In this document: positions 1-64,000 of the stretch, in pieces | How the letters are laid out: the number at the start of each line of letters is the position of its first letter | How positions within the stretch are numbered: position 1 is the stretch's first letter | Made by a program: the position numbers and the translations under genes | NCBI GenBank assembly: GCA_963716045.1 | Contig: CAVQSS010000025.1 | Coordinates: 772 to 64,771 of the forward strand | From: an uncultured delta proteobacterium | GTDB lineage: Bacteria; Desulfobacterota; RBG-13-43-22 | Length of the DNA stretch: 64,000 bases | Direction: 5' to 3' | Notes under the pieces: generated by a model | Seen by the model: only the letters and a program-made list of their open reading frames with translations | Told to the model about the DNA's origin: nothing | Databases searched by the model: none

Positions 1-148
1 CGATACCTGCGAACTGGAAGGGCCGGATTTGCGGGAATACCTGAACGGAATGCAGCTTCCGGTGCTGATGATCGAGGACGATTACTCCACCTCCACCATC
101 GGCCAGCTCCGCACCCGGGTCCAGGCCTTCCTGGAAATGCTGACTTAA
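1..148 (+). CDS. 3' end (partial) of an HGD-D family subunit (BcrC/HgdA-like) of an ATP-dependent acyl-CoA reductase/dehydratase
   Basis: Frame open from the window edge, ending ...LPVLMIEDDYSTSTIGQLRTRVQAFLEMLT* (TAA 146-148). Followed 10 nt later by a second HGD-D type gene and two activase ATPases. Confidence 0.6.
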   Translation, partial: DTCELEGPDLREYLNGMQLPVLMIEDDYSTSTIGQLRTRVQAFLEMLT

Positions 149-157
149 GGGGAATGG

Positions 158-1469
158 ATGGCTATGGAAGAGAAAGAACAAACAAAACCACGGCGGTCAA
201 AGGCACGGATACGGCCCGGCAAGGTGCGGGCCCTGGTGAAGAGCATTTATCGGAACGCCCACGAAGCCAAGGCCCAGGGCAAGAAAGTGGCCTATTTCAT
301 GGTGGCCTCCCAGTACGACGAAATCCTGCGGGCCATGGACATCGTGCCCCTGCCCACGGAAAACTATGCCGGGCTGTGCGCCGCCAAGCGCGACATGGAC
401 CGCTTTCTTCTCCAGGCGGAGGCGGACGGCTACTCCCAGGTGCTCTGCAGCTACGCCCGGATCGGCCTGGGCTTCGACAGCCTGCGAAAAGAGCTGGGCG
501 GCATCCCGGAAAACGCCCCGGACGGCGGGATGCCCGTGCCGGATATGATGCTGGGCAGCAGCGCCGTCTGTGACCCCCGCTTTAAATGGTTCCAGGCGGC
601 CGGGCGCTACCTGGACGTGCCCACTTACAACATCGACGTGGTCGGGCCGCCGGCCTATGCGGACCTGGACCGGGTGCGGGACTACTATATCCAATATCAA
701 AAAGAACAGTTTCAGGGCCTGATCGGGTTTCTCGAGCGGCAGACCGGCCAAAGGCTGGACCGGGAGCGACTCTGGGAGGCCATCCGGCTGAGGTGACGAG
801 GCCTGGCGGCTCTGGTACGAGATCGACCGGCTGCGCACCGCCGTCCCCGGCCCCATGCCGACCCAGGACCACTTCAGCGTCATGGTGGCCGGCCATTATT
901 TCTCCGGCACCCGGGTGGCGGTGGATTTCTACCAGGGGCTTTACGACGAAGTGAAGGCCAAGGCGGAAAACAAAATCGGCGTGATCCCCGAGGAAAAATA
1001 CCGTCTGCTCTACGGCGGCGGCCTGCCTCCCTGGCACACCCTCTGGATCTTCAATTACTTCGAAAGCTTCGGGGCCGTGTTCGTGATTGAAAACGTCTAC
1101 CGGGGCTATGATCCCGTGGAAGTGCCGGCCCGGATCAAAGACCCGGTGGAATACCTGGCCTGGCGGACCTTCCTGCGCTTCACCCAGCGCCACGAACAGG
1201 CCCGGACCCGCAGCGGCCATCCGATCGTGGAAAAATTGCTGGGGATGATCGACGATTACCGGATCGACGGGGTGGTCTTTCACGCCTGCCGTTCCTGCCG
1301 AGCGACCACGGTCGGCCAGGTGCACATCAAAAACCTCTTGGGCCGGTTCAAGGATATCCCCATGATGCAGTTGGTCTCCGACATGGTGGACCTCCGGGAT
1401 TATTCGGAGGCCCAATGGAAGGCCCAGATCGGAGCCTTTATCGAAGCCTTGGCCGCCCGGGTGGGGTAG
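158..1469 (+). pseudogene. HGD-D family subunit (BcrB/HgdB-like) split by a 1-nt frameshift near 789-794
   Basis: ORFs 158-796 and 855-1469 are the N- and C-halves of one ~435-aa protein. The second frame extended upstream reads GDEAWRLWYEIDRLRTAVPGPMPTQDH, directly continuing ...RERLWEAIRL of the first. Skipping one base at ~791 joins them. Confidence 0.8.
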
Positions 1470-1523
1470 AGGCTAAAGTCCGAAGAAGGCTACCGCCAGA
1501 CCTTTACACCGGCGTGATCAATA

Positions 1524-1663
1524 AATTCGAAATGCCGAAACACGACAATTCGAAACAGAGCACAAAGGTCCAAAATCCAAACTGTCCGAAACGAAAACGC
1601 TTTGAATTTTGAAATTTGGTCATTTGAATTTGTTTCGGATTTCGAATTTCGGATTTCGAGTTT
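1524..1663. repeat. Family-1 intergenic palindromic element (MITE/REP-like), copy A, degenerate left arm
   Basis: Right arm CATTTGAATTTGTTTCGGATTTCGAATTTCGGATTTCGAGTTT (1621-1663). A degenerate inverted left arm starts ~1526. Same arms recur at 47344-47513, 57182-57246 and 62342-62546. Confidence 0.85.
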
Positions 1664-1685
1664 AAGCAAATTTAGAGGATAAACT

Positions 1686-2516
1686 ATGCCCTTTGCCGGC
1701 CTCGACATCGGCTCCACCATGACCAAGGCGGTCATCATCGACCGGGAAGGAAAGGTCCTGGGATCGGTCATCGGCCCCACCGGCGCCGAACACCGCCATT
1801 TGGCCCTTCAGGTGATGGCCGAGGCGCTGGATAAAACGGGCCTGGTCCTGGAGGCGCTGGACTTTATCGTGGCCACCGGTTATGGGCGGATCAATGTCCC
1901 CTTTGCCGACAAGCAGATTACGGAGATCACCTGCCACGCCCGAGGCATTCGGGCCCTCTTTCCCACGGCCCGGACCGTCATCGATATCGGCGGGCAGGAC
2001 TCCAAGGGCATCAAACTGGACGCCGGGGGCAAGGTCGTCAACTTTGTCATGAACGACAAGTGCGCCGCCGGGACCGGCCGTTTCCTGGAAGTGATCGCCG
2101 ATACCCTGGGGATTCCCCTGGCCGAAATGGGCGGCCTTTCGCTGACGGCCAAGGAAGCCGTCCCGATTTCCAATACCTGCACCGTCTTTGCCGAGCACGA
2201 GGTAACCTCCCGGCTGGCCGAGGGGGCGGGTGTGCCGGAAATCATCGCCGGGCTGCACGCGGCCATCGCCGGGCGGGTGGTGAATCTGGTCCGGACCCTG
2301 GGGATCCAAAAGGACGTGGCGGTCACCGGCGGCGGGGCCAAGAATATCGGGTTGGTTCGGGCCGTCGAGGATAAAGTCGGTTTTCCGGTACTGGTGCCGG
2401 CCGAACCCCTTCTCACCGGGGCCTTGGGAGCGGCTCTGCTGGGAATGGATTTCATCGCCCGCGGGATGATCTCGAACCGGGCCAGAAAACTGGAAGGGGT
2501 GACCTTCTTCCAATGA
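1686..2516 (+). CDS. BcrA/BcrD/HgdC-type activase ATPase (BadF/BadG/BcrA/BcrD family)
   Basis: 276 aa. Actin-like ATPase start GLDIGSTMTKAVI. Cluster-ligand cysteines in NDKCAAGTGRF and SNTCTVFAE. ATGA overlap with the next gene. Confidence 0.9.
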   Translation: MPFAGLDIGSTMTKAVIIDREGKVLGSVIGPTGAEHRHLALQVMAEALDKTGLVLEALDFIVATGYGRINVPFADKQITEITCHARGIRALFPTARTVIDIGGQDSKGIKLDAGGKVVNFVMNDKCAAGTGRFLEVIADTLGIPLAEMGGLSLTAKEAVPISNTCTVFAEHEVTSRLAEGAGVPEIIAGLHAAIAGRVVNLVRTLGIQKDVAVTGGGAKNIGLVRAVEDKVGFPVLVPAEPLLTGALGAALLGMDFIARGMISNRARKLEGVTFFQ

Positions 2517-3301
2517 ACGGAGACCGTCTTTGTTTCGCCGGGGTGGATATCGGTTCGGCCTTTATCAAAGCCGTTCTGGTGAGCCGACAAAAAATCCTGG
2601 CTTCCGCAATGCTCCCCTCCGGAGGCCGCTACCGGGAAACCGCCGGAGACGTTTTGGAGACGGCGCTGGCCCAAGCCGGTCTGAGCCGGGAACGGCTCGC
2701 CGGCATCGTGGTCACCGGCGTGGGGGCGGAAAGCGCCCCCTTCCCGGCGAGGTCGGTATCCGATATTTCCTGTCAGGCCCGGGGCTGCCGCTTCCATTTT
2801 CCTTCGGCCCGCACCGTGATCGATATCGGCGGGCAGTTCACCAAAGCCGCCAAATTGAACCCCGAGGGTCGGGTGGCCGATTTCCTGATCAGCGAAAAAT
2901 GCGCCGCGGGCTCCGGGCGTTTCTTGCAGATCATGGCTCGCATCCTGCAGATCGAATGGGAGACGATCGGCCCCCTTTCCCTGAAATCAAAAACACCGGT
3001 GGAGTTTTCCACCAACTGCGCCGTCTTTGCCGAATCGGAAACCGTCTCCCGGCTGGCCGAAGGCGCCCGCCCGGAAGACTTGCTGGCCGGCGTGCATCGT
3101 GCCATGGCCGCCAAGGTGGCCATGCTGGCCAAAAGGCTGAAGATGGAGCCGGAAGTGGTCCTTACCGGCGGCGGGGCGGAGGATGCCGGCCTGGTCCGGG
3201 CCGTCAGCGAGGCCCTGGGCCTGGAAGTGCGGGTCCCGGAAAATCCCCGGCTCACGGCCGCCCTCGGCGCCGCCTGCCTGGCCGAGGAGAACCAACCCTG
3301 A
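2513..3301 (+). CDS. Second BcrA/BcrD/HgdC-type activase ATPase
   Basis: 262 aa. Motifs GVDIGSAFIKAVLV, SEKCAAGSGRFL and STNCAVFAESE. The paired paralogous ATPases resemble the alpha/delta pair of class-I benzoyl-CoA reductases. Confidence 0.9.
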   Translation: MNGDRLCFAGVDIGSAFIKAVLVSRQKILASAMLPSGGRYRETAGDVLETALAQAGLSRERLAGIVVTGVGAESAPFPARSVSDISCQARGCRFHFPSARTVIDIGGQFTKAAKLNPEGRVADFLISEKCAAGSGRFLQIMARILQIEWETIGPLSLKSKTPVEFSTNCAVFAESETVSRLAEGARPEDLLAGVHRAMAAKVAMLAKRLKMEPEVVLTGGGAEDAGLVRAVSEALGLEVRVPENPRLTAALGAACLAEENQP

Positions 3302-3484
3302 ATTTCCCGGCCGGTAATTTTCACCCGATAATTCTTGCCAAGCGAAAAATACTTTAGTACCATGAATCTCGGATTTCGTGGGCCGCCACCTTCCATCCGC
3401 CGGCGACCGGAAGGCGCCCCACGGTACGACCTGAACGTCTTGCCGGCATTGGCATCGGGCAACAACCCGGACAGGATTTCGGTG

Positions 3485-4717
3485 ATGAAACGGCTCAGAA
3501 GCGCTCTTGCGATACTTTTCATTCTCTCCTGGTTTTCCGCTTCGGGGTGTGATTGGATGGGGCCGGGAACCGCCCCGACCGAAGCCGTTCCCGGCGTCAG
3601 CGACCAGACCCTGCTTATCGGGTCTTCCATGGCACTGGGAGGCCACGCCAGCTACCTGGGCAAGCAAACCCTGCACGGCGCCCTTTCCTTTATCAATCAA
3701 GTCAACAATGAAGGAGGCATCCACGGCCGAAAAATCAAATTGATCGCCTATGATGACGGCTACGATCCGCAGGTCTGCGTCGCCAATACCCAGCGGTTGA
3801 TCATCCATGACAAGGTCTTCGCCCTTTTTTGCTATGTGGGGACACCCACTACGGTAAAGATTTTGCCCATCCTGGAACAGGCGAAGATCCCCCTGGTGGG
3901 GGTCTTCTCGGGGGCCAACGCCTTGCGGGAACCACTTAACCGGTACATCCTAAACATCCGGGCCTCGTATTACCAGGAAACAAAGAATGCCGTGAAAAAC
4001 CTGGTCGAGGACTTGGGCCTGAAAAAAGTGGCGGTTTTTTATCAATACGACGCCTACGGGTTCGATGGGTTGAAAGGGACAGAACTGGCCCTCAAGGACT
4101 TCGGTTTGACGCCCGTAGCCCGCGGGACCTATACCCGGGGGACCCTGAATGTCGAAGACGGGCTGGGTAAAATCAAAAATTCCGACGCGGAAGCCGTGGT
4201 CATGATCGGGACCTACGAACCCTGCGCCAAATTCATCCGGCTGGCCAAATCCCAGGGTTACCAGCCTATCTTTTATAATGTATCCTTTGTGGGAGCCGAT
4301 GAACTGGCCCGCCGACTGGGGGAAGAAGGGGAAGGCGTGATCGTCAGTCAGGTCGTCCCTTCGCCGGAACCGCCTCAAAACCAGGCGCCGTTAAAAGGGG
4401 TCAAGGATTATGCGGAACTCCACAAAAAGTTTTTCCCCGAGGACAGCCCGAATGTGATTGGCCTGGAGGGGTTTATCAATGCCCGGGTTTTGGTGGAAGG
4501 CTTACTCCGCGCGGGGAAGAATCTCGATCGGGAAAAATTTATTGACGCGCTGGAAACCGTCCGGAATTTTTCCGTGGGCATAGACCAGGAAATCAATTTC
4601 AGCCCGCAGGATCATCAAGGTCTGAAGGCGGTTTATTTTTCCCGGATCCACCGGTTTCGATTCGTCCCTCTCTCGGACTGGAAGGAAATAGGGCGGGTTC
4701 GGGGTGGTCGTTCATAG
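3485..4717 (+). CDS. Periplasmic substrate-binding protein, Leu/Ile/Val-binding (type I PBP) family
   Basis: In-frame ATG at 3485 gives MKRLRSALAILFILSWFSASGC (signal peptide, possible lipobox). LLIGSSMALGGHASYLGKQ...GGIHGRKIKLIAYDDGYDP is typical of LivK-like binding proteins. The ORF-track start at 3335 is rejected. Confidence 0.8.
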   Translation: MKRLRSALAILFILSWFSASGCDWMGPGTAPTEAVPGVSDQTLLIGSSMALGGHASYLGKQTLHGALSFINQVNNEGGIHGRKIKLIAYDDGYDPQVCVANTQRLIIHDKVFALFCYVGTPTTVKILPILEQAKIPLVGVFSGANALREPLNRYILNIRASYYQETKNAVKNLVEDLGLKKVAVFYQYDAYGFDGLKGTELALKDFGLTPVARGTYTRGTLNVEDGLGKIKNSDAEAVVMIGTYEPCAKFIRLAKSQGYQPIFYNVSFVGADELARRLGEEGEGVIVSQVVPSPEPPQNQAPLKGVKDYAELHKKFFPEDSPNVIGLEGFINARVLVEGLLRAGKNLDREKFIDALETVRNFSVGIDQEINFSPQDHQGLKAVYFSRIHRFRFVPLSDWKEIGRVRGGRS

Positions 4718-4749
4718 CCTTAGGCCCGGATTCAAAGCCCGGAGGACCT

Positions 4750-6612
4750 TTGGAACGTTTTAGAAGCCTCAGTTTTAAGAACAAGATACTCTTCTTGACC
4801 ATCGCGGTCATTTTGCTGCTGAGTTTCAGCATCCTGGTGGCCACCCGTTTTATCCTGATCCCGGCGCTCACCGATGAATTGAAGCGGCGGGGAATCGCGA
4901 TCGCCCAGAGCCTGGCCGACCTGGGCAAGAGCTATATCCTCCATGAGGACACCACCAACCTGACGGGGTTGGTCTTTGACACGGCGCTCTTGGGCGAGCG
5001 GCGGCAGTTGGTAGCCTATATTTTTATTTCGGATACCGCCAGCAAGGTGCTGGCCCACAGCTTCATCACCGATTTCCCCGCACAACTGAACGGGATCAAT
5101 CCGGTTAAACCCAATCAGAGCCACGCTATCAGGCAAGTGGATATCCAAGGATACACGTCGTATGACATCGCCGTCCCGATCATGGAGGGCATTTATCAAA
5201 TCGGCACGGCCCATGTGGGTTTGAACAAGAAGCACATCGATCACCTGGTGGATCAGCTTCGGAATGCCTATCTGGGGATCACCTTCGCCATTATTCTGTT
5301 GTTTTTCCTGATCAGTCACTGGCTGTCCCGCTATATCACCCGGCCTATTTCCCAGTTGATCCAGGTCTCAGACGATATCAGCCGCGGGAATTTCAATATC
5401 GAGCCGGCCTTGGCCAAGGTGGTCTATAAAGAGGGGGGCCGTGATGAAATCGTTCAATTGGCCAGCTCCATCAACCACATGGCCGAAAACCTCCAGGTCT
5501 CGCAGAAACAGTTGCGGGAATCCGAGGGGAAATACCGGTCCCTGTTCGATAGCGGACCGAATCCGATTTTTGTCCTGGATGCCGAAACCCAGGAGATCCT
5601 GGACGCCAACCCCAGCGCGGTGGACACCTACGGGTATACCAAGGAAGAATTAAAACAACGTACCTTTACCGAATTGGGCGGGCTGGACAGCGGGGAGACT
5701 TCGTCCTCGATGCTCAATAAGCAGTGCTCCGGGACCGATCATATTGTCATTTCCAACGTGAAACATTTAAAAAAAGGGAACCGGGCCTTCCACGTGAACA
5801 TCCACGGCTGTTCCACGAAATATAAAGAACGCGACGCCCTGATCGTGGCCACGACGGATATTACCGAAATCGTCGAGAAAGAGGCCCAACTGATCCAGGC
5901 CAGCAAGCTGACCACGTTGGGACAGATGTCGGCCGGCATCGCTCACGAACTCAATCAACCCCTGAATGCCATTAAGGTAGGCAACGAGTTCCTAAAGATG
6001 ATGACCCAGGAGGGCCGAGCGATTCCCCAGGAGGACCTGCTTCAGGTGGTCAACGAGGTCAGCAACCAGGTGGACCGAGCCGCCGAGATCATCAATCATC
6101 TGCGGGATTTCAGCCGCAAAGCCGATCAGGTCAAGGAAAAGGTGGACGTCAACCGGTCCATCAAAACGGTCAACAGCCTGTTAAGCCAGCAACTCCATCT
6201 GGAAAACATCGGTCTGGATCTGGAGCTCGACAAGCAGACCCCGCTGATCAGAGCCCAGGCCAACCGGTTCGAGCAGGTCCTTTTCAATTTGGTGACCAAC
6301 GCCCGGGACGCCATCAGTCAAAAGAAGGAAGAGGGAGACAGTCGATCCCGCGGGAACATCCGCATCCGCACCAGCCAGGAAAAGGACCGGGTGATCATCG
6401 AGGTTTCCGATGGCGGGATCGGGATGCCGCCCACGGTGAGGGAACAGATCTTTGAACCTTTTTTTACGACCAAGGAAACCGGGAAAGGCACCGGCCTGGG
6501 GTTGTCTATTGTCTATGGGATCGTCAAGGATTACAATGGCGAGATCGAAGTGGTCAGCCAGGAAGGGGCGGGCACCACCTTCCGATTGTCTTTTCCCGCG
6601 ATAACCACCTGA
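4750..6612 (+). CDS. Sensor histidine kinase (TM - periplasmic domain - TM - HAMP - PAS - HisKA - HATPase_c)
   Basis: TTG start 4 nt after GGAGGA. Two hydrophobic helices. H-box [16 protein letters not shown]-boxes DGGIGMP and GTGLGLSIV. Confidence 0.9.
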
Positions 6613-6634
6613 CCCGAAAAACGAGGATTCCGCC

Positions 6635-7369
6635 ATGAAAAAGATTCTGGTCATCGACGATGAACAGCCCACCCTGGCCATGTTCCGGCTTTTTTTAAAG
6701 GCCTATGGATACGAAGTGCTGCTGGCGGAAAACGGGTTTCAGGGATTGGAAATCTTCCGGAAGGAAGGGCCTCCGATCGTCCTGACGGACATCAAGATGC
6801 CCGGGATGGACGGGCTGGAGGTTCTCCGGCAGGTGAAGGAAATCGCACCCCGGACCGAAGTGATCGTGATTTCCGGCCATGGAGACATGGACCTGGCCAT
6901 GCAGGCTTTGCAGTTGAACGCCTCCGATTTTCTCAGCAAACCGGTTCAGAAATCGGAACTGGACATCGCCCTCAAACGGGCGGAGGAACGAATTGAAAAG
7001 GAGGCGGACCAAGCCAACGAAATCCGGGTAAAGCTTCGGGAGAACCACCTCGCGGTTCTGGAGGTGGAGGGTGACATCTCTTCCCGTTCGGAGCCCATCC
7101 TCAAAGATGCCTTTCAACAGGCCTTGGTCAAGGGGACCCGGAAATTCCTGCTCCGGTTCACCGGAAAAACCTCCGTGAACAGCGCCGGGGTGGCCGTCAT
7201 CATCCAGCTTTTGCTGGAAGCCCATCGCGGTTCGATCCCGGTGGCTATCTGCGGTCTTTCACCGAACTTTAGAAAACTATTCGAAATGGTAGGAGTAAAC
7301 AACTATGCCCGCTCTTTTGAACAGGAAGAGGAGGCCCTCCGGTATCTGGCCGGCGTCTCCGACGCTTAG
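6635..7369 (+). CDS. Response regulator with receiver domain fused to a STAS (anti-sigma-antagonist-like) domain
   Basis: REC motifs ILVIDDE, VLTDIKMPGMDG and SKP. The C-terminal ~110 aa (LEVEGDISSRSEPILKD...VNSAGVAVIIQLL...CGLSPNFRKLFEMVGV) looks like STAS. Confidence 0.8.
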   Translation: MKKILVIDDEQPTLAMFRLFLKAYGYEVLLAENGFQGLEIFRKEGPPIVLTDIKMPGMDGLEVLRQVKEIAPRTEVIVISGHGDMDLAMQALQLNASDFLSKPVQKSELDIALKRAEERIEKEADQANEIRVKLRENHLAVLEVEGDISSRSEPILKDAFQQALVKGTRKFLLRFTGKTSVNSAGVAVIIQLLLEAHRGSIPVAICGLSPNFRKLFEMVGVNNYARSFEQEEEALRYLAGVSDA

Positions 7370-7438
7370 AGAACCGGGCGGTTCCGGGGGAAAACCGTAA
7401 GGACCGAGGGAGGCAAACACCTGGTTTGCCTGATCCTA

Positions 7439-7969
7439 TTGGCCGGCTTGCTCCTGGTCCTTCCCCGGCCCCTGGAGGCCGCGGATAACAGTCTGCCCTT
7501 CGTGGGGTCCGTGCTCCCCCGTTTTCAGATGGAAACCCCGCCCGATGAAGCGGATAAGAAATACCTGGGATTAGGGAAAGGCGGGAGGTTCACCCTTCAG
7601 CAGGTGCAGGGACAGATCTTCCTGGTGGAAATTATCGGGGTTTATTGCCCGCAATGCCACAAACAGGCCCCCGGGTTCAACCGTTTATTTCAACGGATAC
7701 AAAAGGATCCCCGGTTGGGTCCGAAGGTCAGGATGCTGGCCATCGCGGCCGGCGGGTCGGCCACGGAACTCGGCTACGTGAAACAGGAATTCCCTATTCC
7801 CTTCCCGATCATTAAAGATACTCAATATGAAATCCATAAACTACTGGGGGAACCCCGGACCCCTTTCACCATGCTGATCGACCGGAAAGGGAAAGTGCTG
7901 TTTACCCATCTCGGCATTATCGAGGATATGGAATCCTTCTTTAATAAAATCGCCGGTCTGGTGCCCTGA
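7439..7969 (+). CDS. Thioredoxin-fold thiol:disulfide oxidoreductase (TlpA/redoxin-like), exported
   Basis: CxxC motif in VEIIGVYCPQCHKQAP. N-terminal hydrophobic leader. The true start may be CTG at 7421, 7 nt after GAGGGAGG. Confidence 0.7.
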   Translation: MAGLLLVLPRPLEAADNSLPFVGSVLPRFQMETPPDEADKKYLGLGKGGRFTLQQVQGQIFLVEIIGVYCPQCHKQAPGFNRLFQRIQKDPRLGPKVRMLAIAAGGSATELGYVKQEFPIPFPIIKDTQYEIHKLLGEPRTPFTMLIDRKGKVLFTHLGIIEDMESFFNKIAGLVP

Positions 7970-8127
7970 TCGGAACAGACCGGAAAACCGTTTAATGGGG
8001 CCTTCAAAAATACCAGGGGAAGCACCGCGGCCGGAGACGGCCGATCGGTTTTTTCACCTCCTGACGGACCTATCCCGGGAGGCTGGAGAAGGTTCAGGAA
8101 CCGGCCCAGAAGCTGGAGGCCCTGCTG

Positions 8128-9717
8128 TTGGTCGTGCTGGGTTCCCTGGGCGCTTCCTGCGGGTTCCTCTGGACTCGGGAGAGCTCCTCCGGTCGAGAGT
8201 ATTGGATCGACCGGGGGATCCCGCCGGCCGAAGCTGAAAATTGGAAGACCCTTCTCCCCGGGTTCCTCCAGGATCTCCAGCCGCCGCCCCAAACCGGCAG
8301 CCCCTCTCTTTTTTTCGTTCGAAGGGCCGCCCCCCATCCCCGCCACCGGACTGTCCCACTGAACGACAGGATAAGCCTGATGCTCCATTGGGGATCGGGT
8401 CAACAGTTCCAGGGTTTTTTAGGACTGGGGAAGTTGCTCCGGGGCGGGGACTATACTGCCGAAGATCAAGAGCTCTTCCTGGGGCTGGTTTATAATTTTT
8501 TGGGGCGGGAAGGGGGGCCCTCGGTCTTGGCGGCCGAAAAGTCCCGGCAGATGGACCTGGACGAGGCCCGGAAGGAAATCGGGGAACTGCGCCGGCAAAT
8601 GGGGAACCTGGATTCCGATCAGCACCGCCGGATTTTCTATCTAAAAACCCTTTACGATATCTCTTCGGAACTGGCCGCCCAGCAAGACCCCGCCAAGATG
8701 CTGGAGGAGTTCCTGCTGATGGTCATGGGGGCCTTCGGCTTTAAGCAAGGTTTTATCCAGGCCTTCGATCAGGTCTCCAATCGGACCCGAACCTCGCACC
8801 GGGGATTTGGTCCCAGAGGACCCGAACCCCTTTCTCCCGAGAACTTGATGAGCCTGGCCCGCCCGGAGGACCTCTCCGGAAATATCCCTTCCCTTAAGGC
8901 CCTTCTGTCTTCCGAGATCGACCGGACGGCCGGGTTTACCTCCCCGATTCTCAAGGGACTCTTTTATTACTTCTCGCTCCCCGAGGGCGTCTACGGGATC
9001 CTGGGATTGGGAGGCAAGATTACCTCCCGGGAGATCAACCGGGCCGAGCAGGAACTCCTGCAGACGCTGATTTCCCATCTTCTGGCGTCCCTTTCCAAGG
9101 TCAACTACTCGGAAAAAGTTCTGCGATTGAATCGGGACCTGGAGGAAAGGAATGCCCGGCTGGAAGATACCCTGAAGGAGTTGGTTCGCAGCCGGTCGCG
9201 CATCGAGGTTCTGGAAAAGGCCAAGGCGCAGATCCGCTCGGTTATTCGTAAGGAACTGGAGAGAACCCGGCGCGTATCCCTGGCCGATGTTCTTTTCATC
9301 CTCGTTTTGGGTAGTCTGCTGGGTTTGATCTACAACCTGGCCAACCCCGGCGGGATTTCAGTTTTTTCCCAATCCTGGATACGGGATCCGATTCCCCGGC
9401 TGGCGCCGGCCCAGGCCAAAGCGTTCTACGATGCGGGAACAGCCCGATTCATCGACGCCCGGCCGGAACATTTATTCCGGCAGCGGCGTATCCAAGGGTC
9501 CCTTAATCTGCCCTTAACTCTCTTCGATTTCGTTTACCTGATGAAACTCTCTCAGACGTCCCCGGACCAAAATTTGGTGGTCTACGGCCGGAATGTCAGC
9601 CGGCGCTACGATCTGGAAGTCGGCTTGAAATTACGATCCAAAGGACATACGCGGATCACCATCCTGAACGGAGACCTGGAGGCCTGGCGTCGGTCCGGCC
9701 TTCCTTTGGAACCATGA
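8128..9717 (+). CDS. Membrane protein: GAF-like regions and coiled coils, one TM helix, C-terminal Cys-less rhodanese domain
   Basis: 529 aa. TM at VLFILVLGSLLGLIY. Rhodanese-like RFIDARPEHLFRQRRIQGSLNLP...VVYGRNVSRR has Gly where the catalytic Cys sits. The N-terminus is uncertain (see findings). Confidence 0.65.
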   Translation: MVVLGSLGASCGFLWTRESSSGREYWIDRGIPPAEAENWKTLLPGFLQDLQPPPQTGSPSLFFVRRAAPHPRHRTVPLNDRISLMLHWGSGQQFQGFLGLGKLLRGGDYTAEDQELFLGLVYNFLGREGGPSVLAAEKSRQMDLDEARKEIGELRRQMGNLDSDQHRRIFYLKTLYDISSELAAQQDPAKMLEEFLLMVMGAFGFKQGFIQAFDQVSNRTRTSHRGFGPRGPEPLSPENLMSLARPEDLSGNIPSLKALLSSEIDRTAGFTSPILKGLFYYFSLPEGVYGILGLGGKITSREINRAEQELLQTLISHLLASLSKVNYSEKVLRLNRDLEERNARLEDTLKELVRSRSRIEVLEKAKAQIRSVIRKELERTRRVSLADVLFILVLGSLLGLIYNLANPGGISVFSQSWIRDPIPRLAPAQAKAFYDAGTARFIDARPEHLFRQRRIQGSLNLPLTLFDFVYLMKLSQTSPDQNLVVYGRNVSRRYDLEVGLKLRSKGHTRITILNGDLEAWRRSGLPLEP

Positions 9718-10196
9718 AATCTTCCATCTGGATTCGTTTTTTCACCCATCCGTTGGTTGCATTGGTCTTCCGGCTTTATCTGGGGGGTCTGTTCATCTAT
9801 GCCAGTTTATATAAAATCAATTACACCGCCGAGTTTGCGGAAACGATCGCGAGTTATCAACTGGTGCCCTACTGGGGGGTGAACCTGCTGGCCGTCATCC
9901 TGCCCTGGATCGAGCTGATTTCCGGGATTCTGCTGATCATCGGTATCCGGACCCGTACGGTCTCCGCGGTCATCGGCGGCCTGCTGATCCTTTTCACCCT
10001 GGGCATCCTCTACAACCTGGCGCTGGGGTCCGAGATCAGTTGCGGGTGTTTCCAATCACTGGATGACCCCATCAGCGGCTGGACCGTGTTACGGGACCTG
10101 GTCTGGCTGGCTATGGCCGTCCAGGTATTCTTTTTTGACCAAACCTTTCATCTGGAAAGACGGTATATCCCGTCGATCAAGGAAACCCAAGAATGA
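9714..10196 (+). CDS. MauE/DoxX family integral membrane protein
   Basis: 160 aa, four hydrophobic helices. LYLGGLFIYASLYKI ... ISCGCF motif is typical of MauE-like proteins. ATGA overlap with the upstream gene. Confidence 0.75.
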   Translation: MKSSIWIRFFTHPLVALVFRLYLGGLFIYASLYKINYTAEFAETIASYQLVPYWGVNLLAVILPWIELISGILLIIGIRTRTVSAVIGGLLILFTLGILYNLALGSEISCGCFQSLDDPISGWTVLRDLVWLAMAVQVFFFDQTFHLERRYIPSIKETQE

Positions 10197-10528
10197 AAAT
10201 GCTAAACCATGTGCCCTTGGGTTTCCTGGCCTTGGTCCTGTTTTGCCTGGGGAGGTGCGGGGAAGCGGATGGCCTGGAAGGGCGCTATCGGGCTGAATTC
10301 CAGGATAAGGCCCAACTCCAGGTGATCACCCTGGAGTTGGGAAGGACGGGCCAGGGGACCTGGAAGACCGGAGGAGATCAGGTCTCTTTTAAATGGGAGG
10401 TCAAGGGGACGGGGGTTCGCCTGCACACCCGGGAGGGAGGGGTGCTCGCCGGCAGGGTGGGAAACAACACCATTGATCTGCAGCTTCCGGGAATGCCTTC
10501 CCTGACTTTTAATAAAATGGCTCGTTGA
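10193..10528 (+). CDS. Small exported hypothetical protein
   Basis: 111 aa. Signal-like MKMLNHVPLGFLALVLFCLGRCGEA. ATGA overlap with the MauE-like gene. Confidence 0.5.
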   Translation: MKMLNHVPLGFLALVLFCLGRCGEADGLEGRYRAEFQDKAQLQVITLELGRTGQGTWKTGGDQVSFKWEVKGTGVRLHTREGGVLAGRVGNNTIDLQLPGMPSLTFNKMAR

Positions 10529-10544
10529 CTGGCCTGAATTTTTC

Positions 10545-10678
10545 GCGGCGGGAAGGAAGACACCGGCCCGGTCCGGTCCGTCAGCGAAGCCCTGGGCCTG
10601 GAAGTACGGGTCCCGGAAAATCCCCGGCTCACCGCCGCCCTCGGCGCCGCCTGCCTGGCGGAGGAAAATCAACCCTGA
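10545..10678 (+). pseudogene. Orphan 3'-terminal remnant of an activase ATPase gene (duplicate of 3170-3301)
   Basis: ~90% nucleotide identity by eye to the last ~125 nt of gene 2513-3301. It encodes ...VRSVSEALGLEVRVPENPRLTAALGAACLAEENQP*, identical in its last 30+ residues. There is no upstream gene body. Confidence 0.85.
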
Positions 10679-10781
10679 GCTTTGCCTGGAAATCTTTCCC
10701 ACTCCTGGATTATCCTTCACTGTTTTATTTTTTGTTTTATAATGGACCGAATTCTGGTCAACCATAAAAGAGGTCTTTTTA

Positions 10782-10960
10782 ATGAAAACCTTGTCTTTAT
10801 CCGAAGTGAAGATGAAGTTGAGCGGTCTGGTCGAGATGGAAGACCGGCCGCCGTGCTCGTGAGTCCGGATGAGTTTGATAGTTGGCGGGAAACCAACGCG
10901 GTCCGCTCCGACTCCGCCTTAATGGATGAAATACGATCCGGGCTGAATGCAAAGCATTTA
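10782..10960 (+). pseudogene. Phd/YefM-type antitoxin relic (internal deletion plus frameshift)
   Basis: ATG 10782 after AAAAGAGG gives MKTLSLSEVKMKLSGLVE, then a stop. Another frame continues RPAAVLVSPDEFDSWRETNAVRSDSALMDEIRSGL. The ~15 aa normally between these motifs are missing. No toxin gene follows. Confidence 0.6.
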
Positions 10961-11025
10961 AAAATTCCCTTCATCTACCCCCTCAATTGTTTTTTTTCTC
11001 GGGCATTGCCGACAGGAGACACTCC

Positions 11026-11908
11026 ATGGAACTGAATTCAGACCTGGTCGGAACGGCACTAAAACCCTACCAAAGGGAAATTACCTGGCGGGAGACCATG
11101 AATTATGCCGCCGCCGTGGGGGATGACAACCCCTGGTATTTTGACGACGAGCAGGATCCGGGGGTTGTCGCCCCGCCCCTGTTCAGCGTGGCCGTTACCT
11201 GGCCTATCCTGGAGCGGATCTGGGAATTTATCGACACCGACCGGTTCCCGCCGGAGGTCCTCTTCACCCAGGTCCACTATACCGAACACCTGGTCTTCCA
11301 TCGCCCCCTCCGTCCCGGCGATCATTTGACCCTACAAGGCAAGATCGCCGCCATACTGCCCCATCGGGCCGGGACCCAGGTGGTGATCTGCTTTGAGGCT
11401 TTGGACCGGGAGGGCCAAAGAGTTTTTACGGAGCACACCGGGGCGTTGATGCGGGGAGTGTCCTGCACCGGGGGTGGGCAGGGGCAGGAGGCCCTCCCGA
11501 TTATCCCTTCCTGCCCGGCAGAGGACCGGTCCCTTTGGGAAACGACCCTCCCCATCGACCCCCTGCTGCCTTTCCTCTACGACGGCTGTGCCAACATCTA
11601 TTTCCCCATCCACACCTCCAGGAGTTTCGCCCACCAGGTCGGGCTGCCCGGGATCATCCTCCAGGGGACCGCCACCCTGGCCCTGGCCGCCCGGGAGATC
11701 CTCAACCGGGAGGCCGGTCGGGATCCCTGGAGGCTACAGGCCTTCTCCGGTCGCTTTACCGGGATGGTCCTGCCCGGAACCTCGATCCGGGTCGGATTAG
11801 TGGGTAAAAATCCCCAACCCGAGGGGACCGATCTGCACTTTGTGGTCTACAACGCGGAAGGACATGCAGGCCATCAGCAAAGGACACGCCTTCATAAAAA
11901 CCTATTAG
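11026..11908 (+). CDS. Double hot-dog MaoC-like (R)-specific enoyl-CoA hydratase/dehydratase; 3' end apparently frameshifted
   Basis: ATG 11026, 7 nt after AGGAG. The body shows MaoC_N-like and MaoC-like halves. The shifted frame after ~11866 gives ...DMQAISKGHAFIKTY* with TAG at 11906-11908. In the given sequence the frame instead runs on into the next gene. Confidence 0.7.
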
Positions 11909-11916
11909 GAGGAAAC

Positions 11917-13623
11917 ATGAGCACTCCCTTCGTTAAACTCCCCTTGATCAATTCCTATATCGAGCATTGGGCGAAAATTTTTCCGGATAAGCCGGCCATG
12001 ATCCAGCACGAGGACGGGAAAACCTTAACCTATAAACGGTTTCTTTCCCTGATCGACTTCTTCGCGCTGCGCCTGCTGGATATGGGTGTCCGGGAGGGAG
12101 ACCGCGTGGCCACCCAACTGGTGTTGATCCCGGAACACCTGATGCTGATCTATGCCTGCTTCAAGATCGGGGCCATTGTTTCTCCCCTGGACCTGCGCCT
12201 CAAGGATGAAGAGGTCGTCCGGGACCTGAACAAGATCAATCCCAAGGTCTTTTTCTTCCTGGGAGAGACCCCGGTCAGGGATTTCCGTCAGGTCGGCCAG
12301 GCGGTTAAAACGCACTGTCCTTCCGTTGAATTTCTGGTGCAGTTTACGGCCGACCCGAAGCCCGGGGAACTCCTGGACGGGGCCTGGTCGATCACCGGGA
12401 TGATGGACAAAAAGAAGCTCCTGGTTTTGAAAATCAAGAACCTCTTTACCCGAAGGCTGGAAAAGGCCTACGGACAGGTCAAACCCCGGACCCCGGCCTT
12501 GATCATCTATACCACCGGGACCACCGGCGATCCCAAGCCGGCCCTGCTCTGCCACGAGAACATCATCACCCAGAACGAAATTCTGGCCCGGGGAATGGAC
12601 GTGGGCCTGGGCAGCGATCTGCGTATTCTGATCAACCTGCCTCCCAGCCATGTGGGCTGTCTGACCGAATGCTTCATGACCACCATGGCCCTGGGAGGTA
12701 CGACCATCCTGCTGCGAATCTTTGATGTCAAAATGACCCTGGAGGCCATTCCGAAGCACCGGGTCAATGTCCTGGGGCAGATTCCCACCCAATACCGGAT
12801 GCTCTGGAACCATCCGGACTATCCGGGCCTTGATCTGAGCAGCCTGCGTTTCGTGGCCTATGCCGGGTCGGCGGTGGATCTAAGTTTTCTGAAGAAACTC
12901 TCCGGAATGGCCCCTGATTTCGGCACCGGCATCGGCATGACCGAAAATGCCGGTTTCGCCACCTTTACCCCTGTGGGGATCCCGCCGGAGGAAATGGTCG
13001 GTCAGGTGGGACGGGCCTTTCCCGATCTGGCCGAGGTGACCGTCCGCCAATCCATGAATCCGGACGGGAGCGCCGGGGAAGAAGTCCCCGACGGGGAGAT
13101 CGGGGAGATCTGCTATCATCCGCCTATAGTTTTCCTGGGGTATTTCAACCTGCCCCTGGAAACAGCCAAGACCATTTCAAAAGAAGGGATACTCTATACC
13201 GGGGACCTCGGCTCCTTCAAAAATCTGGGAACCTACCGGGCCCTCTTCCTGGCCGGTAGGCGGAAGTTCGTGATCAAGCAAAAAGGCTATAACGTCTTCC
13301 CGGACGAAGTCGAAGCCCATATCGGTCGGCTGCCCGGGGTGGAGGTGGCGGAAGTGGTGGGGTTGGAACACCGGATTTTCGACGAGGGGATCTTCGCCTT
13401 TGTGCGCACCCTACCGGGGGCAACGTTGACCGCCGAGGAGGTGCTGGCCCACTGCCGGGACATCGCCTCCTACAAGCGGCCCCAGCATGTGGAGCTCTGG
13501 CCCGCCGGCCGGGAATTCCCGATCACCCGCAGCACTAAGGTGGACAAGCTGGCCTTGCAAAAGCTGGCCCAACCTATCGTGGAACAACTGCGCCGGGAAG
13601 GGAAGTGGGACTCTCCCGCCTAA
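11917..13623 (+). CDS. AMP-forming acyl-CoA synthetase/ligase
   Basis: ATG 11917, 6 nt after TAGGAGG. AMP-binding motif IIYTTGTTGDPKPALLCHENI, plus YTGDLG and the C-terminal KVDK lysine region. Confidence 0.9.
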   Translation: MSTPFVKLPLINSYIEHWAKIFPDKPAMIQHEDGKTLTYKRFLSLIDFFALRLLDMGVREGDRVATQLVLIPEHLMLIYACFKIGAIVSPLDLRLKDEEVVRDLNKINPKVFFFLGETPVRDFRQVGQAVKTHCPSVEFLVQFTADPKPGELLDGAWSITGMMDKKKLLVLKIKNLFTRRLEKAYGQVKPRTPALIIYTTGTTGDPKPALLCHENIITQNEILARGMDVGLGSDLRILINLPPSHVGCLTECFMTTMALGGTTILLRIFDVKMTLEAIPKHRVNVLGQIPTQYRMLWNHPDYPGLDLSSLRFVAYAGSAVDLSFLKKLSGMAPDFGTGIGMTENAGFATFTPVGIPPEEMVGQVGRAFPDLAEVTVRQSMNPDGSAGEEVPDGEIGEICYHPPIVFLGYFNLPLETAKTISKEGILYTGDLGSFKNLGTYRALFLAGRRKFVIKQKGYNVFPDEVEAHIGRLPGVEVAEVVGLEHRIFDEGIFAFVRTLPGATLTAEEVLAHCRDIASYKRPQHVELWPAGREFPITRSTKVDKLALQKLAQPIVEQLRREGKWDSPA

Positions 13624-13716
13624 CGAATTACGGTCTTGTTTCACGATTGGTACGGTTCCCGGGCGTGGTCCGGTTCCCACCATGGTCGCCGGGTCTCGGC
13701 GCCCATTGTAGTTACA

Positions 13717-13905
13717 ATGGCCTTTGAATGGGACGAAAACAAGACCCTGCCAGTCCGGCCTCATTCGCCCCGGCAGGGGGGCAGCGGCCGGCCCGGAGCA
13801 GATTTAATGGCCTCGATCCCCGGATCTTTAGCGTGATGGAGGGTCACGAAGGCATCCTGCCGCGGCTCTCGTATCCCCCCATACGGTTTTCCTCGGGTGA
13901 GTGAT
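13717..13905 (+). pseudogene. Possible BrnT (DUF497) toxin relic
   Basis: Starts MAFEWDENK (the FEWDxxK signature). Later motif-like pieces (LDP..., IRFSSGE) appear only in another frame. No intact ORF. Confidence 0.3.
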
Positions 13906-14146
13906 GAGTTACCCCCCTTGCGCCCTCGCTCCTGACAACGTACATCCCCATTCGGAAAGGAGTGATAGGCAGGCAGCAATTCAACCAATTCACGAACGTC
14001 CCCAAAGTTCTCCTCTTGCTCCTCCTCGGCGGATTCTTTTCTGCCCATTGGATGGCCTCATCGAGATCTCTGTAGTTTCCCTACAGAGGAATTCCTCCAA
14101 AGAGACCCCATTATCCAAATAAAAGTTCGGGTTGTTTTTCCGGCTA

Positions 14147-14677
14147 TCAGACTTTGCCGCTTTCGACCGGGGTCGAAAGACCCAGAAATTCCCTCCTGGA
14201 AAGGTTCAATTCCTCCGGTTTGCCGTGGGGCGTTGTCACTATCAGCACCGGGATGGGCGCAAGCCGGACGACCTTTTCGGCAACCGAACCGAAGAGGAAA
14301 TGCGGCAGTCCGGTACGTCCGTGCGTGGCGATCACGATAAGATCCATTGTTTGATCCTGGGCGAGTCGAAGGATTTCCTCGACGGGATGGCCGAGCGCTA
14401 CCAGGGGATAGACCGAAAGGCCTTTGGGTAACCTTTGCTCGATTACCTCCTGCAGGATTTTTTTAGAGCCCTTTTTCAGTTCTTCCTGGTAGAGGGAAAT
14501 GTCCAAGGCCGGCGTCGTTTCCGGACTCAAAAAATTAGAGAGCGGGATCGGCGAGATGACGTGCACCAGATACAGATCGGCCGAAAAATGACCGGCCAGC
14601 TCGGCTGCCGCTTTCAACGATTCGTAAGAGGGATCGCTGAAATCGGTCGGGGATAAGATTTTTTTAAAGGGCAGCAT
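14147..14677 (-). CDS. Universal stress protein (UspA family)
   Basis: Start MLPFKKILSPTDFSDPS. Motif DLIVIATHGRTGLPHFLFGSVAEKVVRLAPIPVLIV. Confidence 0.85.
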   Translation of the reverse strand: MLPFKKILSPTDFSDPSYESLKAAAELAGHFSADLYLVHVISPIPLSNFLSPETTPALDISLYQEELKKGSKKILQEVIEQRLPKGLSVYPLVALGHPVEEILRLAQDQTMDLIVIATHGRTGLPHFLFGSVAEKVVRLAPIPVLIVTTPHGKPEELNLSRREFLGLSTPVESGKV

Positions 14678-14690
14678 TTCTCTTCTTCCC

Positions 14691-14966
14691 CTATTTGTAA
14701 TAACAGATATAAGCCACGTCGGCCGGGGCGTCGATATCGAAAGAGGCCTGGGGCGGAACAACGAAGGAGTCGTTCCGGGTGACCAGCCGCCAGGAGCTGC
14801 CCGGCAGCTTCACCTTCATGGAACCGGCGATAATAGATAGATGCTCTTCGGAATCGGTGGAAAAGGTATATTGCCCGGGCTCGATGACCCCGACGGTGGC
14901 GCAGCCTTCCGGCGTAGTGAGGCCCAGGCTTTGGACCTTTCCGTCAAAATAGGAATTATGCTTCAT
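14691..14966 (-). CDS. ppnP: Pyrimidine/purine nucleoside phosphorylase PpnP (DUF1255, cupin)
   Basis: 91 aa. MKHNSYFDGKVQSLGL...GVIEPGQYTFSTDSEEHLSIIAGSMKVKLPG matches the YaiE/PpnP pattern. Confidence 0.8.
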   Translation of the reverse strand: MKHNSYFDGKVQSLGLTTPEGCATVGVIEPGQYTFSTDSEEHLSIIAGSMKVKLPGSSWRLVTRNDSFVVPPQASFDIDAPADVAYICYYK

Positions 14967-15175
14967 GAGGATCTTTTCTCCTTTCCACGCTGATTTTTAG
15001 GCAGCGTTCTGGCAATCAGGATAGCAGAAGCGGCAGTTAAAGACAAGGTCCGGCCAGGGATTAAATAAGAGAACTTAATCGCCGAGGAATTTAAGAGAAG
15101 TCCCGGACTTCCCTTTCTGCCACCCAAAAAGTGTTCCCGCACTCCCTACCCCCTGAAACCTATCCCCTTTTTTTG

Positions 15176-15203
15176 TTGACTTCCTACAAAACCTTTCTAT
15201 ATA
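15176..15203 (+). promoter_or_regulatory. Candidate sigma-70 promoter
   Basis: TTGACT (15176-15181), 16 nt spacer, TATATA (15198-15203). Lies in an AT-rich gap ~150 nt upstream of the DUF4388 gene. Confidence 0.45.
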
Positions 15204-15350
15204 CCTATACCTGTTCGGCGATTATCGGGCGCTCTTTTCTGAAATTCCCTTCCTTAACTTAATACGATAATAAATACGAATTCGGAGTCTTTCGCAGGGT
15301 TGGCGCTCCCGCCGGCCAGGCCTGGGCTCGCAGCGGGAAAGGATACACCT

Positions 15351-16160
15351 GTGTTCAAGGATTTGATCGGAGATCTTTCGGAAATAAGATTATTCAACCT
15401 GGTAAAAAACCTGGTGGACGGAAAAAAGTCCGGACTGATGGCGGTCAAGGGTAAAGAGGCGGCGGAGTTATATCTTGAGGGGGGCCAGATCGTCCACGCC
15501 CGGACCGACACCCTGAACGGAGAAGAAGCGATCCGGCCCATTATGGACCTGGACAACGGACGGGTCACCTTCAATTGGCGGACGTCGCCCGAGGAACGCA
15601 CGGTGCGCCTGCCCACCGAGCAGATCATGTTGAATTGGTCCCAACGGGAGGAGGAGTGGAAGAGGATCAGGCAAACGGTGCCTTCCGCCGAGTGCGTCTT
15701 CCGCCTGGTGGTAGATAGCGGCGGCGAAGACCGGATGATTCCGGCCGGACAATGGGGCGTGCTGGCCCTGTGCAACGGGAGGCGAACCGTCTCCGAAATG
15801 GCCGGTCGGCTCGAGCGACCCGTATTGGATGTTTCGGGCACCCTCTGCGCTCTGGTGGAAAGAAGTCTGGTCGAAAGAACAGCGGCCGCCGATATTCCCC
15901 CAGCGGAGCTGAGGACCACGGTTGACGAGGCTTTTTTCGAGGCCGCCGAGACGGAACTCAAGAAGGTGGTGGGACCCATCGCTCGGATCATCCTGAACGA
16001 TACCCTGGCGGCATTTGAGGAATCCCGGGAGGCCTTCCCGAAGGATCGGGTGAAGAGTTTCATTTCCACGGTCTGCGACCAGATCGCGGAGGAGCCGAAA
16101 CGGGAAAAGTTCGGCAAGGCCATTTATGTCGCCTGGCTTTCTTCCTTTGAAACCAGTTAA
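15351..16160 (+). CDS. DUF4388 (PatA-N-like) domain protein
   Basis: GTG 15351 gives MFKDLIGDLSEIRLFNLVKNLVDGKKSGLMAVKG...LYLEGGQIVHA...GEEAI, the DUF4388 pattern. The ORF-track TTG start at 15300 is also possible. Confidence 0.7.
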   Translation: MFKDLIGDLSEIRLFNLVKNLVDGKKSGLMAVKGKEAAELYLEGGQIVHARTDTLNGEEAIRPIMDLDNGRVTFNWRTSPEERTVRLPTEQIMLNWSQREEEWKRIRQTVPSAECVFRLVVDSGGEDRMIPAGQWGVLALCNGRRTVSEMAGRLERPVLDVSGTLCALVERSLVERTAAADIPPAELRTTVDEAFFEAAETELKKVVGPIARIILNDTLAAFEESREAFPKDRVKSFISTVCDQIAEEPKREKFGKAIYVAWLSSFETS

Positions 16161-16185
16161 GCACTCAAAACCAGGAGGATCGATC

Positions 16186-17190
16186 ATGACGGAAATATCG
16201 AAGGGCGAGGGGGGCATTCCGGACCAAATCATGGGACCATTCAGACAGCGGATCGACCGGTTAGGGTTAAAGGGGACCCTGCTGCTGGGGATCTTCGTCC
16301 CCATTCTGATCGCCTTCCTGGTCATCTCAGTTCTGCTTTTCGTCGATGTGGGCCCGTTGGTCAGCATCCGGGCCCTCGGGTCCAACAGTCTGAAGGAACT
16401 GGGCGCCGCCAGTATCAAAGAATCCGTCGCTTCCCTCAACAAGCTGGGAGAGAAGATCATTCAGGAAAAAGCCGAGGGGGTGGCCCGCCAGATTGACATC
16501 TATCTCGAATCCCATCCGGGCCTGCCGGAGGCGGCCCTGGCCAACCAGACGCGCCTCCAGGAGATCGCCATCCAGCGGGTCGGTGAAACCGGCTATACGG
16601 CGGTTCACAACAATAGAGGGATCAACTATTTTCACGTCAACCCGAAAATCGTGGGAACCGACCTGCATAAGCTGGCCGGTAAAATGCCGGAATTCGTCAA
16701 GGTCATGGAAACGGGACTGAAAGGGGCTTCGGGCGGCTATTACCAATGGACGGACATCGATGGAAAGGTGCGGCCCAAGTACATGTTCAGCGCCCCGGTG
16801 GAAGGCACAAATCTGATCGTGGCCGCCACGACCTACATAGATGAATTCGGAAAACCGGCCGGCGCCATCCTGGCCAAGGTGGACCGGATGCAGGCCGCGT
16901 ACGCAGAGCGGTACAGAAACCGGTTCCTGATTTTCCTGGCCATCGTTCTGATCGACCTGGCCGTGCTGCTGGTGGTCATCTACGTCTTTTCGTCTTCCCT
17001 GGTCCGGCCGATCCGCCGCTTATCGGAGGCGGCCGATCGGATCAGTATGGGGGACCTGGAGGCGACCGTGAACGTGGAGGGGGAAGGAGAGGTCGCCCGG
17101 TTGGGACAGTCGATCGAGCGGATGCGGACCAGCGTTAAAACCGCCCTGGAGCGGCTGGAGAACCGACGACCGATAACCATTCGCAAATAA
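16186..17190 (+). CDS. Membrane sensor with Cache-like extracytoplasmic domain and a HAMP domain but no output domain
   Basis: ATG 16186 after AGGAGGA. TM1, a ~250-aa periplasmic region (YTAVHNNRGINYFH...YYQWTDIDGKVRPKYMF), then TM2. HAMP LVRPIRRLSEAADRISMGDLEATV. The protein ends ~40 aa later. Confidence 0.7.
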   Translation: MTEISKGEGGIPDQIMGPFRQRIDRLGLKGTLLLGIFVPILIAFLVISVLLFVDVGPLVSIRALGSNSLKELGAASIKESVASLNKLGEKIIQEKAEGVARQIDIYLESHPGLPEAALANQTRLQEIAIQRVGETGYTAVHNNRGINYFHVNPKIVGTDLHKLAGKMPEFVKVMETGLKGASGGYYQWTDIDGKVRPKYMFSAPVEGTNLIVAATTYIDEFGKPAGAILAKVDRMQAAYAERYRNRFLIFLAIVLIDLAVLLVVIYVFSSSLVRPIRRLSEAADRISMGDLEATVNVEGEGEVARLGQSIERMRTSVKTALERLENRRPITIRK

Positions 17191-17203
17191 AAGGAGGAAG
17201 GTT

Positions 17204-17818
17204 ATGAAAGGGCGTAACGGGCCGAAGTGGGCACTCCCCTTACTCGGGCTGACAGTCTTCCTGTTCTGTTTCTGTTTCGATGAACTGGTTTTCGGTCAGG
17301 GAAACCCCAAAGCCGCACAGGATACCCGGCCGGACCTTCCGTCCGACACGGATCAGCCACCGGCCATACCGGTGGGTGCCCTGACGATCCTCCGAACCGG
17401 GAACGGACGGGGGAAGGTGACAACCAGTCCCGCCGGGCCCTTCTTTAAGAAAGGGACGCTGGTGACCCTGTTAGCGCTTCCCGCCCCGAATTCCGTATTC
17501 GAGGGCTGGAGCGGAAACTGCACAGGATTCTCCCGCACCTGTACGGTCATCCTGTCAACCGAACGGACTGTCACCGCCAACTTTTCCCTGAAAACCTACA
17601 CGATCCAAGTCCGCCCCTCGATTAACGGGGTCATTTATCCATACGGGAATATAAAAGCAGGTCACGGGGAGAAGCGAAGGTTCCAGATTATCCCCCTGCC
17701 CGGCTACCGGGTTTCCGAGGTCCTCGTGGACAAGGTGGCGCAGGGGCCCATAAACTCCTATACTTTCAAGGAGGTCACGACCGACCATGTCCTGGAAGCG
17801 ATTTTTATAAAACAATAG
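17204..17818 (+). CDS. Secreted protein with divergent InlB B-repeat type domains
   Basis: Signal peptide present. GRGKVTTSPAG..FKKGTLVTLLALPAPNSVFEGWSGNCTG..RTCTVILSTERTVTANF, followed by a second repeat-like unit. Confidence 0.65.
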   Translation: MKGRNGPKWALPLLGLTVFLFCFCFDELVFGQGNPKAAQDTRPDLPSDTDQPPAIPVGALTILRTGNGRGKVTTSPAGPFFKKGTLVTLLALPAPNSVFEGWSGNCTGFSRTCTVILSTERTVTANFSLKTYTIQVRPSINGVIYPYGNIKAGHGEKRRFQIIPLPGYRVSEVLVDKVAQGPINSYTFKEVTTDHVLEAIFIKQ

Positions 17819-17836
17819 GGGGACCATCGGAAGAGG

Positions 17837-18032
17837 TCATAGGCTTCCGCACCAAACTTCCTGCCCCTGTTGAAAGGAGGCCGTTAGGACTTTTTGAGAT
17901 TCAACCGTGGCCATAACATTAGGAATTGGATTCCCCGCGATCAGTTCAAAGCCCGGTGGAACGTAAAAGGCAAAATCCAATTCTTTTTCTTTGTTGGATG
18001 ACACCTCGGAAAAAGAAGGGTTCGGTTTTCAT
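17837..18032 (-). pseudogene. Small ORF (~65 aa) broken at a T/C-rich run
   Basis: ATG 18032 preceded by AGGAGAACATC. MKTEPFFF then shifts. The other frame continues SEVSSNKEKELDFAFYVPPGFELIAGNPIPNVMATVESQKVLTASFQQGQEVWCGSL*. Confidence 0.3.
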
Positions 18033-18057
18033 GATGTTCTCCTAATTCCGATTGATC

Positions 18058-19195
18058 AACTAAGTTTTTTGGCCAGCCTCTTGGCCATGGCCACCACGGT
18101 AACCGACGGAGGCAGTCCCCAGGGTTCTGGTATGACCGTGGTGTCCATGCAATAGCAATTCTCTATCGGCGTCGACAGTTTCCGTCCAGGAGGCTGCCGA
18201 TCCGCACCGTCCCGCCGGGATGGGCGGCTATGGTGGTAGTCTTGAATAGTTTTTTCCGGTTAACCCCGGCCTTGACCAGGATTTCTTCGGCCAGGGCCGC
18301 CCCTTGGTCCAGTTTCTTTCGGGTTTCGGAATCGATGGGCTTGGAAAAGGAACCGTCGGGATTGATTTGACCGTCCAGACCGTCCCGCACCTTGATCATG
18401 ATGATCAGCGTCTTGTTGATTCCCGCCACCCTCGGGAGGGAAGCGATTCCTTTCGCGCCTGCGTGGGCCAAAAAACCGGCCAGGATGGTGGGCGAAAGGG
18501 TGAAGTCGGTCATCACGATCCCTTCTTCTTCCAGGTGAGCGCCGGCCGTCATGGGAATGTCGTGAATGGAACCCGGGATATTCGGAGGGTCCGCCGACAA
18601 ACCACAAGGGATCCGCAAAAAATCCTTGTCCGGCTTTATCCAGGCCGGCCCGCTGCAGGATGAAGCGGGTTGGCTTTCCCTCCGCCAGATAAAACAACTG
18701 TCTGGGCATGTATGTTCAACCGCCCTACAGAAGATTCGGCTTCGACCCCCACCGCCTTCCCGCCATCGACCAGCAGGCGGGTTACCCGGGTGTTGGTCAA
18801 TAGCTCCGCCCCCTGTTTCCGGGCCTCTTCCACAAATTCCCGCGCGGTCCACTTGGCCCCTTCCACAGGGCACCCCAGGGAGCACTTGCCGCAATTCGGC
18901 CGGCACTTTTCCGGACGAATCCATTTGTCCAGGGGTTTCCAGTCCAAGCCGGTTGCCACGGCGCCTTCCATTATTTTACGGGCGGCCGTCCCGATCAAAC
19001 GGTCCGGCAGGGGCTGAATGGGGATCTCCCTGAAAATTTCCTCAACTTCCTCGGTCAAGTCGATCCCGTATTTTTCTTTCAACCAGAGGGGAGGCTTAAA
19101 AGCCGTACCGCAGAAGACGACCGATGCTCCCCCCACAGTCTTGGGATGAAAGACCCAGGTGCCTTCTTGAGAAAAGGTGCAGTTTTTTTCATAAA
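18058..19195 (-). pseudogene. GMC-type FAD oxidoreductase pseudogene (5'-truncated, at least 3 frameshifts)
   Basis: Homologous segments lie in three frames:
- GGASVVFCGTAF...CGKCSLGCP...AQTVVLSGGG
- KPTRFILQRAGLDKAGQGFFADPLWFV
- HPGGTVRIGSLLDGNC
- IENCYCMDTTVIPEPWGLPPSVTVVAMAKRLAKKLS*
The N-terminal FAD-binding GxGxxG region is absent. Confidence 0.75.
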
Positions 19196-19450
19196 AATCC
19201 CCTTTAGGTTATTCTAATTAAGGCGATTTCTTGGTCAGCCTGCTGAAATCCCCCCTATATGATTCTGAATAGATCAGGGATTCAGATTTTCCAGGCTTAG
19301 GCGGTAAACCACACCTCCAATACCGCCGTCCTCCAAGCCTGGATCGAGGCAGCGGACATGACGGAAAGGGTGTGAAGTTCTCGATGCTACACGAAATACC
19401 ATGCCAGGGGCGGGCACCCTTGAAGCTTGAAAATCCACTTGGCCAAGTGA

Positions 19451-19515
19451 CTGTCATCTCAAGCGTTTCGTCAGCCTGTCATTCTGAGTGAAACGAAGAA
19501 TCTCGTCCTTCAAGG
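19451..19515. repeat. Family-2 repeat units (GTCAYYCTGAG core)
   Basis: CTGTCATCTCAAGCGTTTCGTCAGC followed by CTGTCATTCTGAGTGAAACGAAGAATCTCGTCCTTCAAGG. Related to the elements at 55131, 58469 and 60188. Confidence 0.7.
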
Positions 19516-19774
19516 AACCTGTTGTCGGTCCCTGACCGTTTTTTCTATTTTGGGAGGGTGGATTAAAAAGGGTTAACCGGCCGACATGGGTCCTTAGACG
19601 CCTGGGTGAAACTTTATTCCAGAAGGAGCGGGAGGAGGAGGTTACTTTCTCAGTTCACGGGACGGGATTAAAATGTTTTTATGTCTTCTATCAAAAATCT
19701 ATTAATAAGTCAAGATAAATTTACACAGGAAAGACATTTTATCCTACAGATTGGGGTTGGCCTGAACGATCCGA

Positions 19775-19862
19775 TCACCGGGGAGTCACGGGCAGGTGCA
19801 GCAGGTAGGCGGTGGGATGTGGGATGGTTTGAGGGTTACTGAAAAGTTCCTGTGATCGGGGG
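19775..19862 (-). pseudogene. Orphan remnant of a secreted-protein C-terminus carrying the AYLLHLPV..R* tail
   Basis: Encodes PRSQELFSNPQTIPHPTAYLLHLPVTPR*. About 80% nt identity over ~45 nt to the 3' end of the beta-helix gene (24335-24380). Lies in the same frame immediately after the TGA stop of gene 19863-20054. Confidence 0.55.
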
Positions 19863-20054
19863 TCAGCGCTGTTCCGCCAAGGAATTGTTCGCCGAAACGG
19901 AACTTCTGATCAATTCGATCTTCCGGGGTAAAAAGGACTTGATATCCTCCCTGGTCTTCTCATAACAGGGGCGACAGATCCCATGGGAGATCTTATCCTC
20001 TCCGGGAACCCGGCTGATCTCCCGATTGCACCAGGAACATATTACGATAAACAT
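19863..20054 (-). CDS. Small zinc-ribbon-like protein (CxxC...CxxC)
   Basis: 63 aa. MFIVICSWCNREISRVPGEDKISHGICRPCYEKT. Confidence 0.5.
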   Translation of the reverse strand: MFIVICSWCNREISRVPGEDKISHGICRPCYEKTREDIKSFLPRKIELIRSSVSANNSLAEQR

Positions 20055-20332
20055 GATACTTGCTCTTTCCCTCCGGGTCTCAATTTAACAGCATATAGGG
20101 GTAAATAAATAAAATCATACTACATATAGCGTTTTTTTACCAGAAAAAAGCAAGATCGATGCCAGCAACACATTTTACTTTAAAAAGGAGTTAACTGCCT
20201 GATCCGCTTAAAGTAAAAACACTATTCGGTTCATCCGGCCCTGATTTTCCCCGGATGGAATGTATGGTTGTTCCTCCAGGGGGTGATGTCAAAATTATGC
20301 TTCTTGGGGAGAAAACGGAAGGATCTACTGTT

Positions 20333-23300
20333 TCAGTGGGCGCGGGGCTGTCGGTAGTACCACTGGAGTTGTCCGGGGCTGCTGTCTTCGTCCACGTTTT
20401 CCTGGTCAACAGTCTTCTTTCCCCGGCCCGGAGGCAGAACCTCTTTCAGTTTCCACTGCCCGTCCAGGCGGCCGAAGGTCCAGTATTCTTCGAAGGGCGT
20501 GACGTATTCCTGTTCACTCAGGGCCTGATCGCCTTTGCGGATGAAACGCTGGGCATGAGCGCTGATCCGCACCGTAAATTCATCCCGGGTGCTGTCCCCG
20601 AAGTTGCGGACCAGGAGCAGTTCCACCTTACGAACGCAGAGGTTGCGGTATTCCACGCGGACGCCCTCACTCTTCCAGTAATTCACCTGGGTTTTCAGAT
20701 CCTCGGCCACCTTTGGGAAAAGCTCGGCGGCGGCGACCCGGGCCGGATCGCCGGTTTCGCGGGCCAGGTAAATATCGAGGAAAACTTGACGAGCCCTTTC
20801 AAGCATCCCGTTTCGATTCCAGAGTTTGTCGGTCTGAGACAAGAAGTTTATCATTCGGTCGATGCGGGTGGCTTTCTGTTCCACCTCTTTTTCCAGCCAG
20901 GGACCCGCCTTCCCTTGGGGGACAGCCTCTTCTCCATAAATACCTTTCAGCGTTTCGTCGGTCAGCATCTCGGCAAAGTTCTCATCCTTAAGGATATCCG
21001 ATTCTCCGGCCTGCTCGATCTCCCGGAGCAGCCAGCGTCCGTTCATCATCTGAAAGGTCCAGAACTCTTGAAAAGGGGCCGGGGTCTGATCCCCCCGAAG
21101 GAATTTTCCCGAGCGGTCGTCCTGATAGTAATCCCGAGCCGAGGCGGTGATTAGGGCGGTGAACTCCCTTTGATCCGCCTTCTCCGCGTAGCGGACATTC
21201 ACCAGGTCGATCCCTGCCACCTTCAGGTCGTCGATTCGGTTGATCTCGTGGTTCCGGGCCAGCCCCTGGAGCTGGGCCGTGTGCTGGGTAAAAAGGTCCG
21301 GCAGCAGTAGTGCCCCCATGGGTCCGTATTCGCGCTTTCCCCAACACTCCTGCAGCTTGAGAAACGTGGCTTCAGCCAGATGGCGCAGCGTTTCCGGGGA
21401 GACGGTGGAGTCCTGCCGGCTCAGGAAAGCCAGCAGTTTTTCGGTCTTCTCCGCCTTGGGGGTGATTTGATTGCGCGGGTAGACGAAATCGAGGTTTTCA
21501 CCTTTCTTCTTGGATATCGAGAATTTGATGGCATGAATTATAATTGGCAATAGGATCATAAAAAAAATAAGAGCAAAACAGAACAGAAAAAATCCCGTCC
21601 AAGTGAGATCTTGGCCGCTGCCCCCGGAGGATGAGCTGGACCCCGAGCTGCGGGACCCGCCCCCCCCTTTGTTATGAGTCACAAACCCGGCGGCCAGAAA
21701 CGTATTCGGCCAGCCGACGGACAGATTGAAGACCGGCTGCGGACGCTCCTCCCAGCGGGTTCTGAGTACCGTGGCCGCCTGGAGGGCGTCGTTTTTCCAG
21801 ACGAGGACCTGCTGTCCGGGATACAGCCTCCCGGCGGGAACGAAGGCTCCGTCGGGGCAACCCACCGGATGATCCACCGTGGCCCGCAGGAGTCCGGCAT
21901 CGGTTTCAACGGTCCGAACTAAAGCCCGCGTGCTGAAGATTTTCGCTATCCGGGTAAATACCATCTTTCCCTGGGGATCTACGGCCTGCACGTGACTCGC
22001 TTTAGAAAGTCGCTCGATGGGGATCAGGCCCTGAAGAGTGCCGATCGGGGTCCCGGACGGCAGGCAGCCGCCCCCCTTGTTGTGGACCACCACGCCTTCG
22101 GCGATGAAAGTATGGGGACCGGCAACCTCGAGATTGAAGACGAGTCCTTCCTTAGGGCCGGAATCCACCCCCCGAACTTTTTGGGCGACCAATCGGCCTT
22201 CTTTCCAGCGGGTGATCCGGTCTCCCGGACGGAGATCCCCGGCCGGGCGGAAACGCCCTTCTCCCAGGCTTATGGGGTGGTCTTCGGTGGCCGGGAGGGA
22301 ACCCCCGGGGGTCTTTATTATCAGCAGGGGGCTTTTATTTATCAGGATGGTTTTCACCAGGCTTCGCACCGTACGCCCTTCCGGGTCAATGGAGAGGACT
22401 TCGTCTCCGGCAGCCAGCGCTTCGATGGGCCGCCGTCCTTTTGGAGTGGCAATCCCGGTTCCGGCCGGGAAGCATCCCCCGCCCTTATTATGGACGGCCA
22501 GGCCGCCGGCGAAAAAGGTATGGGGTTGATCGGTCTGGAGATTATAAACCTGGACCCGTTCCCGGACCCGCTCCAGGGAGACGATCCGCTGTTCAGCCAG
22601 CCACTTCCCGTCAAAAGCCAGAATGGTGTCGCCCGGGGTGAGGGCTTCGACCGTCTTGAAAGTCCCCCGGCCGACATAGAAAGGATGCTCCGCGGTCACC
22701 CGCAGGGTGACCCGATCGGTTCTCATCAGGAAATATTCGTCCGCCTGGAGGCGAAGCACGGACAGGGTGCGGGTGGGTACCAGGTGTCCATCGGGTTTGA
22801 AGGCCCAAAGGGCATCACCCGGCTTCACGGCACTGATGCGCGTTTCCGTGCCGTCCGCTCTAAGGATGGGGCTGTCGGGCAGGAAACAGCCCTTGTTGTG
22901 CAGGACCAGATCCCCGGAGATAAAGGTCCCTCCCGGGCTGACCAAAAGATTGTAAGCCGGGCGCTTTCCCTGAAAACGATGAATCGATTGGACCGCCTCG
23001 GCCTTTAGCGCTCCGGCGCTGAACAGGAAAACCCGGTCCCCCGGAAAAAGGAAACCGGCCTGACGATAGGTTCCGGGGGCCACCATGATCGGATGTTCGG
23101 GGGTAACCCGCACCCGGGTTCCCCCCGCGGATAGCTCCAGGTATTCTTCGGGGACCACCCGGACAACCGCCCGGACTTTCGCTTCCCGGAGTCGGCCGGA
23201 AGCTACAGTCCAGACCGGGTCGTCCACCCCCAGCCTTTCAATGGCCACCGGACCTTTCAGGGTCCTAATCGGAGTGCCCTCTTCCAGGCAGCCGCCCCCG

Positions 23301-23371
23301 CCCCGGGCCCAGGAAAGAGCCGGGCTGAGCAACAGGAGAAACAACCCCGCCAGTCCGATAAGCCGGTTCAT
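20333..23371 (-). CDS. Signal peptide + four tandem Hint (Hedgehog/intein-type) domains + TM helix + two Tim44-like domains
   Basis: 1012 aa.
- Hint modules: nt 22895-23290, 22487-22888, 22079-22474 and 21671-22066.
- Each module starts G-C-(L/F), has T-x-x-H-P (TPEHP/TAEHP/TEDHP/TVDHP) and ends (L/V/T)HN.
- Linkers are K-G(1-3).
- TM helix WTGFFLFCFALIFFMILLPIIIHAI at 21527-21601.
- The C-terminal ~380 aa has two units ending ...F.E.WTF.....W.L.E (Tim44/NTF2-like pattern). Confidence 0.85.
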   Translation of the reverse strand: MNRLIGLAGLFLLLLSPALSWARGGGGCLEEGTPIRTLKGPVAIERLGVDDPVWTVASGRLREAKVRAVVRVVPEEYLELSAGGTRVRVTPEHPIMVAPGTYRQAGFLFPGDRVFLFSAGALKAEAVQSIHRFQGKRPAYNLLVSPGGTFISGDLVLHNKGCFLPDSPILRADGTETRISAVKPGDALWAFKPDGHLVPTRTLSVLRLQADEYFLMRTDRVTLRVTAEHPFYVGRGTFKTVEALTPGDTILAFDGKWLAEQRIVSLERVRERVQVYNLQTDQPHTFFAGGLAVHNKGGGCFPAGTGIATPKGRRPIEALAAGDEVLSIDPEGRTVRSLVKTILINKSPLLIIKTPGGSLPATEDHPISLGEGRFRPAGDLRPGDRITRWKEGRLVAQKVRGVDSGPKEGLVFNLEVAGPHTFIAEGVVVHNKGGGCLPSGTPIGTLQGLIPIERLSKASHVQAVDPQGKMVFTRIAKIFSTRALVRTVETDAGLLRATVDHPVGCPDGAFVPAGRLYPGQQVLVWKNDALQAATVLRTRWEERPQPVFNLSVGWPNTFLAAGFVTHNKGGGGSRSSGSSSSSGGSGQDLTWTGFFLFCFALIFFMILLPIIIHAIKFSISKKKGENLDFVYPRNQITPKAEKTEKLLAFLSRQDSTVSPETLRHLAEATFLKLQECWGKREYGPMGALLLPDLFTQHTAQLQGLARNHEINRIDDLKVAGIDLVNVRYAEKADQREFTALITASARDYYQDDRSGKFLRGDQTPAPFQEFWTFQMMNGRWLLREIEQAGESDILKDENFAEMLTDETLKGIYGEEAVPQGKAGPWLEKEVEQKATRIDRMINFLSQTDKLWNRNGMLERARQVFLDIYLARETGDPARVAAAELFPKVAEDLKTQVNYWKSEGVRVEYRNLCVRKVELLLVRNFGDSTRDEFTVRISAHAQRFIRKGDQALSEQEYVTPFEEYWTFGRLDGQWKLKEVLPPGRGKKTVDQENVDEDSSPGQLQWYYRQPRAH

Positions 23372-23402
23372 AAATGCCTTCGCACCGATTGAATCACCGG
23401 GA

Positions 23403-23672
23403 TCAATGCAAGGCGGCCAGGATCCCGCCCAGTACCGCGGCGGCGATGACGATACTCACCCCCAGGATGGCCGAGCCCACGATACGCCCATAGTATTCCC
23501 CCACCGCGCCATTGCCGCGGACAATTTCCTTCTGTTCGTCGATGTTGGGGGTCAGTCGATCGATGAGCCCCGGGAGAATCAGCGAGGAGGCGATCACCAG
23601 CGCCATCCCGATCACGCCCCCGATTACTGAAAAAACCATTGACCAGCCGATATTCTGCAGCGTTTCAACCAT
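23403..23672 (-). CDS. DUF350 family small membrane protein
   Basis: 89 aa, 3 hydrophobic helices. IVRGNGAVGEYYGRIVGSAILGVSIVIAAAV resembles the DUF350 motif. Confidence 0.65.
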   Translation of the reverse strand: MVETLQNIGWSMVFSVIGGVIGMALVIASSLILPGLIDRLTPNIDEQKEIVRGNGAVGEYYGRIVGSAILGVSIVIAAAVLGGILAALH

Positions 23673-23748
23673 GGCAGTCCCTTTCCTAATCAGCTACCTC
23701 CGGCGATGCCGGAGGCTTGAAATTTACCGCCTGACAACAAAGCCCCCG

Positions 23749-24303
23749 TTAAAACTTCCCTTGAGGAACCACGCGTTCCGCGGCGGCTTCCACCTGAAAA
23801 AAAGGCTCGGCCTGAAAACCGAAAATACTGGCCACGATATTGCTTGGGAACATCTCCACCCGGTTCTTGTAGCGCATGGCGGCGTCGTTATAGTACTGCC
23901 GGGAAAAGCCGATTTTGTTCTCGGTGTTGGAAAGCTCCTCCTGCAGGGCCAGGAAGTTCTGATTGGCCTTGAGGTCCGGGTAGGCCTCGGCCACGGCAAA
24001 AAGGGAACGCAGGGCCGAGGTCAAGACATTTTCGACCTCGGCCCGTTGCGCCACCCCGCCGGTGAAGTCGACGGCCTGCTGCCGGGCCTGGACCACCGCC
24101 TCCAGGGTCTGTCTTTCGTGGCCCGCGTAGCCCTTTACCGTTTCAATCAAGTTGGGGATCAGGTCATAACGCCGCTTGAGCTGGACGTCGATCGAACTCC
24201 AGGCGCTCTTGACCTCGTTCCTTCCCCGGACCAGCGCGTTGTAAGGAGCGATCACCAGGAAACCCAGGACAACCAACAATACCAGGATAACGATAAGAGA
24301 CAT
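23749..24303 (-). CDS. LemA family protein
   Basis: N-terminal TM. YNALVRGRNEVKSAWSSIDVQLKRRYDLIPNLIETVKGYAGHERQTLEAVVQAR is the LemA signature. Confidence 0.9.
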   Translation of the reverse strand: MSLIVILVLLVVLGFLVIAPYNALVRGRNEVKSAWSSIDVQLKRRYDLIPNLIETVKGYAGHERQTLEAVVQARQQAVDFTGGVAQRAEVENVLTSALRSLFAVAEAYPDLKANQNFLALQEELSNTENKIGFSRQYYNDAAMRYKNRVEMFPSNIVASIFGFQAEPFFQVEAAAERVVPQGKF

Positions 24304-24334
24304 CAGGGGCCCTCCTCTTACGTAAAATTACTCT

Positions 24335-26494
24335 TTATCGGAGAATCACGGGCAGATGGAGCAGGTAGGCGGTGGAAGTGAAAACCGCCGAAAATTCCGA
24401 CGTGCCCCGGGCATCGGAGGAGGTGGCCGTCAGGTAGGGGTAAGCCAGGCCGCTTATCTCCAAAACATAATTTCCGGCAGCGTCGGCCACGGTGCCCCCC
24501 ACATAGACTTCCCCTTCCCCGTCGGGGACCCGGCTGTTGAAGATCTGCACCGCGCAGCCGTAGCAGGCCTTCCCTGAAATACGGATGGAACCGAAGGTGG
24601 TGCTTTGGATGACCGGGGCCGGGATGCCGCTGTTGGCCCCGTTGGTCAGGTGGATGCCCAGGCCGCTGTTGGCGTAGATGCGGTTGCGGGTGATCAGGTT
24701 GCCGGTGGCGTTCGGGGTGTCCACCTGCACGCCGTCTCCGCCGTTGAAGGCGATGATGTTGTTGGGGCCGACGAAATTCGATTGGGCCACTGGGCCGAAA
24801 TAGATTCCGTCATCCAGGTTGCCCAAGGGATTCAGCCCCAGATGATCCGTTCCGATATAATTCCCTTTGATCGTGTAAAACCGGCAGATATCGGGCCCGC
24901 CCTCCAGCCATATCCCAACAAATTGATTCCCCGATATAAGGTTGGCCGTACCGGGTGCGTCCCCCCCAATCAGGTTGTTGGCAGCCCGCGGGCCTAGAAA
25001 GAGGCCCGTCTGGTTGCCCACGGCTGTCTTTCCGCCGGCATCGGTCCCGATGTAGTTTCCGGAGATGACGTTATTGGTGACGTCCGCGCCGGTTCCCCAG
25101 ATTATAATGCCTTGGAGGAGATTGCCGGATATGATATTCCTGTGGGCCGGCAGGGCGCCCCCAATGGTGTTGTGGCTGCTGCTGATGTCGATTCCTCTCT
25201 GGTTGGGCAGGGGCGTTACCCCGTCGGCTGCCAGGCCGATGGTATTTCCCCGGATGGTGTTGGTATCGGCAGCGAGGGTGATTCCGACCTGATTTCCAGA
25301 AATGATATTGCCTGACCCCGGGCTGTCCCCTCCGATTACATTGTCGCCGCCGGGCGCCTCCAGGAAAATTCCTGTGTTATGTCCCCGGGCCTCCCGACCT
25401 TCAGGATCTGTGCCGATATAATTGCCGGAAATGAAATTGGAATTGGCTCCATTTGAAATAATACCGATGACGCTATTGCCGGATATTATGTTTCTTTCCC
25501 CCGGGGTCCCCCCTCCAATTACGTTGTGATTGGCCCCGTCCAGGAGGTAAATACCGACATCCTGATTCCCCACGCCTCCCAATCCGGAACCGGTCAGGCC
25601 GATAAAATTCCCCTGGATCAAATTCCTGCTGGTCTCGACCCCCTCCAGGAGAATGCCCAATTGTCCATTTCCCGAGATGAGGTTCCGCTCCGCTTCGGTA
25701 CCACCGCCGATCCTGCTGTGCTGCGCGCCGCCGAAAATGTGAATGCCGTGATTCGTGTTAGCGAGGGAGACCCCGCCGCCGGCATTGACGCCGATATAGT
25801 TCCCGGAAACGGTGTTCGTATCCGTACCGGTTCCGTCGATGCGAATTCCCGACTGGTTGTTCCCGGAAATGATGTTCCTATCGGCGGGGCTCTTCCCGCC
25901 GATAACATTTGCCGAGGCTCCTGAAGCAATGGAAATTCCATTACCACCGTTACCCAGATCGGCATTGCCGGTGGAATCCGTTCCAATGTAATTGCCGGAA
26001 ATGATATTGCCGGTGGCTCCGGCCCCGGTAATGATAATCCCGTGCAGAGCAAAATTGTTGATGATCAGTCCTTTGATCGTATTCCCGGAAGAGGTTATAT
26101 TTAACCCGACACTAACGCCTGCACTAGACCCGTTTATCCTGACCCGCAGCACGGCCGGGGAACCTGCCGTAGCCGGCGAGGCCCCGCTTTGGGTATAGCC
26201 GTCTATGGTGGTGCCGTTGTCTGTTAACGCCGGAAGGGAAGAAGTAGGGGTTATAGTTTTTATAAATAAGGGATCGGGGATATTGAACGTAATCGTATCG
26301 GGTCCGGGGTTATCATTGGCATTGATGATGGCTTGCCGGAGGGAACCTGCCCCGCTGTTGAGGAGGGTTGTTACCACGTAATTAGCCGACCAGGCGTTTG
26401 GGCAATAAGACAGGAAAGAGAAGATTAGACCAGAAAACAGGAAAAACCCAAACGAAGAAGATCGTTCTGCAGCAGAATTTCGGAACCGAAACAT
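24335..26494 (-). CDS. Secreted right-handed parallel beta-helix repeat protein (PbH1/NosD-like)
   Basis: ATG 26494 after GGAGG. Signal peptide present. N-terminal NSGAGSLRQAIINANDNPGPDTITFNI. More than 15 repeats of the ISGNYIGTD..G....GN..GI type. C-terminal ...TSEFSAVFTSTAYLLHLPVILR*. Confidence 0.85.
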   Translation of the reverse strand: MFRFRNSAAERSSSFGFFLFSGLIFSFLSYCPNAWSANYVVTTLLNSGAGSLRQAIINANDNPGPDTITFNIPDPLFIKTITPTSSLPALTDNGTTIDGYTQSGASPATAGSPAVLRVRINGSSAGVSVGLNITSSGNTIKGLIINNFALHGIIITGAGATGNIISGNYIGTDSTGNADLGNGGNGISIASGASANVIGGKSPADRNIISGNNQSGIRIDGTGTDTNTVSGNYIGVNAGGGVSLANTNHGIHIFGGAQHSRIGGGTEAERNLISGNGQLGILLEGVETSRNLIQGNFIGLTGSGLGGVGNQDVGIYLLDGANHNVIGGGTPGERNIISGNSVIGIISNGANSNFISGNYIGTDPEGREARGHNTGIFLEAPGGDNVIGGDSPGSGNIISGNQVGITLAADTNTIRGNTIGLAADGVTPLPNQRGIDISSSHNTIGGALPAHRNIISGNLLQGIIIWGTGADVTNNVISGNYIGTDAGGKTAVGNQTGLFLGPRAANNLIGGDAPGTANLISGNQFVGIWLEGGPDICRFYTIKGNYIGTDHLGLNPLGNLDDGIYFGPVAQSNFVGPNNIIAFNGGDGVQVDTPNATGNLITRNRIYANSGLGIHLTNGANSGIPAPVIQSTTFGSIRISGKACYGCAVQIFNSRVPDGEGEVYVGGTVADAAGNYVLEISGLAYPYLTATSSDARGTSEFSAVFTSTAYLLHLPVILR

Positions 26495-26631
26495 ACGCAC
26501 CTCCGGGAAAAGATGGCTGTTAATCCGCAATAAAACCTCAAAGCAAAGCTTTTTCAGGGAAGGATGGGTGAAATCATATCAGGAAAGGGGATTTTAGGTC
26601 AAAGGTTTCCTTTGATTGCGGCAGTGTCGGA

Positions 26632-26826
26632 TTACAGTTCGAATCTTTTCCCGGTGATCGGCCTTTTTGGGGCGGAGGTGGGTTTGAGGTTCCCAAACAG
26701 TTCCTGCGAAAATTTAAGAAATTCCAGGTATTCATCCATGGAGAGGGGACGGCGCTCCCTCCTCAGGCGGTTCTGGATTTCGATATCCTCGGAAGTGATT
26801 TTGATATCCCGTTCGAAATCAATCAC
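26632..26826 (-). CDS. Small hypothetical protein (64 aa)
   Basis: GTG start overlaps the stop of the upstream small ORF (GTGATTGA). MIDFERDIKITSEDIEIQNRLRRERRPLSMDEYLEFLKF. No family recognised. Confidence 0.4.
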   Translation of the reverse strand: MIDFERDIKITSEDIEIQNRLRRERRPLSMDEYLEFLKFSQELFGNLKPTSAPKRPITGKRFEL

Positions 26827-26974
26827 TAGATCTTCCCTCCAGCTCGTTGAGTAGATCCAGGGACGAATATTTCAGAAAATAACTTCGGATTTCCTCCCGA
26901 TCCAATCCCCTTTGCCTTAACAGATGGACGAGGTCTTCCCGGTCCAGCGCAGACCTTTCGGGGTTGGCAGTCAT
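26819..26974 (-). CDS. Small hypothetical protein (51 aa)
   Basis: MTANPERSALDREDLVHLLRQRGLDREEIRSYFLKYSSLDLLNELEGRSSD*. Found by hand (below the ORF-track cutoff). Weak RBS. Confidence 0.3.
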   Translation of the reverse strand: MTANPERSALDREDLVHLLRQRGLDREEIRSYFLKYSSLDLLNELEGRSSD

Positions 26975-27067
26975 GATCTTGGATTGTTTGATGATAAAGA
27001 AACCGATTTACCTTTCAAATGAGAAGAGTATAGAATAAGCCAAATGAGGGGGCAAGGAGAAAACGCC

Positions 27068-28195
27068 ATGGAAGATTCGAACGTCTATCAAAGGTTGGCC
27101 GAACACTTGGGGAATGTCGGCATGGGCTACCCCATCCGGGAGACCCTGCTGGAAATCCTGAAAGAGAATCTTAACCCGGCCGAAGCGGAAATCGCTCTGG
27201 CGCTTCCTGCCGGGGTGATCCCTTTTTCGACTGTCAGTGTTTCCGAAATAAAGACCCGAGTGGCCATGTCTCCGGAGGAACTGGAATCGGCCCTGGACCG
27301 TCTGGCCGAAAAAGGGCTTTTGTATTTGGGGCCGACCGCGACCGGTGAAAAGGGGTACGCCCTGTTGCAGGTGGGATTCGGGTTCCCTCAGACCTTTTTC
27401 TGGAAAGGTGAAGACACGCCGCACGCCCGCAAGATGGCGCTCCTGGTGGCGAAGTACTTTAACCGGGAGGTTACCTCGGAGGCCTACGGCAGCCGAAGCA
27501 AGCATTACCGCTACATCCCGGTTGCCAAAGCGATCAAGCCTGATCTGCAGGCGGTCTTCCCGGTTCAACTTATGGAGCAGGTCATAACCAAGGCCAGGCG
27601 TATCGCCGTGGCGCACTGTCCCTGCCGCGTCTCGTATCGACTGGTGGGTCGAGGCTGCGAGCATCCCACCGAAGTCTGCCTGAAATTCGACGAGTTGGCC
27701 GACTTCGTCATCGATAAAGGTCTGGCCCGTGAGCTCACCAGGGAAGAGGCGCTCGAAGTGATCCGGGTAAGCGAGGAGGCCGGACTGGTTCATTTCGTGG
27801 ACAATGCCGAAGGCGAAATCAAGCACAACTGCAACTGTTGCGGCTGCGCCTGCTGGAATGTGGGCAACATTCGGAGGAGAAAAATTCCGCGGGATGCCAT
27901 CATGGCCACGTACTTTATGAGGGAAACCGAATCCGGGGGATGTTCGGGTTGCGGCGAGTGCGCTACCCTTTGTCCGGTCGAGGCCGTGCGAATGGAAGAC
28001 GGCGTACCGATCATCGATCCCGATTGGTGCATCGGTTGCGGTGTCTGCGCCACGGTGTGCCCCTCCGAGTCCGTGATCTTAAAGGGGAGAGAGGACCGGA
28101 TCGGGGTCAAGCCCGCCTCAACTTTCCGAGAATTGCATCAAAGGATATTGGAGGAGAAAAAGGCGAAGACCCAACAAGGGCCTGCTGGAAAATAA
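27068..28195 (+). CDS. Fe-S protein with Cys-rich motifs and a C-terminal 2x[4Fe-4S] ferredoxin domain
   Basis: ATG 27068, 7 nt after AGGAGA. Motifs HCPCR, CNCCGCACW, CSGCGECATLCP and CIGCGVCATVCP. Confidence 0.75.
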   Translation: MEDSNVYQRLAEHLGNVGMGYPIRETLLEILKENLNPAEAEIALALPAGVIPFSTVSVSEIKTRVAMSPEELESALDRLAEKGLLYLGPTATGEKGYALLQVGFGFPQTFFWKGEDTPHARKMALLVAKYFNREVTSEAYGSRSKHYRYIPVAKAIKPDLQAVFPVQLMEQVITKARRIAVAHCPCRVSYRLVGRGCEHPTEVCLKFDELADFVIDKGLARELTREEALEVIRVSEEAGLVHFVDNAEGEIKHNCNCCGCACWNVGNIRRRKIPRDAIMATYFMRETESGGCSGCGECATLCPVEAVRMEDGVPIIDPDWCIGCGVCATVCPSESVILKGREDRIGVKPASTFRELHQRILEEKKAKTQQGPAGK

Positions 28196-28704
28196 CTCAA
28201 GCAAGATCTTTATAACAGTCTCATATTGTATTACACGGGGTGTTCTTTTCCGCCCGCTTCGCTCGAGTTCTCCGAGGGCGCAGAAAGAGATTAGTTTTTG
28301 AAAATCGCTGAGACGCCGATTTTTCAAGAACTCACGCCTCCGGCGGGGTCTTTTCGCGGAGCGGGAGATTTTTTTGATTGCCGGCCTCTCAGCGGCATCA
28401 AAAATTATTTATTCTCTGCTCTCTGTGTGCTCTGTGAGAGATCGTCTTTGTCTTCGGTTGTGGCTGGGCAGGTTAAGAAATCCTGTCAATATTACTTTGA
28501 GCCCGTTACTGATTCGCCCGCGGCAGCTTATTGAAATGCCCTCGCCGCTGCCCCGTTCGATGGTCGTCTGGATCCGGGGTTTGCTTCACCAGCTCCAGAT
28601 ACTTCCGGATGAGGATTTTCCCGTTCATAGGGGATGTTCCAGTCCGACAGGAAGGGCGGGCCTCCCCAGACTCCAACAATGCCTTCGAGGCGTCCAATCC
28701 TTCA

Positions 28705-29247
28705 TTAAAGGTCGGTGGACTTTTGCCTTAGCGCTTCAAATTCAAACAAGGGATCAAATTTTTCCTCAACCCACCGCTCGTTTTTCAGCCAGTAATCGGA
28801 AAGCCTTTTCAGTTCACCTGTCCCCTGAAGGATTTTGAGAAAATTTTCCATCCAGTTGATCAGCAGCGGATCCGTGCCCTGAAGGGCTATTCCCAATGGT
28901 TCGAAGGAAAAAGCTTTAAGCGAAGTCAGCAACCCCCGGTTGGGATGGCGGATCACGGCCATGACACAGCTCAAAAAATCAGCGATCATGGCGTCCGCCT
29001 GGTCTTCCAGAACCAGGCGAATGGCCTCGTCATAATCCCGGGCCGGGATCGACCGGGCTTTGGGGATCATTTTTTCGGTAAAAGACTGACTGGTGGAACC
29101 TTTAAGGAAGGTCAGGGTAGTTTGCGGGCTGTCGATATCGCAGAGTTCCTGGCACTTGACAATGTGATCGGCTTTGGTCAGAAAAGCCTTGCCGGTGAGG
29201 AAGTACGGGCCCACAAAGGCCATTTTCAGATCTCCTTTTTGGGTCAA
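28705..29247 (-). pseudogene. N-terminally truncated type-3 (polar amino acid) substrate-binding protein
   Basis: Begins at the mid-domain motif ...KMAFVGPYFLTGKAFL. The usual signal peptide and first ~90 aa are absent. Only 8 nt separate it from the stop of the upstream mltB-like gene. Confidence 0.55.
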
Positions 29248-29255
29248 TTCTTATG

Positions 29256-30089
29256 CTAACCCTGTTTCCTTAATGCCCGCGCATAGGCAAAGACGGCCTG
29301 GACATAATTTTCGCAGTGGTTGTAGGCGTATACGGCTTCCGTCTTTTTAACGGGATCTTTCGGGGACCAGCCGAAGGACTTCAGGTAGTTGGCCATGCTG
29401 GCGAAGGCATCGGCCAGGTTATAGAGGTCAACCTCCCCGTCGCCGTTGCCGTCCGCCCCGTATTTTCTGAAGGAGGAAGGCACAAACTGCGGTATGCCGA
29501 AGGCCCCGGCCCAGGAGCCCTTCACCGCGAGCGGGTCTTTTTTCTGTTCCCGGCACATGAGCAGCAGATGACCGAGTTCTCCTTCGGCCCAGGCGGAACG
29601 CCGGTTCTCGATGAGGGCCATGGTGAGCAGGCTGTTGAAAACGGAATGGTTTCCCGTAAACCGGCCGAAATTGGTCTCGATGCGGAGAATGGACACCAGG
29701 ATCTCCCGGCCCACCCCGGAGGCGGCTTCGATTTTCTGGAGGATATGCCGGTTGTCGCGGAGCACAACCTTGCCCTGCTTCACCGACTTTTGGGTGAGCA
29801 GCCCAAATCCCCGTCCCGTGTAGTTCAGGCCCTTCCCCTTACGCTCGACGATCTCCGGGTAGAGCGTCACCCGGTTGTCTGAAAAAACTTGGGAAAGTTC
29901 CTTTTCCGACAGGCCGCGGGCCTGGAGCCTTAACCGCAGTTCGTCCAGCTTTTCGCCGTAAGGCTGAACCGCACTCGCCAGAGTGGAAGTACCGGTAGCG
30001 ACCAGCAGGGAAATGCCCAGCAAAAAACCGACGATTCGAGATGTCCTCAGCAATGAACCCTCCTTTTTCTGAAAATGCCGGCCGATCAA
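29256..30089 (-). CDS. Lytic murein transglycosylase (MltB/SLT_2 family)
   Basis: GSWAGAFGIPQFVPSSFRKYGADGNGDGEVDLYNLADAFASMANYLKSFGW. N-terminal signal/anchor present. Confidence 0.85.
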   Translation of the reverse strand: MIGRHFQKKEGSLLRTSRIVGFLLGISLLVATGTSTLASAVQPYGEKLDELRLRLQARGLSEKELSQVFSDNRVTLYPEIVERKGKGLNYTGRGFGLLTQKSVKQGKVVLRDNRHILQKIEAASGVGREILVSILRIETNFGRFTGNHSVFNSLLTMALIENRRSAWAEGELGHLLLMCREQKKDPLAVKGSWAGAFGIPQFVPSSFRKYGADGNGDGEVDLYNLADAFASMANYLKSFGWSPKDPVKKTEAVYAYNHCENYVQAVFAYARALRKQG

Positions 30090-31264
30090 GAAAGCGTGAA
30101 ATATCCGTCGGGGGCCAGGCTGGTGGCCAGCATGACCATGTTGATTTCCCGATGGTCCGTCCAGCTTGGAACCGCGCGGTTCCGGCGGTCGAGCCAGAAA
30201 GACTCGATCTCTCCCCGGAAAGACCCGTAGGCGGCGAGCCGTTCGATCCGGGTGCGCAGTGAAGGCTCCGTTCTTAGCGGCCTCTGCTGGTTTTTTGTGA
30301 ATTCCTCGAGTTTTTCGATGGCTCGGAACCCGATGGACAATCCCAGCTCCCGGAAAGCCAACCGGTGGGCGGCGGGGTAATCCCAGGGATTTTTCCGGGC
30401 CAAAGCGGCTAAGCCGGAGAGGGAGGCATCCAGCAGGTTGATCGGCAGATCGGGAGGGAGATCCTTTCCCGACGCTGAAAGTTGGGCGGCCCGATAGGCG
30501 TCGGTCATCAGGCCTCCGAGCCCCAGGGGATCATCCGTTTCCCAATCCTGTTGCTGGCACATGCGGGCCATCTCGGCCAACTCCGCCGTGAGGTCCTGAC
30601 CCGGGTTTTTCAGGGGATCTTTTTCCCCGGTTTCCCTTAGTTGCGCCTGAGTAATGAACCCGTCCAGCGGATCATGGTGCCCCATGGAAGGGACCAGGGG
30701 AAAGGAAAGGTCGATGCTCATTTTCCAATACATCCGGTTTCGGATCCCGGACGGGGAAACGGTGACAAACCGGGCCTGGGCCGTTCGAGCCAATTCCAGG
30801 GCCCAGCGGTTATATTGCCAGTCAGCGGTGGCCCGGCTGACCTGGTTGAGGGCCTGCATCCATTTGGTCAAGTAATGGAAGTATTGGCCATCCCGGTCCC
30901 ATTCCAGTTCCGCGTCGTAGGCCTCGACAATCCGGCGCTCGGGCAATGGCTTGCCTATCCGAAGTCCTCCGAGGGTGGGGTGTCCGGCGCCTTCCTCTTC
31001 CCCCAAGCCGCTGATCCAGCCGGTCCGGGAGTCATCGGGCCGGTGCCGGCCGAGAATTTGATGAACCTGAACCACCAACCGCAGGGCCAGGTCCCGGAAT
31101 TTCTCTTCCCGGGTTTGTCGGTAGAGTTCCAGATAGTTGCAGACGGCAAAGGCGTCCGTCCATAAATAACGCTTCGGGGACTTCCCGGATCCCGAGAGCC
31201 CGGTCAGGTCGGAAAACTCCAGCATGATTTCCCGAACCTTATCCAATAAAATGCTTTCTTTCAT
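30086..31264 (-). CDS. Conserved-looking hypothetical protein (392 aa)
   Basis: Long ORF with good coding character. ATGA overlap with the downstream mltB-like gene. No family recognised by eye. Confidence 0.6.
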   Translation of the reverse strand: MKESILLDKVREIMLEFSDLTGLSGSGKSPKRYLWTDAFAVCNYLELYRQTREEKFRDLALRLVVQVHQILGRHRPDDSRTGWISGLGEEEGAGHPTLGGLRIGKPLPERRIVEAYDAELEWDRDGQYFHYLTKWMQALNQVSRATADWQYNRWALELARTAQARFVTVSPSGIRNRMYWKMSIDLSFPLVPSMGHHDPLDGFITQAQLRETGEKDPLKNPGQDLTAELAEMARMCQQQDWETDDPLGLGGLMTDAYRAAQLSASGKDLPPDLPINLLDASLSGLAALARKNPWDYPAAHRLAFRELGLSIGFRAIEKLEEFTKNQQRPLRTEPSLRTRIERLAAYGSFRGEIESFWLDRRNRAVPSWTDHREINMVMLATSLAPDGYFTLS

Positions 31265-31473
31265 TCATTCGTCCCGGTCTTCCTTGAAATTATAACACGG
31301 CGGTGAGAGACAATCGAATATTTTTTCTCCACCCCGTACAGCTTCCGTCTCTCCATGGGGGTGCGCAGGGACTGGCCGGAATTGGGGCCGATTTTACGAA
31401 GCCGGTCTTTAAAGAAGCCTTCGAGACCGAATACCTCCAGCGACTTAAATGGAATCATATCAGGAAGGTGCAT
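31261..31473 (-). CDS. Possible small ORF (70 aa)
   Basis: 4-nt overlap with the downstream gene. No recognisable motifs. Confidence 0.2.
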   Translation of the reverse strand: MHLPDMIPFKSLEVFGLEGFFKDRLRKIGPNSGQSLRTPMERRKLYGVEKKYSIVSHRRVIISRKTGTNE

Positions 31474-31616
31474 TCAGGTTAAAATTTTCCTTTAGGATGG
31501 TCTGATTCGTGTTTGTCAATCGATATTGACCCATAGTCATGAAACATGATAATTTTACCCAGCCGATTTGTATTGCAGTGAACGAAGTGAACCCTCTTTT
31601 CTTAAAGGAGATTCTG

Positions 31617-32414
31617 ATGAAACGGAATCGGTCTTCACTGGGAATGCCATTGGTCCCCTGGCTGCTCTTCGCGCTTATTCTCCACACCCCGACGGCTGCT
31701 GTTGCCCTGGCCGATGGCGGGTCAGTTCAATCTTTCGAGCCTGCGGCAGTCCTGAAAGGGGGGGGCCTGTTTTTCATCCCCAACCGGGGTCAGCTCGATC
31801 CCGAGGCCCACTATGTCTTGCGGGGGGGCGACAAGACCCTTTTCTTCACCTCCCAAGGGGTGACCCTGCTCCTGAAAGGGCCGCGGCCGGCCGTGGCGGG
31901 CCGGAAGGAGCGGGCCGCCCTTATCGACGAAAACAACCTCTCCCGAAACTGGGCGGCGCGGTTGGAATTTGTCGGCGCCGAACCGGTGATTCCCCGGGGC
32001 CGTCTGAGCACCCCGACTCAAATCAGCTTTTTCAAGGGAACACCCGACCAGTGGCGGACAGGTCTTCCCACCTATGCCGAACTGATCTACGAAGGGCTTT
32101 GGCCGGGTGTGGACCTGGTTTTCAGCGGGGCCGCCGGCCGTATCAAATACGCTTTTATCGTTCATCCCGGGGCTGATCCGGAACGAATCCGCCTGGTCCA
32201 TAGCGGCCTCCTCGGCGGGAGCGACTACGATTACGGTTACGGCATCGCCGTGGATGGCTTAGGCCAGGCCTATGTTACCGGAGCCACCTATTCCGCGAAC
32301 TTTCCCCGGACCGTGGGGTTCCCTCATGCCGGGGGGGGAGAGGGATGTATTCGTGGCCAAGGTGCGGTCTATCTGGTCCATCTTACTCCCTGTCATCCTG
32401 AGGTGAGGAACTGA
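31617..32414 (+). CDS. Secreted SBBP (beta-propeller repeat) family protein, short, with an ambiguous or frameshifted 3' end
   Basis: ATG 31617 after AAAGGAG. Signal peptide present. FFIPNRGQLDPEAHYVLRG..., then a single SBBP unit GGSDYDYGYGIAVDGLGQAYVTGATYSANFP. A G8 tract sits at 32331-32338. Alternative frames restore RDVFVAKV and the PVILR* ending (stop 32404-32406). Confidence 0.65.
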   Translation: MKRNRSSLGMPLVPWLLFALILHTPTAAVALADGGSVQSFEPAAVLKGGGLFFIPNRGQLDPEAHYVLRGGDKTLFFTSQGVTLLLKGPRPAVAGRKERAALIDENNLSRNWAARLEFVGAEPVIPRGRLSTPTQISFFKGTPDQWRTGLPTYAELIYEGLWPGVDLVFSGAAGRIKYAFIVHPGADPERIRLVHSGLLGGSDYDYGYGIAVDGLGQAYVTGATYSANFPRTVGFPHAGGGEGCIRGQGAVYLVHLTPCHPEVRN

Positions 32415-32553
32415 TGACCTATTCCATGCTCATAAGTAAAGGATTACGAAAAGAAATGTTATGAGATGAAACCTGAAGGAAGAAGATTTTAGAGAAGCGG
32501 GACCAAAGACGCCCCAGACCTGGTCTTCCTTCCGAGGCTTCATTTTCACAACA

Positions 32554-34509
32554 TTAGAGTCCAAACTCAAGAACGAACCGTGTCCCTTTCCCACGTTCAA
32601 TCTTAATGGTTCCACCAATCTGTTTTGTCAGTATACCAACCAGTCTAAGCCCAAACCCGCTGGGATGTTCGATATCCGGGGTCCCCGGAATACCGTTCCC
32701 GTTGTCCTCGACAACCAACGTCGCCCGTTGGCCTTGGATCGTGGCCGCTACGGTGATCAGTCCCTCGTCCCGGCCAATGAAGGCGTATTTCATGGCGTTC
32801 GTCAGGAGTTCGTTGACGATCATCCCCACGAGAGACAATAGATTAACACCAAGCACGAAATCATCGATCCGTGTTTCGATTGTAATCGAAGACTGCTTGG
32901 GGAACAGGCCGATGAGCTCCTCGACCAGGGCCGGGAGGTATTCCCGGATCGACATCTCTCGCAAGTTCTCGGGGCGGTACAATCTGTCGTACAACACCTC
33001 CATGCTCTTCAAACGGCCCTTGGCGTCCTCTAATGCGGCGGCGGCTTTCGGGTCTTCCAACGTTCTTGATTGCAGTGGGAGCAAGCTCACCATAGTATTC
33101 ATGTTGTTTTTGATGCGTTGGCGGACCTCCCGAAAAAAAATTTTTCTCTCTTTCAGGAGGTGATTGATTTTCTCCTCGGCTTGCTTGCGTTCGGTGATGT
33201 CTTCGATGGCAGCCACCATTCCATATCCCTTTCCGTTCGGACCTAAGATCGGCGTCGCATTGATTGAGAGTGATACCCGTCGTCCGTCAGACCATTCAAT
33301 GGCATGTTCTACCTCAAAAACCGGTTGCCCAGCGGCCATCACTCGTCGGAAAGGCAGATCCTCATCAGGGAAAGGCCTGCCATCAAAATGAGTGATATGC
33401 CTGTCCGGGGCGTTATAAGTAAGTTGTGTGATTTGTTTTTTTGACAATCCCAATATCGATTCAGCCCTTGGGTTGGCAAAGGTGATTTTTCCTTCCCGAT
33501 CCAAAACCACAATTCCCACCGGGCTGGTGTTGGCAATGGAGTTCAAGAGGTTGTGATCCCGGCGCAACGATTCCTGGGCCTTTTTGAGTTCCGCGGTACG
33601 GATTTCAACCTGCTCTTTTAAATAATTACCGAAGAAACCGGACAGGATATTTTCAATGTATAGGTTGAACTCCCCTTTTCGATAAACCAAAACCACTGAG
33701 GCCAGAAAATAGATGGCCCCAGCGTATTGAGAAGATCTTCCTAACCAACCTATCGGAGAACCGACCCCTTTTTGAAACCAGACGCCGAGGAGACCGGTCC
33801 CTATCAAACTCAAGGCGATGGCATAAATTAAAATGAATAATTGACGGCTTCGTGTATAGAGTAAGATGAACAGGATGATCGTTATTTCATAGAACAGCAC
33901 AGCCCCACCCAGAACCCATTGTCTTATGAGTGTCGGCCCCACCCGCGAGGTGAAAGATTTGGGGACCATATGCGCCCAGGACCCCCAAAAGAGAAAAATC
34001 AAACCGGCGGCAATAATGGAATATACCGCAATAAGCTTTATCCTCCTGTTCCTGACGGTCAAACGCTGTTCCGTGAAGGAAAACGATAATACGGCGCAAA
34101 TAAAATGAAACAGGCCACCAAGGAGGCTCCCGGTATTGTGAAGGATAACAGTGATATTCGAGATATAATCGATGGCTATGCCGCTTAGAAAACTACCCAA
34201 CCCGTAAGAGATCATACCGGAACCTAATAAGAGAAAGGTCAACACGCCTGTCTTTAAAAACATTATCGATACTGGTACGGCTATGAGCAAAGGGATGATG
34301 ATAAGAAAGATTAAATTAAGGATAGGCAGCAGCCAAACCGGTTCATATGCCTTATCCGGAAAAACAACCGAGGATAGGATGAACAGGACGCCAAAAATGA
34401 AAACAGGTGAAACAAGGAGGCCAATTTTTAAGAGAGAAATTTTATCAGGTATTGGTCGTTCAGCCTGTTCCGATGTCGTAAAAAGAGGACTTAGTTTCAT
34501 GACGTTCAT
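32554..34509 (-). CDS. Multi-TM sensor kinase-like protein (PAS - HisKA_2 - HATPase_c) lacking the phospho-acceptor His
   Basis: About 8 N-terminal TM helices. PAS region present. The dimerisation motif reads REVRQRIKNNMNTMVSLL where the family has E-x-H-H-R-V-K-N-N-L. ATPase motifs NELLTNAMKYAF, DNGNGIP and GFGLRLV are intact. Confidence 0.8.
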   Translation of the reverse strand: MNVMKLSPLFTTSEQAERPIPDKISLLKIGLLVSPVFIFGVLFILSSVVFPDKAYEPVWLLPILNLIFLIIIPLLIAVPVSIMFLKTGVLTFLLLGSGMISYGLGSFLSGIAIDYISNITVILHNTGSLLGGLFHFICAVLSFSFTEQRLTVRNRRIKLIAVYSIIAAGLIFLFWGSWAHMVPKSFTSRVGPTLIRQWVLGGAVLFYEITIILFILLYTRSRQLFILIYAIALSLIGTGLLGVWFQKGVGSPIGWLGRSSQYAGAIYFLASVVLVYRKGEFNLYIENILSGFFGNYLKEQVEIRTAELKKAQESLRRDHNLLNSIANTSPVGIVVLDREGKITFANPRAESILGLSKKQITQLTYNAPDRHITHFDGRPFPDEDLPFRRVMAAGQPVFEVEHAIEWSDGRRVSLSINATPILGPNGKGYGMVAAIEDITERKQAEEKINHLLKERKIFFREVRQRIKNNMNTMVSLLPLQSRTLEDPKAAAALEDAKGRLKSMEVLYDRLYRPENLREMSIREYLPALVEELIGLFPKQSSITIETRIDDFVLGVNLLSLVGMIVNELLTNAMKYAFIGRDEGLITVAATIQGQRATLVVEDNGNGIPGTPDIEHPSGFGLRLVGILTKQIGGTIKIERGKGTRFVLEFGL

Positions 34510-34753
34510 TGTCTTTCTTTAAGGAATCTCGCGGAAACTTTTGGATTTGTAGTTATATCGTAGATTATTAAGGGAAAAAGTAAATTGAAAAACAACGATT
34601 AGCGTTTGGAATGCCGTCTCTTTTCAAAAATGGAAGCTTGAAGGGTACAGGAAGAAGCCGAAATAAAAAAGGATGGAGGGACCGGTTTAAAAAAAGAAAA
34701 GAATATCTACCCTGGATTGGTATCGAAGTCTTGCCGATGTCAACCGACAGAGC

Positions 34754-35371
34754 CTATTTGGCCTTGCCGCCAGCCGGCTTGTAGAAGACGTGCTCTCCGA
34801 CCTCGACCGTCCTGATATATTTGTTGGACCAGTCTGGGGTTACTTTCCGATGGTGGAAATACAAAGCTCCATCGCTTCGGTCCTTGAGTTGCCGGTTGAG
34901 GGCCTTGCGGGCGATTTCCTTGGCGTGCGAGTACGGCTCATCCTCCTTGGCGTCATCCGAATGGCCATCGCACCACCATGAGAACTGGCAGGCACCCTGT
35001 TCGTGGCCTTGCTTGACAACTCCACAGATGGTCTGTGGGAAGCCCTTATGGCCAATCCGGTTCATAACGACATTGGCGATGGCTTCCATCTCGGCATCAT
35101 CCTTGCGATTGGCCTCCCAGTAAATGGAGCGGGCAAGACAGGTGATCGCATCGTCCAAGGGTTCTTCGCCGGTCGGATCGACCGACTGTGCTTGGGGCTT
35201 ACTGATTTTCTCGGTCGGAGTGGGTAGCGCCTTACTGCCCTTGGCCGAGGCCTTGTCCTCTAATACCTCCGCCTTGCCCTTGACGTTCTCCTTTTGCGCT
35301 TGGTCAGCCGCGTTAGCCAAGCCCACCAGAAGGAATATCGAAAGATAAGTCGCAGCCCATATCTGACGCAT
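34754..35371 (-). CDS. Cell-wall hydrolase, SleB-like (Hydrolase_2 family), exported
   Basis: Signal peptide present. CLARSIYWEANRKDDAEMEAIANVVMNRI...CQFSWWCDG...ALYFH. Confidence 0.8.
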   Translation of the reverse strand: MRQIWAATYLSIFLLVGLANAADQAQKENVKGKAEVLEDKASAKGSKALPTPTEKISKPQAQSVDPTGEEPLDDAITCLARSIYWEANRKDDAEMEAIANVVMNRIGHKGFPQTICGVVKQGHEQGACQFSWWCDGHSDDAKEDEPYSHAKEIARKALNRQLKDRSDGALYFHHRKVTPDWSNKYIRTVEVGEHVFYKPAGGKAK

Positions 35372-35500
35372 AATCTAACCTCCCCGGTACCTTGCTGTTC
35401 TAACCTTTGAATGGACCACATTATACATATTTTTGGGAATACTAAATAGGATGTTTTTCGTTAGGCTGGAACCACTAATCCGGATGACTTCCGACTTAAA

Positions 35501-35707
35501 TTAATAGGGTTTCCGACAAACGATCTGGGCCAGGGCTCTTCTGGGGGTTTCCAAAAGGCCCTCTAAATAATGGATCACTTCCCAGTCCTTGAACCAGTCG
35601 TGCAGCTCCCCGGGCTTAAGCAGAAAATCAGGATTGTGCGGGCGGCCATATTGGGCCTGTTCGGTGGTGAAGGTTTCATAGATAAGAATTCCCCCTTTCG
35701 CACAAGA
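35501..35707 (-). pseudogene. 3' remnant of a class-I SAM-dependent methyltransferase
   Basis: Stop-to-stop frame with no start codon: AKGGILIYETFTTEQAQYGRPHNPDFLLKPGELHDWFKDWEVIHYLEG...CRKPY*. Confidence 0.6.
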
Positions 35708-35804
35708 TTAGGCCTACTTGCAATCAGGACGTACTGACCTTATTATAAGGAAGCAGTATAAAGGATCAAGTCTGAAAATGGCTGGAGATCCAGAGGAGAT
35801 TAGG

Positions 35805-36677
35805 ATGAACTCAATCCGCAACATTAACAAAGTCTGGACGAGCAGGCCGACGATAGAAGGGGCCGGCGTGCATCTCAAGCGGGTATTCGGCAACAATGAA
35901 GTGTCCCTCTTCGACCCCTTTCTAATGCTCGACGATTTCCGTTCCAACCATCCCGACCATTATCTGGCCGGCTTCCCCTGGCACCCGCATCGTGGGATCG
36001 AAACGATCACCTATATGATGAACGGGGAGGTGGAGCACGGGGACAGCATGGGGAATAAGGGCGTCATCTCCTCCGGCGATACGCAGTGGATGACCGCGGG
36101 GAGCGGTATCATTCATCAGGAAATGCCCCGGGGAGATGCCCAAGGCAGGATGGGGGGGTTCCAGCTCTGGGCGAACCTGCCGAGGTCCCAGAAGATGATG
36201 GAGCCCCGCTATCGCGATATCAAAAGCGCCCAGGTCCCGGAAGTTACGCTCGATAACGGCACTAAAATCAAGATCATCTGCGGCCGGGTCGGGGAGCACG
36301 AAGGTCCGGTTAAAGATATCATCATTGACCCCGAGTACCTCGATGTGACGGTTCCCGCTAAGGTTGAGTTCAAACACCCGACCAAACGCGGCCACACCTT
36401 ATTCGCCTACGTCATCGAGGGACAGGGGTATTTTGATGAAACGAAAAAGCCCCCGATCGGGAACGGCACGGTTTGTCTCTATACTGACGGCGACCACTTG
36501 ATGGTCACGACCGCGGGAGAACCGGTCCGGTTCCTGCTTGTCTCGGGCAAACCCATCGGCGAGCCGGTAGCCTGGTATGGTCCGATCGTGATGAACAGCG
36601 AGGAAGAGCTGCAACTGGCGTTTAATGAGTACCGGGAGGGGACGTTCATAAAGCATAAAAAGCCGTCGCGGATATAG
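35805..36677 (+). CDS. Pirin family protein
   Basis: ATG 35805 after GAGGAG. FPWHPHRGIETITYMMNGEVEHGDSMGNKGVISSGDTQWMTAGSGIIHQEMP. Confidence 0.9.
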   Translation: MNSIRNINKVWTSRPTIEGAGVHLKRVFGNNEVSLFDPFLMLDDFRSNHPDHYLAGFPWHPHRGIETITYMMNGEVEHGDSMGNKGVISSGDTQWMTAGSGIIHQEMPRGDAQGRMGGFQLWANLPRSQKMMEPRYRDIKSAQVPEVTLDNGTKIKIICGRVGEHEGPVKDIIIDPEYLDVTVPAKVEFKHPTKRGHTLFAYVIEGQGYFDETKKPPIGNGTVCLYTDGDHLMVTTAGEPVRFLLVSGKPIGEPVAWYGPIVMNSEEELQLAFNEYREGTFIKHKKPSRI

Positions 36678-36725
36678 CTTCTAATACCATGTGCACCCTG
36701 GGACACTGGAAGGACGGCTTTATGA

Positions 36726-36911
36726 TCAAGGAATGGTTGTTCTAGGACAAGGCGACCTACCTGAAGCAAATCGGAATCGGGCCATAGAGCAGTTTCCGGC
36801 GGTAATATCGATATGCCCGCCGATTTCTTTCATGGCCGTCAGGACGTCCTCATCGGAAAGATCCAGGGGCTTCGGGGTCTCCAGGGCGGCATCCGGCAGT
36901 GGTTTTTCCAT
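36726..36911 (-). pseudogene. Short ORF resembling the 5' fragment of a CBS-domain-type protein
   Basis: TAATG overlap with the CoA-transferase B stop. MEKPLPDAALETPKPLDLSDEDVLTAMKEIGGHIDIT, then low-complexity junk that overlaps the pirin 3' flank. Confidence 0.3.
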
Positions 36912-37744
36912 TAAGGATCGCCTCCTCCGGCACGTTCCTGAGCCTTTTTGGCCAGATGGATCAGGCTGAGTTCCAGGCGCAGCGCTCTGCCGACCACTTC
37001 GGCGGGGGCAAAGCGCCGGATGAATTTGACTTCCTCCGCGGTCGGAGGCACGGTCTTCGTAAGATCCTGGGCGATCTTGAGGTCCCAGGGAATATCCTTC
37101 CGCACCTCCTCGACGCTGACGCCGGGGTGGACCTGGGCCAGGTAGAGCTCTTTGGTTTCCGAGTGGAACTTGAAGACCCCTTTGGTGGTAACCAGCAGGG
37201 TAGGCCCCGTCCCTTGGGGAAAGAGCCCTGATCGGTCCCGGCTGTCGCCTCCCTCGAGATAACCTGGGGAGGTGAGGTAGTCGAGTTGCTCCACGAACTG
37301 CCCGCCCCGCATGGTGAGGATGGTTCGCCTGGCGTAGGAGATGAAATCGGCCGCGCCGCCTGATCCGGGGAGCCGCAGAGAGGGATGGTAATAGTCCCCG
37401 ATGACCGTGGTGTTCACGTTTCCAAATTTGTCCACCTGACCAACCCCCAGAAAGCAGACATCCACGAACCCCCGGTAGGTCATGGTGAAAGTGGAAAAGA
37501 GGTCGGTGGCATAGGAGAACCCCCGGCAGGCATGGGCGTCGGCAATGTGATTCAGCGGGACCAGAGGCTCGAAATCGATGATCCCGGACTCCATCATCAG
37601 CACCGCCTGGGGGGCGTGCAGGGCCTTGGCCAAAGCGCCGGCCGTGGTCGGCAGACCCACGCCGAGGATGACCCGGTCGTGATTGTGAATCTCCCGAGCC
37701 ACGATGATGATGAGCAGTTCGTTGAGGGTGTAGGGCTTACTCAT
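36911..37744 (-). CDS. CoA-transferase subunit B (GctB / 3-oxoacid CoA-transferase B-like)
   Basis: Start MSKPYTLNELLIIIVAREI at 37744, overlapping the subunit A stop. ESGIIDF, LRLPGSGGAADF. Confidence 0.85.
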   Translation of the reverse strand: MSKPYTLNELLIIIVAREIHNHDRVILGVGLPTTAGALAKALHAPQAVLMMESGIIDFEPLVPLNHIADAHACRGFSYATDLFSTFTMTYRGFVDVCFLGVGQVDKFGNVNTTVIGDYYHPSLRLPGSGGAADFISYARRTILTMRGGQFVEQLDYLTSPGYLEGGDSRDRSGLFPQGTGPTLLVTTKGVFKFHSETKELYLAQVHPGVSVEEVRKDIPWDLKIAQDLTKTVPPTAEEVKFIRRFAPAEVVGRALRLELSLIHLAKKAQERAGGGDP

Positions 37745-38783
37745 ACAATAATCCTTTTTCCTGGAGGAGTTGGTCCAGCTCTTCCAGGGTAAGGCCGATG
37801 GACCGCTCCCGGCCGTTATCATCCCAGACGGAGGCGAAGGCCGACCCGTAGTTGGCCGGCGCCGACCAATAAGGTTGGGCTTTGATGCTGTCGAGGAGAT
37901 CGCTGCCGTAGATCCGGCTATAGTGACTGAGGTAGGCCTGCCGGTCCTCGCACCCAAAGACCCATTCATCCAACCAGGCCTTCAGGCCGTCTCTCGTGGC
38001 GGCGGCGGCCATGAACAACCCGTACATGAAGCGATCCATATTGTAATGTCCGAGGACCTCCGTGGGGTGGGCCCCCCAGGGGACCTCCACGACCGCCGCC
38101 ACCCGGTGGGCGGGAATGATGGTCAAGTGGGGGCTGGAGCGGATCACTTCATGATCGACGATCTCCTCGCAGGAAACGACGATCCGCTTGCTGCACAACG
38201 CGGCGGCGGCCACGCTCCCCATGGACCCCCAGTATTGGGCGTTTCCGAACCGGTCGGCCCGTTGCACATGGACGATGCAGACCTCCGGGTTGGCGGCCGG
38301 TACCGTGAGGACGTCCTTTCCCGTATAGGGGCAGCGGATCACCCGGTATTTATTTTCCCCCAGAAAGGTGCGCTTCCGGAAGAGATCGGTGGCCATGACC
38401 CCTTCAAAGACCTGCATGAACGAGAAACCGTGCAGGCCCGCCACGAGACGGGCGTTGTAGTTGAAATTGGTGTAATCCTCCATCTCCAGCGTGCCGCCCT
38501 GCAAGGCCCGCTCCACCGCCGAGCCCCCGGCCTTTCCACCGGAGCGAAGAACATAGGTGGTTACCAGACGATCCACACATCCGGCGGCGACCAGAACCTC
38601 CACGTCCAGGATCCCCGACTGGGAGTAGAGGGTGAGATTCTTTTTCTTCTGGCGAGCCACTTCGTACACCAGTTCGGTGCAGGTACCCACGGTATAGTTG
38701 CCGATGATCAGTTCATCGCCATCGTGGACCAATTTTTCGATGGCCTCCCGGGAACTCATAACCTTGTCTCTTGCTTCCGCCAT
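37737..38783 (-). CDS. CoA-transferase subunit A (GctA-like)
   Basis: 348 aa. MSSREAIEKLVHDGDELIIGNYTVGTC... is family I CoA-transferase alpha-like. Translationally coupled to subunit B. Confidence 0.85.
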   Translation of the reverse strand: MAEARDKVMSSREAIEKLVHDGDELIIGNYTVGTCTELVYEVARQKKKNLTLYSQSGILDVEVLVAAGCVDRLVTTYVLRSGGKAGGSAVERALQGGTLEMEDYTNFNYNARLVAGLHGFSFMQVFEGVMATDLFRKRTFLGENKYRVIRCPYTGKDVLTVPAANPEVCIVHVQRADRFGNAQYWGSMGSVAAAALCSKRIVVSCEEIVDHEVIRSSPHLTIIPAHRVAAVVEVPWGAHPTEVLGHYNMDRFMYGLFMAAAATRDGLKAWLDEWVFGCEDRQAYLSHYSRIYGSDLLDSIKAQPYWSAPANYGSAFASVWDDNGRERSIGLTLEELDQLLQEKGLLYE

Positions 38784-38795
38784 GTCTGTTTTCCT

Positions 38796-38978
38796 TTAGA
38801 CCTCCAAATACTTCTCGCGAGCCTGCGGGTTGGCCTTTAGCTCCTCGACGGAACCGGAAAAACCTACGTGCGCCTTGCCCATCAGATAGACGCGATTGGC
38901 CAAGGACAAGGCCACTTTAATGTTATGTTCCACTCTGACAAAAATCTCCTCAGGTCTTTCAATCGGTAATCGGGACAA
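38796..38978 (-). pseudogene. 3' remnant of a livF-type ABC ATPase gene
   Basis: ...EEIFVRVEHNIKVALSLANRVYLMGKAHVGFSGSVEELKANPQAREKYLEV* matches only the last ~50 aa of LivF (compare the intact copy at 62552-63301). Walker motifs are absent. Confidence 0.7.
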
Positions 38979-39288
38979 GGGACCCCCCTGTAGGTCAGAC
39001 CGAAGCCTACTGCCCAGAGGACCATGATCGCCGAAAAATGAATTTTAGGGGGGATTTATTGATAAGGTGCTTTGAAGTCGGCTGCCAGGACAGTAGAAAA
39101 ATTTTTCAACCCTCCTTCCCGAAACCCTGAAACCCTACCAAAGGTCTTGATTTTTTGCGTGATGTGGGGCGTACGTTGATATCTTTAGGTGAACTTAAAT
39201 TTATGTCAAGGGAAATATTGGCCCGGACGATCAACCGGCTCCAGATTTTTCCCTCCCGATAGATAACAATTTGTGGTAAGGAGTCCAG

Positions 39289-39485
39289 ATGAAATTGTTA
39301 ATGTTTCAGGCCAAACGGTTTCGCTTCCGAACTTTTGAAAAAACCCTGAGCAGATCCCCGATCTGGATCTGGAAGAGAAAGTCCACGAAGCCGCCGTTAT
39401 CTTCCTGCAGGCGGAAGGCCGGGATGAGGAAAACCCGGATTCCATCTATGGGGAATCCCTGGCCAAGGTTTTCAAGGCTCTGTAA
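39289..39485 (+). pseudogene. Truncated, frameshifted archaeal-type ThrRS editing-domain (tRNA-Thr_ED) like gene
   Basis: MKLLMFQAKRFRFRTFEK, then an A6 run at 39338-39343. The shifted frame continues NPEQIPDLDLEEKVHEAAVIFLQAEGRDEENPDSIYGESLAKVFKAL*. Only the first half of the ~140-aa domain is present. Confidence 0.5.
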
Positions 39486-39505
39486 ATCGGCCTGTTCTTC
39501 GGCGG

Positions 39506-40324
39506 GTGACTTCGGTGTGGGAAACTAAGGATCTTCAGGACCTCAAATCGGCCGTTCTATGGCTGGAACATCCCGGCTGGGCCATTCGCCTGATCAATTT
39601 TCTCGGGGCCCCCATCGAAGCCCTGATCCGGGTCCTGCCCAGACCGCTGTCCCTGATGATCCGCTGGTTGACGGAAAGGGCCCTGGGTCGATTCCTGGGA
39701 TGGGCGATTGATTCCCTTGGAAAAGGGGCTGCAGCCGGATCTTCGAAGGGAACCCATCGCGGCCTGGTCATGGCCAGCGGGGCGTTCGGCGGCTTTTGGG
39801 GGCTGCCGGGTCTGCTCGTTGAACTGCCGGTCTCGACGGTCTTGATGCTCCGGGCCATCGCCGCCGTGGCCCAAGGGGAGGGAGAGGACCTGGAAACCGC
39901 CGAGGCCCGCTGGGCCTGCCTGGAGGTTTTTACCCTGGGAGGATCCCGGTCGGGTGATGATGCCGCAGAAACCGGGTATTACGCGGTGCGGGCTTCGCTG
40001 GCCCGGCTGGTATCCGAAGCGGCAGAGTTCCTGGTCGGTCGGGAGGCGGTCCAGGAGGGGGCCCCCTTTCTGATCCGCCTGATGACGGCAGTCTCGTCAC
40101 GTTTCGGAGTGGTGGTTTCGGAAAAGGCCCTGGCCGAAATGGTCCCGCTGATCGGCGCTCTGGGCGGAGCACTGGTCAACCTGCTGTTTGTCTCCCATTT
40201 TCAGGCCATGGCCAGCGGCCACTTCATCGTCCGGCGGCTGGAACGCAAATACGGACCGGAGGCGGTCCAAAAGGAATATGAGCGGCTGGCCAGTGTGACT
40301 CAACAGAGAAGGGCCGGGCGGTGA
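39506..40324 (+). CDS. EcsC family protein
   Basis: 272 aa. LEHPGWAIRLINFLGAPIE...LPVSTVLMLRAIAAVAQGEGEDL...VPLIGALGGALVNLLFVSHFQ is the typical EcsC pattern. Confidence 0.8.
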   Translation: MTSVWETKDLQDLKSAVLWLEHPGWAIRLINFLGAPIEALIRVLPRPLSLMIRWLTERALGRFLGWAIDSLGKGAAAGSSKGTHRGLVMASGAFGGFWGLPGLLVELPVSTVLMLRAIAAVAQGEGEDLETAEARWACLEVFTLGGSRSGDDAAETGYYAVRASLARLVSEAAEFLVGREAVQEGAPFLIRLMTAVSSRFGVVVSEKALAEMVPLIGALGGALVNLLFVSHFQAMASGHFIVRRLERKYGPEAVQKEYERLASVTQQRRAGR

Positions 40325-40414
40325 GTCCCGCCCGAGATAGGAACGGCAGGTCTTCTGGGTTGAAGGGGTCTATCCTTTCTACAGTATTTTTTTTCAAAAA
40401 ATACCGGGTAGACC

Positions 40415-40444
40415 TTATTCCCATTTTCGGCCGGATCGTATAAT
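40415..40444 (+). promoter_or_regulatory. Candidate sigma-70 promoter
   Basis: TATAAT at 40439-40444 with a weak -35 TTATTC 18 nt upstream. About 40 nt before the Spy/CpxP-like gene. Confidence 0.3.
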
Positions 40445-40480
40445 GTTAGAAAATATTAAAAAACAGATAGGAGGTTTTAA

Positions 40481-41068
40481 ATGAATAAAATTATCACTAC
40501 CGGGATCATCGCTTTAGTTTCCATTATGGCTTTAGCCGTCCTGGCTTATGGTCAGCCAAGCGGGCATGGATCGAGAAACGATATGCCGGGCGCCCATGAC
40601 AAGGACGGTCCGGGTATGGGACATGGTAAGATGGAAGGATGCTGCCTGGGCGGTCAGGGGATGATGGGTGGCCAAGGCATGGGGTCCGGCATGATGGGTG
40701 GTCACGGCCCTGGCGGTCGGATGATGGAAGCCGAGCATCACCTGGCGATGCTTTTTGATAGTCTGGCACTTGACGAGCAGCAAAAAAAAGTGATCGGCGA
40801 GATCAAGAGCACCATTAAGAAGGATACGATCCGGAGGATGGCGGACATCAGCATTGCTCGCATAGAACTCAAGGATCTCCTCCTCCAGGACCCTCTGGAT
40901 ATGAAGGCCGTTGAAGCCAAAGTAAGGCAATTAGGATTGTTGAGGACCGAAATGCACCTTGCCCACATAAAGGCCCTCGAAATGATTAAGGCCAAATTGA
41001 CCCCTGAACAGCGCAAAAAAATAGTAGAGAGGATGAAGACCGGGCCGATGATGATGATGCACGAATAA
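40481..41068 (+). CDS. Periplasmic Spy/CpxP/ZraP-family protein with Met/Gly/His-rich region
   Basis: Signal peptide present. GMGHGKMEGCCLGGQGMMGGQGMGSGMMGGHGPGGRMM. LTPEQRKKI (LTxxQ-type) motif. Confidence 0.75.
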   Translation: MNKIITTGIIALVSIMALAVLAYGQPSGHGSRNDMPGAHDKDGPGMGHGKMEGCCLGGQGMMGGQGMGSGMMGGHGPGGRMMEAEHHLAMLFDSLALDEQQKKVIGEIKSTIKKDTIRRMADISIARIELKDLLLQDPLDMKAVEAKVRQLGLLRTEMHLAHIKALEMIKAKLTPEQRKKIVERMKTGPMMMMHE

Positions 41069-41102
41069 AGGGTCAGACTGGCGAAATCATATGACCGCCT
41101 AT

Positions 41103-41154
41103 AAAAAAGGGGGGGAACCGGTTCCCGAATAAACTTGCAGGTTCCCCCCTTTTG
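41103..41154 (+). terminator. Rho-independent terminator candidate (bidirectional form)
   Basis: AAAAAAGGGGGGGAACC ... GGTTCCCCCCTTTT. G/C stem flanked by an A-run and a T-run. Confidence 0.55.
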
Positions 41155-41159
41155 ACATC

Positions 41160-41375
41160 ATGCGAATTGCCCGAAACCCTTTCTCCGGGGGGCCTCTTGT
41201 CTTTTCAGCGATTGTCCTTTTTCCCCAGGCTTTTCTCGCGGAGGCCGCTACTGACACCGGGATCGATCCCCTCGACCTCTCGAAGAAGGTGGAGGCCGCT
41301 TATGCCCGGGTGAAAGATTACCGGATCCGGACGGCCGCCGAGAAGACTTCCGACGAAGCCGGTATGCGGGAATGA
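41160..41375 (+). CDS. Small exported ORF, possibly an N-terminal fragment of a LolA-like protein
   Basis: 71 aa with a signal-like start. ATGA overlap with the next gene. Confidence 0.3.
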   Translation: MRIARNPFSGGPLVFSAIVLFPQAFLAEAATDTGIDPLDLSKKVEAAYARVKDYRIRTAAEKTSDEAGMRE

Positions 41376-42106
41376 GAAAACCGATGGAGAGTCCCCCCGC
41401 TGACAGAAAATCGGAATGGTTTGTCCCCCGGTTCGGGTCGGAAAGATTCCGGTCTCTGGTGGGCCTCCTTTTTCTCCCCTACACCGGGATGGTGCTTTCG
41501 TTCGTGGTTATCGGGTCGATGGTGGCCGAACCCATTCATTGGGACCGGGTCCTGGCCCTAAACGTCATCTATTTCCTCGGCCTGGGGATCGGTGCCCATG
41601 CCCTGGATGCCCTGGGGAGCCAGGGGGTCAAACCCTGGGGAACGGTCTTTTCCCGGTCCCAACTGTGGCTCCTGGCCGTCGGTTCCCTGGTCCTGGCCTA
41701 CGGCCTGGCCGGCTATTACATCGTTCAATTTGTACCCCGGCTCGCCATCCTGGCCCTCCTGGAAGGCTTTTTCGTTTTCGCCTACAACCTGGAATGGTTT
41801 CAGGGCCGGTTTCATACGGATAGATGGTTCGCCTTTTCCTGGGGATTTCTGCCGGTCCTGGCGGGAAACATCATGCAGACCAATACGATTTCCTTGGGGG
41901 CCATGATCCTGGCTGCCGCCATGGCCTTGTTCAGCCTCGTCGAAATCAAGGCCTCCCGTCCCTATAAGGACCTCAAGAGAACCCCGGGTCCGGTGCGGGA
42001 AGAAGACCTATGGCTCCTGGCCCGGTACGAAACGATACTGAAGAGCATCAGCCTGGGGGTGATTCTCCTGGGAGGAGGATTATTGATTTGGCGAATGTTC
42101 CCCTGA
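41372..42106 (+). CDS. Integral membrane protein (about 6-7 TM), unknown family
   Basis: 244 aa, hydrophobic. TGATG overlap with the polyprenyl synthase gene. Confidence 0.65.
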   Translation: MRKPMESPPADRKSEWFVPRFGSERFRSLVGLLFLPYTGMVLSFVVIGSMVAEPIHWDRVLALNVIYFLGLGIGAHALDALGSQGVKPWGTVFSRSQLWLLAVGSLVLAYGLAGYYIVQFVPRLAILALLEGFFVFAYNLEWFQGRFHTDRWFAFSWGFLPVLAGNIMQTNTISLGAMILAAAMALFSLVEIKASRPYKDLKRTPGPVREEDLWLLARYETILKSISLGVILLGGGLLIWRMFP

Positions 42107-43110
42107 TGGTATTCCCAGACTTCCGGAAATACTGGGAGCAGCGAAGGCCCCTCGTGGAGGAACCCTTCAAAGAAAAATTGTCCGGCCTGTTAGACGGTAT
42201 CCCGCTCAGGGACAGCGTTTCCCTGCGGGCCGCGCTGGAAGCGGGGAAAAAAATAAGGGGGTGCCTCGCCTGCCTGGTCAGCGAAGCCCTGGGAGGGGAC
42301 CTCCAATCCGCGGTGCCCCGGGCGGTGGCCATTGAACTGGTCCAGGCGGCTACCTTAATTCATGATGATTTTGTCGACCAGGACACGATGCGGGGAAACC
42401 GGCCCGCGGCCTGGATCATCGAAGGGCCCCGGCGGGCGGTCTTGATTGGAGATGTCCTGTTCGCCACGGCCATTCAAATGATGAGCGACCTGAGCCGGGA
42501 AGACGGCTTGACCATTTCCGGGGCCATCGCCCAGGTATCGCAGGGGGCCCTGCGCGAACCGCTCGATCCATTAAACCTCTCCCGGGAGCTGGTCGCTGAC
42601 CGGGATGGGGGCGGGCTCTACGAAAAAATCATCCGCCTCAAAACAGGCGTCCTCTTCGGCGCCGCCTGTCATCTGGGGGCCATCGCGGCCGGGGCCGACC
42701 TGAGGGTCAGACAAAAGGCTTTTCGTTTCGGAGTACAAATCGGGGAGGCCTATCAGATTGCCGATGACCTGAGCGAGGTCCGGCGTCACCTGCAGCACCC
42801 GGCCATTACGCCGAGACAGGCGCTGGCCCTGGCACCGGCCTGCTTCCACTTTGTGAGCGGGATGCGCCCCTATCTGAACGAGATCCTGACCGAAAGGTCC
42901 ACGACCTTCAATGGGCCGGCGCTGGAAGGTCTGGCGGCGGCCGCCGGGCTCATGAAGGAGGCCATCAAATACCGCCTAGAAGGCGCGCTGGCGGAAATGG
43001 AAGGCGTTTTTTCCGAAAACCCCTGGAGCGAACTGATCAGGAATACCCCCGGGGATATCATACGGATGTTTAACGCCTCCCAGGAAATGTCCGTTCCTTT
43101 CGGGCTGTAA
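42106..43110 (+). CDS. Polyprenyl diphosphate synthase (trans-isoprenyl diphosphate synthase family)
   Basis: First Asp-rich motif LIHDDFVDQDTMRGNRP. Second motif YQIADDLSE. Confidence 0.85.
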   Translation: MVFPDFRKYWEQRRPLVEEPFKEKLSGLLDGIPLRDSVSLRAALEAGKKIRGCLACLVSEALGGDLQSAVPRAVAIELVQAATLIHDDFVDQDTMRGNRPAAWIIEGPRRAVLIGDVLFATAIQMMSDLSREDGLTISGAIAQVSQGALREPLDPLNLSRELVADRDGGGLYEKIIRLKTGVLFGAACHLGAIAAGADLRVRQKAFRFGVQIGEAYQIADDLSEVRRHLQHPAITPRQALALAPACFHFVSGMRPYLNEILTERSTTFNGPALEGLAAAAGLMKEAIKYRLEGALAEMEGVFSENPWSELIRNTPGDIIRMFNASQEMSVPFGL

Positions 43111-43789
43111 TAATGGCCGAAGTTCCCCAGGTGAACGAGGTCAGGGTGATCCTCGAAAAGCCGTTTTTTTGCAGAGAGAGAACCAGGTCCCGGGTCCATT
43201 GGGTTTCCCGGAGAAACCCGGGCAGCTCATCAAAAACGGTTTTCCATTGGGAATATTTCCAGGTCCCGATGGTCTGCAGGAGCTTAAAATAAAATTCCCA
43301 GACCCGGGCAAAGACCGGACCCGCGGGATAGGTGAAATCATGCATGATCAGGACCCCTCCGTCCCGGAGCAGGTACTTACTATTATCGACCAATCGTTGG
43401 AGGTCGGCATATTTGGCCAGATAGGAGGAAGTAATGCAGTCGAAAATCAGATCCGGACGGACCTCTTCAGCCCGGCCCGAAATGAATTCGAGGTGGATCA
43501 AGCCCAGTGCCTCGGCCTTTTTTCGGGCCACCCGGAGGTATTCTTCGGTGAGGTCAACGCCCACGATCCGGGCGTGAGGAAACTGGCGGGCGATCTTCAG
43601 GGTCAGGATTCCGGTCCCGCAGGCCTGGTCCAGGATCCGGCAAGACCCTTTCGGGATCGCCCGCAGGATTTGTTGTTTCCATAACCGATCGAATCCTAGG
43701 GTACAGAGGTTGACGATCCGGTCATAGGTGGTACCCGTTCCGGAAAAGAATCGCCGGACCCGGTCGGTTGAGGATTCCGGGGAGATCAT
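43070..43789 (-). CDS. Class-I SAM-dependent methyltransferase (UbiE/MenG-like)
   Basis: Motif I ILDQACGTGILT. YDRIVN... N-terminal pattern. 4-nt overlap with the upstream oxidoreductase gene. Confidence 0.8.
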   Translation of the reverse strand: MISPESSTDRVRRFFSGTGTTYDRIVNLCTLGFDRLWKQQILRAIPKGSCRILDQACGTGILTLKIARQFPHARIVGVDLTEEYLRVARKKAEALGLIHLEFISGRAEEVRPDLIFDCITSSYLAKYADLQRLVDNSKYLLRDGGVLIMHDFTYPAGPVFARVWEFYFKLLQTIGTWKYSQWKTVFDELPGFLRETQWTRDLVLSLQKNGFSRITLTSFTWGTSAIITARKERTFPGRR

Positions 43790-44757
43790 CTCAGGCGCAG
43801 CAACAAGGCGGCCGCCTCCTTAAGCCCCACCCGCATGCCCATTCTTCGGGAGTTTCTTTTCAATACCCGGGCGTCATTCAACCCGAGAGCCCGGTCTTCC
43901 CTGAGTTTGTCGATCACGGCCCGCTCCGGTTTCATCCAGTCAAACTCCTTCAAAACGGCCCGGGTATATCCCGAAGGGTCGTCCCACCATCTCAGCAACA
44001 ACTGAACGCTCCTCATTCCCGGAACAATGCCGTCTCCGGCCAGGGGGGCCACGCAGCCGATCGCTTCACCCACCCCCCAGACCTCACCGGCGGCCCCGGC
44101 GGCTACAAAAGGCTGTGAGTAATGCGGGGCCGTGAGACGTATGCTTCCTTCACAGGCGCACAGGATCTTTTGACGATCCCGGTCATCCATCCAGTTCAGC
44201 CCCTTCAAAACGGGCCGCGGCTCCGAAAGAAGACTGCCGCAGCCCAGGTGAACTTCCCGGTCGGAGAGGGGAAAACACCAGGCATACCCGATGCGGCCCA
44301 GTTTAATCTGATTATCCAAGGGGATCTCCGTTTCCAGCCGGTATTGGATGCAGGGCAGAATAAGGTCTTCGGCCAGGGGAGGCAACAGGGCCCGCGCCAC
44401 CCCGGTGGCATCGATGACCCGATCGAATCCCCCGATGTCCGGGGGTGAGTATTGGACCTCGGCGCCTTGGAGCAGGTCCTGAATCAACCGATGTTTGTCG
44501 AAGGTCATGAGGTCGGCCTTCAGCCTTAACCCCTCCATGAGGATATAGTCAAAACGTTGAAGAATATACTGGGAGGGATCCAATCCGGAATCCGTCACCA
44601 GTTCCCGGAACCCCCTGGAAGTTCCCCAGGCACAGGGGGTTAGCCCGCACCGGGTCCCCGGGCGCTTATCGAAGATCGAGACCTTATGGTTCCGCCCCTG
44701 CAGGAGGCGGAAAAGATAAGCGCCGGTCATCCCGGCCCCTATGATAGCTATTTTCAA
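43786..44757 (-). CDS. FAD-dependent oxidoreductase, geranylgeranyl-reductase-like
   Basis: MKIAIIGAGMTGAYL dinucleotide-binding motif. 323 aa. Confidence 0.7.
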   Translation of the reverse strand: MKIAIIGAGMTGAYLFRLLQGRNHKVSIFDKRPGTRCGLTPCAWGTSRGFRELVTDSGLDPSQYILQRFDYILMEGLRLKADLMTFDKHRLIQDLLQGAEVQYSPPDIGGFDRVIDATGVARALLPPLAEDLILPCIQYRLETEIPLDNQIKLGRIGYAWCFPLSDREVHLGCGSLLSEPRPVLKGLNWMDDRDRQKILCACEGSIRLTAPHYSQPFVAAGAAGEVWGVGEAIGCVAPLAGDGIVPGMRSVQLLLRWWDDPSGYTRAVLKEFDWMKPERAVIDKLREDRALGLNDARVLKRNSRRMGMRVGLKEAAALLLRLR

Positions 44758-44796
44758 TCGGTTTCCCCTTTCTGTTGGTTCAGGAGAAAAGCCGCA

Positions 44797-44838
44797 TAAA
44801 AAAAGGGATCCGGACCGCAGGTCCTGACCCCTTTTTTA
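44797..44838 (-). terminator. Rho-independent terminator candidate downstream of cooS
   Basis: AAAAAAAGGGATCCGGACC-GCAG-GTCCTGACCCCTTTTTT. Imperfect 11-bp stem with flanking A- and T-runs. Confidence 0.55.
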
Positions 44839-44853
44839 TCTCCCTTCAAAGGA

Positions 44854-46728
44854 CTAAAGAGGTAACCCCAAGCCCTTCCGCTTTTCCAGAATGTGATTGG
44901 TAATCAACGCGGCGGCCTTAATGGGGTCCGGTTCCACGGCGAAGCAGGCCCCGAAGACGTCGTTAAGCCCTTTCGTGGCTAGTTCGGTGACATTTTTACT
45001 CCCTAAGATGGGAGGCATGACCCCGAGGTGGGTGAAGATCCCGCTGGCCATGACATAGAAGGCGATCGTCGCCGCCTTTTCGGAATACCACTCCGGGGCG
45101 GAACCGGCCAGGGGCAGTTGGTCGATGTCCACTCCGAGGGCCTTGGCCAGGGCGCAGGCGATGACCAGGATCCGCGAGTTGTCCACGCAGGAGCCCACAT
45201 GGAGCGAGGGCGGAATCCCCAGGGCGCCGCAGATTTCCTTCAGGCCCGGTCCGGCCAGTTCCTTAGCTTCAGGCACCTGGAGCCCGGCCTTGCCGGCGGC
45301 CACGTTGACGCAGCCGGTGGTCAGGACCAGGATATCGTTGGCGATCAGACGCTTGATCAATTCCACATGGCCGTAGTCCTGTTTGATCTTGGGATTGTTG
45401 CAGCCCACCACCCCCACGGCGCCCTTGATCTTGCCGGCCTTGATGGCCTCGATCAGCGGCGTAAGCGTCCCGCCCAGGGCGCCAACGATGGCCTCTACCG
45501 AAAAGCCGGTCATGGTCTTGACCGGCTGAACCGGGATATTGACCTTCTCCTTGATCCGCCGGCTGAAATTTTCGATGGACTCCCGGACGATTCGGTAGGC
45601 CTGTTCTTTGGCGTTCTCGGGATTGAATTCCACGTGTTCCATGAAGGGGAATTTCGCCTTGTCGGAGGTGGAATACATCCGGGTATGATAACACTGGGCC
45701 ACTTGTCCCAGGGAGGGCATGATGCACTGGTAGTCGACCACCATAGACTCGACCGCCCCGGTGACCAGGGTCAGTTCGGTCATGAGATGGTTGCCGGCCA
45801 TGGGGATCTTACGGCGCATCATCAGCTCGTTCCCCGTACAGCAGAGGCCGGCGATATTGATGCCCTGGGCCCCCTTGGACTTGGCCAGGGCGATCATCTC
45901 CGGATCGTCGGCCGCCAGGCAGATCATCTCGGAGACGACGGGGCTGTGGCCGTGGACCAGGATGTTGACCCGGTCTTCCTTGAGTACCCCCAGGTTCACC
46001 TCGGACATTCCCGGCTGGGGGGTGCCGAAGATGATATCCGACACCTCGGTGCCGATCATGGCCCCGCCGTAGCCGTCGGAAAGGCTGTTGCGGACCGCCT
46101 GCAAAAGCAGAGAGACCCAGTCATTGTCCACGCCCATGTGGGTCCGGTGCATCATCTCCGAGGTCTCCCGGTCAATTCCCCGGGGCAGGACCCGGAGTTT
46201 TTTCCATAGATCGAGGCGCTGCTGCGGGGCCCGGCCGGTGAGAGTGATCTGGTCTTTCTTCATCCCGTAGTCTTCCATCATGGCCTCGGCCAGGTCCAGG
46301 GCGATGGCCGCGGTCTCCCGATTGTCCGTCGGGACACCGTACTCCAAGGCCAGGCGTTTCATTTTTTCCGGGTCCTTGATTTCATAACCCGGGGCCCGGC
46401 CCTGGCCGATCTTATGTAACACCTCCACCAGGTCGCGCCCGTGGTCGGAATGGGAGGCCGCCCCGGCGGCGATCATCCGGGACAGGTTGCGGGCCACGAT
46501 AATATCGGCATCGGCGCCGCAAACGCCCTGCTGCGGGCCTTCCCCGAAGGGATCGATCCGGCAGGGGCCCATGACGCAGTTGCGGCAGGAGAGCCCCAGT
46601 TCGCAATAGCCGCAGGGGGGCTGCTGTTTCAAATAGCGGTCCCAGACTGTCTCGACGTTGTCCTCGACCGCCTTCTTCAGCATAAGCTGGGCATCTTTAC
46701 AGATGGAAAGATCTTGATAGTCGCGCAT
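44854..46728 (-). CDS. cooS: Anaerobic Ni-Fe carbon monoxide dehydrogenase catalytic subunit
   Basis: 624 aa. N-terminal cluster motif CGYCELGLSCRNCVMGPCRI. Length and body match the CooS/HCP superfamily. Confidence 0.9.
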   Translation of the reverse strand: MRDYQDLSICKDAQLMLKKAVEDNVETVWDRYLKQQPPCGYCELGLSCRNCVMGPCRIDPFGEGPQQGVCGADADIIVARNLSRMIAAGAASHSDHGRDLVEVLHKIGQGRAPGYEIKDPEKMKRLALEYGVPTDNRETAAIALDLAEAMMEDYGMKKDQITLTGRAPQQRLDLWKKLRVLPRGIDRETSEMMHRTHMGVDNDWVSLLLQAVRNSLSDGYGGAMIGTEVSDIIFGTPQPGMSEVNLGVLKEDRVNILVHGHSPVVSEMICLAADDPEMIALAKSKGAQGINIAGLCCTGNELMMRRKIPMAGNHLMTELTLVTGAVESMVVDYQCIMPSLGQVAQCYHTRMYSTSDKAKFPFMEHVEFNPENAKEQAYRIVRESIENFSRRIKEKVNIPVQPVKTMTGFSVEAIVGALGGTLTPLIEAIKAGKIKGAVGVVGCNNPKIKQDYGHVELIKRLIANDILVLTTGCVNVAAGKAGLQVPEAKELAGPGLKEICGALGIPPSLHVGSCVDNSRILVIACALAKALGVDIDQLPLAGSAPEWYSEKAATIAFYVMASGIFTHLGVMPPILGSKNVTELATKGLNDVFGACFAVEPDPIKAAALITNHILEKRKGLGLPL

Positions 46729-46731
46729 GGC

Positions 46732-47325
46732 TTATCTCCTCCTTAATTGATCCAGCGAATAGCGATAACGGGTCAAGGTATCAAAAGAATTCGCGGCCCT
46801 GGCTTTTTCCCGGATCCCCAGGTAGACCAGGGAAGCCATCTCCTCCGTCTCCCGATCCATGACCCGGTTGGGTTCCTCAAAAAGCAGGGCGCCGGATTTA
46901 CAGACCTCCACGCAGGCCGGCCTTTTTCCTTCACGCTGACGGGCGGCACACTGGTCGCACTTGTGGGCCGCTTCTTTATGGCTGGGATAGGTATGATACC
47001 GGATCACGCCAAAGGGGCAGGCCATGGCGCACATGCCGCAGTTGATGCAGCGGTCGGCATTGATCATCACGGCCCGGGCCTTATCCTCACGGAAGATGGC
47101 CTTGGTCAGGCAGGCCATCTCGCAGGGGGCCGGGTCGCAGTGCCGGCACTTGTTGGGAAAAGGCTCCTTTTGTTGGGACAGGCCGATGTGGATCCGGGGC
47201 TTGGACAGAACCGCCTCATAGGGCGCCGCGTAGAGGGACTGGCTCAGCGAGTGGGCCACCGCGCAGGCCACGCGGCACTGTAGGCAGCCGACGCAACGCT
47301 CGGGCCTGACTACCACCGTTTTCAT
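46732..47325 (-). CDS. cooF: CooF-like polyferredoxin (4x[4Fe-4S])
   Basis: ATG 47325 after AGGAGG. CVGCLQCRVAC, CRHCDPAPC, CINCGMCAMACP, CDQC...C. Confidence 0.85.
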   Translation of the reverse strand: MKTVVVRPERCVGCLQCRVACAVAHSLSQSLYAAPYEAVLSKPRIHIGLSQQKEPFPNKCRHCDPAPCEMACLTKAIFREDKARAVMINADRCINCGMCAMACPFGVIRYHTYPSHKEAAHKCDQCAARQREGKRPACVEVCKSGALLFEEPNRVMDRETEEMASLVYLGIREKARAANSFDTLTRYRYSLDQLRRR

Positions 47326-47343
47326 AGGGACCTCCTTTTGGGA

Positions 47344-47513
47344 TAAACTCGAAATACGAAACACGAAATCCGAAACAAATTCAAATGACCAAAATTCAAA
47401 TCACTGAAACGGCGTCCTTTCCTTGACCGGTGCTGGAATCCTTGCATGTTTCGATCATTTGGATTTTGAATATTGTTTTTTGTTTCGGATTTCGTGCTTC
47501 GAATTTCGGATTT
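47344..47513. repeat. Family-1 palindromic element, copy B (complete)
   Basis: Left arm CTCGAAATACGAAACACGAAATCCGAAACAAATTCAAATGA. Inverted right arm TCATTTGGATTTTGAATATTG...TGTTTCGGATTTCGTGCTTCGAATTTCGGATTT. Fills the cooF-flavoprotein spacer. Confidence 0.85.
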
Positions 47514-47525
47514 AACCCATGTTTT

Positions 47526-48749
47526 TTAGAATAGGTTCTTTAACAAATCATATAGGGAGGCTTCTCCGCTGACGATCGCTTCCGGCATGCCGGGAGATAA
47601 AGGTTTGCCGCGGCGGATCAGGTTCACCACCGGCCCGGCTCCCTCCGGGGCATTATAAAACATCATCCCGACGGGGATGTTGTCGCGCATGGCCAGCATC
47701 CGGAACTGATTTTTACCGGGAGTCTGCCGCTCGTGAAAGGTGACCCCTTCCGCGGTTTTCAAAAGCCCGGCGTTGATGAGATGGGAACGAGGCGTTTTCA
47801 GGCTGTTCAGGCCGATACTGCCCGGATAGGAAGCGGGGATACCGGCCAGGTTCAGACCCGCAAAGTATCCCTGTTCCACCGCCACCGGCCAAACAGCGTT
47901 GATCCAGGACCGCCCTCGGGTCACGTCCAGGGCCTGGCAGCAGTCCCCGGCGGTATAAATGTCCGCTTCCGAGGTTTCCAGAAATTCATTGGCCAGGATA
48001 CCGGCATCGACAGCCAAACCGGCGCTTCGGGCCAGCTCCAGCCGGGGGATGACCCCTTTGCCTACCACCAGGACATCGCTGCGGATCTCCTTCCCGGACG
48101 TTAACACGGCCAGAAGCTGTTGGTCCTCGGAGTTGATTTCGGAAATATCGTCACTTCGGTTCAGGACCACGCCCAGAGATTGGAGATCCTTTTCCACCCA
48201 GACCGCCGCCCGTTCGTTCATGACCATGGACAGCAGGTGCGGGGAGGAGACGACCATTTCCACCTCCAGTCCTCGGTCCTTCAACCCATAGGCCGTCTTG
48301 AGGCCCACAAAACCGCCGCCGGCTACGATTCCTTTCCCGGTGGCCAAGGTTTCGATCTTCAGGGCGTCTTCCAAAAAACGCAAGGTATGGGCCCGGTTTT
48401 CGGCCCGGCAGTATTCGGGCTGGACGGCGCCGGCGCCGACGGAGATCAGCAGTTTATCGTAGGAGAGGGTTTGACCGGAAGCACAGGCTATTGATTTATT
48501 TCGCGGGTCGATCTGCGAGACCCGCTCCCCGAGAAGCCAGGTCACGTTTTTCGGGTAGCGGTTGGTCTCCCGGATGGTCAGGAAATCCTGGTGGACTTCA
48601 CGGCCGAGGTACTGGGTAAGCAGGCAGCGGCAGTAGGGTTGCCGGTTTTCCTCGGAGATCGCCGTGATCTCGGCTTCCGGGGCAAACCGAAGAATTGTTT
48701 CCAAGGCCGAAAGGCCGGCGGCACTCAGACCAACGATCACTAACTTCAT
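47526..48749 (-). CDS. FAD/NAD(P)-dependent pyridine nucleotide-disulfide oxidoreductase (CODH-associated type)
   Basis: ATG 48749 after GAGGGAGG. MKLVIVGLSAAGLSA and GGGFVGLKTA dinucleotide motifs. Confidence 0.8.
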   Translation of the reverse strand: MKLVIVGLSAAGLSALETILRFAPEAEITAISEENRQPYCRCLLTQYLGREVHQDFLTIRETNRYPKNVTWLLGERVSQIDPRNKSIACASGQTLSYDKLLISVGAGAVQPEYCRAENRAHTLRFLEDALKIETLATGKGIVAGGGFVGLKTAYGLKDRGLEVEMVVSSPHLLSMVMNERAAVWVEKDLQSLGVVLNRSDDISEINSEDQQLLAVLTSGKEIRSDVLVVGKGVIPRLELARSAGLAVDAGILANEFLETSEADIYTAGDCCQALDVTRGRSWINAVWPVAVEQGYFAGLNLAGIPASYPGSIGLNSLKTPRSHLINAGLLKTAEGVTFHERQTPGKNQFRMLAMRDNIPVGMMFYNAPEGAGPVVNLIRRGKPLSPGMPEAIVSGEASLYDLLKNLF

Positions 48750-48995
48750 TCCGCCCTCCCTCATGGGGATTTGTTTGCCCGGACTGGATTGGTCTCCACT
48801 GAAGAAACCAAACAGCCGGTTCCCGTTGAAACCATCCCAATTTGATATTAAACCCATTTGAATTTCAAGAAAAAAATCGCCTCACCTGGATATTTTCGGA
48901 TTGGAAACAGCCCGACATCCTGATCTCCCCCTCCGCGATAAGTGCAACGAGGATTTGTCTGTAGCTTTTTATCGGCGCGGTTTATAATCTCCGGA

Positions 48996-49583
48996 ATGAA
49001 AGCGATCGCGTCCATTGTTCCAAGGGAAATCAGGCTGACCCTCCCACCCTGGGTGAATCACTTTTTGCAGAAAATCCCGCCCTGCCGGACCGATGAGGAA
49101 AAGATGCGTTTGGCCATTTCCCTGGCCCGGGAGAACGTGATCCGGGGAACGGGCGGCCCTTTCGGCGCCGCAGTCTTCCGGGAACCGGACCATGAAATGG
49201 TTTCGGTCGGGGTGAACGGCGTGGAGAGGTTGAACAATTCCGTGGCCCATGCCGAGATGATGGCCATCATGGCCGCGGAAACGCGGCTGGGATCCTACAC
49301 GCTCCGGACACCGACCGGGGGACTTTACGAGCTGTTCACTACTTGCGAGCCCTGTGCCATGTGCCTGGGGGCCGTTCTCTGGAGCGGCCTCACCCGCCTG
49401 GTCTGCGGCGCGGGCCGGCAGGATGCCCTGGCCCTGGGTTTCGAAGAAGGGCCGGTATTCCCTGAATCCTATCGATATCTGAAAGATCGGGAGGTGAAAA
49501 TCGTTCGCGGGTTCCTGGCCGGGGAAGCCCGGGCCGTGCTCCGTCTGTACCAGGAACGGAGCGGGCGGATCTACAACAGGTAA
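48996..49583 (+). CDS. Zinc-dependent nucleoside/nucleotide deaminase (CDA fold)
   Basis: HAEMMAI ... TCEPCAMCLGAV zinc motif. Confidence 0.8.
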   Translation: MKAIASIVPREIRLTLPPWVNHFLQKIPPCRTDEEKMRLAISLARENVIRGTGGPFGAAVFREPDHEMVSVGVNGVERLNNSVAHAEMMAIMAAETRLGSYTLRTPTGGLYELFTTCEPCAMCLGAVLWSGLTRLVCGAGRQDALALGFEEGPVFPESYRYLKDREVKIVRGFLAGEARAVLRLYQERSGRIYNR

Positions 49584-49615
49584 GAAACAGGTGGATTATC
49601 CGTATTCGTTATTGG

Positions 49616-49945
49616 CTAGTATCCGCGATGATAGGGATAAGGCCGGGGCGCCGGAGGTCCATAGTGCCAGCGGGCCGGGAACGGCCTCGGGGCATGATAA
49701 TGGGGAGCATATAGAACCGGCCGGGGATGATGCCACCGTACGGGAGCATAATGATACGGATAGGGTCGGGGATAATGCCCAACCGCATATCCATGTCCGG
49801 CTGGAGGGAAAGGCCCATATCCTCTGAGGTGGGCGTCGGTTCTTTGGTTCACTACTTGATTGGCGGCGGCTTGATCCCCGGTGAAGGCCATCCACCCCAA
49901 AAAAATGGTTCCTGCCAGCAATAAGGTCATAAACGGTTTTAACAT
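49616..49945 (-). CDS. Small secreted Pro/Tyr/His-rich protein
   Basis: ATG 49945 after AGGAG. Signal MLKPFMTLLLAGTIFLGWMAFTG. Mature part HYPRPYPYHYAPVRWHHPRPVLYAPHYHAPRPFPARWHYGPPAPRPYPYHRGY*. Confidence 0.6.
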   Translation of the reverse strand: MLKPFMTLLLAGTIFLGWMAFTGDQAAANQVVNQRTDAHLRGYGPFPPAGHGYAVGHYPRPYPYHYAPVRWHHPRPVLYAPHYHAPRPFPARWHYGPPAPRPYPYHRGY

Positions 49946-50019
49946 GATGAGCGCTCCTTTCGTTGCTTTTTGTTGATTAGATGAAAGGAGTCCCGTACAG
50001 GTTAAAAAAAAATATAAAG

Positions 50020-51735
50020 TTATTCGTTCATGGCGTACTCCCCGTTGAGAGGGAGGACAACCCCATCCCAAACCCGCCGGTACTGGGCCTCATCTCCGGC
50101 AGGCCGGATCAGCATGATCTCCCGGCAGAGGTCCCGCTGTGCATCCCGGGTTCCGGGCAGCCCGTAGATCTGCAGAGCGAACCGCGCGAAATCCCGCACC
50201 ATAAAATCGAAGATCTGGCTGAGAATGTCCGGGTCCAGGTGCTCAAGCTGCGCCTGCTCCAAAATAAGCTGGCCGTAGACCACGATGGAGAACATCTCTC
50301 CCAAGGGAAGCGAGAAGACGGGGTCCAGGTCTTGGATCTTGTCCGGCCCGGCCTTTTCCAGCAGCTCCCGGAAGATCTCGGTCTGGCGGATGAAACGGCC
50401 TACGTTGGGGAGATCCCGGAAGGCTTCGAATATCGGCCGGTAGTCGTGAAACCGGACCGCGCCCAGACCCTTGGTCGGCCCCTGGTTGAACAGGAAGCCG
50501 TCGTCGTTCAGGGAAAAGTCGGGGCGCACCGGGGCATATTCCGCGGGGCTGAAAAAATAGTTTTTCATGAACTTGCGGATAAGCTGGACATTCACGTGAA
50601 CGGTGCCTTCGAGCTTCGACGGGCCCCGGACGTCGGCGGACGCCATGTGGAAGTAAGTATCCTTTTCAAAACCCTTGGCGGCAATCACCTCCCAGAGCAG
50701 GTTGACCACCTCTTCGGACTGTAGCGTGACCTTCATCTTGCTGGTGGGATTGTAGAGCAGGTAGCGGCGGTCATTTTCCCCGGCTTGCCGGAAATAGTCG
50801 GTGGCCCGGCGATGATAGGCCTTCATGGCCACCAGCCGCAGCCAGGCGTCCATGAAGTTCCGGCGCACATGGGGCATATCGCTGACGCGAACCCCGTAAA
50901 GGATGCGGTTGGCGGCATGGGTAATAGCCTCGTAAAAGCAGTGTTCTGCCATGCCGATGGAGGCCGGGCCGATATTGAACTTGCCGATGTTCACCGTATT
51001 CAGCGCCGAATCCCAAGCGTGGGAGCCGCGGGAAAGGATGTCTTCCTCGGTGACGGGATAGTCATGCAGGGCGAAGTTGGAGACGTACTCCTGGTGGGAG
51101 ATGACGTTTTTTTTCAACTCATAGGCCTTATGGCGGTAGTTGGTGACGAAGAAGACAAAATCGTCCGTTCCGTCCTTGACCTTGCCGAGGGTTGAAACCA
51201 TCTCCGCCTCGTTGCCGTTGCCGATGTAATATTTCTCACCGTTGGCCTTCCAGGTGCCTTCGCCCTGGAGGGTCAGGGTGGTTTCGGTGGCATAGATATC
51301 CGCCCCATGGGCCCGTTCGGAAAGGCCGAAGGCGAAGATGGCGCCTTCCCGGAGGAGCCGGGCCGCCTTCCGCTTGGCCTTATCGTTGGGGCTCATCCAG
51401 ATGGGGCCCAGCCCCAGAATGGTTACCTGGAAACAATACCAGTAGCCCAGGCCGTAGAAAGCCAACAATTCGCTGTACTCGTTGTTGCGCGCCGTGTCCC
51501 AACGGCAGTCCGGGTCGCCGCCGGCATATTCCTTGGGCGTAAGCAGTTTGGCGAAGATTTGCTCCCGCCCGATGAAGTCGACGAATTCCCGGTACCAGAC
51601 TTTTTTATTGTAATCGTCGAGGAGTCGGACCTTCCCCATGTTCTCGAAAAAGGTGATGGTCTTTTCCATGAGGGCTCGGGAGCCGGCATCGGTCATCAGA
51701 CTGGTATATTTCTTCGGTTGAATAAAAAAATTCAT
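50020..51735 (-). CDS. Acyl-CoA dehydrogenase family protein (long form, 571 aa)
   Basis: AFGLSERAHGADIY, KYYIGNGNEA, NIGKFNIGPASIGMAEHCFYEAITHA. Confidence 0.75.
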   Translation of the reverse strand: MNFFIQPKKYTSLMTDAGSRALMEKTITFFENMGKVRLLDDYNKKVWYREFVDFIGREQIFAKLLTPKEYAGGDPDCRWDTARNNEYSELLAFYGLGYWYCFQVTILGLGPIWMSPNDKAKRKAARLLREGAIFAFGLSERAHGADIYATETTLTLQGEGTWKANGEKYYIGNGNEAEMVSTLGKVKDGTDDFVFFVTNYRHKAYELKKNVISHQEYVSNFALHDYPVTEEDILSRGSHAWDSALNTVNIGKFNIGPASIGMAEHCFYEAITHAANRILYGVRVSDMPHVRRNFMDAWLRLVAMKAYHRRATDYFRQAGENDRRYLLYNPTSKMKVTLQSEEVVNLLWEVIAAKGFEKDTYFHMASADVRGPSKLEGTVHVNVQLIRKFMKNYFFSPAEYAPVRPDFSLNDDGFLFNQGPTKGLGAVRFHDYRPIFEAFRDLPNVGRFIRQTEIFRELLEKAGPDKIQDLDPVFSLPLGEMFSIVVYGQLILEQAQLEHLDPDILSQIFDFMVRDFARFALQIYGLPGTRDAQRDLCREIMLIRPAGDEAQYRRVWDGVVLPLNGEYAMNE

Positions 51736-51958
51736 AGGATTACTCCTCCATTCTAAAGATTTGCGTCAGGTCACAAAATTAACATGCCGACAGGCCAACT
51801 TGCAACCTGTAAGTGGATTGCCTAAAGTCTGGGAAAACCGACCGGGATCTCCGCTCGTTAGGCAGAGACTTGAAATCTGCCGCATCCCTTTGGACTTGCG
51901 GTGGGGACTATGCTAGGATAGCGTTCTTAAATCCTGAAAACTCAAAGGAAGTGCCGAT

Positions 51959-54811
51959 ATGAAGCTGCTGCGATTGAACATGGAAACGGGAAAGATTGAG
52001 TTTGAGCCCCTCCGCGAGGACTGGCTGCCCATCGGCGGCAGCGCTTTGCTGGCCCGCATCATGAACCGGGAAGTTCCGCCGGCGGCGGATCCCCTGGGTC
52101 CCAAGAATGCCTTCATCATAGCCGTCGGCCCGTTGGCCGGCACCGGGGCCCCTCAGCTCGGGCGCATCTCCGTGGGGGCCAAGAGTCCCCTGACCCTGGG
52201 AATAAAAGAGGCCAACGCCGGAGGCCCGGCCGGGCAATTCCTCGACCGGTTGGGGATTCGCGCTATTATTGTTCAGGGCACCCCGCCGGAAGACCGTCTG
52301 ACTTGTTTGTTGATTTCAGGGGACCGGGTGGAGTTGATCCCAGCGGAGGAATATCGGGGACAAAAAAATTATGAACTGGCAGGACGACTGAGGGAAAAAT
52401 ACGGGGAGAAGGCGGCGGTCATCTCTACCGGTTCGGCCGGGGAGCGGAAATACCGGGGGGCCTCGGTTTCTTTTACCGATCTGTTCGGGGACCCTTCACG
52501 GAATGCCGCCCGGGGGGGGCTCGGGGCCGTGATGGGGTCCAAGGGACTCAAGGCTATTATCATCGACCCCGGAAAAACCGGCCCGGTGGAGACGGCCGAT
52601 CCGGAGGCCTTTCGCCGGCTGGTGAAATCCTGGGTCAATACCCTTAAGCACGATGTGAGTTGCAGCCTTTATTCCCGCTTCGGCACGCCTTTCGCCGTTT
52701 CCAATTCAGCCAGCCAGGGGACCCTGCCGACCCTGAACTACCGTTCGGGTCGGCCGGAAGACTTTATCGCCGTGAGCGGCAACAGCATCCAAAAGATCCT
52801 TTTTGAACGGGGCGGCCGGATGCACGGCTGCATGCCCGGATGCGTGGTCCGCTGTTCCATCATCTATCCCGATAAAGAGGGGCAGCGGATCTGCTCGGCT
52901 TATGAATATGAAACCATCGCCCTGCTGGGAACCAATCTGGGCATCACCGATCCGGATGCCATTGCCCGGCTCAAGTTTCTCTGTGATGATCTGGGGGTCG
53001 ATGCCATCGAAACCGGCAGCGCCTTGGGCCTGGCAGCCGAGGCCGGAAAAATGACCTTCGGCGATTGGTCCTCGGCCGCGCGGTTGCTGGAAGAAATGGA
53101 ACGGGAAACGCCGTTGGGCCGGGCCCTGGGGAACGGGGTGGTGGCCACTGCCCAATACCTGGGTGTCAGCCGGGTGCCCGCTTATAAAGGACAGGCTCTG
53201 CCCGGCCATGATCCCCGTTCGACCAAGGGAACCGGGGTGACCTATTACACCAGCCCCATGGGCGCGGATCACACGGCGGGGCTGACCTACCGGATTCCCC
53301 TAAGCCGAACGAAACAGGCGGAGAATTCGCTGAAGGCCCAGATCCAGGCCGCCGTCTGCGACGCTTTCGGCTATTGCCTGAATGCTGTTCCCGGCGGTCG
53401 GGCTTCCTTGAATGTCTTCCTGGCCGAGCTGTTGAACGCTCGCTACGGGGGCCGGTGGACTGCTGAAGATGTCCTGAAGATCGGCAAGCAGACCCTGCGG
53501 GATCAGCTCGCTTTCAATGAAAAGGCCGAATTCAGCCAGGGGGATACCGGGGAGGCCGCCTTTATTCGGCAGGAGGCGATTGCCCCCACTCACCAGGTTT
53601 TTGATGTGGAGGAGGCCGAGATCAAGCATTTCTGGGCCGGGCTGGATTCCTTTCAGGAGAAGGAAAAGGTCTGGGAGATCCGTATCCCGCCCTTGCCGGA
53701 AACGCTGTTCGGCGCCGGGGTGTCCGGAAAGATGGGGGAAGCCCTGAAGCGTCTTCAGGTCAGGAAATTGTTTATCGTTACCGATCCGGTCATGTTTTCC
53801 CTGGGGCGGGCGGAGGAGATCCGCCGGATCGTGGAGCGCAGCGGTTTGCAAACGGTTATTTTTTCGGAAGTGGAACCCGATCCCCCCATCGAACTCATCG
53901 AACGGGCCGGGCGACTGTATACCGATGCGGGCTGTGACGGCATTCTCGGCCTGGGCGGCGGCAGCTCGATGGATACGGCCAAGGCCCTCGGGTTGCGGGT
54001 GACTCACGCCGGGGACTTGAGGGAATTCGAAGGCCTGGTGGGCGGAGGCGGCAAAATCAAGCCGATTCTCCCGCCGATCATCTGCCTGCCGACCACCTCC
54101 GGGACGGGCAGCGAGGTCAACCCCTGCGCGGTGATCACCGATACGGAGCGGGACCTGAAGCTGGTTTTGATGAGCAATCACCTGATCCCCAAAATGGCGG
54201 TCATCGATCCCCTTTTCTGCCGGACCATGCCGCGCGGCCTGACCATCGCCTCCGGTATCGACGCCCTGGCCCACTGCATCGAGGGCTATGTTTCCCTGGC
54301 CACCCCTTACCATCCCTATTTCGAGTCCATGGCGGTTTACGGGGTAAAACTGATCGGGCGCAGCCTGCCCCGGGCCTACCAAGACGGGGAGGATATCGCC
54401 GCCCGGACCGACATGTGCATGGCGGCCCTCTGCGGCGGCCTGGCCTTCCTGAAAGGCCTGGGGATCGGCCATGCCCTTACCCACGTGCTGGGCGCCCACT
54501 ACCATCTGCCCCACGGCCGGGCGGCCATTTATGGGCTCCTGTGCTTTGTCAGAGCCAACCGGGAAACCTGTAAGGACCCCTTTACCGATCTGGCCCAAAT
54601 GCTGAATCGCTCGAACGATCTCGAGGCAAGCCTGCTGGCCTTCTACGGGAAGCTGGATATCCCCATCAGCCTGAGAGCCGAGGGAATTCCCAAAGAGGAC
54701 CTGGAGAAAATCGCCTTTTTCACTTCCCGCGACGCGGTGAATATGGCCACCGACCCCACCACCCCCAGTCGGCGGAAAATTTTGGAGCTGCTGGAAGCGA
54801 TGTACGATTGA
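51959..54811 (+). CDS. Fusion protein: aldehyde:ferredoxin oxidoreductase (AOR family) + iron-containing alcohol dehydrogenase
   Basis: 950 aa.
- AOR part (to ~53650): GGSALLARIM, cluster motif HGCMPGCVVRC, FLCDDLGVDAIETG, PMGADHTAG, CDAFGYC.
- Fe-ADH part (from ~53660): LFGAGVSGKMGEALKRLQVRKLFIVTD, GLGGGSSMDTAKA, HxxxH region GIGHALTHVLGAHYHLPHG.
- No stop, start codon or convincing RBS at the junction. Confidence 0.85.
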   Translation: MKLLRLNMETGKIEFEPLREDWLPIGGSALLARIMNREVPPAADPLGPKNAFIIAVGPLAGTGAPQLGRISVGAKSPLTLGIKEANAGGPAGQFLDRLGIRAIIVQGTPPEDRLTCLLISGDRVELIPAEEYRGQKNYELAGRLREKYGEKAAVISTGSAGERKYRGASVSFTDLFGDPSRNAARGGLGAVMGSKGLKAIIIDPGKTGPVETADPEAFRRLVKSWVNTLKHDVSCSLYSRFGTPFAVSNSASQGTLPTLNYRSGRPEDFIAVSGNSIQKILFERGGRMHGCMPGCVVRCSIIYPDKEGQRICSAYEYETIALLGTNLGITDPDAIARLKFLCDDLGVDAIETGSALGLAAEAGKMTFGDWSSAARLLEEMERETPLGRALGNGVVATAQYLGVSRVPAYKGQALPGHDPRSTKGTGVTYYTSPMGADHTAGLTYRIPLSRTKQAENSLKAQIQAAVCDAFGYCLNAVPGGRASLNVFLAELLNARYGGRWTAEDVLKIGKQTLRDQLAFNEKAEFSQGDTGEAAFIRQEAIAPTHQVFDVEEAEIKHFWAGLDSFQEKEKVWEIRIPPLPETLFGAGVSGKMGEALKRLQVRKLFIVTDPVMFSLGRAEEIRRIVERSGLQTVIFSEVEPDPPIELIERAGRLYTDAGCDGILGLGGGSSMDTAKALGLRVTHAGDLREFEGLVGGGGKIKPILPPIICLPTTSGTGSEVNPCAVITDTERDLKLVLMSNHLIPKMAVIDPLFCRTMPRGLTIASGIDALAHCIEGYVSLATPYHPYFESMAVYGVKLIGRSLPRAYQDGEDIAARTDMCMAALCGGLAFLKGLGIGHALTHVLGAHYHLPHGRAAIYGLLCFVRANRETCKDPFTDLAQMLNRSNDLEASLLAFYGKLDIPISLRAEGIPKEDLEKIAFFTSRDAVNMATDPTTPSRRKILELLEAMYD

Positions 54812-54848
54812 ACATGAGATTCCGGCTATAATAAGTATTGAGTTTAAA

Positions 54849-55100
54849 ACGAAAGGCCGCATTGGTTTTGGTCAATTCCTCATAGACCAGACATTCGCCG
54901 AAGGTCCCCAGATCCAATCCCCCATATTCCTCCGGGATGGAAAGGCCGAACAGCCCTAATTCCCGCATCTTTTGGACGACCCCTTCCGGGATGTGATCCT
55001 CGTCCTCCACTTGCTGGGAAAGGGGTCCCAGGTCCTGATTTACGAAGCGGCGGATCGTTTCCTGCATCAGGCGCAGGCTTTCCGGGATCTCATAGTCCAC
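54849..55100 (-). pseudogene. 5' remnant (~84 aa) of an acyl-CoA dehydrogenase gene
   Basis: MDYEIPESLRLMQETIRRFVNQDLGPLSQQVEDEDHIPEGVVQKMRELGLFGLSIPEEYGGLDLG... is an ACAD N-domain. Homology stops at ~54849 and the ORF then runs as junk into the AOR-ADH 3' end. Confidence 0.7.
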
Positions 55101-55130
55101 ATCGCTCTCCTTCCTTCAAAACTTCCCAAA

Positions 55131-55379
55131 CTGTCACCTTGAGCCCTCGCCGGACTGTCACCCTGAACCCTTCGCCTGTCACCCTGAGCCCTTGGCCTGT
55201 CACCCTGAGCCCTTCGCCTGTCACCCTGAGCGAAGCGAAGGGTCTGGGTCTTTGGCTCAGGATAAACTCCGCGAAGGTCTCGTCTTCCGGTCCAGGGTAA
55301 ATTCCCCGAAGGATCTGGGGATCTGTTGAAAAAACGAGATTCTTCGTCCCGCGCTATCGCGGGACTCAGAATGACAAGC
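55131..55379. repeat. Family-2 composite repeat with five tandem ~21-nt units
   Basis: CTGTCACCYTGARCCCTTSGC x5 (55131-55238), then GAGCGAAGCGAAGGGTCT, GGCTCAGGATAAACTCCGCGAAGGTCTCGTCTTCC, and an inverted terminal arm ...GAGATTCTTCGTCCC...CTCAGAATGACAAG. Confidence 0.85.
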
Positions 55380-55447
55380 ACTCTCTGGTGGACTTTTTGC
55401 GAGTCTATCAAGTGTTCCCAAAGCTTGCACTAAACACCAAGCCGGGA

Positions 55448-57031
55448 TCAAGGCCGCATCCCCCGTTTTTTCGGTCCCAACTGGCTGGGCAGCAGGCGGT
55501 AGGCATTTTCAACCCATTCGCAGAGAAGGGGCCGGGTATCGCGGGGGTCGATGATCTCCTCGATTCCAAACCGTTCGGCCGTCAGGAAGGGGGAGGTGAA
55601 TTTGGACAAACGCTGCTCGATCTCTTGGCGCAAGGCCTGGGGATCTTCGGAGGCTTCAATTTGGCGGCGGTAGGCGGCCTGCACGCCTCCTTCGATAGGG
55701 AGGGATCCCCATTCCCCGGAAGGCCAGGCGTAGCGCAGGTTCAGTCGGGAGTGGTTCCCGTGGGCCGCACCGGCCACGCCGTAGACCCGCCGCAGGATGA
55801 CGGAACACCAGGGGACCGTGGCCTGGTAGACGGCGAAGATGTAGCGGGCACCGAAGCGGATGGTACCCTGTTTCTCGGCCTCCACGCCGATCATAAAACC
55901 CGGGTTGTCGACAAAATTGACCACCGGCAAATGGAACGTGTCGCAGAGATCGATAAAGCGGGTCAGTTTGTCGGCCCCCTGGGCGGTAATGGCGCCGCCG
56001 AAAAAATTGGAATCGTGGGCGAAAACCCCCACCGGACGACCGGACAGCCGCGCCAGGCCGGTGACCACCGAGCGCCCATGTTGGGCCCCGATTTCAAAAA
56101 ATGACCCCTGATCCAGGACCAGTGAGAGGATACGGCGCACCGGATAAGGACGGCGTTTGTTTTTAGGAATGATGCGGACCAGTTCCTCCTCGCGGCGGTC
56201 GGCCGGGTCGGCAGTCTCTTTGACCGGGGGAAGTTCATAAACCGAATCGGGCAGGTAGGAGAGAAAACGGCGGATGTGATCAAAGGCTTCTTCCTCGGAG
56301 CCCACCTCATTGTCCACGGCGCCGAAACCACCGGTCTGAATTTGGGACCCGCCAAGTTCCTCCTTGCCCACCTTCCGATTCAGGGCCGGTTCCACCACCG
56401 GAGGACCGGCCACAAAGAGCTGGGCCGTTTTCCGGGGCATGACCGAGAAATGGGAAAAGACCACTCGGGCCGCACCCAGGCCGGCCACCGATCCGAGGGC
56501 GGCGCTCACCACCGGTACGGTGGAAAGCAGCGCGGCCATGGTGTCCATGCCCGGGTTGTAGGGCACATAGGTGCGATCCATCTGCTCCAGAAATTTGACG
56601 CTTCCGCCTCCTCCGGTACCGTCCACCAGCCGGACTATGGGCAAACGAAGCTCCAGGGCCATCCGTTCGGCATAGGCCGCCTTCTGCCCGATGGCGGCAT
56701 CGGCTGCCCCGCCGCGGATGGTGAAGTCGTCGGCCCCCACCACCACCCGACGCCGATCGATCCGGCCGGTCCCCAGGATAAAATTGGAAGGGAATAATTG
56801 AACCAGGCGGTCGTCGTCAAAGGTAGGGATCCCGGTGATGGCCCCGGTTTCGTGGAAGCTGCCCTTATCGAGCAAATGATCGATCCGCTCCCGGACGTTC
56901 AGACGGCCGGCCGCCCTATGGCGGGCCAGGTTTTCCTCTCCCCCCATCTGGGCCGCCAGGCTTTCCCGGAGGCGCAGTTCCTCTACCTCCGGCAACCAGC
57001 CCGGGTCCAGGTCGGTTTTTTCTTTATCCAT
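55448..57031 (-). CDS. Acyl-CoA carboxyltransferase (PccB/MmdA/GcdA family)
   Basis: ATG 57031. GRLNVRERIDHLLDKGSF, RLVDGTGGGGS, FFGGAITAQGADKLTRFIDLCDTFHLPVVNFVDNPGF. Confidence 0.85.
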   Translation of the reverse strand: MDKEKTDLDPGWLPEVEELRLRESLAAQMGGEENLARHRAAGRLNVRERIDHLLDKGSFHETGAITGIPTFDDDRLVQLFPSNFILGTGRIDRRRVVVGADDFTIRGGAADAAIGQKAAYAERMALELRLPIVRLVDGTGGGGSVKFLEQMDRTYVPYNPGMDTMAALLSTVPVVSAALGSVAGLGAARVVFSHFSVMPRKTAQLFVAGPPVVEPALNRKVGKEELGGSQIQTGGFGAVDNEVGSEEEAFDHIRRFLSYLPDSVYELPPVKETADPADRREEELVRIIPKNKRRPYPVRRILSLVLDQGSFFEIGAQHGRSVVTGLARLSGRPVGVFAHDSNFFGGAITAQGADKLTRFIDLCDTFHLPVVNFVDNPGFMIGVEAEKQGTIRFGARYIFAVYQATVPWCSVILRRVYGVAGAAHGNHSRLNLRYAWPSGEWGSLPIEGGVQAAYRRQIEASEDPQALRQEIEQRLSKFTSPFLTAERFGIEEIIDPRDTRPLLCEWVENAYRLLPSQLGPKKRGMRP

Positions 57032-57181
57032 ATTGAAATCCTTAAATTCGAAACAATCCCTCTTCTCTGAGCGTCCAGTTCGTGGTCCCAATTGAGACTA
57101 ACATCGGGCCTCACCAACCATCTATTAACCACTGGAGTCTGTTTTGCCCGCGCGCGAGATCAAAGGAGGGGTAGTTATTTT

Positions 57182-57246
57182 GATCATTTGGATTTTGGTG
57201 ATTTGAATTTGTTTCGGATTTTGGATTTCGAGTTTCGAATTTTGAA
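57182..57246. repeat. Family-1 element, copy C (single arm)
   Basis: GATCATTTGGATTTTGGTGATTTGAATTTGTTTCGGATTTTGGATTTCGAGTTTCGAATTTTG. No partner arm nearby. Confidence 0.8.
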
Positions 57247-57275
57247 AAAACGGTCATAAGAAGAAAGAGCCTCGG

Positions 57276-58394
57276 TTACCGCCCCGTCTCCTGGTGATAA
57301 ACGCAATGCAATGTCTCCCCTTTCAGCAGGGCCTCGAAGCATTTGTTGCAGGAGATGCAGGTAGCCCGGTGTCGATCGCCCTGCTGCCAGTCCCGGATAA
57401 GTGCCGGTTCTTTGATCAGCGGGCGGCTGAGGGAGATCAGATCGGCTTCACCGTTCTGGATGACTTCCTCCATGAGCGCCGGCGTCCGCAATCCGCCGAC
57501 CATCATGACCGGGATCGTTACCTCCGGCTTTATTTCCCGGCACCAGGATCTGAAGTAGGCCTCGCGGTCCAGCCGGTTGACGCGGGTCTTGAATTCGGCA
57601 TTTTCGTATCCCGGACCCCTTAAACCGGAGCTGATCTCCAGGGCATCATAACCCCACTGAGCCAGGCGTTGGGCGGCTTGTTTCCCCTCACTAAATTCGA
57701 ATCCCCCAGGAAATCCGTCCTGGACCCCGATCTTTATCATTACCGGATATTCCTCCCCCACTTTCGACTGAATGGACCGGAAAATTTCATGATGGAGGCG
57801 AAGCCGGTTTTCGAGCGTACCTCCCCAGGCGTCGATCCGGCGGTTGGTGAAGGGAGATAGAAACTGGCTCAGCAGATAGGCGTGGGCCCCGTGGACCTGA
57901 ACCGCGTCCAGTCCGGCTTCTTTGGCCCGACCGGCGGCCTCGCCAAAGTCTCGAATCACTTGTTGGATTTCCGTCTCGGTGATCTCCCGATGAGGGTACT
58001 GGAAAAAAGTGTCATCCGGGACATAGGACGGGGCCAGGGCCTGCTTGCGGTGGGGGTTAAAGGCCTTGGCCGTTTCCCTGCCGGCATGAAACAACTGGAC
58101 GGCAATTTTAGTGCCGTGCTCATGGGCGGTCTCAGCCAGGTTCCGGAAACCGGGAATACAATCGTCGTCGGCCATTGAATTTTGAAAGACGGAAATCTGG
58201 CCGGAAGCGTGCACATAGGCAATACCCAAAATGATCAGGCCCACTCCGCCCTTGGCCAGTTCCTCCACCATCCGGATTTGTCCGGAGGAAACCCGGCCGT
58301 TTTTTTCGGCCATTCCATCATAGGTGGCGGACCGGACGAAGCGGTTCGGGAGGATCAGGTTTTTTATGGAATAAGGTTCAAAGAGAAGGTTCAT
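57276..58394 (-). CDS. Old-Yellow-Enzyme family NADH:flavin oxidoreductase with C-terminal Cys cluster
   Basis: ATG 58394. PNRFVRSATYDGMA, QLFHAGR, HGAHAYLLSQFLSP. C-terminal CISCNKC...C. Confidence 0.85.
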   Translation of the reverse strand: MNLLFEPYSIKNLILPNRFVRSATYDGMAEKNGRVSSGQIRMVEELAKGGVGLIILGIAYVHASGQISVFQNSMADDDCIPGFRNLAETAHEHGTKIAVQLFHAGRETAKAFNPHRKQALAPSYVPDDTFFQYPHREITETEIQQVIRDFGEAAGRAKEAGLDAVQVHGAHAYLLSQFLSPFTNRRIDAWGGTLENRLRLHHEIFRSIQSKVGEEYPVMIKIGVQDGFPGGFEFSEGKQAAQRLAQWGYDALEISSGLRGPGYENAEFKTRVNRLDREAYFRSWCREIKPEVTIPVMMVGGLRTPALMEEVIQNGEADLISLSRPLIKEPALIRDWQQGDRHRATCISCNKCFEALLKGETLHCVYHQETGR

Positions 58395-58468
58395 AGAGGC
58401 CTTTATTCTCGTACTAAACGCCCATGGTCGTCTGAGCCGCCTACGAAGCATGAAAATGGATATCCCAG

Positions 58469-58615
58469 CTTGTCATCCTGAGCCCTTCGCCTTCCTGTCA
58501 TCCTGAGTGAAACGAAGGATCTCGCTTCGGCTCAGGGTAAACTCAGCGAAGGATCTCGTCTTCCAAGCCTACGGTGGATAAGGGGATTCTTCAGTCGCTT
58601 CGCTCCTTCAGACAG
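58469..58615. repeat. Family-2 composite repeat
   Basis: CTTGTCATCCTGAGCCCTTCGCC, CTGTCATCCTGAGTGAAACGAAGGATCTCGCTTCGGCTCAGGGTAAACTCAGCGAAGGATCTCGTCTTCC, and a degenerate inverted arm ending at 58615. Confidence 0.8.
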
Positions 58616-58638
58616 TTCCAGATTATTTTCGTATTAAA

Positions 58639-60087
58639 TTACCTTATTCCCAATAAGTGCTCGACCTGGCTGATCTTGCCATCCAGATCGGCCTGACGGC
58701 CGATCATGATCCGCTGGGCCATGGGCGGGCCGGCCCCGTGCATGGACTCGATGAGGTAGCCCACCGCCCCGGCGCCGGCCACCAGGTTTTCGATCAGGCG
58801 CAGCACCTTCATGCGATCAACCACCCGGCTGTCCGGGGAGGCGGCCAGGTATTTTTGAATGTACGGTCCGGTGACCGGGTCCTCCAGGTCGGCGGCCGAA
58901 GGCATGGTGCCCAACAGGCCGCCGGCAATGTCCGTGGCCAGCCGGGCCAGCTCAAAGGGAAAACGGGTGACATTCAGCTTGCAGACGTTGGCCAGCAGCA
59001 GATTCACCTGGTAATTCCCGGCCGGGGTCTTCTCCCCGGTGGCGGAACAGGCCAGCCCGCAGGCATAGATCGTTTCGTTGAGATGGATCATCTCCACGAT
59101 TTTGTCCTTAATGTGGCCGGCCTCGGCCACGCCGTTCATCCGGGCGATCAAGGCCGCGGCCCCGATGAGGACGTCGCCCACTCCGACCTTGCAGCCGCCG
59201 TAGCTCTGCCGGTGGTAGGAGGCGAACCGCTCGACCAGGATCCCGGAGAAATCAACTTCCCCGTTCAGGAAAAGACGTTCGTTGGGGATAAACACATCCT
59301 CAAAAACGGTCATCACTTCCTGTCCGCCATAGGTGGGGTTGCCCTTGTCCAGTGGAAAGGCTTCCAGTTTCCGGGTGTCGCTGCTCTGCCGGCCGTAGAT
59401 GTGCCTGACGCCCTCGGCATTGGTGGGAACCGCGCAGCAGACCGCCCAGTCCTCTTCCCCCTTCCTCATGGTCAGGGTGGGCATGACCAGTATCTCGTGG
59501 GAGTTGAGCATGCCGGTCTGATGAAGCTTGGCCCCGCTGATCACCACGCCCCCCGGCCGGCGTTCCTTGACCCGCAGATACAGGTCGGGGTCCTTTTGGT
59601 CTTTGGGGCGCTTCCCTCGATCCCCTTTGGGATCGGTCATGGCCCCGTCCACCAGGAGGTCCTGCTGCTGTATCCATTTCCAGTATTCCCTGAACCGCTG
59701 GTGATAGGAAGTCTCCTGTTTCCGGTCGCAGTCAAAGGTGGTGCTGAAGATGGCATTGGCCGCGTCCAGCCCGACGCAGCGCTGGAAGCAGCACGCGGTC
59801 TGGACGCCGCAATAGCGCTGCATGTTGACCTTGTTGATCAGATCCTCCCGGCTTTGATGAAGGTGGGTGAAGCGATTGACCGGTTCATTCGTCAGGTTCG
59901 ATTCCACGCAGAACAAATCCCGGGTTTCCGGGTTGCAGGCGCAGTCATAGGTGAAGGCCACCGCCTGCCGGGAGGGTTGGACCAGACCGTGTTCAGGCAG
60001 GTCGCCGGTCTTTTGTCCCAGGATGTGGGCCTCTAAGCCATAGGATTCAATCGAATCGAGGTATTCCGCTCCTGTTTTCAAGGCCAT
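58639..60087 (-). CDS. 4-hydroxybutyryl-CoA dehydratase / vinylacetyl-CoA isomerase (AbfD) family protein
   Basis: 482 aa. MALKTGAEYLDSI start. TACCFQRCVG cluster motif. HpaB/AbfD-like body. Confidence 0.8.
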   Translation of the reverse strand: MALKTGAEYLDSIESYGLEAHILGQKTGDLPEHGLVQPSRQAVAFTYDCACNPETRDLFCVESNLTNEPVNRFTHLHQSREDLINKVNMQRYCGVQTACCFQRCVGLDAANAIFSTTFDCDRKQETSYHQRFREYWKWIQQQDLLVDGAMTDPKGDRGKRPKDQKDPDLYLRVKERRPGGVVISGAKLHQTGMLNSHEILVMPTLTMRKGEEDWAVCCAVPTNAEGVRHIYGRQSSDTRKLEAFPLDKGNPTYGGQEVMTVFEDVFIPNERLFLNGEVDFSGILVERFASYHRQSYGGCKVGVGDVLIGAAALIARMNGVAEAGHIKDKIVEMIHLNETIYACGLACSATGEKTPAGNYQVNLLLANVCKLNVTRFPFELARLATDIAGGLLGTMPSAADLEDPVTGPYIQKYLAASPDSRVVDRMKVLRLIENLVAGAGAVGYLIESMHGAGPPMAQRIMIGRQADLDGKISQVEHLLGIR

Positions 60088-60187
60088 GGCATTTTCCCTT
60101 TCCAGCTAAGCGTTACGAGATGTTTCTTGGATTTCGTACAAAACTCCCGGGCCCCCGGCACCCGCGAAGCCTGAAAATATCGCCATC

Positions 60188-60416
60188 GTGTCACCCTGAG
60201 ACCTGCGCCGGCTTGTCATTATGAGCCCTTCGCCTCCTGTCATCCTGAACGAAGTGAAGGATCTCGTCTTTCAGCTCAGGATAAACTCCGCGAAGGGTTC
60301 CGGTTTTTATCGCATGGCGAACTTCTGGGTTTCGTCATCCGTTGACCGGACAGGAAGCTGAACTTGTTGAAAGACGAGATCCTTCGTTCCCTTCGGTCTC
60401 TCAGGATGACAGGAAG
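60188..60416. repeat. Family-2 composite repeat (complete, inverted ends)
   Basis: GTGTCACCCTGAG..., TTGTCATTATGAGCCCTTCGCC, CTGTCATCCTGAACGAAGTGAAGGATCTCGTCTTTCAGCTCAGGATAAACTCCGCGAAGGG ... inverted GAAAGACGAGATCCTTCG...CTCAGGATGACAGGAAG. Confidence 0.85.
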
Positions 60417-60516
60417 AAGTAACTTGCTGAGCATAGGTATTTCATAAATAGCTTTTTTTGTTCTTATTAGGCATCTGTTTATGCCGGCAACCAGTAACCT
60501 GCAACCGGCAACGCCT

Positions 60517-62301
60517 CTAAAACCCCCCATCCGGCATTTCCACCACTTCCCGGCCGGCCCGCAGGCAGGTCTCCATCCGGGCCAGAGTCAAAGGCAGGGT
60601 TGTTCCGGTGAAGTAAGTGGCTTGAAGTACCTTGCCGGAGAGAAAATCATTGCCGCTCCCGGCTTCTATCCGTTCATGAGCGATGACCGCCAGATCCAGC
60701 AGCCGCCAGACCATAGTGATATCGCCGAAGCACAGCAGTGCCGGGTAGGTATAGGACGCCCACTGCAGGGGGTCCGATTTCATTTTTTCAGACAGGGTCC
60801 GGGCCATGGTTTCCAATCGGTCGACGGCCTCGGACAGGGCCCGGATTTCCGGCCCCAACCGGGGTTGATCGGCCTGTTTTCGGCAGAAGGTCTGAATCTC
60901 GGCCAGGTACGAATTAAAGAGTGCCCCGCCGTTCAGCCGCATTTTTCTTCCCAGCAGGTCGATGGACTGGATGCCGTTGGTGCCTTCATAGAGGGACATG
61001 ATCTTCGAATCGCGCAGGTATTGCTCCAGGGGGTATTCCCGGCAGAACCCGTACCCGCCCAGGCACTGGATGGCCGTTTCGCAGACCTTAAAACCCATGT
61101 CCGAACAATAGGCCTTGATGATCGGAGTCAGGAAATCGACCAGGGACTGGTAGTGGTTTTTCTCTTCTCCCGGGGGCAGCTCCAGGGCCAGTTCCGACCA
61201 GAAGGCCCCGGTATAAATCATGGAACGCATCCCGTCCACCGTGGCCTTCATCCAGAGCAGCATACGCCGAACATCGGGGTGATCGATGATCGGGACATAG
61301 CCGGGTTTCCGGCCGGCCTGGTCCGAGCCCTGGATCCGCTCTTTGGCATAGGCCAGGGCGTTGAGATAGGCGGTACCGGCCAGGGTCATGCCGCTGACCC
61401 CGGTATTGATGCGAGCGGCATTCATCATCTGGAACATATGGGCCAGGCCGCTGTTGGCTTCGCCGCACAGGTAGCCAATACAGCCGTCCTGGTCCCCGAA
61501 ATTCAGCAGACAAGTGGGGGAGGCGTGGAGTCCCAGTTTCTTTTCCACCCCGCCGCAGCGCACGTCGTTGGGTTCCCCCAGGCTGCCGTCCGGATTGATC
61601 CGGATCTTAGGCACTACGAAGAGGGATATGCCCTTGACGCCCTCGGGTGCCCCCTCGATGCGGGCCAATAACAGGTGGATGATATTTTCGGCCAGATCGT
61701 GATCGCCCCAGGAAATGAAGATCTTGGAACCCTTGATCCGGTAGTGGTCTCCTTCCGGGTCGGCGCTGGTCCGGATGGCGGCCAGGTTGGAACCGGCCTG
61801 GGGCTCGGTGAGGGCCATAGTCCCGGCCCATTGCCCGCTGAACATGTTGGGGATGAAACGTTCCTTGAGTTCACGGGTCCCGAAGCTTTCGATCAGATGG
61901 GCCGCCCCGTGGGTCAGGCTGGGGGCCATGTTAAAGGCTTGGCAGGCCCCGTACATCAGGTCATTGATGACGATGCGCATCATATGGGGGAAACCCTGGC
62001 CGCCGTATTCCGGGTCCCGGGCCGCGGAGGTCCAGCCGTTTTCGCCGTAAAGCCGAAAGGCCGCTTGGAACTCGGGGGCGCAGCGGACCTCGCCGTTATC
62101 CAGGACCACCCCCCATTTTTCCCCGATCTCCTGGAGGGGAGCGATCTCCGTCCGGGCAAATTTCATGGCCTCTTTGACCAGCAGGTCCAGGGTTTCCTCG
62201 TCGAGTTCCCGGTAGCGGTCCAGCTTACAAAGGCTTCCGTAATTCAATTGATTTTTTAAAATAAAAAATAGGTCGTCTTCGTTTACTTTAAAATGAGACA
62301 T
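60517..62301 (-). CDS. Acyl-CoA dehydrogenase (long form, 594 aa)
   Basis: GGQGFP, GTMALTEPQAGSNLAAIRTSA, KIFISWGDHD. C-terminal extension domain. Confidence 0.85.
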   Translation of the reverse strand: MSHFKVNEDDLFFILKNQLNYGSLCKLDRYRELDEETLDLLVKEAMKFARTEIAPLQEIGEKWGVVLDNGEVRCAPEFQAAFRLYGENGWTSAARDPEYGGQGFPHMMRIVINDLMYGACQAFNMAPSLTHGAAHLIESFGTRELKERFIPNMFSGQWAGTMALTEPQAGSNLAAIRTSADPEGDHYRIKGSKIFISWGDHDLAENIIHLLLARIEGAPEGVKGISLFVVPKIRINPDGSLGEPNDVRCGGVEKKLGLHASPTCLLNFGDQDGCIGYLCGEANSGLAHMFQMMNAARINTGVSGMTLAGTAYLNALAYAKERIQGSDQAGRKPGYVPIIDHPDVRRMLLWMKATVDGMRSMIYTGAFWSELALELPPGEEKNHYQSLVDFLTPIIKAYCSDMGFKVCETAIQCLGGYGFCREYPLEQYLRDSKIMSLYEGTNGIQSIDLLGRKMRLNGGALFNSYLAEIQTFCRKQADQPRLGPEIRALSEAVDRLETMARTLSEKMKSDPLQWASYTYPALLCFGDITMVWRLLDLAVIAHERIEAGSGNDFLSGKVLQATYFTGTTLPLTLARMETCLRAGREVVEMPDGGF

Positions 62302-62341
62302 GGATAACGTCCTTGATAAAATGATTTATTCGGTTAACCAT

Positions 62342-62546
62342 CAAAATCCGAAACTCGAAATCCGAAATCCGAAACAAATTCAAATGATCTAAATTCGAAA
62401 TTCAAAACGTACCGCCCCTAAATCAACAAGGTCAGTCCAATAGAAAAACTCTACTGTGTGTTTCCTTCAACCCTTGGGGGGAATCCTTTTTCGGTCATTT
62501 GAATTTTGACTATTTGAATTTGTTTCGGATTTCGGATTTCGAATTT
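62342..62546. repeat. Family-1 palindromic element, copy D (best preserved, MITE-like)
   Basis: About 31-nt perfect terminal inverted repeat TCGAAATCCGAAATCCGAAACAAATTCAAAT / ATTTGAATTTGTTTCGGATTTCGGATTTCGA flanking a ~85-nt unique core. Confidence 0.9.
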
Positions 62547-62551
62547 AGCTT

Positions 62552-63301
62552 CTAAAACCCCAGGTAGGTTTTGCGGAGGACCTCGTCTTCGAGGAGTTGG
62601 ACCCCGGAACCCTCGGCGATGATCTTGCCCGAGGAGAGTACGTAGTTGCGGACGGCCATCTGGAAGACGGTGCTGACCTCCTGCTCGACCAGCAAAACGG
62701 TAATCCCCAGGCGGTTGATTTCGGTGATTTTGTCAAAGACCTCCTTGCGCATCAACGGCGCCAGGCCGGTAGAGGGTTCGTCGATGCACAGCAGCTTGGG
62801 TTCGGACATGAGCGCCCGGCCGATGGCCAGCATCTGCTGTTCCCCTCCGGAGAGGGTCCCGGAAATCTGGCCGGAGCGGGTCTTCAGGACCGGGAACATG
62901 GTGTAAATCTTCTCCAAATCTTCCTGGGTTTTCTTCTTATCCTTCTGCAGATAGGCCCCGGCCAGCAGGTTGTCCAGGACGCTCATTTCCCGGAATGGTC
63001 TTCGCCGTTCCGGACACAGCACGAGTCCTCGGCGGACGATTTCATGGGCCGGTACCTGATCGATCCGTTCCCCGTTGAAGGTCACCGAACCTTCCAGAAA
63101 GATGTCCCCGGCCGTGGAGCGGCGCTTGAGTTCTCTTTCCCAAGCCACCAGCCCGGTGATGGCCCGCAGGGTGGTGGATTTGCCGGCCCCGTTGGGACCC
63201 ACCAGGCTGACCAGTTCCCCCGTGTCTACGGACAGGTTCAGGTCATTGATGAGCACGGCCTTTTCATAGCGCACACTCAGATGTTCAACTTCCAGCAGCA
63301 T
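62552..63301 (-). CDS. livF: Branched-chain amino acid ABC transporter ATP-binding protein (LivF type)
   Basis: MLLEVEHLSVRYEK start (alternative start at 63343). Walker A GPNGAGKST, signature LSGGEQQML, Walker B LLCIDEPS. Ends KTYLGF*. Confidence 0.85.
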   Translation of the reverse strand: MLLEVEHLSVRYEKAVLINDLNLSVDTGELVSLVGPNGAGKSTTLRAITGLVAWERELKRRSTAGDIFLEGSVTFNGERIDQVPAHEIVRRGLVLCPERRRPFREMSVLDNLLAGAYLQKDKKKTQEDLEKIYTMFPVLKTRSGQISGTLSGGEQQMLAIGRALMSEPKLLCIDEPSTGLAPLMRKEVFDKITEINRLGITVLLVEQEVSTVFQMAVRNYVLSSGKIIAEGSGVQLLEDEVLRKTYLGF

Positions 63302-63363
63302 GTCTTTTCCCAGTATCCCTTCCAGATTCTTAAACCATGGCATTCAAAAGAGTTATTATTCTA

Positions 63364-63436
63364 CTGGAGTACTGGAGTGATGGAGTACTGATCTTAGAAA
63401 CAATGCTCCATTACTCCAGTACTCCATCACTCCAAG
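63364..63436. repeat. Inverted repeat built from TGGAGTRM octamers (18-bp perfect stem)
   Basis: TGGAGTGATGGAGTACTG (63373-63390) is the exact reverse complement of 63417-63434. Extra octamer copies flank both arms. Lies between livG and livF. Confidence 0.8.
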
Positions 63437-63449
63437 ACACCAAACAAGA

Positions 63450-64000
63450 TTACTCCCCTCCCTGGCCCAGATAGGCCTCGATGACCTGCGGGTTGTTCAC
63501 CACTTCCTGGGGCGTCCCTTCGGCCAGGAGGGTGCCGAAATTAAGGACAATGATGCGGTCCACGATCTTCATCAACTGCTGCAGCTTGTGCTCGACAATA
63601 ATCATGGCCGGCCCTTCACTGTGCAGACGGCCGAAGCGCCCGCCCTTGTGGAGTCGACGGATAGACTTGGCCATCAAATCGGTTTCCGCCGGGCTGAGCC
63701 CGCCGAAAGGCTCGTCCAGGAGAAGCAGTTCCGGATCCGTAGCCACGGCCCGGGCCACTTCCAGCCGCTTCAAGTCGCCCTGGGACAGGGTGGACGCCTT
63801 TTCCAGCGCCATGTCCGAGATGCCGGCAAATTCCAGGGCATCCATGGCCTTGGCCTCCACTTTCTTCACCCATTCTCCCCGTTTCATAGACCGGGGCGAT
63901 AGGCAGGAGACCATGACATTGGCGATGATAGGCAGCCGGCGGAAAGGCCGCATATTCTGAAAGGTGCAGGCCACCCCCAGGTTGACGATATCCCAGGTTT
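63450..64000 (-). CDS. livG: Branched-chain amino acid ABC transporter ATP-binding protein (LivG type), 5' end beyond window
   Basis: Frame open to the window edge. ...GVACTFQNMRPF, signature LSQGDLKRLEVARA, Walker B LLLLDEPFGG. Ends IEAYLGQGGE*. Confidence 0.85.
   Translation of the reverse strand, partial: TWDIVNLGVACTFQNMRPFRRLPIIANVMVSCLSPRSMKRGEWVKKVEAKAMDALEFAGISDMALEKASTLSQGDLKRLEVARAVATDPELLLLDEPFGGLSPAETDLMAKSIRRLHKGGRFGRLHSEGPAMIIVEHKLQQLMKIVDRIIVLNFGTLLAEGTPQEVVNNPQVIEAYLGQGGE

Follow-up and report, generated by a model that had tools for sequence, protein, structure and literature searches.

A predicted exported, membrane-anchored Tim44-like protein with four head-to-tail Hint domains resembling bacterial intein-like domains

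The open reading frame described here lies in the window, i.e., the whole 64-kb stretch of DNA that was analysed, and its parts are listed in Table 1 together with the two genes upstream. The source of the protein is an uncultured deltaproteobacterium. The N-terminus, MNRLIGLAGLFLLLLSPALSWA followed by RGGGGC, divides into n, h and c regions, the residues at positions -3 and -1 being small; the cleavage site was judged by eye, and the pattern A/S/V-x-A/G before RGGGGC is found again in nearly all family loci whose N-terminus is intact. After the fourth module the sequence continues as KGGGGSRSSGSSSSSGGSG and then as a hydrophobic helix, directly behind which stands KFSISKKK; under the positive-inside rule the C-terminus would therefore be cytoplasmic. 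The AlphaFold2 model (mean pLDDT 77) contains four beta-rich modules, a helix at residues 591-619 and two alpha+beta domains, with residues 569-589 of the tail disordered (pLDDT < 50), and at a pTM of 0.35 it does not fix the geometry between the modules. Analysis of the whole protein with Pfam identified Tim44 (PF04280; 3.2e-22) in two stretches, at 79.7 bits against a gathering cutoff of 29.6, so that the fusion to Tim44-like domains described in an earlier note on this DNA is real. The NTF2-like alpha+beta fold of the Tim44-like domain matched yeast Tim44 (PDB: 3qk9; E value 3e-5) in Foldseek. Bacterial Tim44-like or TimA-type adaptors resemble the C-terminal half, in which a TM helix precedes two PF04280 domains; they differ from the present family in its two Tim44-like domains and exported Gly-rich, Hint-bearing tail, and the NCBIfam model Tim44_TimA_adap stayed below its cutoff at residues 827-975 (33.9 vs 80 bits). 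The product is, by prediction, a bitopic inner-membrane protein with an exported N-terminal half, one TM anchor and cytoplasmic Tim44-like domains.

Table 1. Features of the ORF and of the genes upstream (positions in the window)
Feature	Coordinates	Strand	Residues, remarks and basis
Whole ORF	20333..23371	-	1012 aa: signal peptide, 4 Hint modules, Ser/Gly tail, TM helix, 2 Tim44-like domains
Sec-type signal peptide	23306..23371	-	1-22; predicted cut after S-W-A; read from sequence
N-flank R-G-G-G-G	23291..23305	-	23-27; invariant in 61 aligned homologues
Hint/BIL module 1 (q1)	22895..23290	-	28-159; Cys28 ... His158-Asn159
Junction Lys160-Gly161	22889..22894	-	Sequence
Hint/BIL module 2 (q2)	22487..22888	-	162-295; most conserved module
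Junction Lys296-Gly-Gly-Gly299	22475..22486	-	Sequence
Hint/BIL module 3 (q3)	22079..22474	-	300-431
Junction Lys432-Gly-Gly-Gly435	22067..22078	-	Sequence
Hint/BIL module 4 (q4)	21671..22066	-	436-567
Lys568, then Gly/Ser-rich low-complexity tail KGGGGSRSSGSSSSSGGSGQDLT	21602..21670	-	Sequence; disordered in model
Transmembrane helix	21515..21601	-	~591-619; sequence and model
Tim44-like (NTF2-like) domain 1	21002..21475	-	~633-790; Pfam PF04280 best stretch 650-787; model; Foldseek
Tim44-like domain 2	20432..20890	-	~828-980; second Pfam Tim44 stretch; model; NCBIfam below cutoff
DUF350-like small membrane protein gene	23403..23672	-	89 aa; directly upstream; Pfam DUF350 4.1e-05, below gathering score
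LemA family gene	23749..24303	-	Pfam LemA 7.4e-59

The exported half is predicted to be a Gly-rich low-complexity tail carrying four head-to-tail Hint domains similar to A-type bacterial intein-like (BIL) domains. The modules start with RGGGG-CLE, HNKG-CFL, HNKGGG-CFP and HNKGGG-CLP, include the block-B motif T-x-x-H-P as TPEHP, TAEHP, TEDHP and TVDHP, and all end in ..YNL/FNL..TF..G..HN. They are separated only by the linkers KG, KGGG and KGGG, and Lys is the +1 residue of all four. The cores comprise 132-134 aa, or 132-138 aa with the linkers counted in (28-161, 162-299, 300-435 and 436-567), as the earlier note had drawn them. That note had read Gly-Cys-(Leu/Phe) starts, T-x-x-H-P, block-G-like HN ends and K-G(1-3) linkers, all of which are present in the translation, and its overall layout of signal peptide, four contiguous modules, Ser/Gly linker, TM helix and two Tim44-like domains agrees with sequence, Pfam and AlphaFold2. 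The modules are alike at the protein level only, as it had also stated: they share 25-39% amino acid identity, and the one direct DNA repeat with module periodicity is a stretch of 38 nt at the module ends (63-74% identical, period 408 nt).

The profile searches and structure prediction that had been suggested as checks both returned the Hint family. In Pfam, the whole protein matched PT-HINT (5.9e-21), Hint_2 (3e-18), Hint (1.5e-17) and Intein_splicing (2e-16), with PF07591, PF13403, PF01079, PF14890 and PF14623 each over the gathering score, while NCBIfam placed the N- and C-terminal splicing regions of inteins above cutoff. Single modules chosen for diversity also matched PT-HINT (34/41) and Hint_2 (33/41). 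The modeled modules (pLDDT ~75-88) gave 115 Foldseek matches in the PDB at E<=0.001; the best 50 of these are nearly all BILs, inteins and Hedgehog proteins with TM-scores to the target of 0.75-0.87, headed by BIL2 of BUBL (6y75/6tmm), followed by mini-inteins, 2lwy and Hedgehog (1at0). With PDB entries as a proxy for a dedicated A-type BIL profile, the module profile is closest to the BIL of C. thermocellum (2LWY; E value 2.6e-26), ahead of BUBL BIL2 (9e-17), the best intein (1.4e-15) and Hedgehog (~2e-6 to 6e-6). The 2LWY structure is reportedly that of Aranko et al. 2013, and A-type BIL domains are said to go back to Amitai et al. 2003 and Dassa et al. 2004. By these sequence and fold comparisons, the modules are genuine Hint domains that have all the residues required to form the N-terminal thioester and to cyclise the C-terminal Asn, and more specifically they appear to be of BIL type, nearest to the bacterial intein-like domains.

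Like A-type BILs, the modules have a Cys1 nucleophile, block-B T-x-x-H, intein-like blocks F and G leading to the terminal His-Asn and a +1 residue other than Cys, Ser or Thr, and they occupy a variable, non-conserved site, namely the exported Gly/Ser-rich low-complexity tail of a bacterial protein. The present family differs from these BILs in its head-to-tail arrays of 1-6 modules with K-G(1-6) spacers, in the essentially invariant Lys+1/Gly+2 and Gly-1, in a Tim44-like membrane protein as host with DUF350-like and LemA partners, and in the replacement of the block-F Asp of inteins by Asn in 95% of the modules. Class 1 mini-inteins (Npu/Ssp DnaB, Mtu RecA, gp41-1) share the fold (TM-score to target 0.8-0.87), blocks A, B, F and G and a length of ~130-140 aa without a homing endonuclease; in contrast, the present modules are tandem and exported. 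Assignment to canonical class 1 inteins was rejected, since +1 is Lys rather than Cys, Ser or Thr at all four junctions and family-wide, and the modules are inserted in a disordered tail rich in Gly rather than in a conserved functional site such as that of a housekeeping enzyme. PT-HINT domains are likewise found in secreted bacterial proteins, and PF07591 is the best single Pfam match; these occur as single copies immediately before the C-terminal toxin domain that they release (Zhang et al. 2012, PMC3482391), whereas the part downstream here is a TM helix with two Tim44 domains, without toxin or conserved immunity-like gene. The Hog domain of Hedgehog was set aside because the N-flank is only RGGGG and the next module, or the Ser/Gly tail, follows within 2-7 residues of each module. 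In the BUBL loci of Tetrahymena thermophila, BIL domains alternate with ubiquitin-like domains. BUBL BIL2 (6Y75/6TMM) is the top structural match (E value 3e-9) and the second-best profile match, and BUBL proteins also have several BIL domains per polypeptide. However, BUBL is eukaryotic and cytosolic, and its BILs are parted by folded ubiquitin-like cargo, whereas the bacterial, exported modules are parted by 2-5 residues with no cargo; with inter-module segments of only K-G(1-6), a BUBL-type array was also rejected.

This architecture belongs to a large, unnamed and uncharacterised family that is not peculiar to the 64-kb window. Its relatives, each with 1-6 modules, were found in the genomes of 307 species from at least eight phyla, among them the three-module LegA of the cultured Legionella massiliensis; no paper describing the Hint-Tim44-like family was found in the literature. 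Of the 693 unique modules, 692 have Cys1 (the remaining one has Ser) and 556 have no other Cys; Gly-1 occurs in 691 and Lys-Gly occupies +1/+2 in 692, while the block-B Thr and His (with rare exceptions) and the terminal His-Asn reach ~100%, i.e., each of these features is found in at least 99.7%. Each module stops at His-Asn, with the next one starting within 2-7 residues, after a K-G(1-6) spacer. In 47 four-module orthologues the modules average 57-70% pairwise identity, highest for q2 (69.6%), versus 71-74% for the Tim44 domains; TM helix and tail are the least conserved parts. The positional orthology q1-q2-q3-q4 is maintained across relatives, a q2-type module is found in 12/13 single-module relatives, and some relatives have recent module duplications that are 92-100% identical. 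The array is old and maintained, as had been claimed on the strength of the protein-level similarity.

The homologue survey proposed earlier also extended to gene neighbourhoods. The DUF350-like gene is upstream in 72/87 loci and LemA in 46/87, the latter mainly in deltaproteobacterial/Desulfobacterota-type MAGs; the LemA family protein also matches the MamQ model, below cutoff. No other conserved neighbour was found in the loci compared, nor any conserved downstream gene, including an immunity-like one, across 80 loci. PADLOC reported no defence-system protein, only weak intein-motif matches to homing-endonuclease models. We infer that the Tim44-like protein works with the DUF350-like membrane protein and often also with LemA.

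A few relatives (P0303, P0304, P0320, P0330, P0365 and P0371) lack Hint domains altogether and consist of a signal peptide ending in A before RGG.., a Gly/Ser/Tyr-rich tail, a TM helix and Tim44; the gene for P0365 also has the DUF350-like gene upstream (41% identical; E value 7e-22). Because such relatives have just the signal peptide, RGGGG and the Gly-rich tail where the modules would stand, the modules sit inside the exported low-complexity tail, as a comparison of the Hint-bearing P0331 (RAGGGGGGGG[Hint]KGGFGGGRSY..) with the empty P0330 (RGGGGGGTGGGGGGGFGGGYSG..) illustrates. Hint-less forms with a complete N-terminus are rare, the Hint-bearing forms being the overwhelming majority in at least eight phyla, and in an NJ tree of the Tim44 domain they are scattered among Hint-bearing relatives. 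The modules look like removable inserts rather than parts of a cargo-bearing polyprotein, although the array could equally be ancestral and lost now and then.

With moderate confidence, we propose that the modules excise themselves after export by Cys1 thioester formation and Asn cyclisation, that the flanks are re-joined or trimmed, and that this processing is the selected function. In each module, once exported and folded, the Gly(-1)-Cys1 peptide bond would be converted to a thioester, and cyclisation of the terminal Asn would then cut the Asn-Lys bond and free the module. The upstream thioester would probably be resolved by an amine of the invariant Lys+1, either the alpha-amine that Asn cyclisation sets free, for which BILs are the reported precedent, or the epsilon-amine, for which BUBL BIL2 is. 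The flanks RGGGG / KG / KGGG / KGGG / KGGGGS... would be re-joined, or only trimmed if water wins. The predicted product is a mature protein of ~51-52 kDa (calculated as 52.2 kDa for the ligated form, with the N-terminus RGGGGKGKGGGKGGGKGGGGSR.., and 51.0 kDa for cleavage only, KGGGGSR..), whose short periplasmic tail, rich in Lys and Gly, would resemble that of the Hint-less relatives; the periplasm would also contain the four released Hint domains, of 14-15 kDa each. The expected chemistry is that of A-type BILs, which lack a +1 nucleophile, undergo N- and C-cleavage and are able to ligate even where no nucleophilic side chain is present (PMC7664689, PMC5874633). BUBL BIL2 joins its N-flank to a Lys epsilon-amine by an isopeptide bond (PMC8616854), which fits the idea of Lys+1 as an acceptor; the acceptor in BUBL lies inside the downstream ubiquitin-like domain while the candidate acceptor here is the +1 residue. 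The earlier note had called classical splicing unlikely given Lys+1. Class 1 splicing is indeed excluded, but a general lack of splicing does not follow, because BILs ligate without a +1 nucleophile (PMC7664689, PMC5874633) and BUBL BIL2 ligates onto Lys (PMC8616854). Exteins of two residues (KG) between active Hint domains may hinder ligation sterically. The processing itself appears to be selected since the chemistry is kept at a site that would probably accept an inert insert, and it could serve as a one-shot maturation or sensing step of the membrane system. The maintenance of 1-6 copies and of module surfaces nearly as conserved as the Tim44 domains is hard to explain by self-removal alone and points to a further role of the modules or of the intact array.

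A more elaborate form of this proposal, which we offer as a speculation and regard as unlikely, makes Lys+1 the nucleophile of a serial, amine-resolved periplasmic splicing in which each module would hand its N-flank to the following Lys, perhaps through the epsilon-amine, giving an isopeptide-linked Lys/Gly chain on the tail of the membrane protein. The thioester chemistry of Cys1 responds to oxidants and metals, so the array could act as a one-shot periplasmic redox or metal 'fuse' whose processing state would be read by the TM-Tim44, DUF350 and LemA proteins. It is also possible, if rather doubtful, that the thioesters are hydrolysed and nothing is re-joined, in which case the released Hint domains or array would be the product, the Tim44 protein their membrane carrier, and the freed 14-15 kDa periplasmic domains would have a job of their own, e.g., binding an envelope component. 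BILs have been reported to yield mainly N- and C-cleaved products (PMC7664689), the module surfaces are well conserved, with q2 near the Tim44 domains, and the copy number and recent duplications look as if the dosage of a released unit counts. However, the conservation of Lys+1/Gly+2 in 692/693 modules and of RGGGG in 61 homologues is hard to square with discarded flanks, and no known ligand-binding feature was found by Pfam in the modules, whether in the whole protein or singly.

The remaining readings fare worse. Mini-intein-like inserts without a homing endonuclease, selfish or neutral, might have spread by unequal crossing-over between the flanking Gly-codon runs and be retained only as an unspliced module would damage the host protein; presence/absence polymorphism at one site of a homologous host family, evident tandem duplications, short direct DNA repeats at module boundaries and the restriction of conserved neighbours to LemA and the DUF350-like gene would agree with this. 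We nevertheless consider it improbable, as a disordered tail should tolerate an inert domain and yet the catalytic residues are essentially invariant, Hint-bearing forms predominate across the phyla, and positional orthology with near-host conservation indicates long vertical co-evolution. Very improbable is a Hedgehog-like transfer, in which an envelope nucleophile (a lipid head-group amine or hydroxyl, or a peptidoglycan amine) would attack the Gly-Cys thioester and leave the upstream piece attached to the envelope. The G-C-F/L tripeptide does resemble the Hedgehog cleavage site, the array is exported, and Hedgehog Hint structures are significant fold matches. However, the earlier suggestion that upstream pieces are handed to an envelope nucleophile is weak when only RGGGG precedes module 1 and 2-4 residues lie between modules, so that there is no cargo; neither a sterol-recognition-like nor an adaptor region follows the Hint core, and the Hedgehog profile match falls far short of that to the BIL. 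Moreover, Hog domains are not known to have the terminal His-Asn, which is invariant in the modules here. Hardly credible, finally, is a stable, unprocessed beads-on-a-string spacer whose Hint folds are only structural and set the periplasmic reach of the tail. Variable copy number would tune its length and the predicted domains are compact and independent on short Gly linkers, but structural repeats need no Cys1, block-B Thr/His, His-Asn, Gly-1 or Lys+1 at 99.7-100%.

BIL domains were described some twenty years ago and, to our knowledge, their role in nature has yet to be agreed; most known ones are single and reside in hypervariable secreted proteins. The present family is a conserved, vertically inherited case and offers a clean test of what bacterial intein-like domains do: with only Lys-Gly(n) between the autoprocessing domains, the point must lie in the chemistry itself or in the Hint domains set free. 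Through the essentially invariant +1 Lys, bacterial BILs are connected to ligation directed at Lys, as reported for the BUBL proteins of ciliates. The modules are compact at 132-134 aa, stand head-to-tail with 2-residue linkers and have a putative ability to ligate onto an amine, which may also make them of interest for protein engineering. Serial amine-resolved splicing, if true, would be without precedent as a multi-step Hint cascade that carries no cargo, and it would give bacterial BIL domains their first assigned role in nature. The family also opens a way into a membrane module, so far uncharacterised, that is composed of the DUF350-like and Tim44-like proteins, often with LemA.

The protein encoded by the Hint-Tim44 gene begins with MNRLIGLAGLFLLLLSPALSWA/RGGGGC, where the slash marks the signal-peptide cleavage site, assigned by eye. 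This N-terminus, in which positions -3 and -1 are small residues, is predicted to be a typical Sec signal peptide. Four contiguous Hint modules follow (q1 to q4, numbered from the N-terminus), each with a Gly-preceded Cys at the start, T-x-x-H-P inside, and ..[YF]NL..TF..G..HN at the end, and they are separated by the linkers KG, KGGG, and KGGG. Behind q4, the chain continues with KGGGGSRSSGSSSSSGGSG and a hydrophobic helix, after which KFSISKKK leads into the long C-terminal half. The Pfam matches include PT-HINT (E value 5.9e-21), Hint_2 (3e-18), Hint (1.5e-17), Intein_splicing (2e-16), and Vint (5.8e-10), together with Tim44 in two stretches (3.2e-22), while the NCBIfam models for the N- and C-terminal intein splicing regions both scored above cutoff. 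An AlphaFold2 model based on 61 homologues (mean pLDDT 77, pTM 0.35) includes four beta-rich modules, a disordered segment (569–589), a helix (591–619), and two alpha+beta domains. Every element of the four-module Hint/TM/Tim44 architecture described in the earlier note is thus borne out by the translation, the family profiles and the predicted structure. An exported tail held by a TM anchor is the topology predicted from the signal peptide together with the positive-inside rule. Cys28 was also considered as a lipoprotein Cys and rejected: the three residues before it are all Gly, so that position -3 is not Leu, an A-x-A/R signal-peptidase I site lies upstream, and the Hint-less relatives lack a Cys at this point.

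Features of the window in and around the Hint-Tim44 gene
Feature	Position	Strand	Remarks
Hint-Tim44 ORF	20333..23371	minus	1012 aa, from translation
Contiguous Hint modules q1 to q4	residues 28-161, 162-299, 300-435, 436-567	minus	from translation
Direct DNA repeats at module boundaries	21652-23303		20-38 nt; spacing 408-411 nt or 819 nt
DUF350-like membrane protein	23403-23672	minus	89 aa; directly upstream of the Hint-Tim44 gene
LemA gene	23749-24303	minus	upstream of the Hint-Tim44 gene
Beta-helix protein	24335-26530	minus	731 aa; directly upstream of LemA
Apparent GMC/FAD oxidoreductase remnant	18163-19136	minus	includes 166-aa ORF, 18636-19136
Cache + HAMP membrane sensor and the exported protein that follows it	16126-17818	plus	sensor 354 aa, exported protein 204 aa

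A profile built from 41 diverse modules was searched against the PDB sequences. The best match was the bacterial intein-like (BIL) domain of C. thermocellum (PDB: 2LWY; E value 2.6e-26, 96 bits), followed by BIL2 of the Tetrahymena BUBL1 locus (9e-17) and mini-inteins (1.4e-15 and weaker); Hedgehog appeared only at about 2e-6 to 6e-6. Foldseek, employing the AlphaFold2 model, ranked the BUBL BIL2 first (6y75/6tmm; E value 3e-9), then mini-inteins, 2lwy, and Hedgehog 1at0, and matched the C-terminal half to yeast Tim44 (3qk9). Intein blocks A, B, F, and G are present in the modules, which have neither a Cys, Ser, or Thr at +1 nor a homing endonuclease. Judged by these sequence features, the modules agree with the account that reviews give of A-type BIL domains (PMC7765530, PMC5874633, PMC7664689). 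Assignment to canonical inteins, Hog domains, or pre-toxin Hints was rejected, since the features that define membership in those groups are missing.

The residues expected to be catalytic were inspected in 693 unique full-length modules identified with an HMM. Gly-1 is present in 691 of these modules, Cys1 in 692, and Lys-Gly at +1/+2 likewise in 692; the terminal His-Asn is invariant, and the block-B Thr and His are conserved in nearly 100%, with rare exceptions. The one module without Cys1, from a distant representative, has Ser instead (AHNKG-SFLPETS..) and is otherwise intact; Ser is an alternative nucleophile in inteins. In 556 modules Cys1 is the sole cysteine. The block-F position, which is Asp in inteins, is Asn in 95% of the modules. 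R-G-G-G-G or R-A-G-G-G always precedes the first module, directly behind an A/S/V-x-A/G signal-peptidase-type site. Averaged over pairs of the 47 four-module orthologues, identity is 57%, 70%, 58%, and 61% for q1 to q4, respectively, compared with 74% and 71% for the Tim44-like domains and 21% for the TM helix. The modules thus evolve almost as slowly as the cytoplasmic (Tim44-like) domains.

Most of the 400–550-aa "Tim44-only" matches, examined as close Hint-less orthologues, proved to be truncated gene calls or genes split at the Ser/Gly linker, in which the Hint modules sit on the upstream ORF. Real Hint-less forms are few, distant, and N-terminally complete, with a signal peptide, A/RGG.., a low-complexity tail rich in Gly, Ser, Tyr, and Arg, the TM helix, and Tim44. 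Examples include the representatives P0365 ("..SLA/RGGGGSGGSRSGGGGYSGSSG..") and P0330 ("..TYA/RGGGGGGTGGGGGGGFGGGYSG.."), with P0303, P0304, P0320, and P0371 being similar; single-module relatives from the same part of the tree read "..AWA/RAGGGGGGGG[Hint]KGGFGGGRSYRS..". This comparison places the modules at one fixed site, immediately behind RGGGG, within an exported disordered tail, and their removal with joining of the flanks would recreate what the Hint-less relatives encode directly. Directly upstream of P0365 is a homologous DUF350-like gene (41% identity; E value 7e-22), while no DUF350-like neighbour was found at the P0330 locus. A Hint-less subfamily around P0330 was not retained: its nearest relatives (about 29–43% identical) are nearly all Hint-bearing, the Tim44-only matches inspected in that search are truncated calls, and P0330 is an isolated case. 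In a rough, quick neighbour-joining tree of the Tim44 half, the Hint-less forms are scattered among the Hint-bearing ones.

Searches with the full window protein and with its Tim44 half returned 898 and 634 clusters, respectively, and an exhaustive search with the TM-plus-Tim44 part (residues 600–1012) returned 1110 representatives at 50% identity, under generic source names ("Hint domain-containing", "TIM44-like domain-containing", "polymorphic toxin-type HINT domain-containing"). In a scan of one genome per species, relatives were present in 307 genomes. The taxa include Syntrophales, Desulfarculales, Desulfobacterales, Geobacteraceae, Planctomycetota, Verrucomicrobiota, Lentisphaerae, Kiritimatiellota, Nitrospirota, Auribacterota, Terriglobia, Anaerolineales, and Legionella. 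The window protein shares 75% identity with homologues from "Deltaproteobacteria" MAGs. A three-module relative is found in the cultured Legionella massiliensis LegA (locus L075, NZ_CCVW01000002.1 823218–833800; match 4001–6583, 42% identity), where a DUF350-like gene is located upstream and LemA is absent; this is a practical organism for experiments. In two MAG contigs (L006, 4991–7221; L007, 4676–7233) the gene is broken at the Ser/Gly linker, with the Hint array on one ORF and TM-Tim44 on the other; the low-complexity run may have produced a frameshift error, or the two genes may be genuine. In a more distant subfamily of about 290 aa with a single Tim44-like domain (P0355, P0356, P0368, P0373, P0376, P0377, P0380, P0383, P0385, and P0386), the signal peptide is followed by the common motif A-Q-A-G-R-[YFL]-[IV]-P, a tail rich in Gly, Pro, and His, and a TM helix; here a protein of similar build bears another conserved exported tail.

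The N-terminally complete homologues carry one (12 proteins), two (68), three (37), four (69), five (1), or six (2) modules, and the order q1-q2-q3-q4 is kept. The module is of q2 type in 12 of 13 single-module proteins, and the six-module proteins are (q1-q2)x3. P0276 and P0277 have nearly identical Tim44 halves, yet two and five modules, respectively, and some modules within the arrays of P0277 and P0070 (L005, 6001–9861) are 92–100% identical, as expected from very recent tandem duplication or from collapse or expansion of repeats in metagenome assembly. Hence, either module number is still changing or repeats are sometimes collapsed in assemblies. The window modules share 25–39% protein identity, and at the DNA level only one direct repeat follows the periodicity of the modules, a 38-nt stretch located at their ends (63–74% identical, 408-nt period). 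The short boundary repeats correspond to the HNKG motif and to Gly-codon runs, which flank every module. They are plausible substrates for unequal crossing-over and could mediate both duplication and clean loss of modules.

The DUF350-like gene is directly upstream in 72 of 87 loci, the exceptions being mostly truncated contigs, and LemA is upstream in 46, mainly in deltaproteobacterial/Desulfobacterota-type MAGs. LemA-family proteins include the named magnetosome protein MamQ; the window LemA matched the NCBIfam MamQ model (E value 2.1e-22) with 79.7 bits, where the cutoff is far higher at 250 bits. When the flanking ORFs from 80 loci were clustered all against all, LemA, the small upstream ORF, and shadow ORFs alone recurred, and no protease, sortase, immunity gene, or other further conserved neighbour emerged. 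PADLOC gave no meaningful match to a defence system, and a promoter and terminator scan of the operon was uninformative. The 731-aa protein beside the system, whose N-terminus is hydrophobic and which contains right-handed beta-helix repeats (PF13229), is not conserved in the other loci inspected. Among the downstream ORFs (18163–20054), the only family match was a GMC-oxidoreductase fragment: the 166-aa ORF covers just the middle of PF00732 (67–194 of 218), the GMC oxidoreductase N-terminal domain, and is overlapped by several out-of-frame ORFs, with an adjoining 253-aa ORF that has no family match. The region looks like a frameshifted or decayed gene. The Cache + HAMP sensor has no recognisable output domain, and 3' of it is the gene for an exported protein of 204 aa that contains an InlB B-repeat (Flg_new_2) domain.

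BIL domains cleave at both ends, and some can join their flanks although no nucleophilic side chain is available (PMC7664689, PMC5874633); in the case of BUBL BIL2, the N-flank is linked by an isopeptide bond to the epsilon-amine of a Lys (PMC8616854). The catalytic residues for both thioester formation and Asn cyclisation are all present in the window modules. Cys1 corresponds to C28, C162, C300, and C436, the terminal Asn to N159, N295, N431, and N567, and Lys+1 to K160, K296, K432, and K568. In the proposed pathway, the protein would be exported by Sec and fold, each module would excise itself, and the alpha- or epsilon-amine of Lys+1 would resolve the upstream thioester. The predicted joined tail is RGGGG-KG-KGGG-KGGG-KGGGGSRSSGSS.., leaving a mature protein of about 52 kDa (52.2) with the N-terminus RGGGGKGKGGGKGGGKGGGGSR.. 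and a short Lys/Gly tail. Alternatively, the modules might only cleave, with the released modules as the product; trimming without ligation would give a mature protein of 51 kDa (51.0) beginning KGGGGSR... Either outcome would release four free domains of 14–15 kDa (14.0–15.1) into the periplasm; the predicted mass of the precursor is 109.9 kDa.

The earlier note had read the modules as autoprocessing Hint domains that might hand upstream pieces to an envelope nucleophile. This reading is partly supported. The profiles and the catalytic set fit autoprocessing domains; the Hedgehog-like transfer is the alternative weakened most, because there is no cargo and the N-flank comprises five residues. 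The modules could also be selfish, mini-intein-like inserts, or an unprocessed structural spacer. A disordered tail should tolerate an inert insert, yet the catalytic chemistry shows essentially no variation and most forms are Hint-bearing, from which we infer that processing itself is the selected function.

The ciliate BUBL locus is the closest published multi-BIL arrangement, but its BIL domains alternate with ubiquitin-like cargo, whereas the Hint-Tim44 modules are head-to-tail and without cargo. Our literature search turned up no paper that links Hint domains to Tim44, nor any account of bacterial tandem arrays of Hint or BIL domains. While the Hint/BIL domain type itself is already known from reviews, a head-to-tail array of BIL modules that has no cargo and an invariant Lys-Gly C-flank, found in a membrane-protein family that is widespread but unnamed, appears to be new. 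We speculate that processing might serve the DUF350-like/Tim44-like/LemA membrane system either as a one-shot maturation or as a redox- or metal-sensitive switch.

Follow-up and report, generated by a model that had tools for sequence, protein, structure and literature searches.

Does a run of four minus-strand genes that ends in a gene for an exported Hint/Tim44 protein form one functional envelope unit, and what might a string of Hint domains do in the exported segment of a membrane protein? We addressed these questions in the window (the whole 64,000-nt stretch of DNA analyzed) and in related loci from other genomes.

Borders of the gene cluster

ORF calling and Pfam searches bore out the four minus-strand genes (Table 1), the gaps of 31, 76 and 31 nt between them and the domain assignments on which the earlier note had built a single envelope operon, and the AT-rich outer sides that it had described are genuine as well (GC of 0.41-0.48 in the outer flanks versus 0.55-0.65 within the genes). 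When the synteny check that this note had itself proposed as a refutation test was applied, three of the four genes proved syntenic elsewhere, and the idea of a conserved, uncharacterized membrane cluster stands for the DUF350, Hint/Tim44 and LemA genes and falls for the beta-helix gene.

The tightest association is that of the DUF350-like gene: of the 71 loci having upstream sequence, 70 have it directly ahead of the Hint/Tim44 gene and on the same strand. These loci come from Deltaproteobacteria, Planctomycetota, Verrucomicrobiota, Lentisphaerae, Nitrospirota, Legionella and Gammaproteobacteria and cover at least seven phyla, across which the DUF350-like proteins share 70% mean identity. All 26 family members tested matched DUF350 (PF03994) at E ≤ 0.01; the window protein alone scored 24.1 bits, slightly under the Pfam cut-off of 26, and the protein spans half of the Pfam model. 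AlphaFold2 (AF2) predicted two long helices and therefore two TM segments, which replaces the three that had been assigned earlier. At the seven non-delta loci examined the other neighbors vary by locus and are often on the opposite strand, the annotated ones being unrelated housekeeping genes. Relatives with a signal peptide, a TM helix and two Tim44-like domains (Tim44x2) and no Hint units also have a DUF350 gene, of 87 aa, immediately upstream; one such Hint-less gene resides on an archaeal contig that bears an RFC small subunit gene. Judged by gene order, the DUF350/Tim44x2 pairing predates the Hint array, and the DUF350-like protein is a putative universal partner of the Tim44x2 protein.

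LemA precedes the DUF350 gene in 40 of 42 delta loci versus 0 of 24 other loci, a synteny that extends across deltaproteobacterial lineages and that marks LemA as an apparently lineage-specific third gene, confined to these lineages and outside the core. The protein has the N-terminal TM anchor that was proposed earlier. As R26, R28 and K32 follow this TM segment, the positive-inside rule would place the LemA domain in the cytoplasm, in contrast to published predictions that place it outside. The spacer between LemA and DUF350 contains a hairpin that is conserved only locally and, downstream of it, a widely conserved RBS, GGAAAGGGA. The literature searched did not reveal a partnership of LemA with DUF350 and Hint/Tim44.

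No homolog of the beta-helix gene, whose start ATG at 26494 is supported by the identity of the first 20 residues in a close relative's homolog, was found in any of the 80 related loci. In a 91%-identical relative (L081) the beta-helix homolog (69% identical) is found downstream of the Hint/Tim44 gene at a distance of 7.5 kb, directly preceded by an ORF (L081:20264-20458) corresponding to the 64-aa ORF of the window, which thus seems to travel with the beta-helix gene, whereas LemA comes directly after a divergent Fer4 gene. On the basis of this absence from 80 loci and of the distant location alongside the 64-aa ORF in the relative, we regard the beta-helix gene as a recent insertion into the LemA leader. 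Immediately ahead of LemA the two genomes have just ~31 nt in common, namely the RBS. That all four genes, including the one for the secreted beta-helix protein, constitute one functional envelope operon is therefore very unlikely, even though they share a strand, close spacing and AT-rich flanks and the 31-nt gap ahead of LemA is too small for a promoter. Roughly 95 nt beside the Fer4 gene are common to the relative's Fer4-LemA spacer and contain a promoter-like site (26991..27018), a candidate for the ancestral promoter of the LemA operon; as this site now lies upstream of the inserted beta-helix block, read-through is plausible in the window genome, and co-transcription of all four genes through a recent local arrangement is possible. 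Redrawn on comparative grounds, the unit would consist of a conserved core of the DUF350-like and Hint/Tim44 genes, with LemA as the lineage-specific addition and the beta-helix gene outside.

Table 1. Coordinates of the cluster's features in the window
Feature	Coordinates	Strand	Basis or remark
Hint/Tim44 gene	20333..23371	-	1012-aa bitopic protein; ORF, Pfam, NCBIfam, AF2, Foldseek
Acidic/aromatic C-terminal tail ENVDEDSSPxQLQWYYRQxRA	20336..20434	-	invariant columns, alignments A1-A3
Tim44-like domain 2, residues about 836-979	20435..20866	-	second Pfam Tim44 stretch, NCBIfam, AF2
Tim44-like (NTF2-like) domain 1 with leading helices, residues about 633-790	21002..21475	-	Pfam, AF2, Foldseek 3qk9
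Gly/Ser-rich juxtamembrane linker (residues 568-590) and TM (about 591-613)	21533..21670	-	hydropathy, AF2
Hint unit 4, residues 436-567	21671..22066	-	CLPSGT...ATVDHP...VFNLSV...VTHN, then KGGGGSRSS
Hint unit 3, residues 300-431	22079..22474	-	CFPAGT...ATEDHP...VFNLEV...VVHN, then KGGG
Hint unit 2, residues 162-295	22487..22888	-	CFLPDS...VTAEHP...VYNLQT...AVHN, then KGGG
Hint unit 1, residues 28-159	22895..23290	-	CLEEGT...VTPEHP...AYNLLV...LVLHN, then KG
Signal peptide, residues 1-22	23306..23371	-	hydropathy; motif in 207 complete homologs
DUF350-like (half-size YjfL) gene, 89 aa, predicted 2 TM	23403..23672	-	synteny, PF03994, AF2
7-bp GC-rich hairpin CCTCCGG-CATCG-CCGGAGG, LemA-DUF350 spacer	23697..23715	-	conserved only locally
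LemA-family gene, N-terminal TM anchor	23749..24303	-	Pfam E 7.4e-59; PDB 2etd E 1.3e-37
Secreted right-handed beta-helix protein gene	24335..26494	-	Pfam Beta_helix E 6.6e-14
Second promoter-like site TTGACC-18-TATGAT (with TG), upstream of beta-helix gene	26573..26602	-	consensus match only
64-aa ORF, companion of beta-helix gene	26632..26826	-	88% identical to L081:20264-20458
Promoter-like site TTGAAA-16-TATCAT	26991..27018	-	consensus match only

Architecture of the Hint/Tim44 protein

The 1012-aa protein, which has 889 homologs at E ≤ 1e-5, is composed of a signal peptide, four Hint units of the bacterial intein-like (BIL) type, a Gly/Ser linker, a TM helix, two Tim44-like domains and the acidic/aromatic tail, in this order. 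The signal-peptide cleavage motif, (S/A)W(A/G)\RGGGG (with \ marking the cut), is conserved in the 207 complete homologs and reads LSWA\RGGGG in the window protein, and the TM helix is followed on its predicted cytoplasmic side by the positively charged stretch KFSISKKK. Hydropathy and the AF2 model (mean pLDDT 75.5) accordingly uphold the earlier topology, with a predicted periplasmic Hint array and predicted cytoplasmic Tim44-like domains of NTF2 fold that are putatively membrane- or lipid-binding. Foldseek searches with the model returned among the best matches BIL2 of Tetrahymena (6y75, 6tmm) and mini-inteins (target TM-score 0.85-0.87), and further a C. thermocellum BIL domain (2lwy), the Hedgehog autoprocessing domain (1at0) and the C-terminal domain of Tim44 (3qk9). 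Pfam Tim44 matched in two stretches (79.7 bits versus a cut-off of 29.6), the first at residues 650-787, and the NCBIfam Tim44/TimA model matched residues 827-975 under its cut-off (33.9 versus 80 bits). The C-terminal region with the two Tim44-like domains is the most conserved part of the family, and the conserved tail is likely a docking motif. No paper on the Hint-array/Tim44x2 family was found in the literature searched.

The Pfam families PT-HINT, Hint_2, Hint and Intein_splicing each exceeded their cut-offs in the protein, which has four Hint units of 132-134 aa, and the claim that these units look catalytically competent holds at the level of conserved residues. Among 609-630 units from the 207 complete proteins, Cys1 and Gly-1 are present in every unit counted, TxxH in 626 of 630 and the terminal HN in 609 of 609; positions +1/+2 are Lys-Gly in 609 units, with Cys, Ser or Thr never found at +1, and 81% of the units contain a single Cys. 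By their sequence the units fit the definition of type A BIL domains (Amitai 2003, Dassa 2004, reviewed in PMC4031507). The block F Asp (F:4) is replaced by Asn in 578 of 609 units. This Asp helps to coordinate splicing in class 1 inteins, and its replacement could slow or uncouple the Hint steps. Copy number ranges from 1 to 6 per protein, and the predominant order is units 1-2 and then 3 and/or 4 (49 of 61 complete locus proteins). Unit 2 is the most conserved and is also the type carried by single-Hint proteins (two sequences read). Orthologous units share 46-60% identity and paralogous ones 29-39%, which suggests that they are neither recent nor selfish copies. The array flanks, ARGGGG and GGGGSRSSGS, resemble the unbroken Gly-rich tail of a Hint-less relative (P0502).

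Fate of the Hint array

We propose, as a moderately probable explanation, that an ancient two-gene inner-membrane module, made up of the 2-TM DUF350-like protein and the bitopic Tim44x2 protein, later acquired a self-excising BIL array and, in deltas, LemA. Across a large clade of bacteria, 1-6 type A BIL domains would sit in the N-terminal stub of the Tim44x2 protein, which is short, Gly-rich and periplasmic, and in deltaproteobacterial lineages the LemA gene would have been added upstream of the core pair. Once the protein has been exported by Sec and has lost its signal peptide (cut at SWA\RGGGG), every Hint unit would fold in the periplasm and undergo an N-S acyl shift to form a Gly(-1)-Cys1 thioester, and Asn cyclization would cut the C-terminal bond between Asn and Lys. 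Because a +1 Cys, Ser or Thr is missing, either hydrolysis or an amine would resolve the thioester. The invariant +1 Lys offers two candidate amines, its alpha-amine once this is freed and its epsilon-amine. These steps would result in excision of the array and leave a short Gly/Lys-rich stub on the TM-Tim44x2 protein. Self-removal once the protein has been exported, through cleavage or through amine-directed ligation, is the most likely fate of the array; we infer the processing itself, the route of thioester resolution and the physiological role. Type A BIL domains are known to cleave, or to splice via amine attack on the thioester (PMC4031507), and BIL2 forms an isopeptide with a Lys epsilon-amine (PMC8616854).

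Could the units instead be selfish mini-inteins that splice tracelessly out of a Gly-rich tail and serve no host function? Their size and motifs match mini-inteins, their copy number varies and Hint-less relatives have an unbroken Gly-rich tail at the array position, but the units possess no homing endonuclease domain and the invariant +1 Lys would render class 1 splicing impossible. Moreover, the unit order is fixed, orthologs are closer than paralogs across phyla, at least one unit is found in every complete member of a family that spans 264 species-level genomes, and the units reside in an exported segment rather than interrupting a cytoplasmic protein at a conserved catalytic site, all of which makes this reading quite improbable. 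Hints that do not process, and that instead form a stable spacer in the periplasm, a binding ectodomain or thioester warheads for covalent tethering of the protein to an amine of the envelope (peptidoglycan m-DAP or phosphatidylethanolamine), are unlikely, too, though a more serious contender: position-specific paralogs in variable number would suit a ruler or scaffold, Asn at F:4 may damp the reaction and Lys amines of other proteins accept the N-extein of BIL2. However, the near-perfect conservation of Gly-Cys, TxxH and His-Asn speaks for the use of both bond-breaking steps, and the N-extein of single-Hint members is merely a pentapeptide (RAGGG, two sequences read), so that tethering would attach almost nothing. 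A PT-HINT domain of the polymorphic-toxin type that frees a C-terminal effector deserves next to no credence. PT-HINT is indeed the top-scoring Pfam Hint family (75.6 bits), but the architecture effectively refutes this reading, as the sequence after the array is a TM helix and then two Tim44-like domains, not a toxin; the flanks have no recurring immunity-like or secretion genes, PADLOC yielded just a sub-threshold intein-motif match, and the C-terminal part is the most conserved rather than polymorphic.

If the array does excise itself, this irreversible, single-turnover event would either mature a membrane-homeostasis module, DUF350/Tim44x2, or switch it conditionally from its outer face, in response to redox state, pH or metals. 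We also note that there is no obvious reason for a self-removing array to keep position-specific paralogs and 1-6 copies.

Relation to known systems

Like type A BIL domains and BIL2 of the Tetrahymena BUBL locus, the latter being the top Foldseek match, the units have a Hint fold, an N-terminal Cys, a block B TxxH and a C-terminal His-Asn without a +1 Cys, Ser or Thr. They also resemble type A BIL domains in sitting in a non-housekeeping protein (here in its exported segment) and BUBL in the tandem use of Hints within one polypeptide. Unlike in BIL/BUBL proteins, the 1-6 units are separated by K-G(1-5) linkers only, without cargo domains between them, position -1 is always Gly, +1 is always Lys and the block F Asp is changed to Asn, and the array is joined in one protein to a TM helix and a pair of Tim44-like domains and is always accompanied by a DUF350 gene. 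Size, fold and blocks A, B, F and G are those of class 1 mini-inteins (e.g. Mtu RecA, Npu DnaB, Ssp DnaB), from which the units differ in the missing +1 nucleophile, the predicted extracytoplasmic location, the fixed positional orthology in place of a sporadic distribution, and in that no conserved host active site is interrupted.

The C-terminal part shares with the Tim44 C-terminal domain and bacterial Tim44/TimA (PF04280, NF033779) an NTF2-like fold after helices and a predicted inner-membrane attachment on the cytoplasmic/matrix side. Unlike there, the domain is duplicated behind a cleavable signal peptide and an ectodomain, and in contrast to TimA it falls short of the subfamily cut-off and has no known link to protein import. 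YjfK (DUF2491), considered as a relative of the Tim44-like part, was unrelated on comparison. LemA has the N-terminal TM anchor and helical domain of its family (PDB 2etd; MamQ of magnetosome islands), and as a MamQ equivalog the window protein was rejected (79.7 versus 250 bits).

YjfL/DUF350 proteins of PspA- and polyamine-associated operons (PMC11237479) belong to the same Pfam family of small polytopic membrane proteins and are likewise encoded in membrane-stress-type operons, but they have 4 or 8 TM segments, whereas the DUF350-like protein is half-size with one 2-TM repeat. No PspA, YjfK, YjfM or YjfC gene was found near the DUF350-like gene. Genes for an ECF sigma factor and a zf-HC2 anti-sigma factor sit directly upstream on the same strand in five loci of the Syntrophaceae type; by guilt by association, with the ECF link confined to these five related loci, this and the PspA-associated operons of DUF350/YjfL proteins weakly hint at a connection of the module to envelope stress.

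Conservation of the gene cluster

The region had been proposed in an earlier note to be a four-gene envelope operon, on the grounds that four successive minus-strand ORFs are separated by only 31, 76 and 31 nt, and re-measurement of ORFs and spacers reproduced this layout. The outer flanks are AT-rich, as described, with a GC content of 0.41-0.48 outside the block versus 0.55-0.65 inside. Pfam likewise agreed with the domain calls for the beta-helix protein (Beta_helix, E 6.6e-14), for LemA (PF04011, 198.3 bits, E 7.4e-59; solved LemA structure 2etd, E 1.3e-37), for the two Tim44 stretches and for the Hint domains, where PT-HINT, Hint_2, Hint and Intein_splicing each scored over their own cut-offs, but the DUF350 call reached only 24.1 bits against the PF03994 cut-off of 26. 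The window LemA scored 79.7 bits with the model of the LemA-family protein MamQ (NF040966), well below the equivalog cut-off of 250.

Features of the cluster, of the Hint/Tim44 protein and of Hint-less gene pairs
Feature	Position	Strand	Remark
Beta-helix protein ORF	24335-26494	minus	upstream TTG at 26530 is a possible alternative start
LemA ORF	23749-24303	minus	ORF calling
DUF350-like ORF	23403-23672	minus	ORF calling
Hint/Tim44 ORF	20333-23371	minus	ORF calling
Signal peptide of Hint/Tim44 protein			ends with LSWA, before RGGGG
Hint units 1-4 of Hint/Tim44 protein	residues 28-159, 162-295, 300-431, 436-567		132-134 aa each
Gly/Ser linker of Hint/Tim44 protein	between Hint unit 4 and TM helix
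Single TM helix of Hint/Tim44 protein	residues ~591-613		followed by KFSISKKK
Two Tim44-like domains of Hint/Tim44 protein	C-terminal to TM helix
Hint-less DUF350 + SP-TM-Tim44x2 pair	L084-L086, 4580-6190
Hint-less DUF350 + SP-TM-Tim44x2 pair	L083, 437-2135

A homolog search returned hundreds of full-length homologs of the large Hint/Tim44 protein, and a scan with one genome per species located relatives in 264 species-level genomes. We retrieved 80 loci with flanks from Deltaproteobacteria (Syntrophales, Desulfarculales and Desulfobacterales), Planctomycetota including Brocadiia, Verrucomicrobiota, Lentisphaerae, Nitrospirota and Gammaproteobacteria, among them the cultured Legionella massiliensis, and searched every ORF with the four window proteins. 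Of the 71 loci whose sequence extends upstream of the Hint/Tim44 gene, 70 have the DUF350-like gene directly before it in the same orientation. LemA was found in 43 of the 80 loci. It precedes DUF350 in 40 of the 42 delta loci whose upstream sequence is long enough to hold it, and was detected in none of the 24 non-delta loci, which belong to the PVC group, Nitrospirota, Gammaproteobacteria and other lineages. No homolog of the beta-helix gene was detected in any of the 80 loci. Thus, of the proposed operon, DUF350 is syntenic across phyla and LemA within delta lineages, while the beta-helix gene never is and the four genes together are not conserved; with regard to the beta-helix gene, the idea of a single functional unit is contradicted. 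In delta lineages, LemA joins the DUF350 and Tim44x2 pair as a third partner.

Unbiased clustering of all flank ORFs from the 80 loci yielded DUF350 and LemA as the sole recurrent real genes, bar one Syntrophaceae subgroup. In five Syntrophaceae-type loci (L018, L019, L027, L060 and L078), genes for a zf-HC2/DUF2275 anti-sigma factor and an ECF sigma factor (the latter seen in four of the five, L078 ending at a contig edge) precede the cluster on the same strand, ~1.2-2.4 kb upstream of the Hint/Tim44 gene and directly before LemA-DUF350-Hint/Tim44. Several of these loci, and also L014 and L016, carry a DUF4185 protein gene ~60-225 nt downstream of Hint/Tim44. At the seven non-delta loci examined, the neighbours vary by locus and often lie on the opposite strand, and the annotated ones are unrelated housekeeping genes. 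A single locus (L045:7352-10598) has LemA immediately before the Hint/Tim44 gene, with a 68-nt gap and DUF350 missing between them.

The closest relative (L081), at 91% identity in the Hint/Tim44 protein, illustrates how the beta-helix gene may have come to lie beside LemA. There, LemA comes right after a divergent 4Fe-4S (Fer4) protein gene, and the beta-helix gene (69% identical) sits 7.5 kb downstream, after a 64-aa ORF 88% identical to window 26632-26826. Upstream of LemA only ~31 nt, essentially the RBS, are common to the window and L081, as are ~95 nt beside the Fer4 gene that contain a promoter-like TTGAAA-16-TATCAT (27018-26991). Because L081 shares both ends of this leader, the block of 64-aa ORF and beta-helix gene lies within the stretch that forms the LemA leader of L081. 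Judged from these sequences, the beta-helix gene is a recent insertion and its linkage to the cluster local and recent; read-through transcription of the block and LemA in the window genome is plausible. The 64-aa ORF and the beta-helix gene relocate together as a block (window 24335-26826, minus; L081:20264-22768), and the C-terminus of the beta-helix protein is a conserved hydrophobic stretch, STAYLL(H/R)LP(V/L)ILR, that may act as a sorting signal.

The DUF350-like and Tim44-like partners

The DUF350-like protein covers merely half of the Pfam model, and all 26 family members tested matched PF03994 at E <= 0.01 (best 2.9e-7). Alignment to E. coli YjfL with hhalign was weak (E 0.015) and placed the TP..E...N.A motif in register. 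Of the three TM segments claimed for this protein, hydropathy and the AF2 model (helices 2-40 and 45-88) returned two. YjfL, the prototype of the DUF350 Pfam family, is described as a 4-TM protein, and DUF350/YjfL proteins are found in PspA-associated operons (PMC11237479). Across phyla the small protein retains a mean identity of 70% and an invariant loop, TP-x-x-D/N-E-x-K-E-I-x-R-G-N-x-A-x-x-x-Y-x-G-R; a DUF350 profile search returned close 89-aa relatives only, so it offered no alternative contexts. The product of the gene neighbouring YjfL, YjfK (DUF2491), was considered as a hidden Tim44-like protein and discarded at an hhalign probability of 0.1%.

In the large protein, Tim44 (PF04280) scored 79.7 bits in two stretches, versus a gathering cut-off of 29.6, and Foldseek matched the yeast Tim44 C-terminal domain (3qk9) with a probability of 1.00 and a target TM-score of 0.60. 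The protein fell short of the Tim44/TimA adaptor subfamily (NF033779; 33.9 bits against a curated cut-off of 80). A Tim44x2 profile gave no significant match among PDB sequences, where Tim44 was recovered solely by fold comparison.

When this profile was searched against 1.84 billion representative proteins, 194 clusters were found at E <= 1e-30 and 823 at E <= 1e-10. Among the distant relatives, P0482 and P0489 lack Hint units and consist of a signal peptide, a ~10-aa stub, a TM helix and two Tim44-like domains, and in P0502 the signal peptide is followed by a Gly-rich tail, ARGGGGSGGSRSGGGG..., similar to the flanks of the Hint array, and then by the TM helix and the two Tim44-like domains. 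At both of the loci that we looked up (P0482 and P0502), an 87-aa DUF350-like homolog, 38-49% identical and with the loop motif kept, lies immediately upstream. The P0482 contig (L084) encodes an RFC small subunit (461 bits against a cut-off of 303), and we therefore regard it as archaeal. In Bacteria and Archaea alike, the genes for half-size DUF350 and membrane-anchored double Tim44-like proteins are an ancient pair, and this pairing predates the Hint array. The one single-Tim44 relative that we looked up (P0480, ~290 aa) has no DUF350 partner.

Other candidates did not withstand inspection. 'Tim44-only' database entries of ~330-550 aa resembled Hint-less close relatives, but their N-termini start part-way through the TM helix or a Hint unit, and they are truncated gene calls. 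The ORF upstream of a Cys-rich Tim44x2 relative (L089) is not DUF350-like. Five fetched loci (L009, L010, L023, L038 and L041, all except L038 from 'MFD' assemblies) have a broken Hint/Tim44 reading frame whose longest ORF begins late; these are probably assembly frameshifts, which probably also explain many of the shortened 'Tim44-only' entries.

The tandem Hint array

The AF2 model of the large protein (mean pLDDT 75.5) has confident domains joined by flexible linkers. The topology put forward earlier, with the Hint units outside and the Tim44-like domains inside, fits the signal peptide, the lone TM helix and the positive-inside rule, and is a prediction from these features. We analysed the array in 207 complete proteins with 609-630 Hint units; 1, 2, 3, 4, 5 and 6 units occur in 19, 35, 76, 74, 1 and 2 proteins, respectively. 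Every complete protein of the Hint clade carries at least one unit, and among the distant Hint-less relatives P0502 carries a Gly-rich tail.

All four window units and all ~630 homologous units have Cys1; the block B TxxH occurs in 626 of 630 and the terminal His-Asn in 609 of 609. Residues +1/+2 are Lys-Gly in these 609 units, with no Cys, Ser or Thr at +1; a Gly in GGG, NKG or KGG context precedes every unit (609-630 units), and the inter-unit linkers read KG, KGG, KGGG or KGGGGG. At the block F position (F:4), where class 1 inteins have Asp, 578/609 units have Asn and 21/609 Asp, and the catalytic Cys is the sole Cys in 81% of units. Paralogous units of the window protein are 29-39% identical, versus 46-60% on average for same-type units across species. 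The order 1-2 followed by 3 and/or 4 was kept in 49 of 61 complete locus proteins, and unit 2 (CFLPDS...), the most conserved, is the type found in both single-Hint proteins whose sequences were read. By these relationships the units are old paralogs with positional identity.

By Foldseek, the best PDB matches of the units were BIL2 from the Tetrahymena BUBL locus, which is the closest structure, mini-inteins (target TM-score 0.85-0.87), a Clostridium thermocellum BIL (2lwy) and the Hedgehog autoprocessing domain. Type A bacterial intein-like domains (BILs) are defined by the intein C-terminal His-Asn without a +1 nucleophile, and they chiefly cleave; splicing can occur if Asn cyclisation releases an amine that goes on to attack the N-terminal thioester (PMC4031507). 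With the Hint fold, an N-terminal Cys nucleophile, a C-terminal His-Asn as in inteins and an invariant Lys in place of a nucleophilic +1 residue, the units match type A BILs in every sequence feature of the definition, and autocatalysis is predicted.

Selfish inteins would share the fold and the His-Asn end, but this reading is disfavoured: the array has no +1 nucleophile and no endonuclease, unit order is predominantly conserved and no complete protein analysed is without at least one unit. A canonical class 1 intein forms its branched intermediate through a +1 Cys, Ser or Thr, where the array has Lys, and has Asp at F:4, where the array mostly has Asn. Such inteins also insert sporadically at a conserved host site, with intein-less alleles; the Hint-less proteins found here are distant relatives. 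The units may instead act as a stable scaffold or as a covalent tether, which is less likely: both catalytic ends are conserved, and in single-Hint proteins the N-extein is just a pentapeptide. Despite the PT-HINT match, a polymorphic toxin that releases an effector is excluded by the architecture, since a TM helix and two Tim44-like domains stand where the C-terminal toxin would be; nor did the flanks yield a recurrent downstream gene in the place of an adjacent immunity gene.

Candidate processing, role and surroundings

In BIL2, the thioester is resolved by a Lys epsilon-amine to yield an isopeptide bond (PMC8616854). The unhindered Gly at -1 and the invariant Lys at +1 are, in our own reading of the junctions, what such an amine-directed resolution would favour. 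After export, each unit would form a Gly-Cys thioester and cut its Asn-Lys bond, whereupon the array would be released from the protein via cleavage or ligation. What remains would be a TM-Tim44x2 protein bearing a short stub rich in Gly and Lys, which would resemble the tail of the Hint-less P0502. The reaction would be single-turnover and free-thiol-dependent, and could therefore time maturation or irreversibly sense redox, pH or metal conditions in the periplasm. For inteins, the concept of conditional protein splicing is well established. As a speculative and rather unlikely extension, the Gly(-1)/Lys(+1) junctions might mark a domesticated periplasmic BIL array whose chemistry is undescribed in bacteria, with serial ATP-independent Lys-directed (isopeptide) ligation or conditional self-excision irreversibly switching the ancient DUF350/Tim44x2 module of Bacteria and Archaea in response to such periplasmic cues. 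A role in membrane or envelope homeostasis is probable, on indirect evidence: DUF350 proteins occur in PspA-associated operons, MamQ is required for forming the magnetosome membrane, Tim44-type domains bind membranes and ECF/anti-sigma genes accompany five loci.

The component domains are of known kinds, and databases label homologs of the large protein just 'Hint domain-containing' or 'TIM44-like domain-containing'. A full-text literature search found no paper on the Hint/Tim44x2 architecture, the DUF350-Tim44x2 pairing or a link to LemA. Three features appear undescribed: the tandem BIL array of an exported segment, which carries no cargo and has Gly/Lys junctions; the fusion of this array to a double Tim44-like module; and the ancient pairing of that module with a half-size DUF350 protein. 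Most of what is known about Hint and intein chemistry comes from selfish inteins of the cytoplasm, from Hedgehog and from toxin release. Here an array of up to six units, predicted to be catalytically intact, sits in the exported region of a membrane protein of housekeeping type, with its order kept across several phyla. If processing takes place, the bacterial envelope would offer a clear example of domesticated autoprocessing, of relevance to intein/Hint and envelope biologists alike. DUF350, Tim44-like and LemA proteins are widespread, poorly understood families on which the gene pairing offers a handle, and L. massiliensis, as a cultured carrier, makes the system accessible to experiment.

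Searches for further elements returned no Rfam RNA at E <= 0.1 over window 19000-27500 and no meaningful PADLOC match to a defence system. A GC-rich 7-bp hairpin lies in the LemA-DUF350 spacer (23697-23715, minus), with a similar one in L081 and none in more distant loci. Envelope-related genes are present nearby (16126-17818 and 29256-30089: a Cache/HAMP sensor fragment, a secreted InlB B-repeat-like protein and an SLT_2 lytic transglycosylase), none of them kept beside the cluster in other genomes. Downstream of the Hint/Tim44 gene, after 278 nt, comes a 63-aa ORF with zinc-ribbon-like CxxC...CxxC spacing and no Pfam match (19863-20054, minus); L081 has an NMT1/ABC transporter cluster there instead. 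Two overlapping ORFs at 18163-19136 (minus), one matching the N-terminal half of GMC oxidoreductases, look like a frameshifted or decayed gene of that family.

Follow-up and report, generated by a model that had tools for sequence, protein, structure and literature searches.

Organization of the locus

The 64,000-nt stretch of DNA analyzed here (the window) belongs to a metagenome-assembled genome (G000) that is 77.5% complete and contains homopolymer frameshifts. An earlier note on this DNA had described three copies of a short hydrophobic C-terminal sequence, which lie at or near the following features.

24335..26530, minus strand: gene for an exported, right-handed beta-helix protein of 731 aa (Pfam Beta_helix, E 6e-14), carrier of copy 1
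24338-24373, minus strand: copy 1 in its full extent, read from the sequence
24338..24361, minus strand: tail L-H-L-P-V-I-L-R, the equivalent of the YLP-box; its stop codon, TAA, occupies 24335-24337
24362-24373, minus strand: T-A-Y-L, a lineage-specific linker preceding the tail, likewise read from the sequence
19775..19815, minus strand: orphan relic that repeats the beta-helix gene's 3' end over 37 nt and reads TAYLLHLPVTPR and a stop
31539..32414, plus strand: gene for a DUF7948 and SBBP-repeat protein, 291 aa as it stands, with the signal-peptide-like segment MKRNRSSLGMPLVPWLLFALILHTPTAAVALA
32331..32338, plus strand: G8 homopolymer run; deletion of one G links ...GFPHAGG to ERDVFVAKVRSIWSILLPVILR and a stop
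32383..32406, plus strand: copy 3, the +1-frame tail L-L-P-V-I-L-R-stop, which needs a 1-nt correction in the G8 run
19452..19505, plus strand: copy of repeat family 2 with the core CCTGTCATYCTGAG, reading xVILS-EAKDL, not part of the tag
55150-55325, 58465-58565 and 60183-60413: more copies of repeat family 2 in the window

The beta-helix protein bears the tail at its true C-terminus, as had been claimed, the minus-strand ORF 24335-26530 ending in ...TSEFSAVFTSTAYLLHLPVILR and a stop. Its start codon is probably the ATG at 26494 (MFRFRNS...), which is followed by a signal-peptide-like segment, ...FSFLSYCPNAWSA, and the N-terminal sequence MFRFRNSAAERSSSFGFFLFSGLIFSFLSYCPNAWSA is consistent with export. 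In the AF2 model of the protein (pLDDT 88.9), a beta-helix and a C-terminal beta-sandwich (residues 640 to 706) were followed by unstructured coil in the tail region (residues 711 to 731), with pLDDT falling from 56 to 42. The tag is thereby modeled as an unstructured extension past the last folded domain, at the extreme C-terminus.

Curated models of comparable tails exist in NCBIfam under the label "YLP-box putative sorting motif," namely, NF050076 ("sort_motif_YLP," 11 positions, cutoff of 15 bits) and NF053834 ("ultrashort_CTERM," 10 positions, cutoff of 10 bits). Canonical tails of this genome matched these models at 11 to 18.6 bits, whereas no tail of the three copies in the window, the orphan included, matched either one at an E value of ≤10. 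The grounds for counting copy 1 as a member are the continuity among its homologues and the tail logo of the genome itself, with which LHLPVILR agrees. A YLP-type tail was kept in 19/19 detectable homologues of the beta-helix protein, and the orthologue in G003 (77% identical) retains it. The homologue tails form a continuous series, TAYLLHLPVILR, TAYPLHLPLILR, FQYYLPLLMR, SLYLPLIMR, and NIYLPVILRSY, the last two of which exceed the NCBIfam cutoffs (scores among the homologues were 15.5/15.1 bits for P0016 and 13.1 bits for P0017). Copy 1 is best read as a divergent, subthreshold member of the YLP-box family, with His in place of Tyr. Since this variant is missed by the curated models, automatic annotation under-counts carriers.

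A C-terminal tag on exported proteins throughout the genome

The motif as first drawn, TAYLLHL..PVILR, stood as a C-terminal tag but not in its width. TAYLL belongs to a lineage-specific linker ahead of LHLPVILR, and the conserved unit is (L/V/I)(Y/F/H)LP(L/V)(I/V/L)(L/M)(R/K) plus 0 to 2 residues. The exact 12-residue motif was restricted to copy 1 and the orphan relic, and a 29-nt degenerate pattern occurred twice in the window versus 0.00 expected. Genome-wide, the logo of the tails reads L/V/I at −3, Y/F/H at −2, L at −1, and then P, L/V/I, I/V/L, L/I/M, and R/K. The C-terminal enrichment that the earlier note had proposed to look for is present: the core [LFMVI]P[LVIMF][LVIMT][LMVIP][RK] terminates 28 ORFs of at least 200 aa versus 0.76 expected, an enrichment of ∼37-fold, and 43/62 six-frame matches to the strict motif lie no more than 2 residues from a stop. 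Carriers in this genome numbered 32 by strict and 41 by relaxed criteria. Among the 32 secure tails, Pro was invariant (32/32) and Leu at −1 nearly so (28/32). A few tails terminate in N rather than R/K. The Leu and Arg codons of the tails were fully mixed and the DNA after the stop was not conserved; such free codon variation indicates selection on the peptide rather than on the DNA.

The carriers together match 62 Pfam families. Their folds are unrelated, including beta-helix, SBBP, FG-GAP, NHL, RCC1, M14 carboxypeptidase, and multicopper oxidase, and their domains include choice-of-anchor Q and Z, ScyF-NHL, and rhombotarget-A-type domains. According to a crude home-made hydrophobicity heuristic (not SignalP), signal-peptide-like N-termini were found in 29/41 carriers (71%) compared with 391/2677 other proteins (15%), corresponding to an odds ratio of 14 (p = 1.7e-15), and the enrichment among exported proteins that had been suggested as a check was thus borne out. 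Taken with the C-terminal position, the conservation among homologues, and the NCBIfam matches, this supports the proposal that exported proteins bear the tail as a tag for sorting or processing.

Relationship to known sorting signals and proposed function

C-terminal sorting tags determine which proteins reach the bacterial surface, and for every known tag there is a separate enzyme class (sortase, exosortase, rhombosortase, myxosortase, or PorU). The YLP-box is so far catalogued as a putative motif and is too short to act like the other tags; no paper on the motif, experimental or other, was found. The tails described here share with it the extreme C-terminal position, the pattern (Y/F)LP(L/V)xx(R/K), and the occurrence on exported proteins that are unrelated to one another and number dozens in a genome. 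Copy 1 differs by its His in the Tyr position, by which it escapes both models, and the host differs in being a diderm with BamA, labeled "delta proteobacterium."

Tripartite signals and their enzymes have been described as LPXTG/sortase, PEP-CTERM/exosortase, GlyGly-CTERM/rhombosortase, and MYXO-CTERM/myxosortase (CPBP) (Haft, bioRxiv 10.1101/2023.06.07.544157; PMC3237569; PMC11980579), the MYXO-CTERM type combining an invariant Cys motif, a helix, and an Arg cluster with a CPBP protease (bioRxiv 10.1101/2023.06.07.544157). The YLP tail resembles them in its C-terminal position on signal-peptide proteins, in a many-to-one logic, in the order of elements (signature motif, hydrophobic part, basic residue), and in cargo, with the same "choice-of-anchor" families represented and distant beta-helix homologues using such signals. 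However, its hydrophobic part is 3 residues instead of a transmembrane helix, and a single basic residue replaces the Arg cluster; because 3 residues are too few to span a membrane, the likeness may be superficial. Compared one by one, the YLP tail has the LP of LPXTG without TG or helix, lacks both the motif and the helix of PEP-CTERM, has no Gly/Ser-rich motif as in GlyGly-CTERM, and has no Cys as in MYXO-CTERM. The C-terminal domain (CTD) of T9SS cargo, with PorU (C25), likewise serves as a surface-attachment mark on large diderm surface proteins with a beta-helix or beta-propeller, and in Bacteroidota-type homologues of the copy-1 protein the C-terminal tail is T9SS-CTD-like. That domain, however, is folded and ∼80 residues long, whereas the YLP tail is an unstructured peptide of 7 to 10 residues. 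Among distant homologues of the beta-helix protein from other phyla, classical sorting signals take the tag's position, with T9SS-CTD-like tails in four (L005, L011, L012, and L013), a PEP-CTERM-like tail in L010, and an LPXTG-like tail in L004.

Considering these observations, we propose, with a probability of about 0.75, that the beta-helix protein ends in a divergent YLP-box, an ultrashort tag carried by ∼40 exported proteins and recognized after export by some factor. The YLP-box would be a tag of 7 to 10 residues at the C-terminus of otherwise unrelated, Sec-exported surface or extracellular proteins, mostly of beta-propeller, beta-helix, or Ig-like type. After export, a factor outside the known sorting-enzyme classes may recognize the invariant Leu-Pro together with the short hydrophobic-plus-basic end, a miniature of the LPXTG/PEP-CTERM design with its signature motif, hydrophobic stretch, and basic residue. 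This factor would either cleave the tail and attach the protein or retain or target the protein at the cell surface.

Distribution of the tag and search for its machinery

The order to which this genome belongs comprises only four genera, and the tag was detected in three of them (g1, g2, and g3), with 7 to 18 six-frame matches in g1, 12 in g3, and 9 in g2. Matches numbered 0 to 2 across 15 genomes of g4, 0 to 3 in 20 genomes from other families of the phylum, and 0 to 2 in 10 genomes from other phyla, and an Anaerolineales MAG of the Chloroflexota (L003) had none. BamA of ∼900 aa was present in 10/10 genomes tested, indicating a diderm host. The tag is thus newly placed in a diderm order of deltaproteobacterium type, a lineage outside Chloroflexota.

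A dedicated protease or transpeptidase co-occurring with the tag, as the earlier note had envisaged, did not emerge, all five known enzyme classes being absent or uncorrelated with it. Sortase (PF04203) was detected in 0/20 genomes of the order, with positive controls detected, and C25 peptidase of the PorU type (PF01364) was above the cutoff in 0/20. Exosortase (PF09721) was found only in G000, G001, G013, G015, and G020 among the genomes of the order; it was thus missing in the tag-positive G002, G003, G005, and G007 and present in the tag-negative G013, G015, and G020. CPBP (PF02517) was missing from G000, G001, G003, and G005. A single rhomboid was present in 17/20 genomes, and as a second copy occurred in both tag-positive (G005) and tag-negative (G012 and G019) genomes, no extra copy tracks the tag. 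On this evidence the known classes cannot be the partner of the tag in this lineage, with absences in single genomes being soft because the MAG is incomplete and carries homopolymer frameshifts.

Beside carrier genes in four genomes, no processing enzyme, receptor, or conserved neighboring gene was found. The 321 clustered neighbors of carriers in G000 yielded only response regulators, ABC ATPases, toxin-antitoxin pairs, and two pseudopilins, and 20 carrier neighborhoods of G001, G005, and G007 yielded Liv-type ABC transporters, AMP-binding enzymes, membrane-fusion proteins, integrases, and Lcl_C proteins. The latter five are all multicopy families, and their recurrence was judged to be probably within chance. 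Cleavage, attachment, and targeting are accordingly proposed by analogy only. We tentatively suggest, at somewhat short of even odds, that the YLP-box is served by machinery of an undescribed kind and that this small diderm order is where to look for it. Because presence of the tag differs among sister genera, a comparative search is practical; if such machinery exists, a pan-genome contrast across the four genera, combined with YLP-positive Chloroflexota, could name its gene.

A second Omp85 encoded near YLP genes in G000 and G003 was considered and set aside, being missing in the YLP-positive G005 and present in the YLP-negative G013; going by its 1,311-aa neighbor, it looks like part of a TamA/TamB pair.

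The same negative results would also fit a tag that is never cleaved. The tail might be a noncovalent docking or retention peptide, comparable to KDEL, PTS1, or PDZ ligands, with no sortase-like enzyme involved; it would then be recognized by a receptor at the surface, by a component of secretion, or by the envelope. Docking of this kind would modify the main explanation, not contradict it. Absent or uncorrelated sorting enzymes, the lack of a recurrent enzyme beside carrier genes, a tail too short to span a membrane, and its exposed, flexible state in the AF2 model are all consistent with docking. However, 0 to 2 variable residues follow the basic residue and some tails end in N, which argues against a fixed free carboxyl terminus being read, as by PDZ or Tsp-type binders, and a candidate receptor was likewise not found. 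We consider docking unlikely, while granting it a real share of the probability.

Status of copy 3 and the orphan copy

The 3' end of the DUF7948 and SBBP-repeat gene is probably frameshifted. Homologues in related genomes have frames of 775 to 779 aa, and no close orthologue was found among the related genomes compared. Both readings that had been given for this end are present, GAVYLVHLTPCHPEVRN with a stop in the ORF frame and GGERDVFVAKVRSIWSILLPVILR with a stop in the +1 frame. Long ORFs that shift frame just ahead of a YLP tail were also observed in G000 at C7:77288 (C9 run) and C12:612. Bases 32389 to 32402 of copy 3, in turn, reproduce without mismatch the 14-nt core of repeat family 2, a family defined by that core plus flanks (tandem CCCTTCGCCT units or CGAAGCGAAGGATCTC). 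Given the need for the G8 correction and this exact coincidence with an abundant intergenic repeat core, copy 3 is ambiguous, being either a genuine tail masked by a homopolymer indel or a repeat-core look-alike.

The coincidence raises the alternative that the tails in general are by-products of repeat family 2, whose core CCTGTCATCCTGAG reads P-V-I-L-S/R wherever it falls in frame at the end of a gene. The suspicion, voiced in the earlier note for the PVILR-coding DNA, is justified for copy 3: the probability of the 14-mer given PVILR is ∼0.002 under genome codon usage, only 5 terminal [LFM]PVIL[RK] tails exist, the tail is readable only via a frameshift, its Leu at −2 occurs in 0/32 secure tails, and the protein measures 291 aa against homologue frames of ∼780 aa. 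Even here the evidence is divided, since the flanks are not clearly repeat-like (12/36 and 8/23 matches, medians 14 and 11), the layout (beta-strand DVFVAKV, 6 residues, tail, stop) is that of other carriers, and indels are typical of runs such as this G8, as at C7:77288. The caveat fails to explain the tag family, however. The 32 tails use unrelated codons and mostly read LPL, not LPV, and neither copy 1 nor any tail other than copy 3 matches the core. Of 274 repeat copies in the genome (≤2 mismatches), 248 are intergenic or in short ORFs, and they read xVILS-EAKDL without a stop. Repeat family 2 thus resembles copy 3 in the shared 14-nt string and differs from the tag in being REP-like, intergenic, and tandem or hairpin forming, with Ser instead of Arg. 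A repeat origin is excluded for the whole family and very improbable as an account of the tails; that abundant intergenic repeat cores give rise to YLP-like tails de novo where genes end, as perhaps in copy 3, is less likely than the undescribed machinery suggested above.

The orphan was correctly recognized as encoding the tail sequence, its minus-strand frame ending at 19775 in ...SNPQTIPHPTAYLLHLPVTPR and a stop. The supposed continuity with the zinc-ribbon ORF at 19863-20054 is refuted: the distance between the two stop codons is 88 nt, which puts the frames one base out of register, and read-through in the zinc-ribbon frame gives ...AEQR-stop-PPITGTFQ-stop-PSNH.... The orphan's own frame, 35 codons from stop to stop, lies outside every called gene, its tail has decayed to T-P where the motif has I-L, and no counterpart was found in five related genomes. 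It is a dead, noncoding relic, 30 to 37 nt long, of the end of the beta-helix gene, leaving copy 1 as the only secure functional instance among the three. The reported DNA identity of 75 to 80% across all three copies was not confirmed; copy 1 and the orphan agree at 33/37 nt (89%; best local alignment, 28/30), and copies 1 and 3 have no significant similarity.

This one pair, 4.5 kb apart, is the main observation in favor of a mobile 3' cassette that moves the tail between genes as DNA, together with synteny to the sister species, which is lost right at the stop codon of the beta-helix gene, and with the different C-terminal signals borne by the same domains over evolutionary time. On the other side, it is the only such pair in the genome and has no equivalent in five relatives, the orphan is a decayed copy outside called genes, the remaining tails share no common DNA and differ widely in synonymous codons, and neither a recombinase site nor flanking repeats were detected. 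The cassette put forward in the earlier note is accordingly unsupported, and we hold it to be highly improbable. Reading the orphan as an insertion scar was also rejected, the DNA downstream of it having no homology to that downstream of the G003 orthologue. Finally, that the tail is structural, as the closing strand of a C-terminal domain common to the carriers, or that the resemblance is due to chance, is extremely improbable: several carriers do have the tail 5 to 8 residues after a beta-propeller strand, yet it occurs on unrelated folds and is unstructured with low pLDDT in the AF2 model, and the enrichment statistics rule out chance.

Among YLP-tailed proteins considered as peptidases, matches to lasso-peptidase/Dpp5 models were discarded as probably reflecting the beta-propeller only, no G-x-S-x-G-G site (typical of S9) lying nearby. 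An M14 carboxypeptidase and two HExxH proteins themselves bear the tail.

Genome-wide occurrence of the C-terminal tail

The C-terminal tail that an earlier note had described on secreted repeat proteins was traced through the whole genome of the host (G000; 3.86 Mb, 31 contigs), starting from its three copies in the window, which spans C25:772-64771:

24335-26530, minus strand: gene of the beta-helix protein carrying copy 1, ORF of 731 aa, ending ...GTSEFSAVFTSTAYLLHLPVILR-stop
19779-19815, minus strand: orphan copy, 89% identical to 24339-24375 (family D13), reading ...TAYLLHLPVTPR-stop
31539-32414, plus strand: DUF7948/SBBP gene, site of copy 3, with the 3' end AVYLVHLTPCHPEVRN-stop in frame and GGERDVFVAKVRSIWSILLPVILR-stop in the +1 frame

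The core [LFMVI]-P-[LVIMF]-[LVIMT]-[LMVIP]-[RK], with 0 to 3 further residues before the stop codon, terminates 28 stop-to-stop frames of at least 200 aa, compared with 0.76 expected from its internal frequency, which bears out the C-terminal enrichment on which the earlier note had staked its sorting-tag proposal. With a stricter pattern, 43 of 62 six-frame matches lay at most 2 residues from a stop. Crude gene calls gave 32 strict and 41 relaxed carriers.

Residues in the 32 tails, aligned on the proline
Position -3: L/V/I
Position -2: Y16, F9, H4
Position -1: L in 28/32
Position 0: P in 32/32
Position +1: L23, V4, I4
Position +2: I17, V8, L5
Position +3: L24
Position +4: R21, K11
After +4: stop (19), one more residue (10), two (3)

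This logo accommodates copy 1 (L-H-L-P-V-I-L-R-stop). From the originally described tail, (T/A)(A/V)YL(L/V)HL..PV(I/T)(L/P)R, the core part is retained, and the preceding TAYL is a lineage-specific linker; the 12-residue string occurred only in copy 1 and its relic in a whole-genome search. Outside the window, Asn replaces the final Arg/Lys in a 4837-aa ORF (C9:93745-108258, ending ...CQRKIYLPIIVN-stop) and likewise at C7:73810-74082 (...YLYLPLVLN-stop) and C17:13010-14539 (...NYLPIMLN-stop), and therefore the basic last residue is not obligatory.

Conservation is at the peptide level: synonymous choices for Leu, Ile, Val, and Arg are thoroughly mixed among the 32 tails, and no conserved sequence was found 3' of their stop codons. 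The earlier note had cautioned that the tail might derive from repeat family 2, an intergenic repeat (core CCTGTCATCCTGAG; 274 genome copies at ≤2 mismatches, 62 exact), but these mixed codons, together with the location of 248 of the 274 copies in intergenic DNA or short frames, most reading xVILS-EAKDL without a stop, rule out the tag family as its by-product; the caution retains its force for copy 3.

Relation to the YLP-box

Canonical tails of this genome match NCBIfam NF050076 (sort_motif_YLP) and NF053834 (ultrashort_CTERM) with 11 to 18.6 bits, both models being described as "YLP-box putative sorting motif-containing protein"; neither model is matched by copy 1, copy 3, or the orphan. 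A search with the last 122 residues of the beta-helix protein retrieved 19 homologues, all 19 with a YLP-type tail, in the graded series TAYLLHLPVILR, TAYLLRLPVILR (from a 77%-identical orthologue), TAYPLHLPLILR, FQYYLPLLMR, SLYLPLIMR, and NIYLPVILRSY. Because this series reaches tails that pass the NCBIfam cut-offs (the last two), copy 1 can be classed as a sub-threshold YLP-box with His in place of Tyr. As a divergent member of the family it escapes annotation models, and the feature is real and of a kind catalogued though unexplained; literature searches found no publication on the motif.

Carriers and the exposed tail

The carriers are exported proteins, with the enrichment in signal peptides that the earlier note had proposed to look for: by our own heuristic rather than SignalP, a signal-peptide-like N-terminus was called in 29 of 41 carriers versus 391 of the 2677 remaining ORFs of ≥150 aa (odds ratio 14, p = 1.7e-15). 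Their Pfam domains include propellers (SBBP, FG-GAP, NHL, PD40, RCC1, DUF5122), beta-helix and Ig-like domains, one M14 carboxypeptidase, and one multicopper oxidase, and NCBIfam assigns them to choice-of-anchor Q (3) and Z (2), ScyF-type NHL (3), and rhombotarget A (2). Choice-of-anchor, ScyF-type NHL, and rhombotarget A domains are known fused to varied C-terminal sorting signals. Classical signals occupy the tag's place in distant homologues of the copy-1 protein from other phyla, with T9SS-CTD-like tails in four (L005, L011, L012, and L013), a PEP-CTERM-like end in L010 (Myxococcota), and an LPXTG-like end in L004 (Saccharibacteria).

The beta-helix protein starts with a signal-peptide-like segment and matches Pfam Beta_helix. 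Its AlphaFold2 model (alignment of 19 sequences; mean pLDDT 88.9, pTM 0.84) comprises a long beta-helix followed by a C-terminal beta-sandwich (strands 640-706), and its final 20 residues form coil, at pLDDT 56 falling to 42; the tail is therefore a predicted exposed appendix outside the fold. A LemA gene (23749-24303, minus strand) lies 32 nt downstream of the beta-helix gene, followed by a 1012-aa protein (20333-23371, minus strand) in which several Hint/intein-type modules are combined with a Tim44-like domain.

The M14 zinc carboxypeptidase (C6:7712-9028, outside the window; Pfam E 7e-55) itself ends ...HLFFPIVLR-stop and is a cheap candidate for trimming tails. A two-gene module, an Lcl_C-domain protein (ending ...VWPVRGGQ) and a protein of ~185 aa (ending ...FQIYLPLVL(R/K)PS), recurs in three genera (L024:7828-8844 and 9039-9587; L037:5984-7571; G000 C7:75053-76766).

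Phyletic pattern and candidate machinery

BamA of about 900 aa was found in 10 of 10 genomes tested, and the lineage is therefore diderm. The host's order is represented in the collection by genera g1 to g4 only, and presence or absence of the tag follows genus.

Six-frame NF050076 matches per genome at E ≤ 1
Genus g1 (G000 to G003): 18, 11, 10, 7
Genus g3 (G005): 12
Genus g2 (G007): 9
Genus g4 (15 genomes): 0-2
Other families in the phylum (20 genomes): 0-3
Other phyla (10 genomes, one of them an Anaerolineales MAG): 0-2

We estimate at about 0.75 the probability that the tail is a YLP-box-type tag of exported proteins, with processing and uncleaved docking sharing this reading roughly evenly. 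After Sec export, a factor would recognise the invariant Leu-Pro and the hydrophobic-basic end and might then cleave and attach the protein, or retain or target it. The tag mimics the order of tripartite signals (signature, hydrophobic, basic), but its hydrophobic part is three residues, too short to span a membrane, and recognition must therefore differ.

The dedicated protease or transpeptidase sought after the earlier note did not emerge, as none of sortase, C25, exosortase, CPBP, and rhomboid follows the tag. In 20 genomes, all MAGs of 76 to 100% completeness, which tempers enzyme absences, no sortase (PF04203) and no C25/PorU (PF01364) over the cut-off were detected; exosortase (PF09721), confined to G000, G001, G013, G015, and G020, does not correlate with the tag. 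Rhomboid is single copy in 17 of the 20, with second copies in tag-positive G005 and tag-negative G012 and G019, so no extra copy tracks the tag. CPBP (PF02517), the family that includes myxosortase (bioRxiv 10.1101/2023.06.07.544157), was absent from G000, G001, G003, and G005, and neighbourhood clustering in four genomes found no recurrent enzyme near carrier genes. A partner of the tag, if any, is outside known enzyme classes, and comparisons within this lineage provide a clean approach to the machinery that is missing.

At C9:83143-88969, outside the window, a frameshift splits an Omp85 gene, and a 1311-aa ORF lies beside it; by size and arrangement only, the two look like a TamA/TamB pair. 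Two YLP-tailed genes lie 0.2 to 5 kb away, and in G003 the corresponding copy has a YLP match at a distance of 4 kb; the distribution of the locus tracks the tag imperfectly.

The orphan and copy 3

In the best local alignment, the orphan shares 28 of 30 nt with copy 1, and it lies in a stop-to-stop frame of 35 codons. Directly upstream is a 63-aa zinc-ribbon-like ORF (19863-20054, minus strand; two CxxC pairs, no Pfam match); the orphan had been placed in its frame but is one base off, and reading on from the ORF yields no tail. The orphan occurs in G000 alone, G003 having one copy, at the gene end, and four other relatives none; synteny with G003 breaks off at the stop codon of the beta-helix gene, and past the orphan the DNA bears no relation to G003. 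We read it as a dead relic left by local rearrangement.

For copy 3, PVILR-stop does lie one base out of the ORF's frame, as first described, and the reported DNA likeness to copy 1 dissolved into no significant similarity. Removal of one G from the G8 run at 32331-32338 gives ...FPHAGGERDVFVAKVRSIWSILLPVILR-stop. Copy 3 is either a genuine tail masked by such a homopolymer indel or a look-alike produced by the repeat core: its DVFVAKV, an SBBP strand motif, precedes the tail as in the usual architecture of propeller carriers (strand, 5 to 8 residues, tail), and a frame switch just before a YLP tail recurs in two other genes (C7:77288, at a C9 run, and C12:612), whereas Leu at -2 occurs in none of the secure tails, the protein has 291 aa versus about 780 aa for homologue frames, and the tail DNA is identical to the 14-nt core of repeat family 2 (probability about 0.002 given the peptide and genome codon usage). 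Terminal [LFM]PVIL[RK] tails number only five in the genome, and the copy 3 flanks are not clearly repeat-like. Long ORFs switch frame before YLP tails, twice at long homopolymers (G8 and C9). The assembly probably contains homopolymer indels, and caution is therefore due over short "orphan" frames.

Repeat family 2 occurs in the window at 19452-19505, 55150-55325, 58465-58565, and 60183-60413, as tandem 21- to 25-nt units (...GAGCCCTTCGCCT...) ending in CGAAGCGAAGGATCTC plus a second arm, GGCTCAGGrTAAACTCCGCGAAGG, and its copies are often paired as inverted repeats. A second, AT-rich family (TTTGAATTTGTTTCGGATTTCGAATTTCGG...) lies at 1597-1665, 47339-47519, 57163-57245, and 62341-62555, with inverted pairs 37 to 98 nt apart at two sites (I3 and I7).
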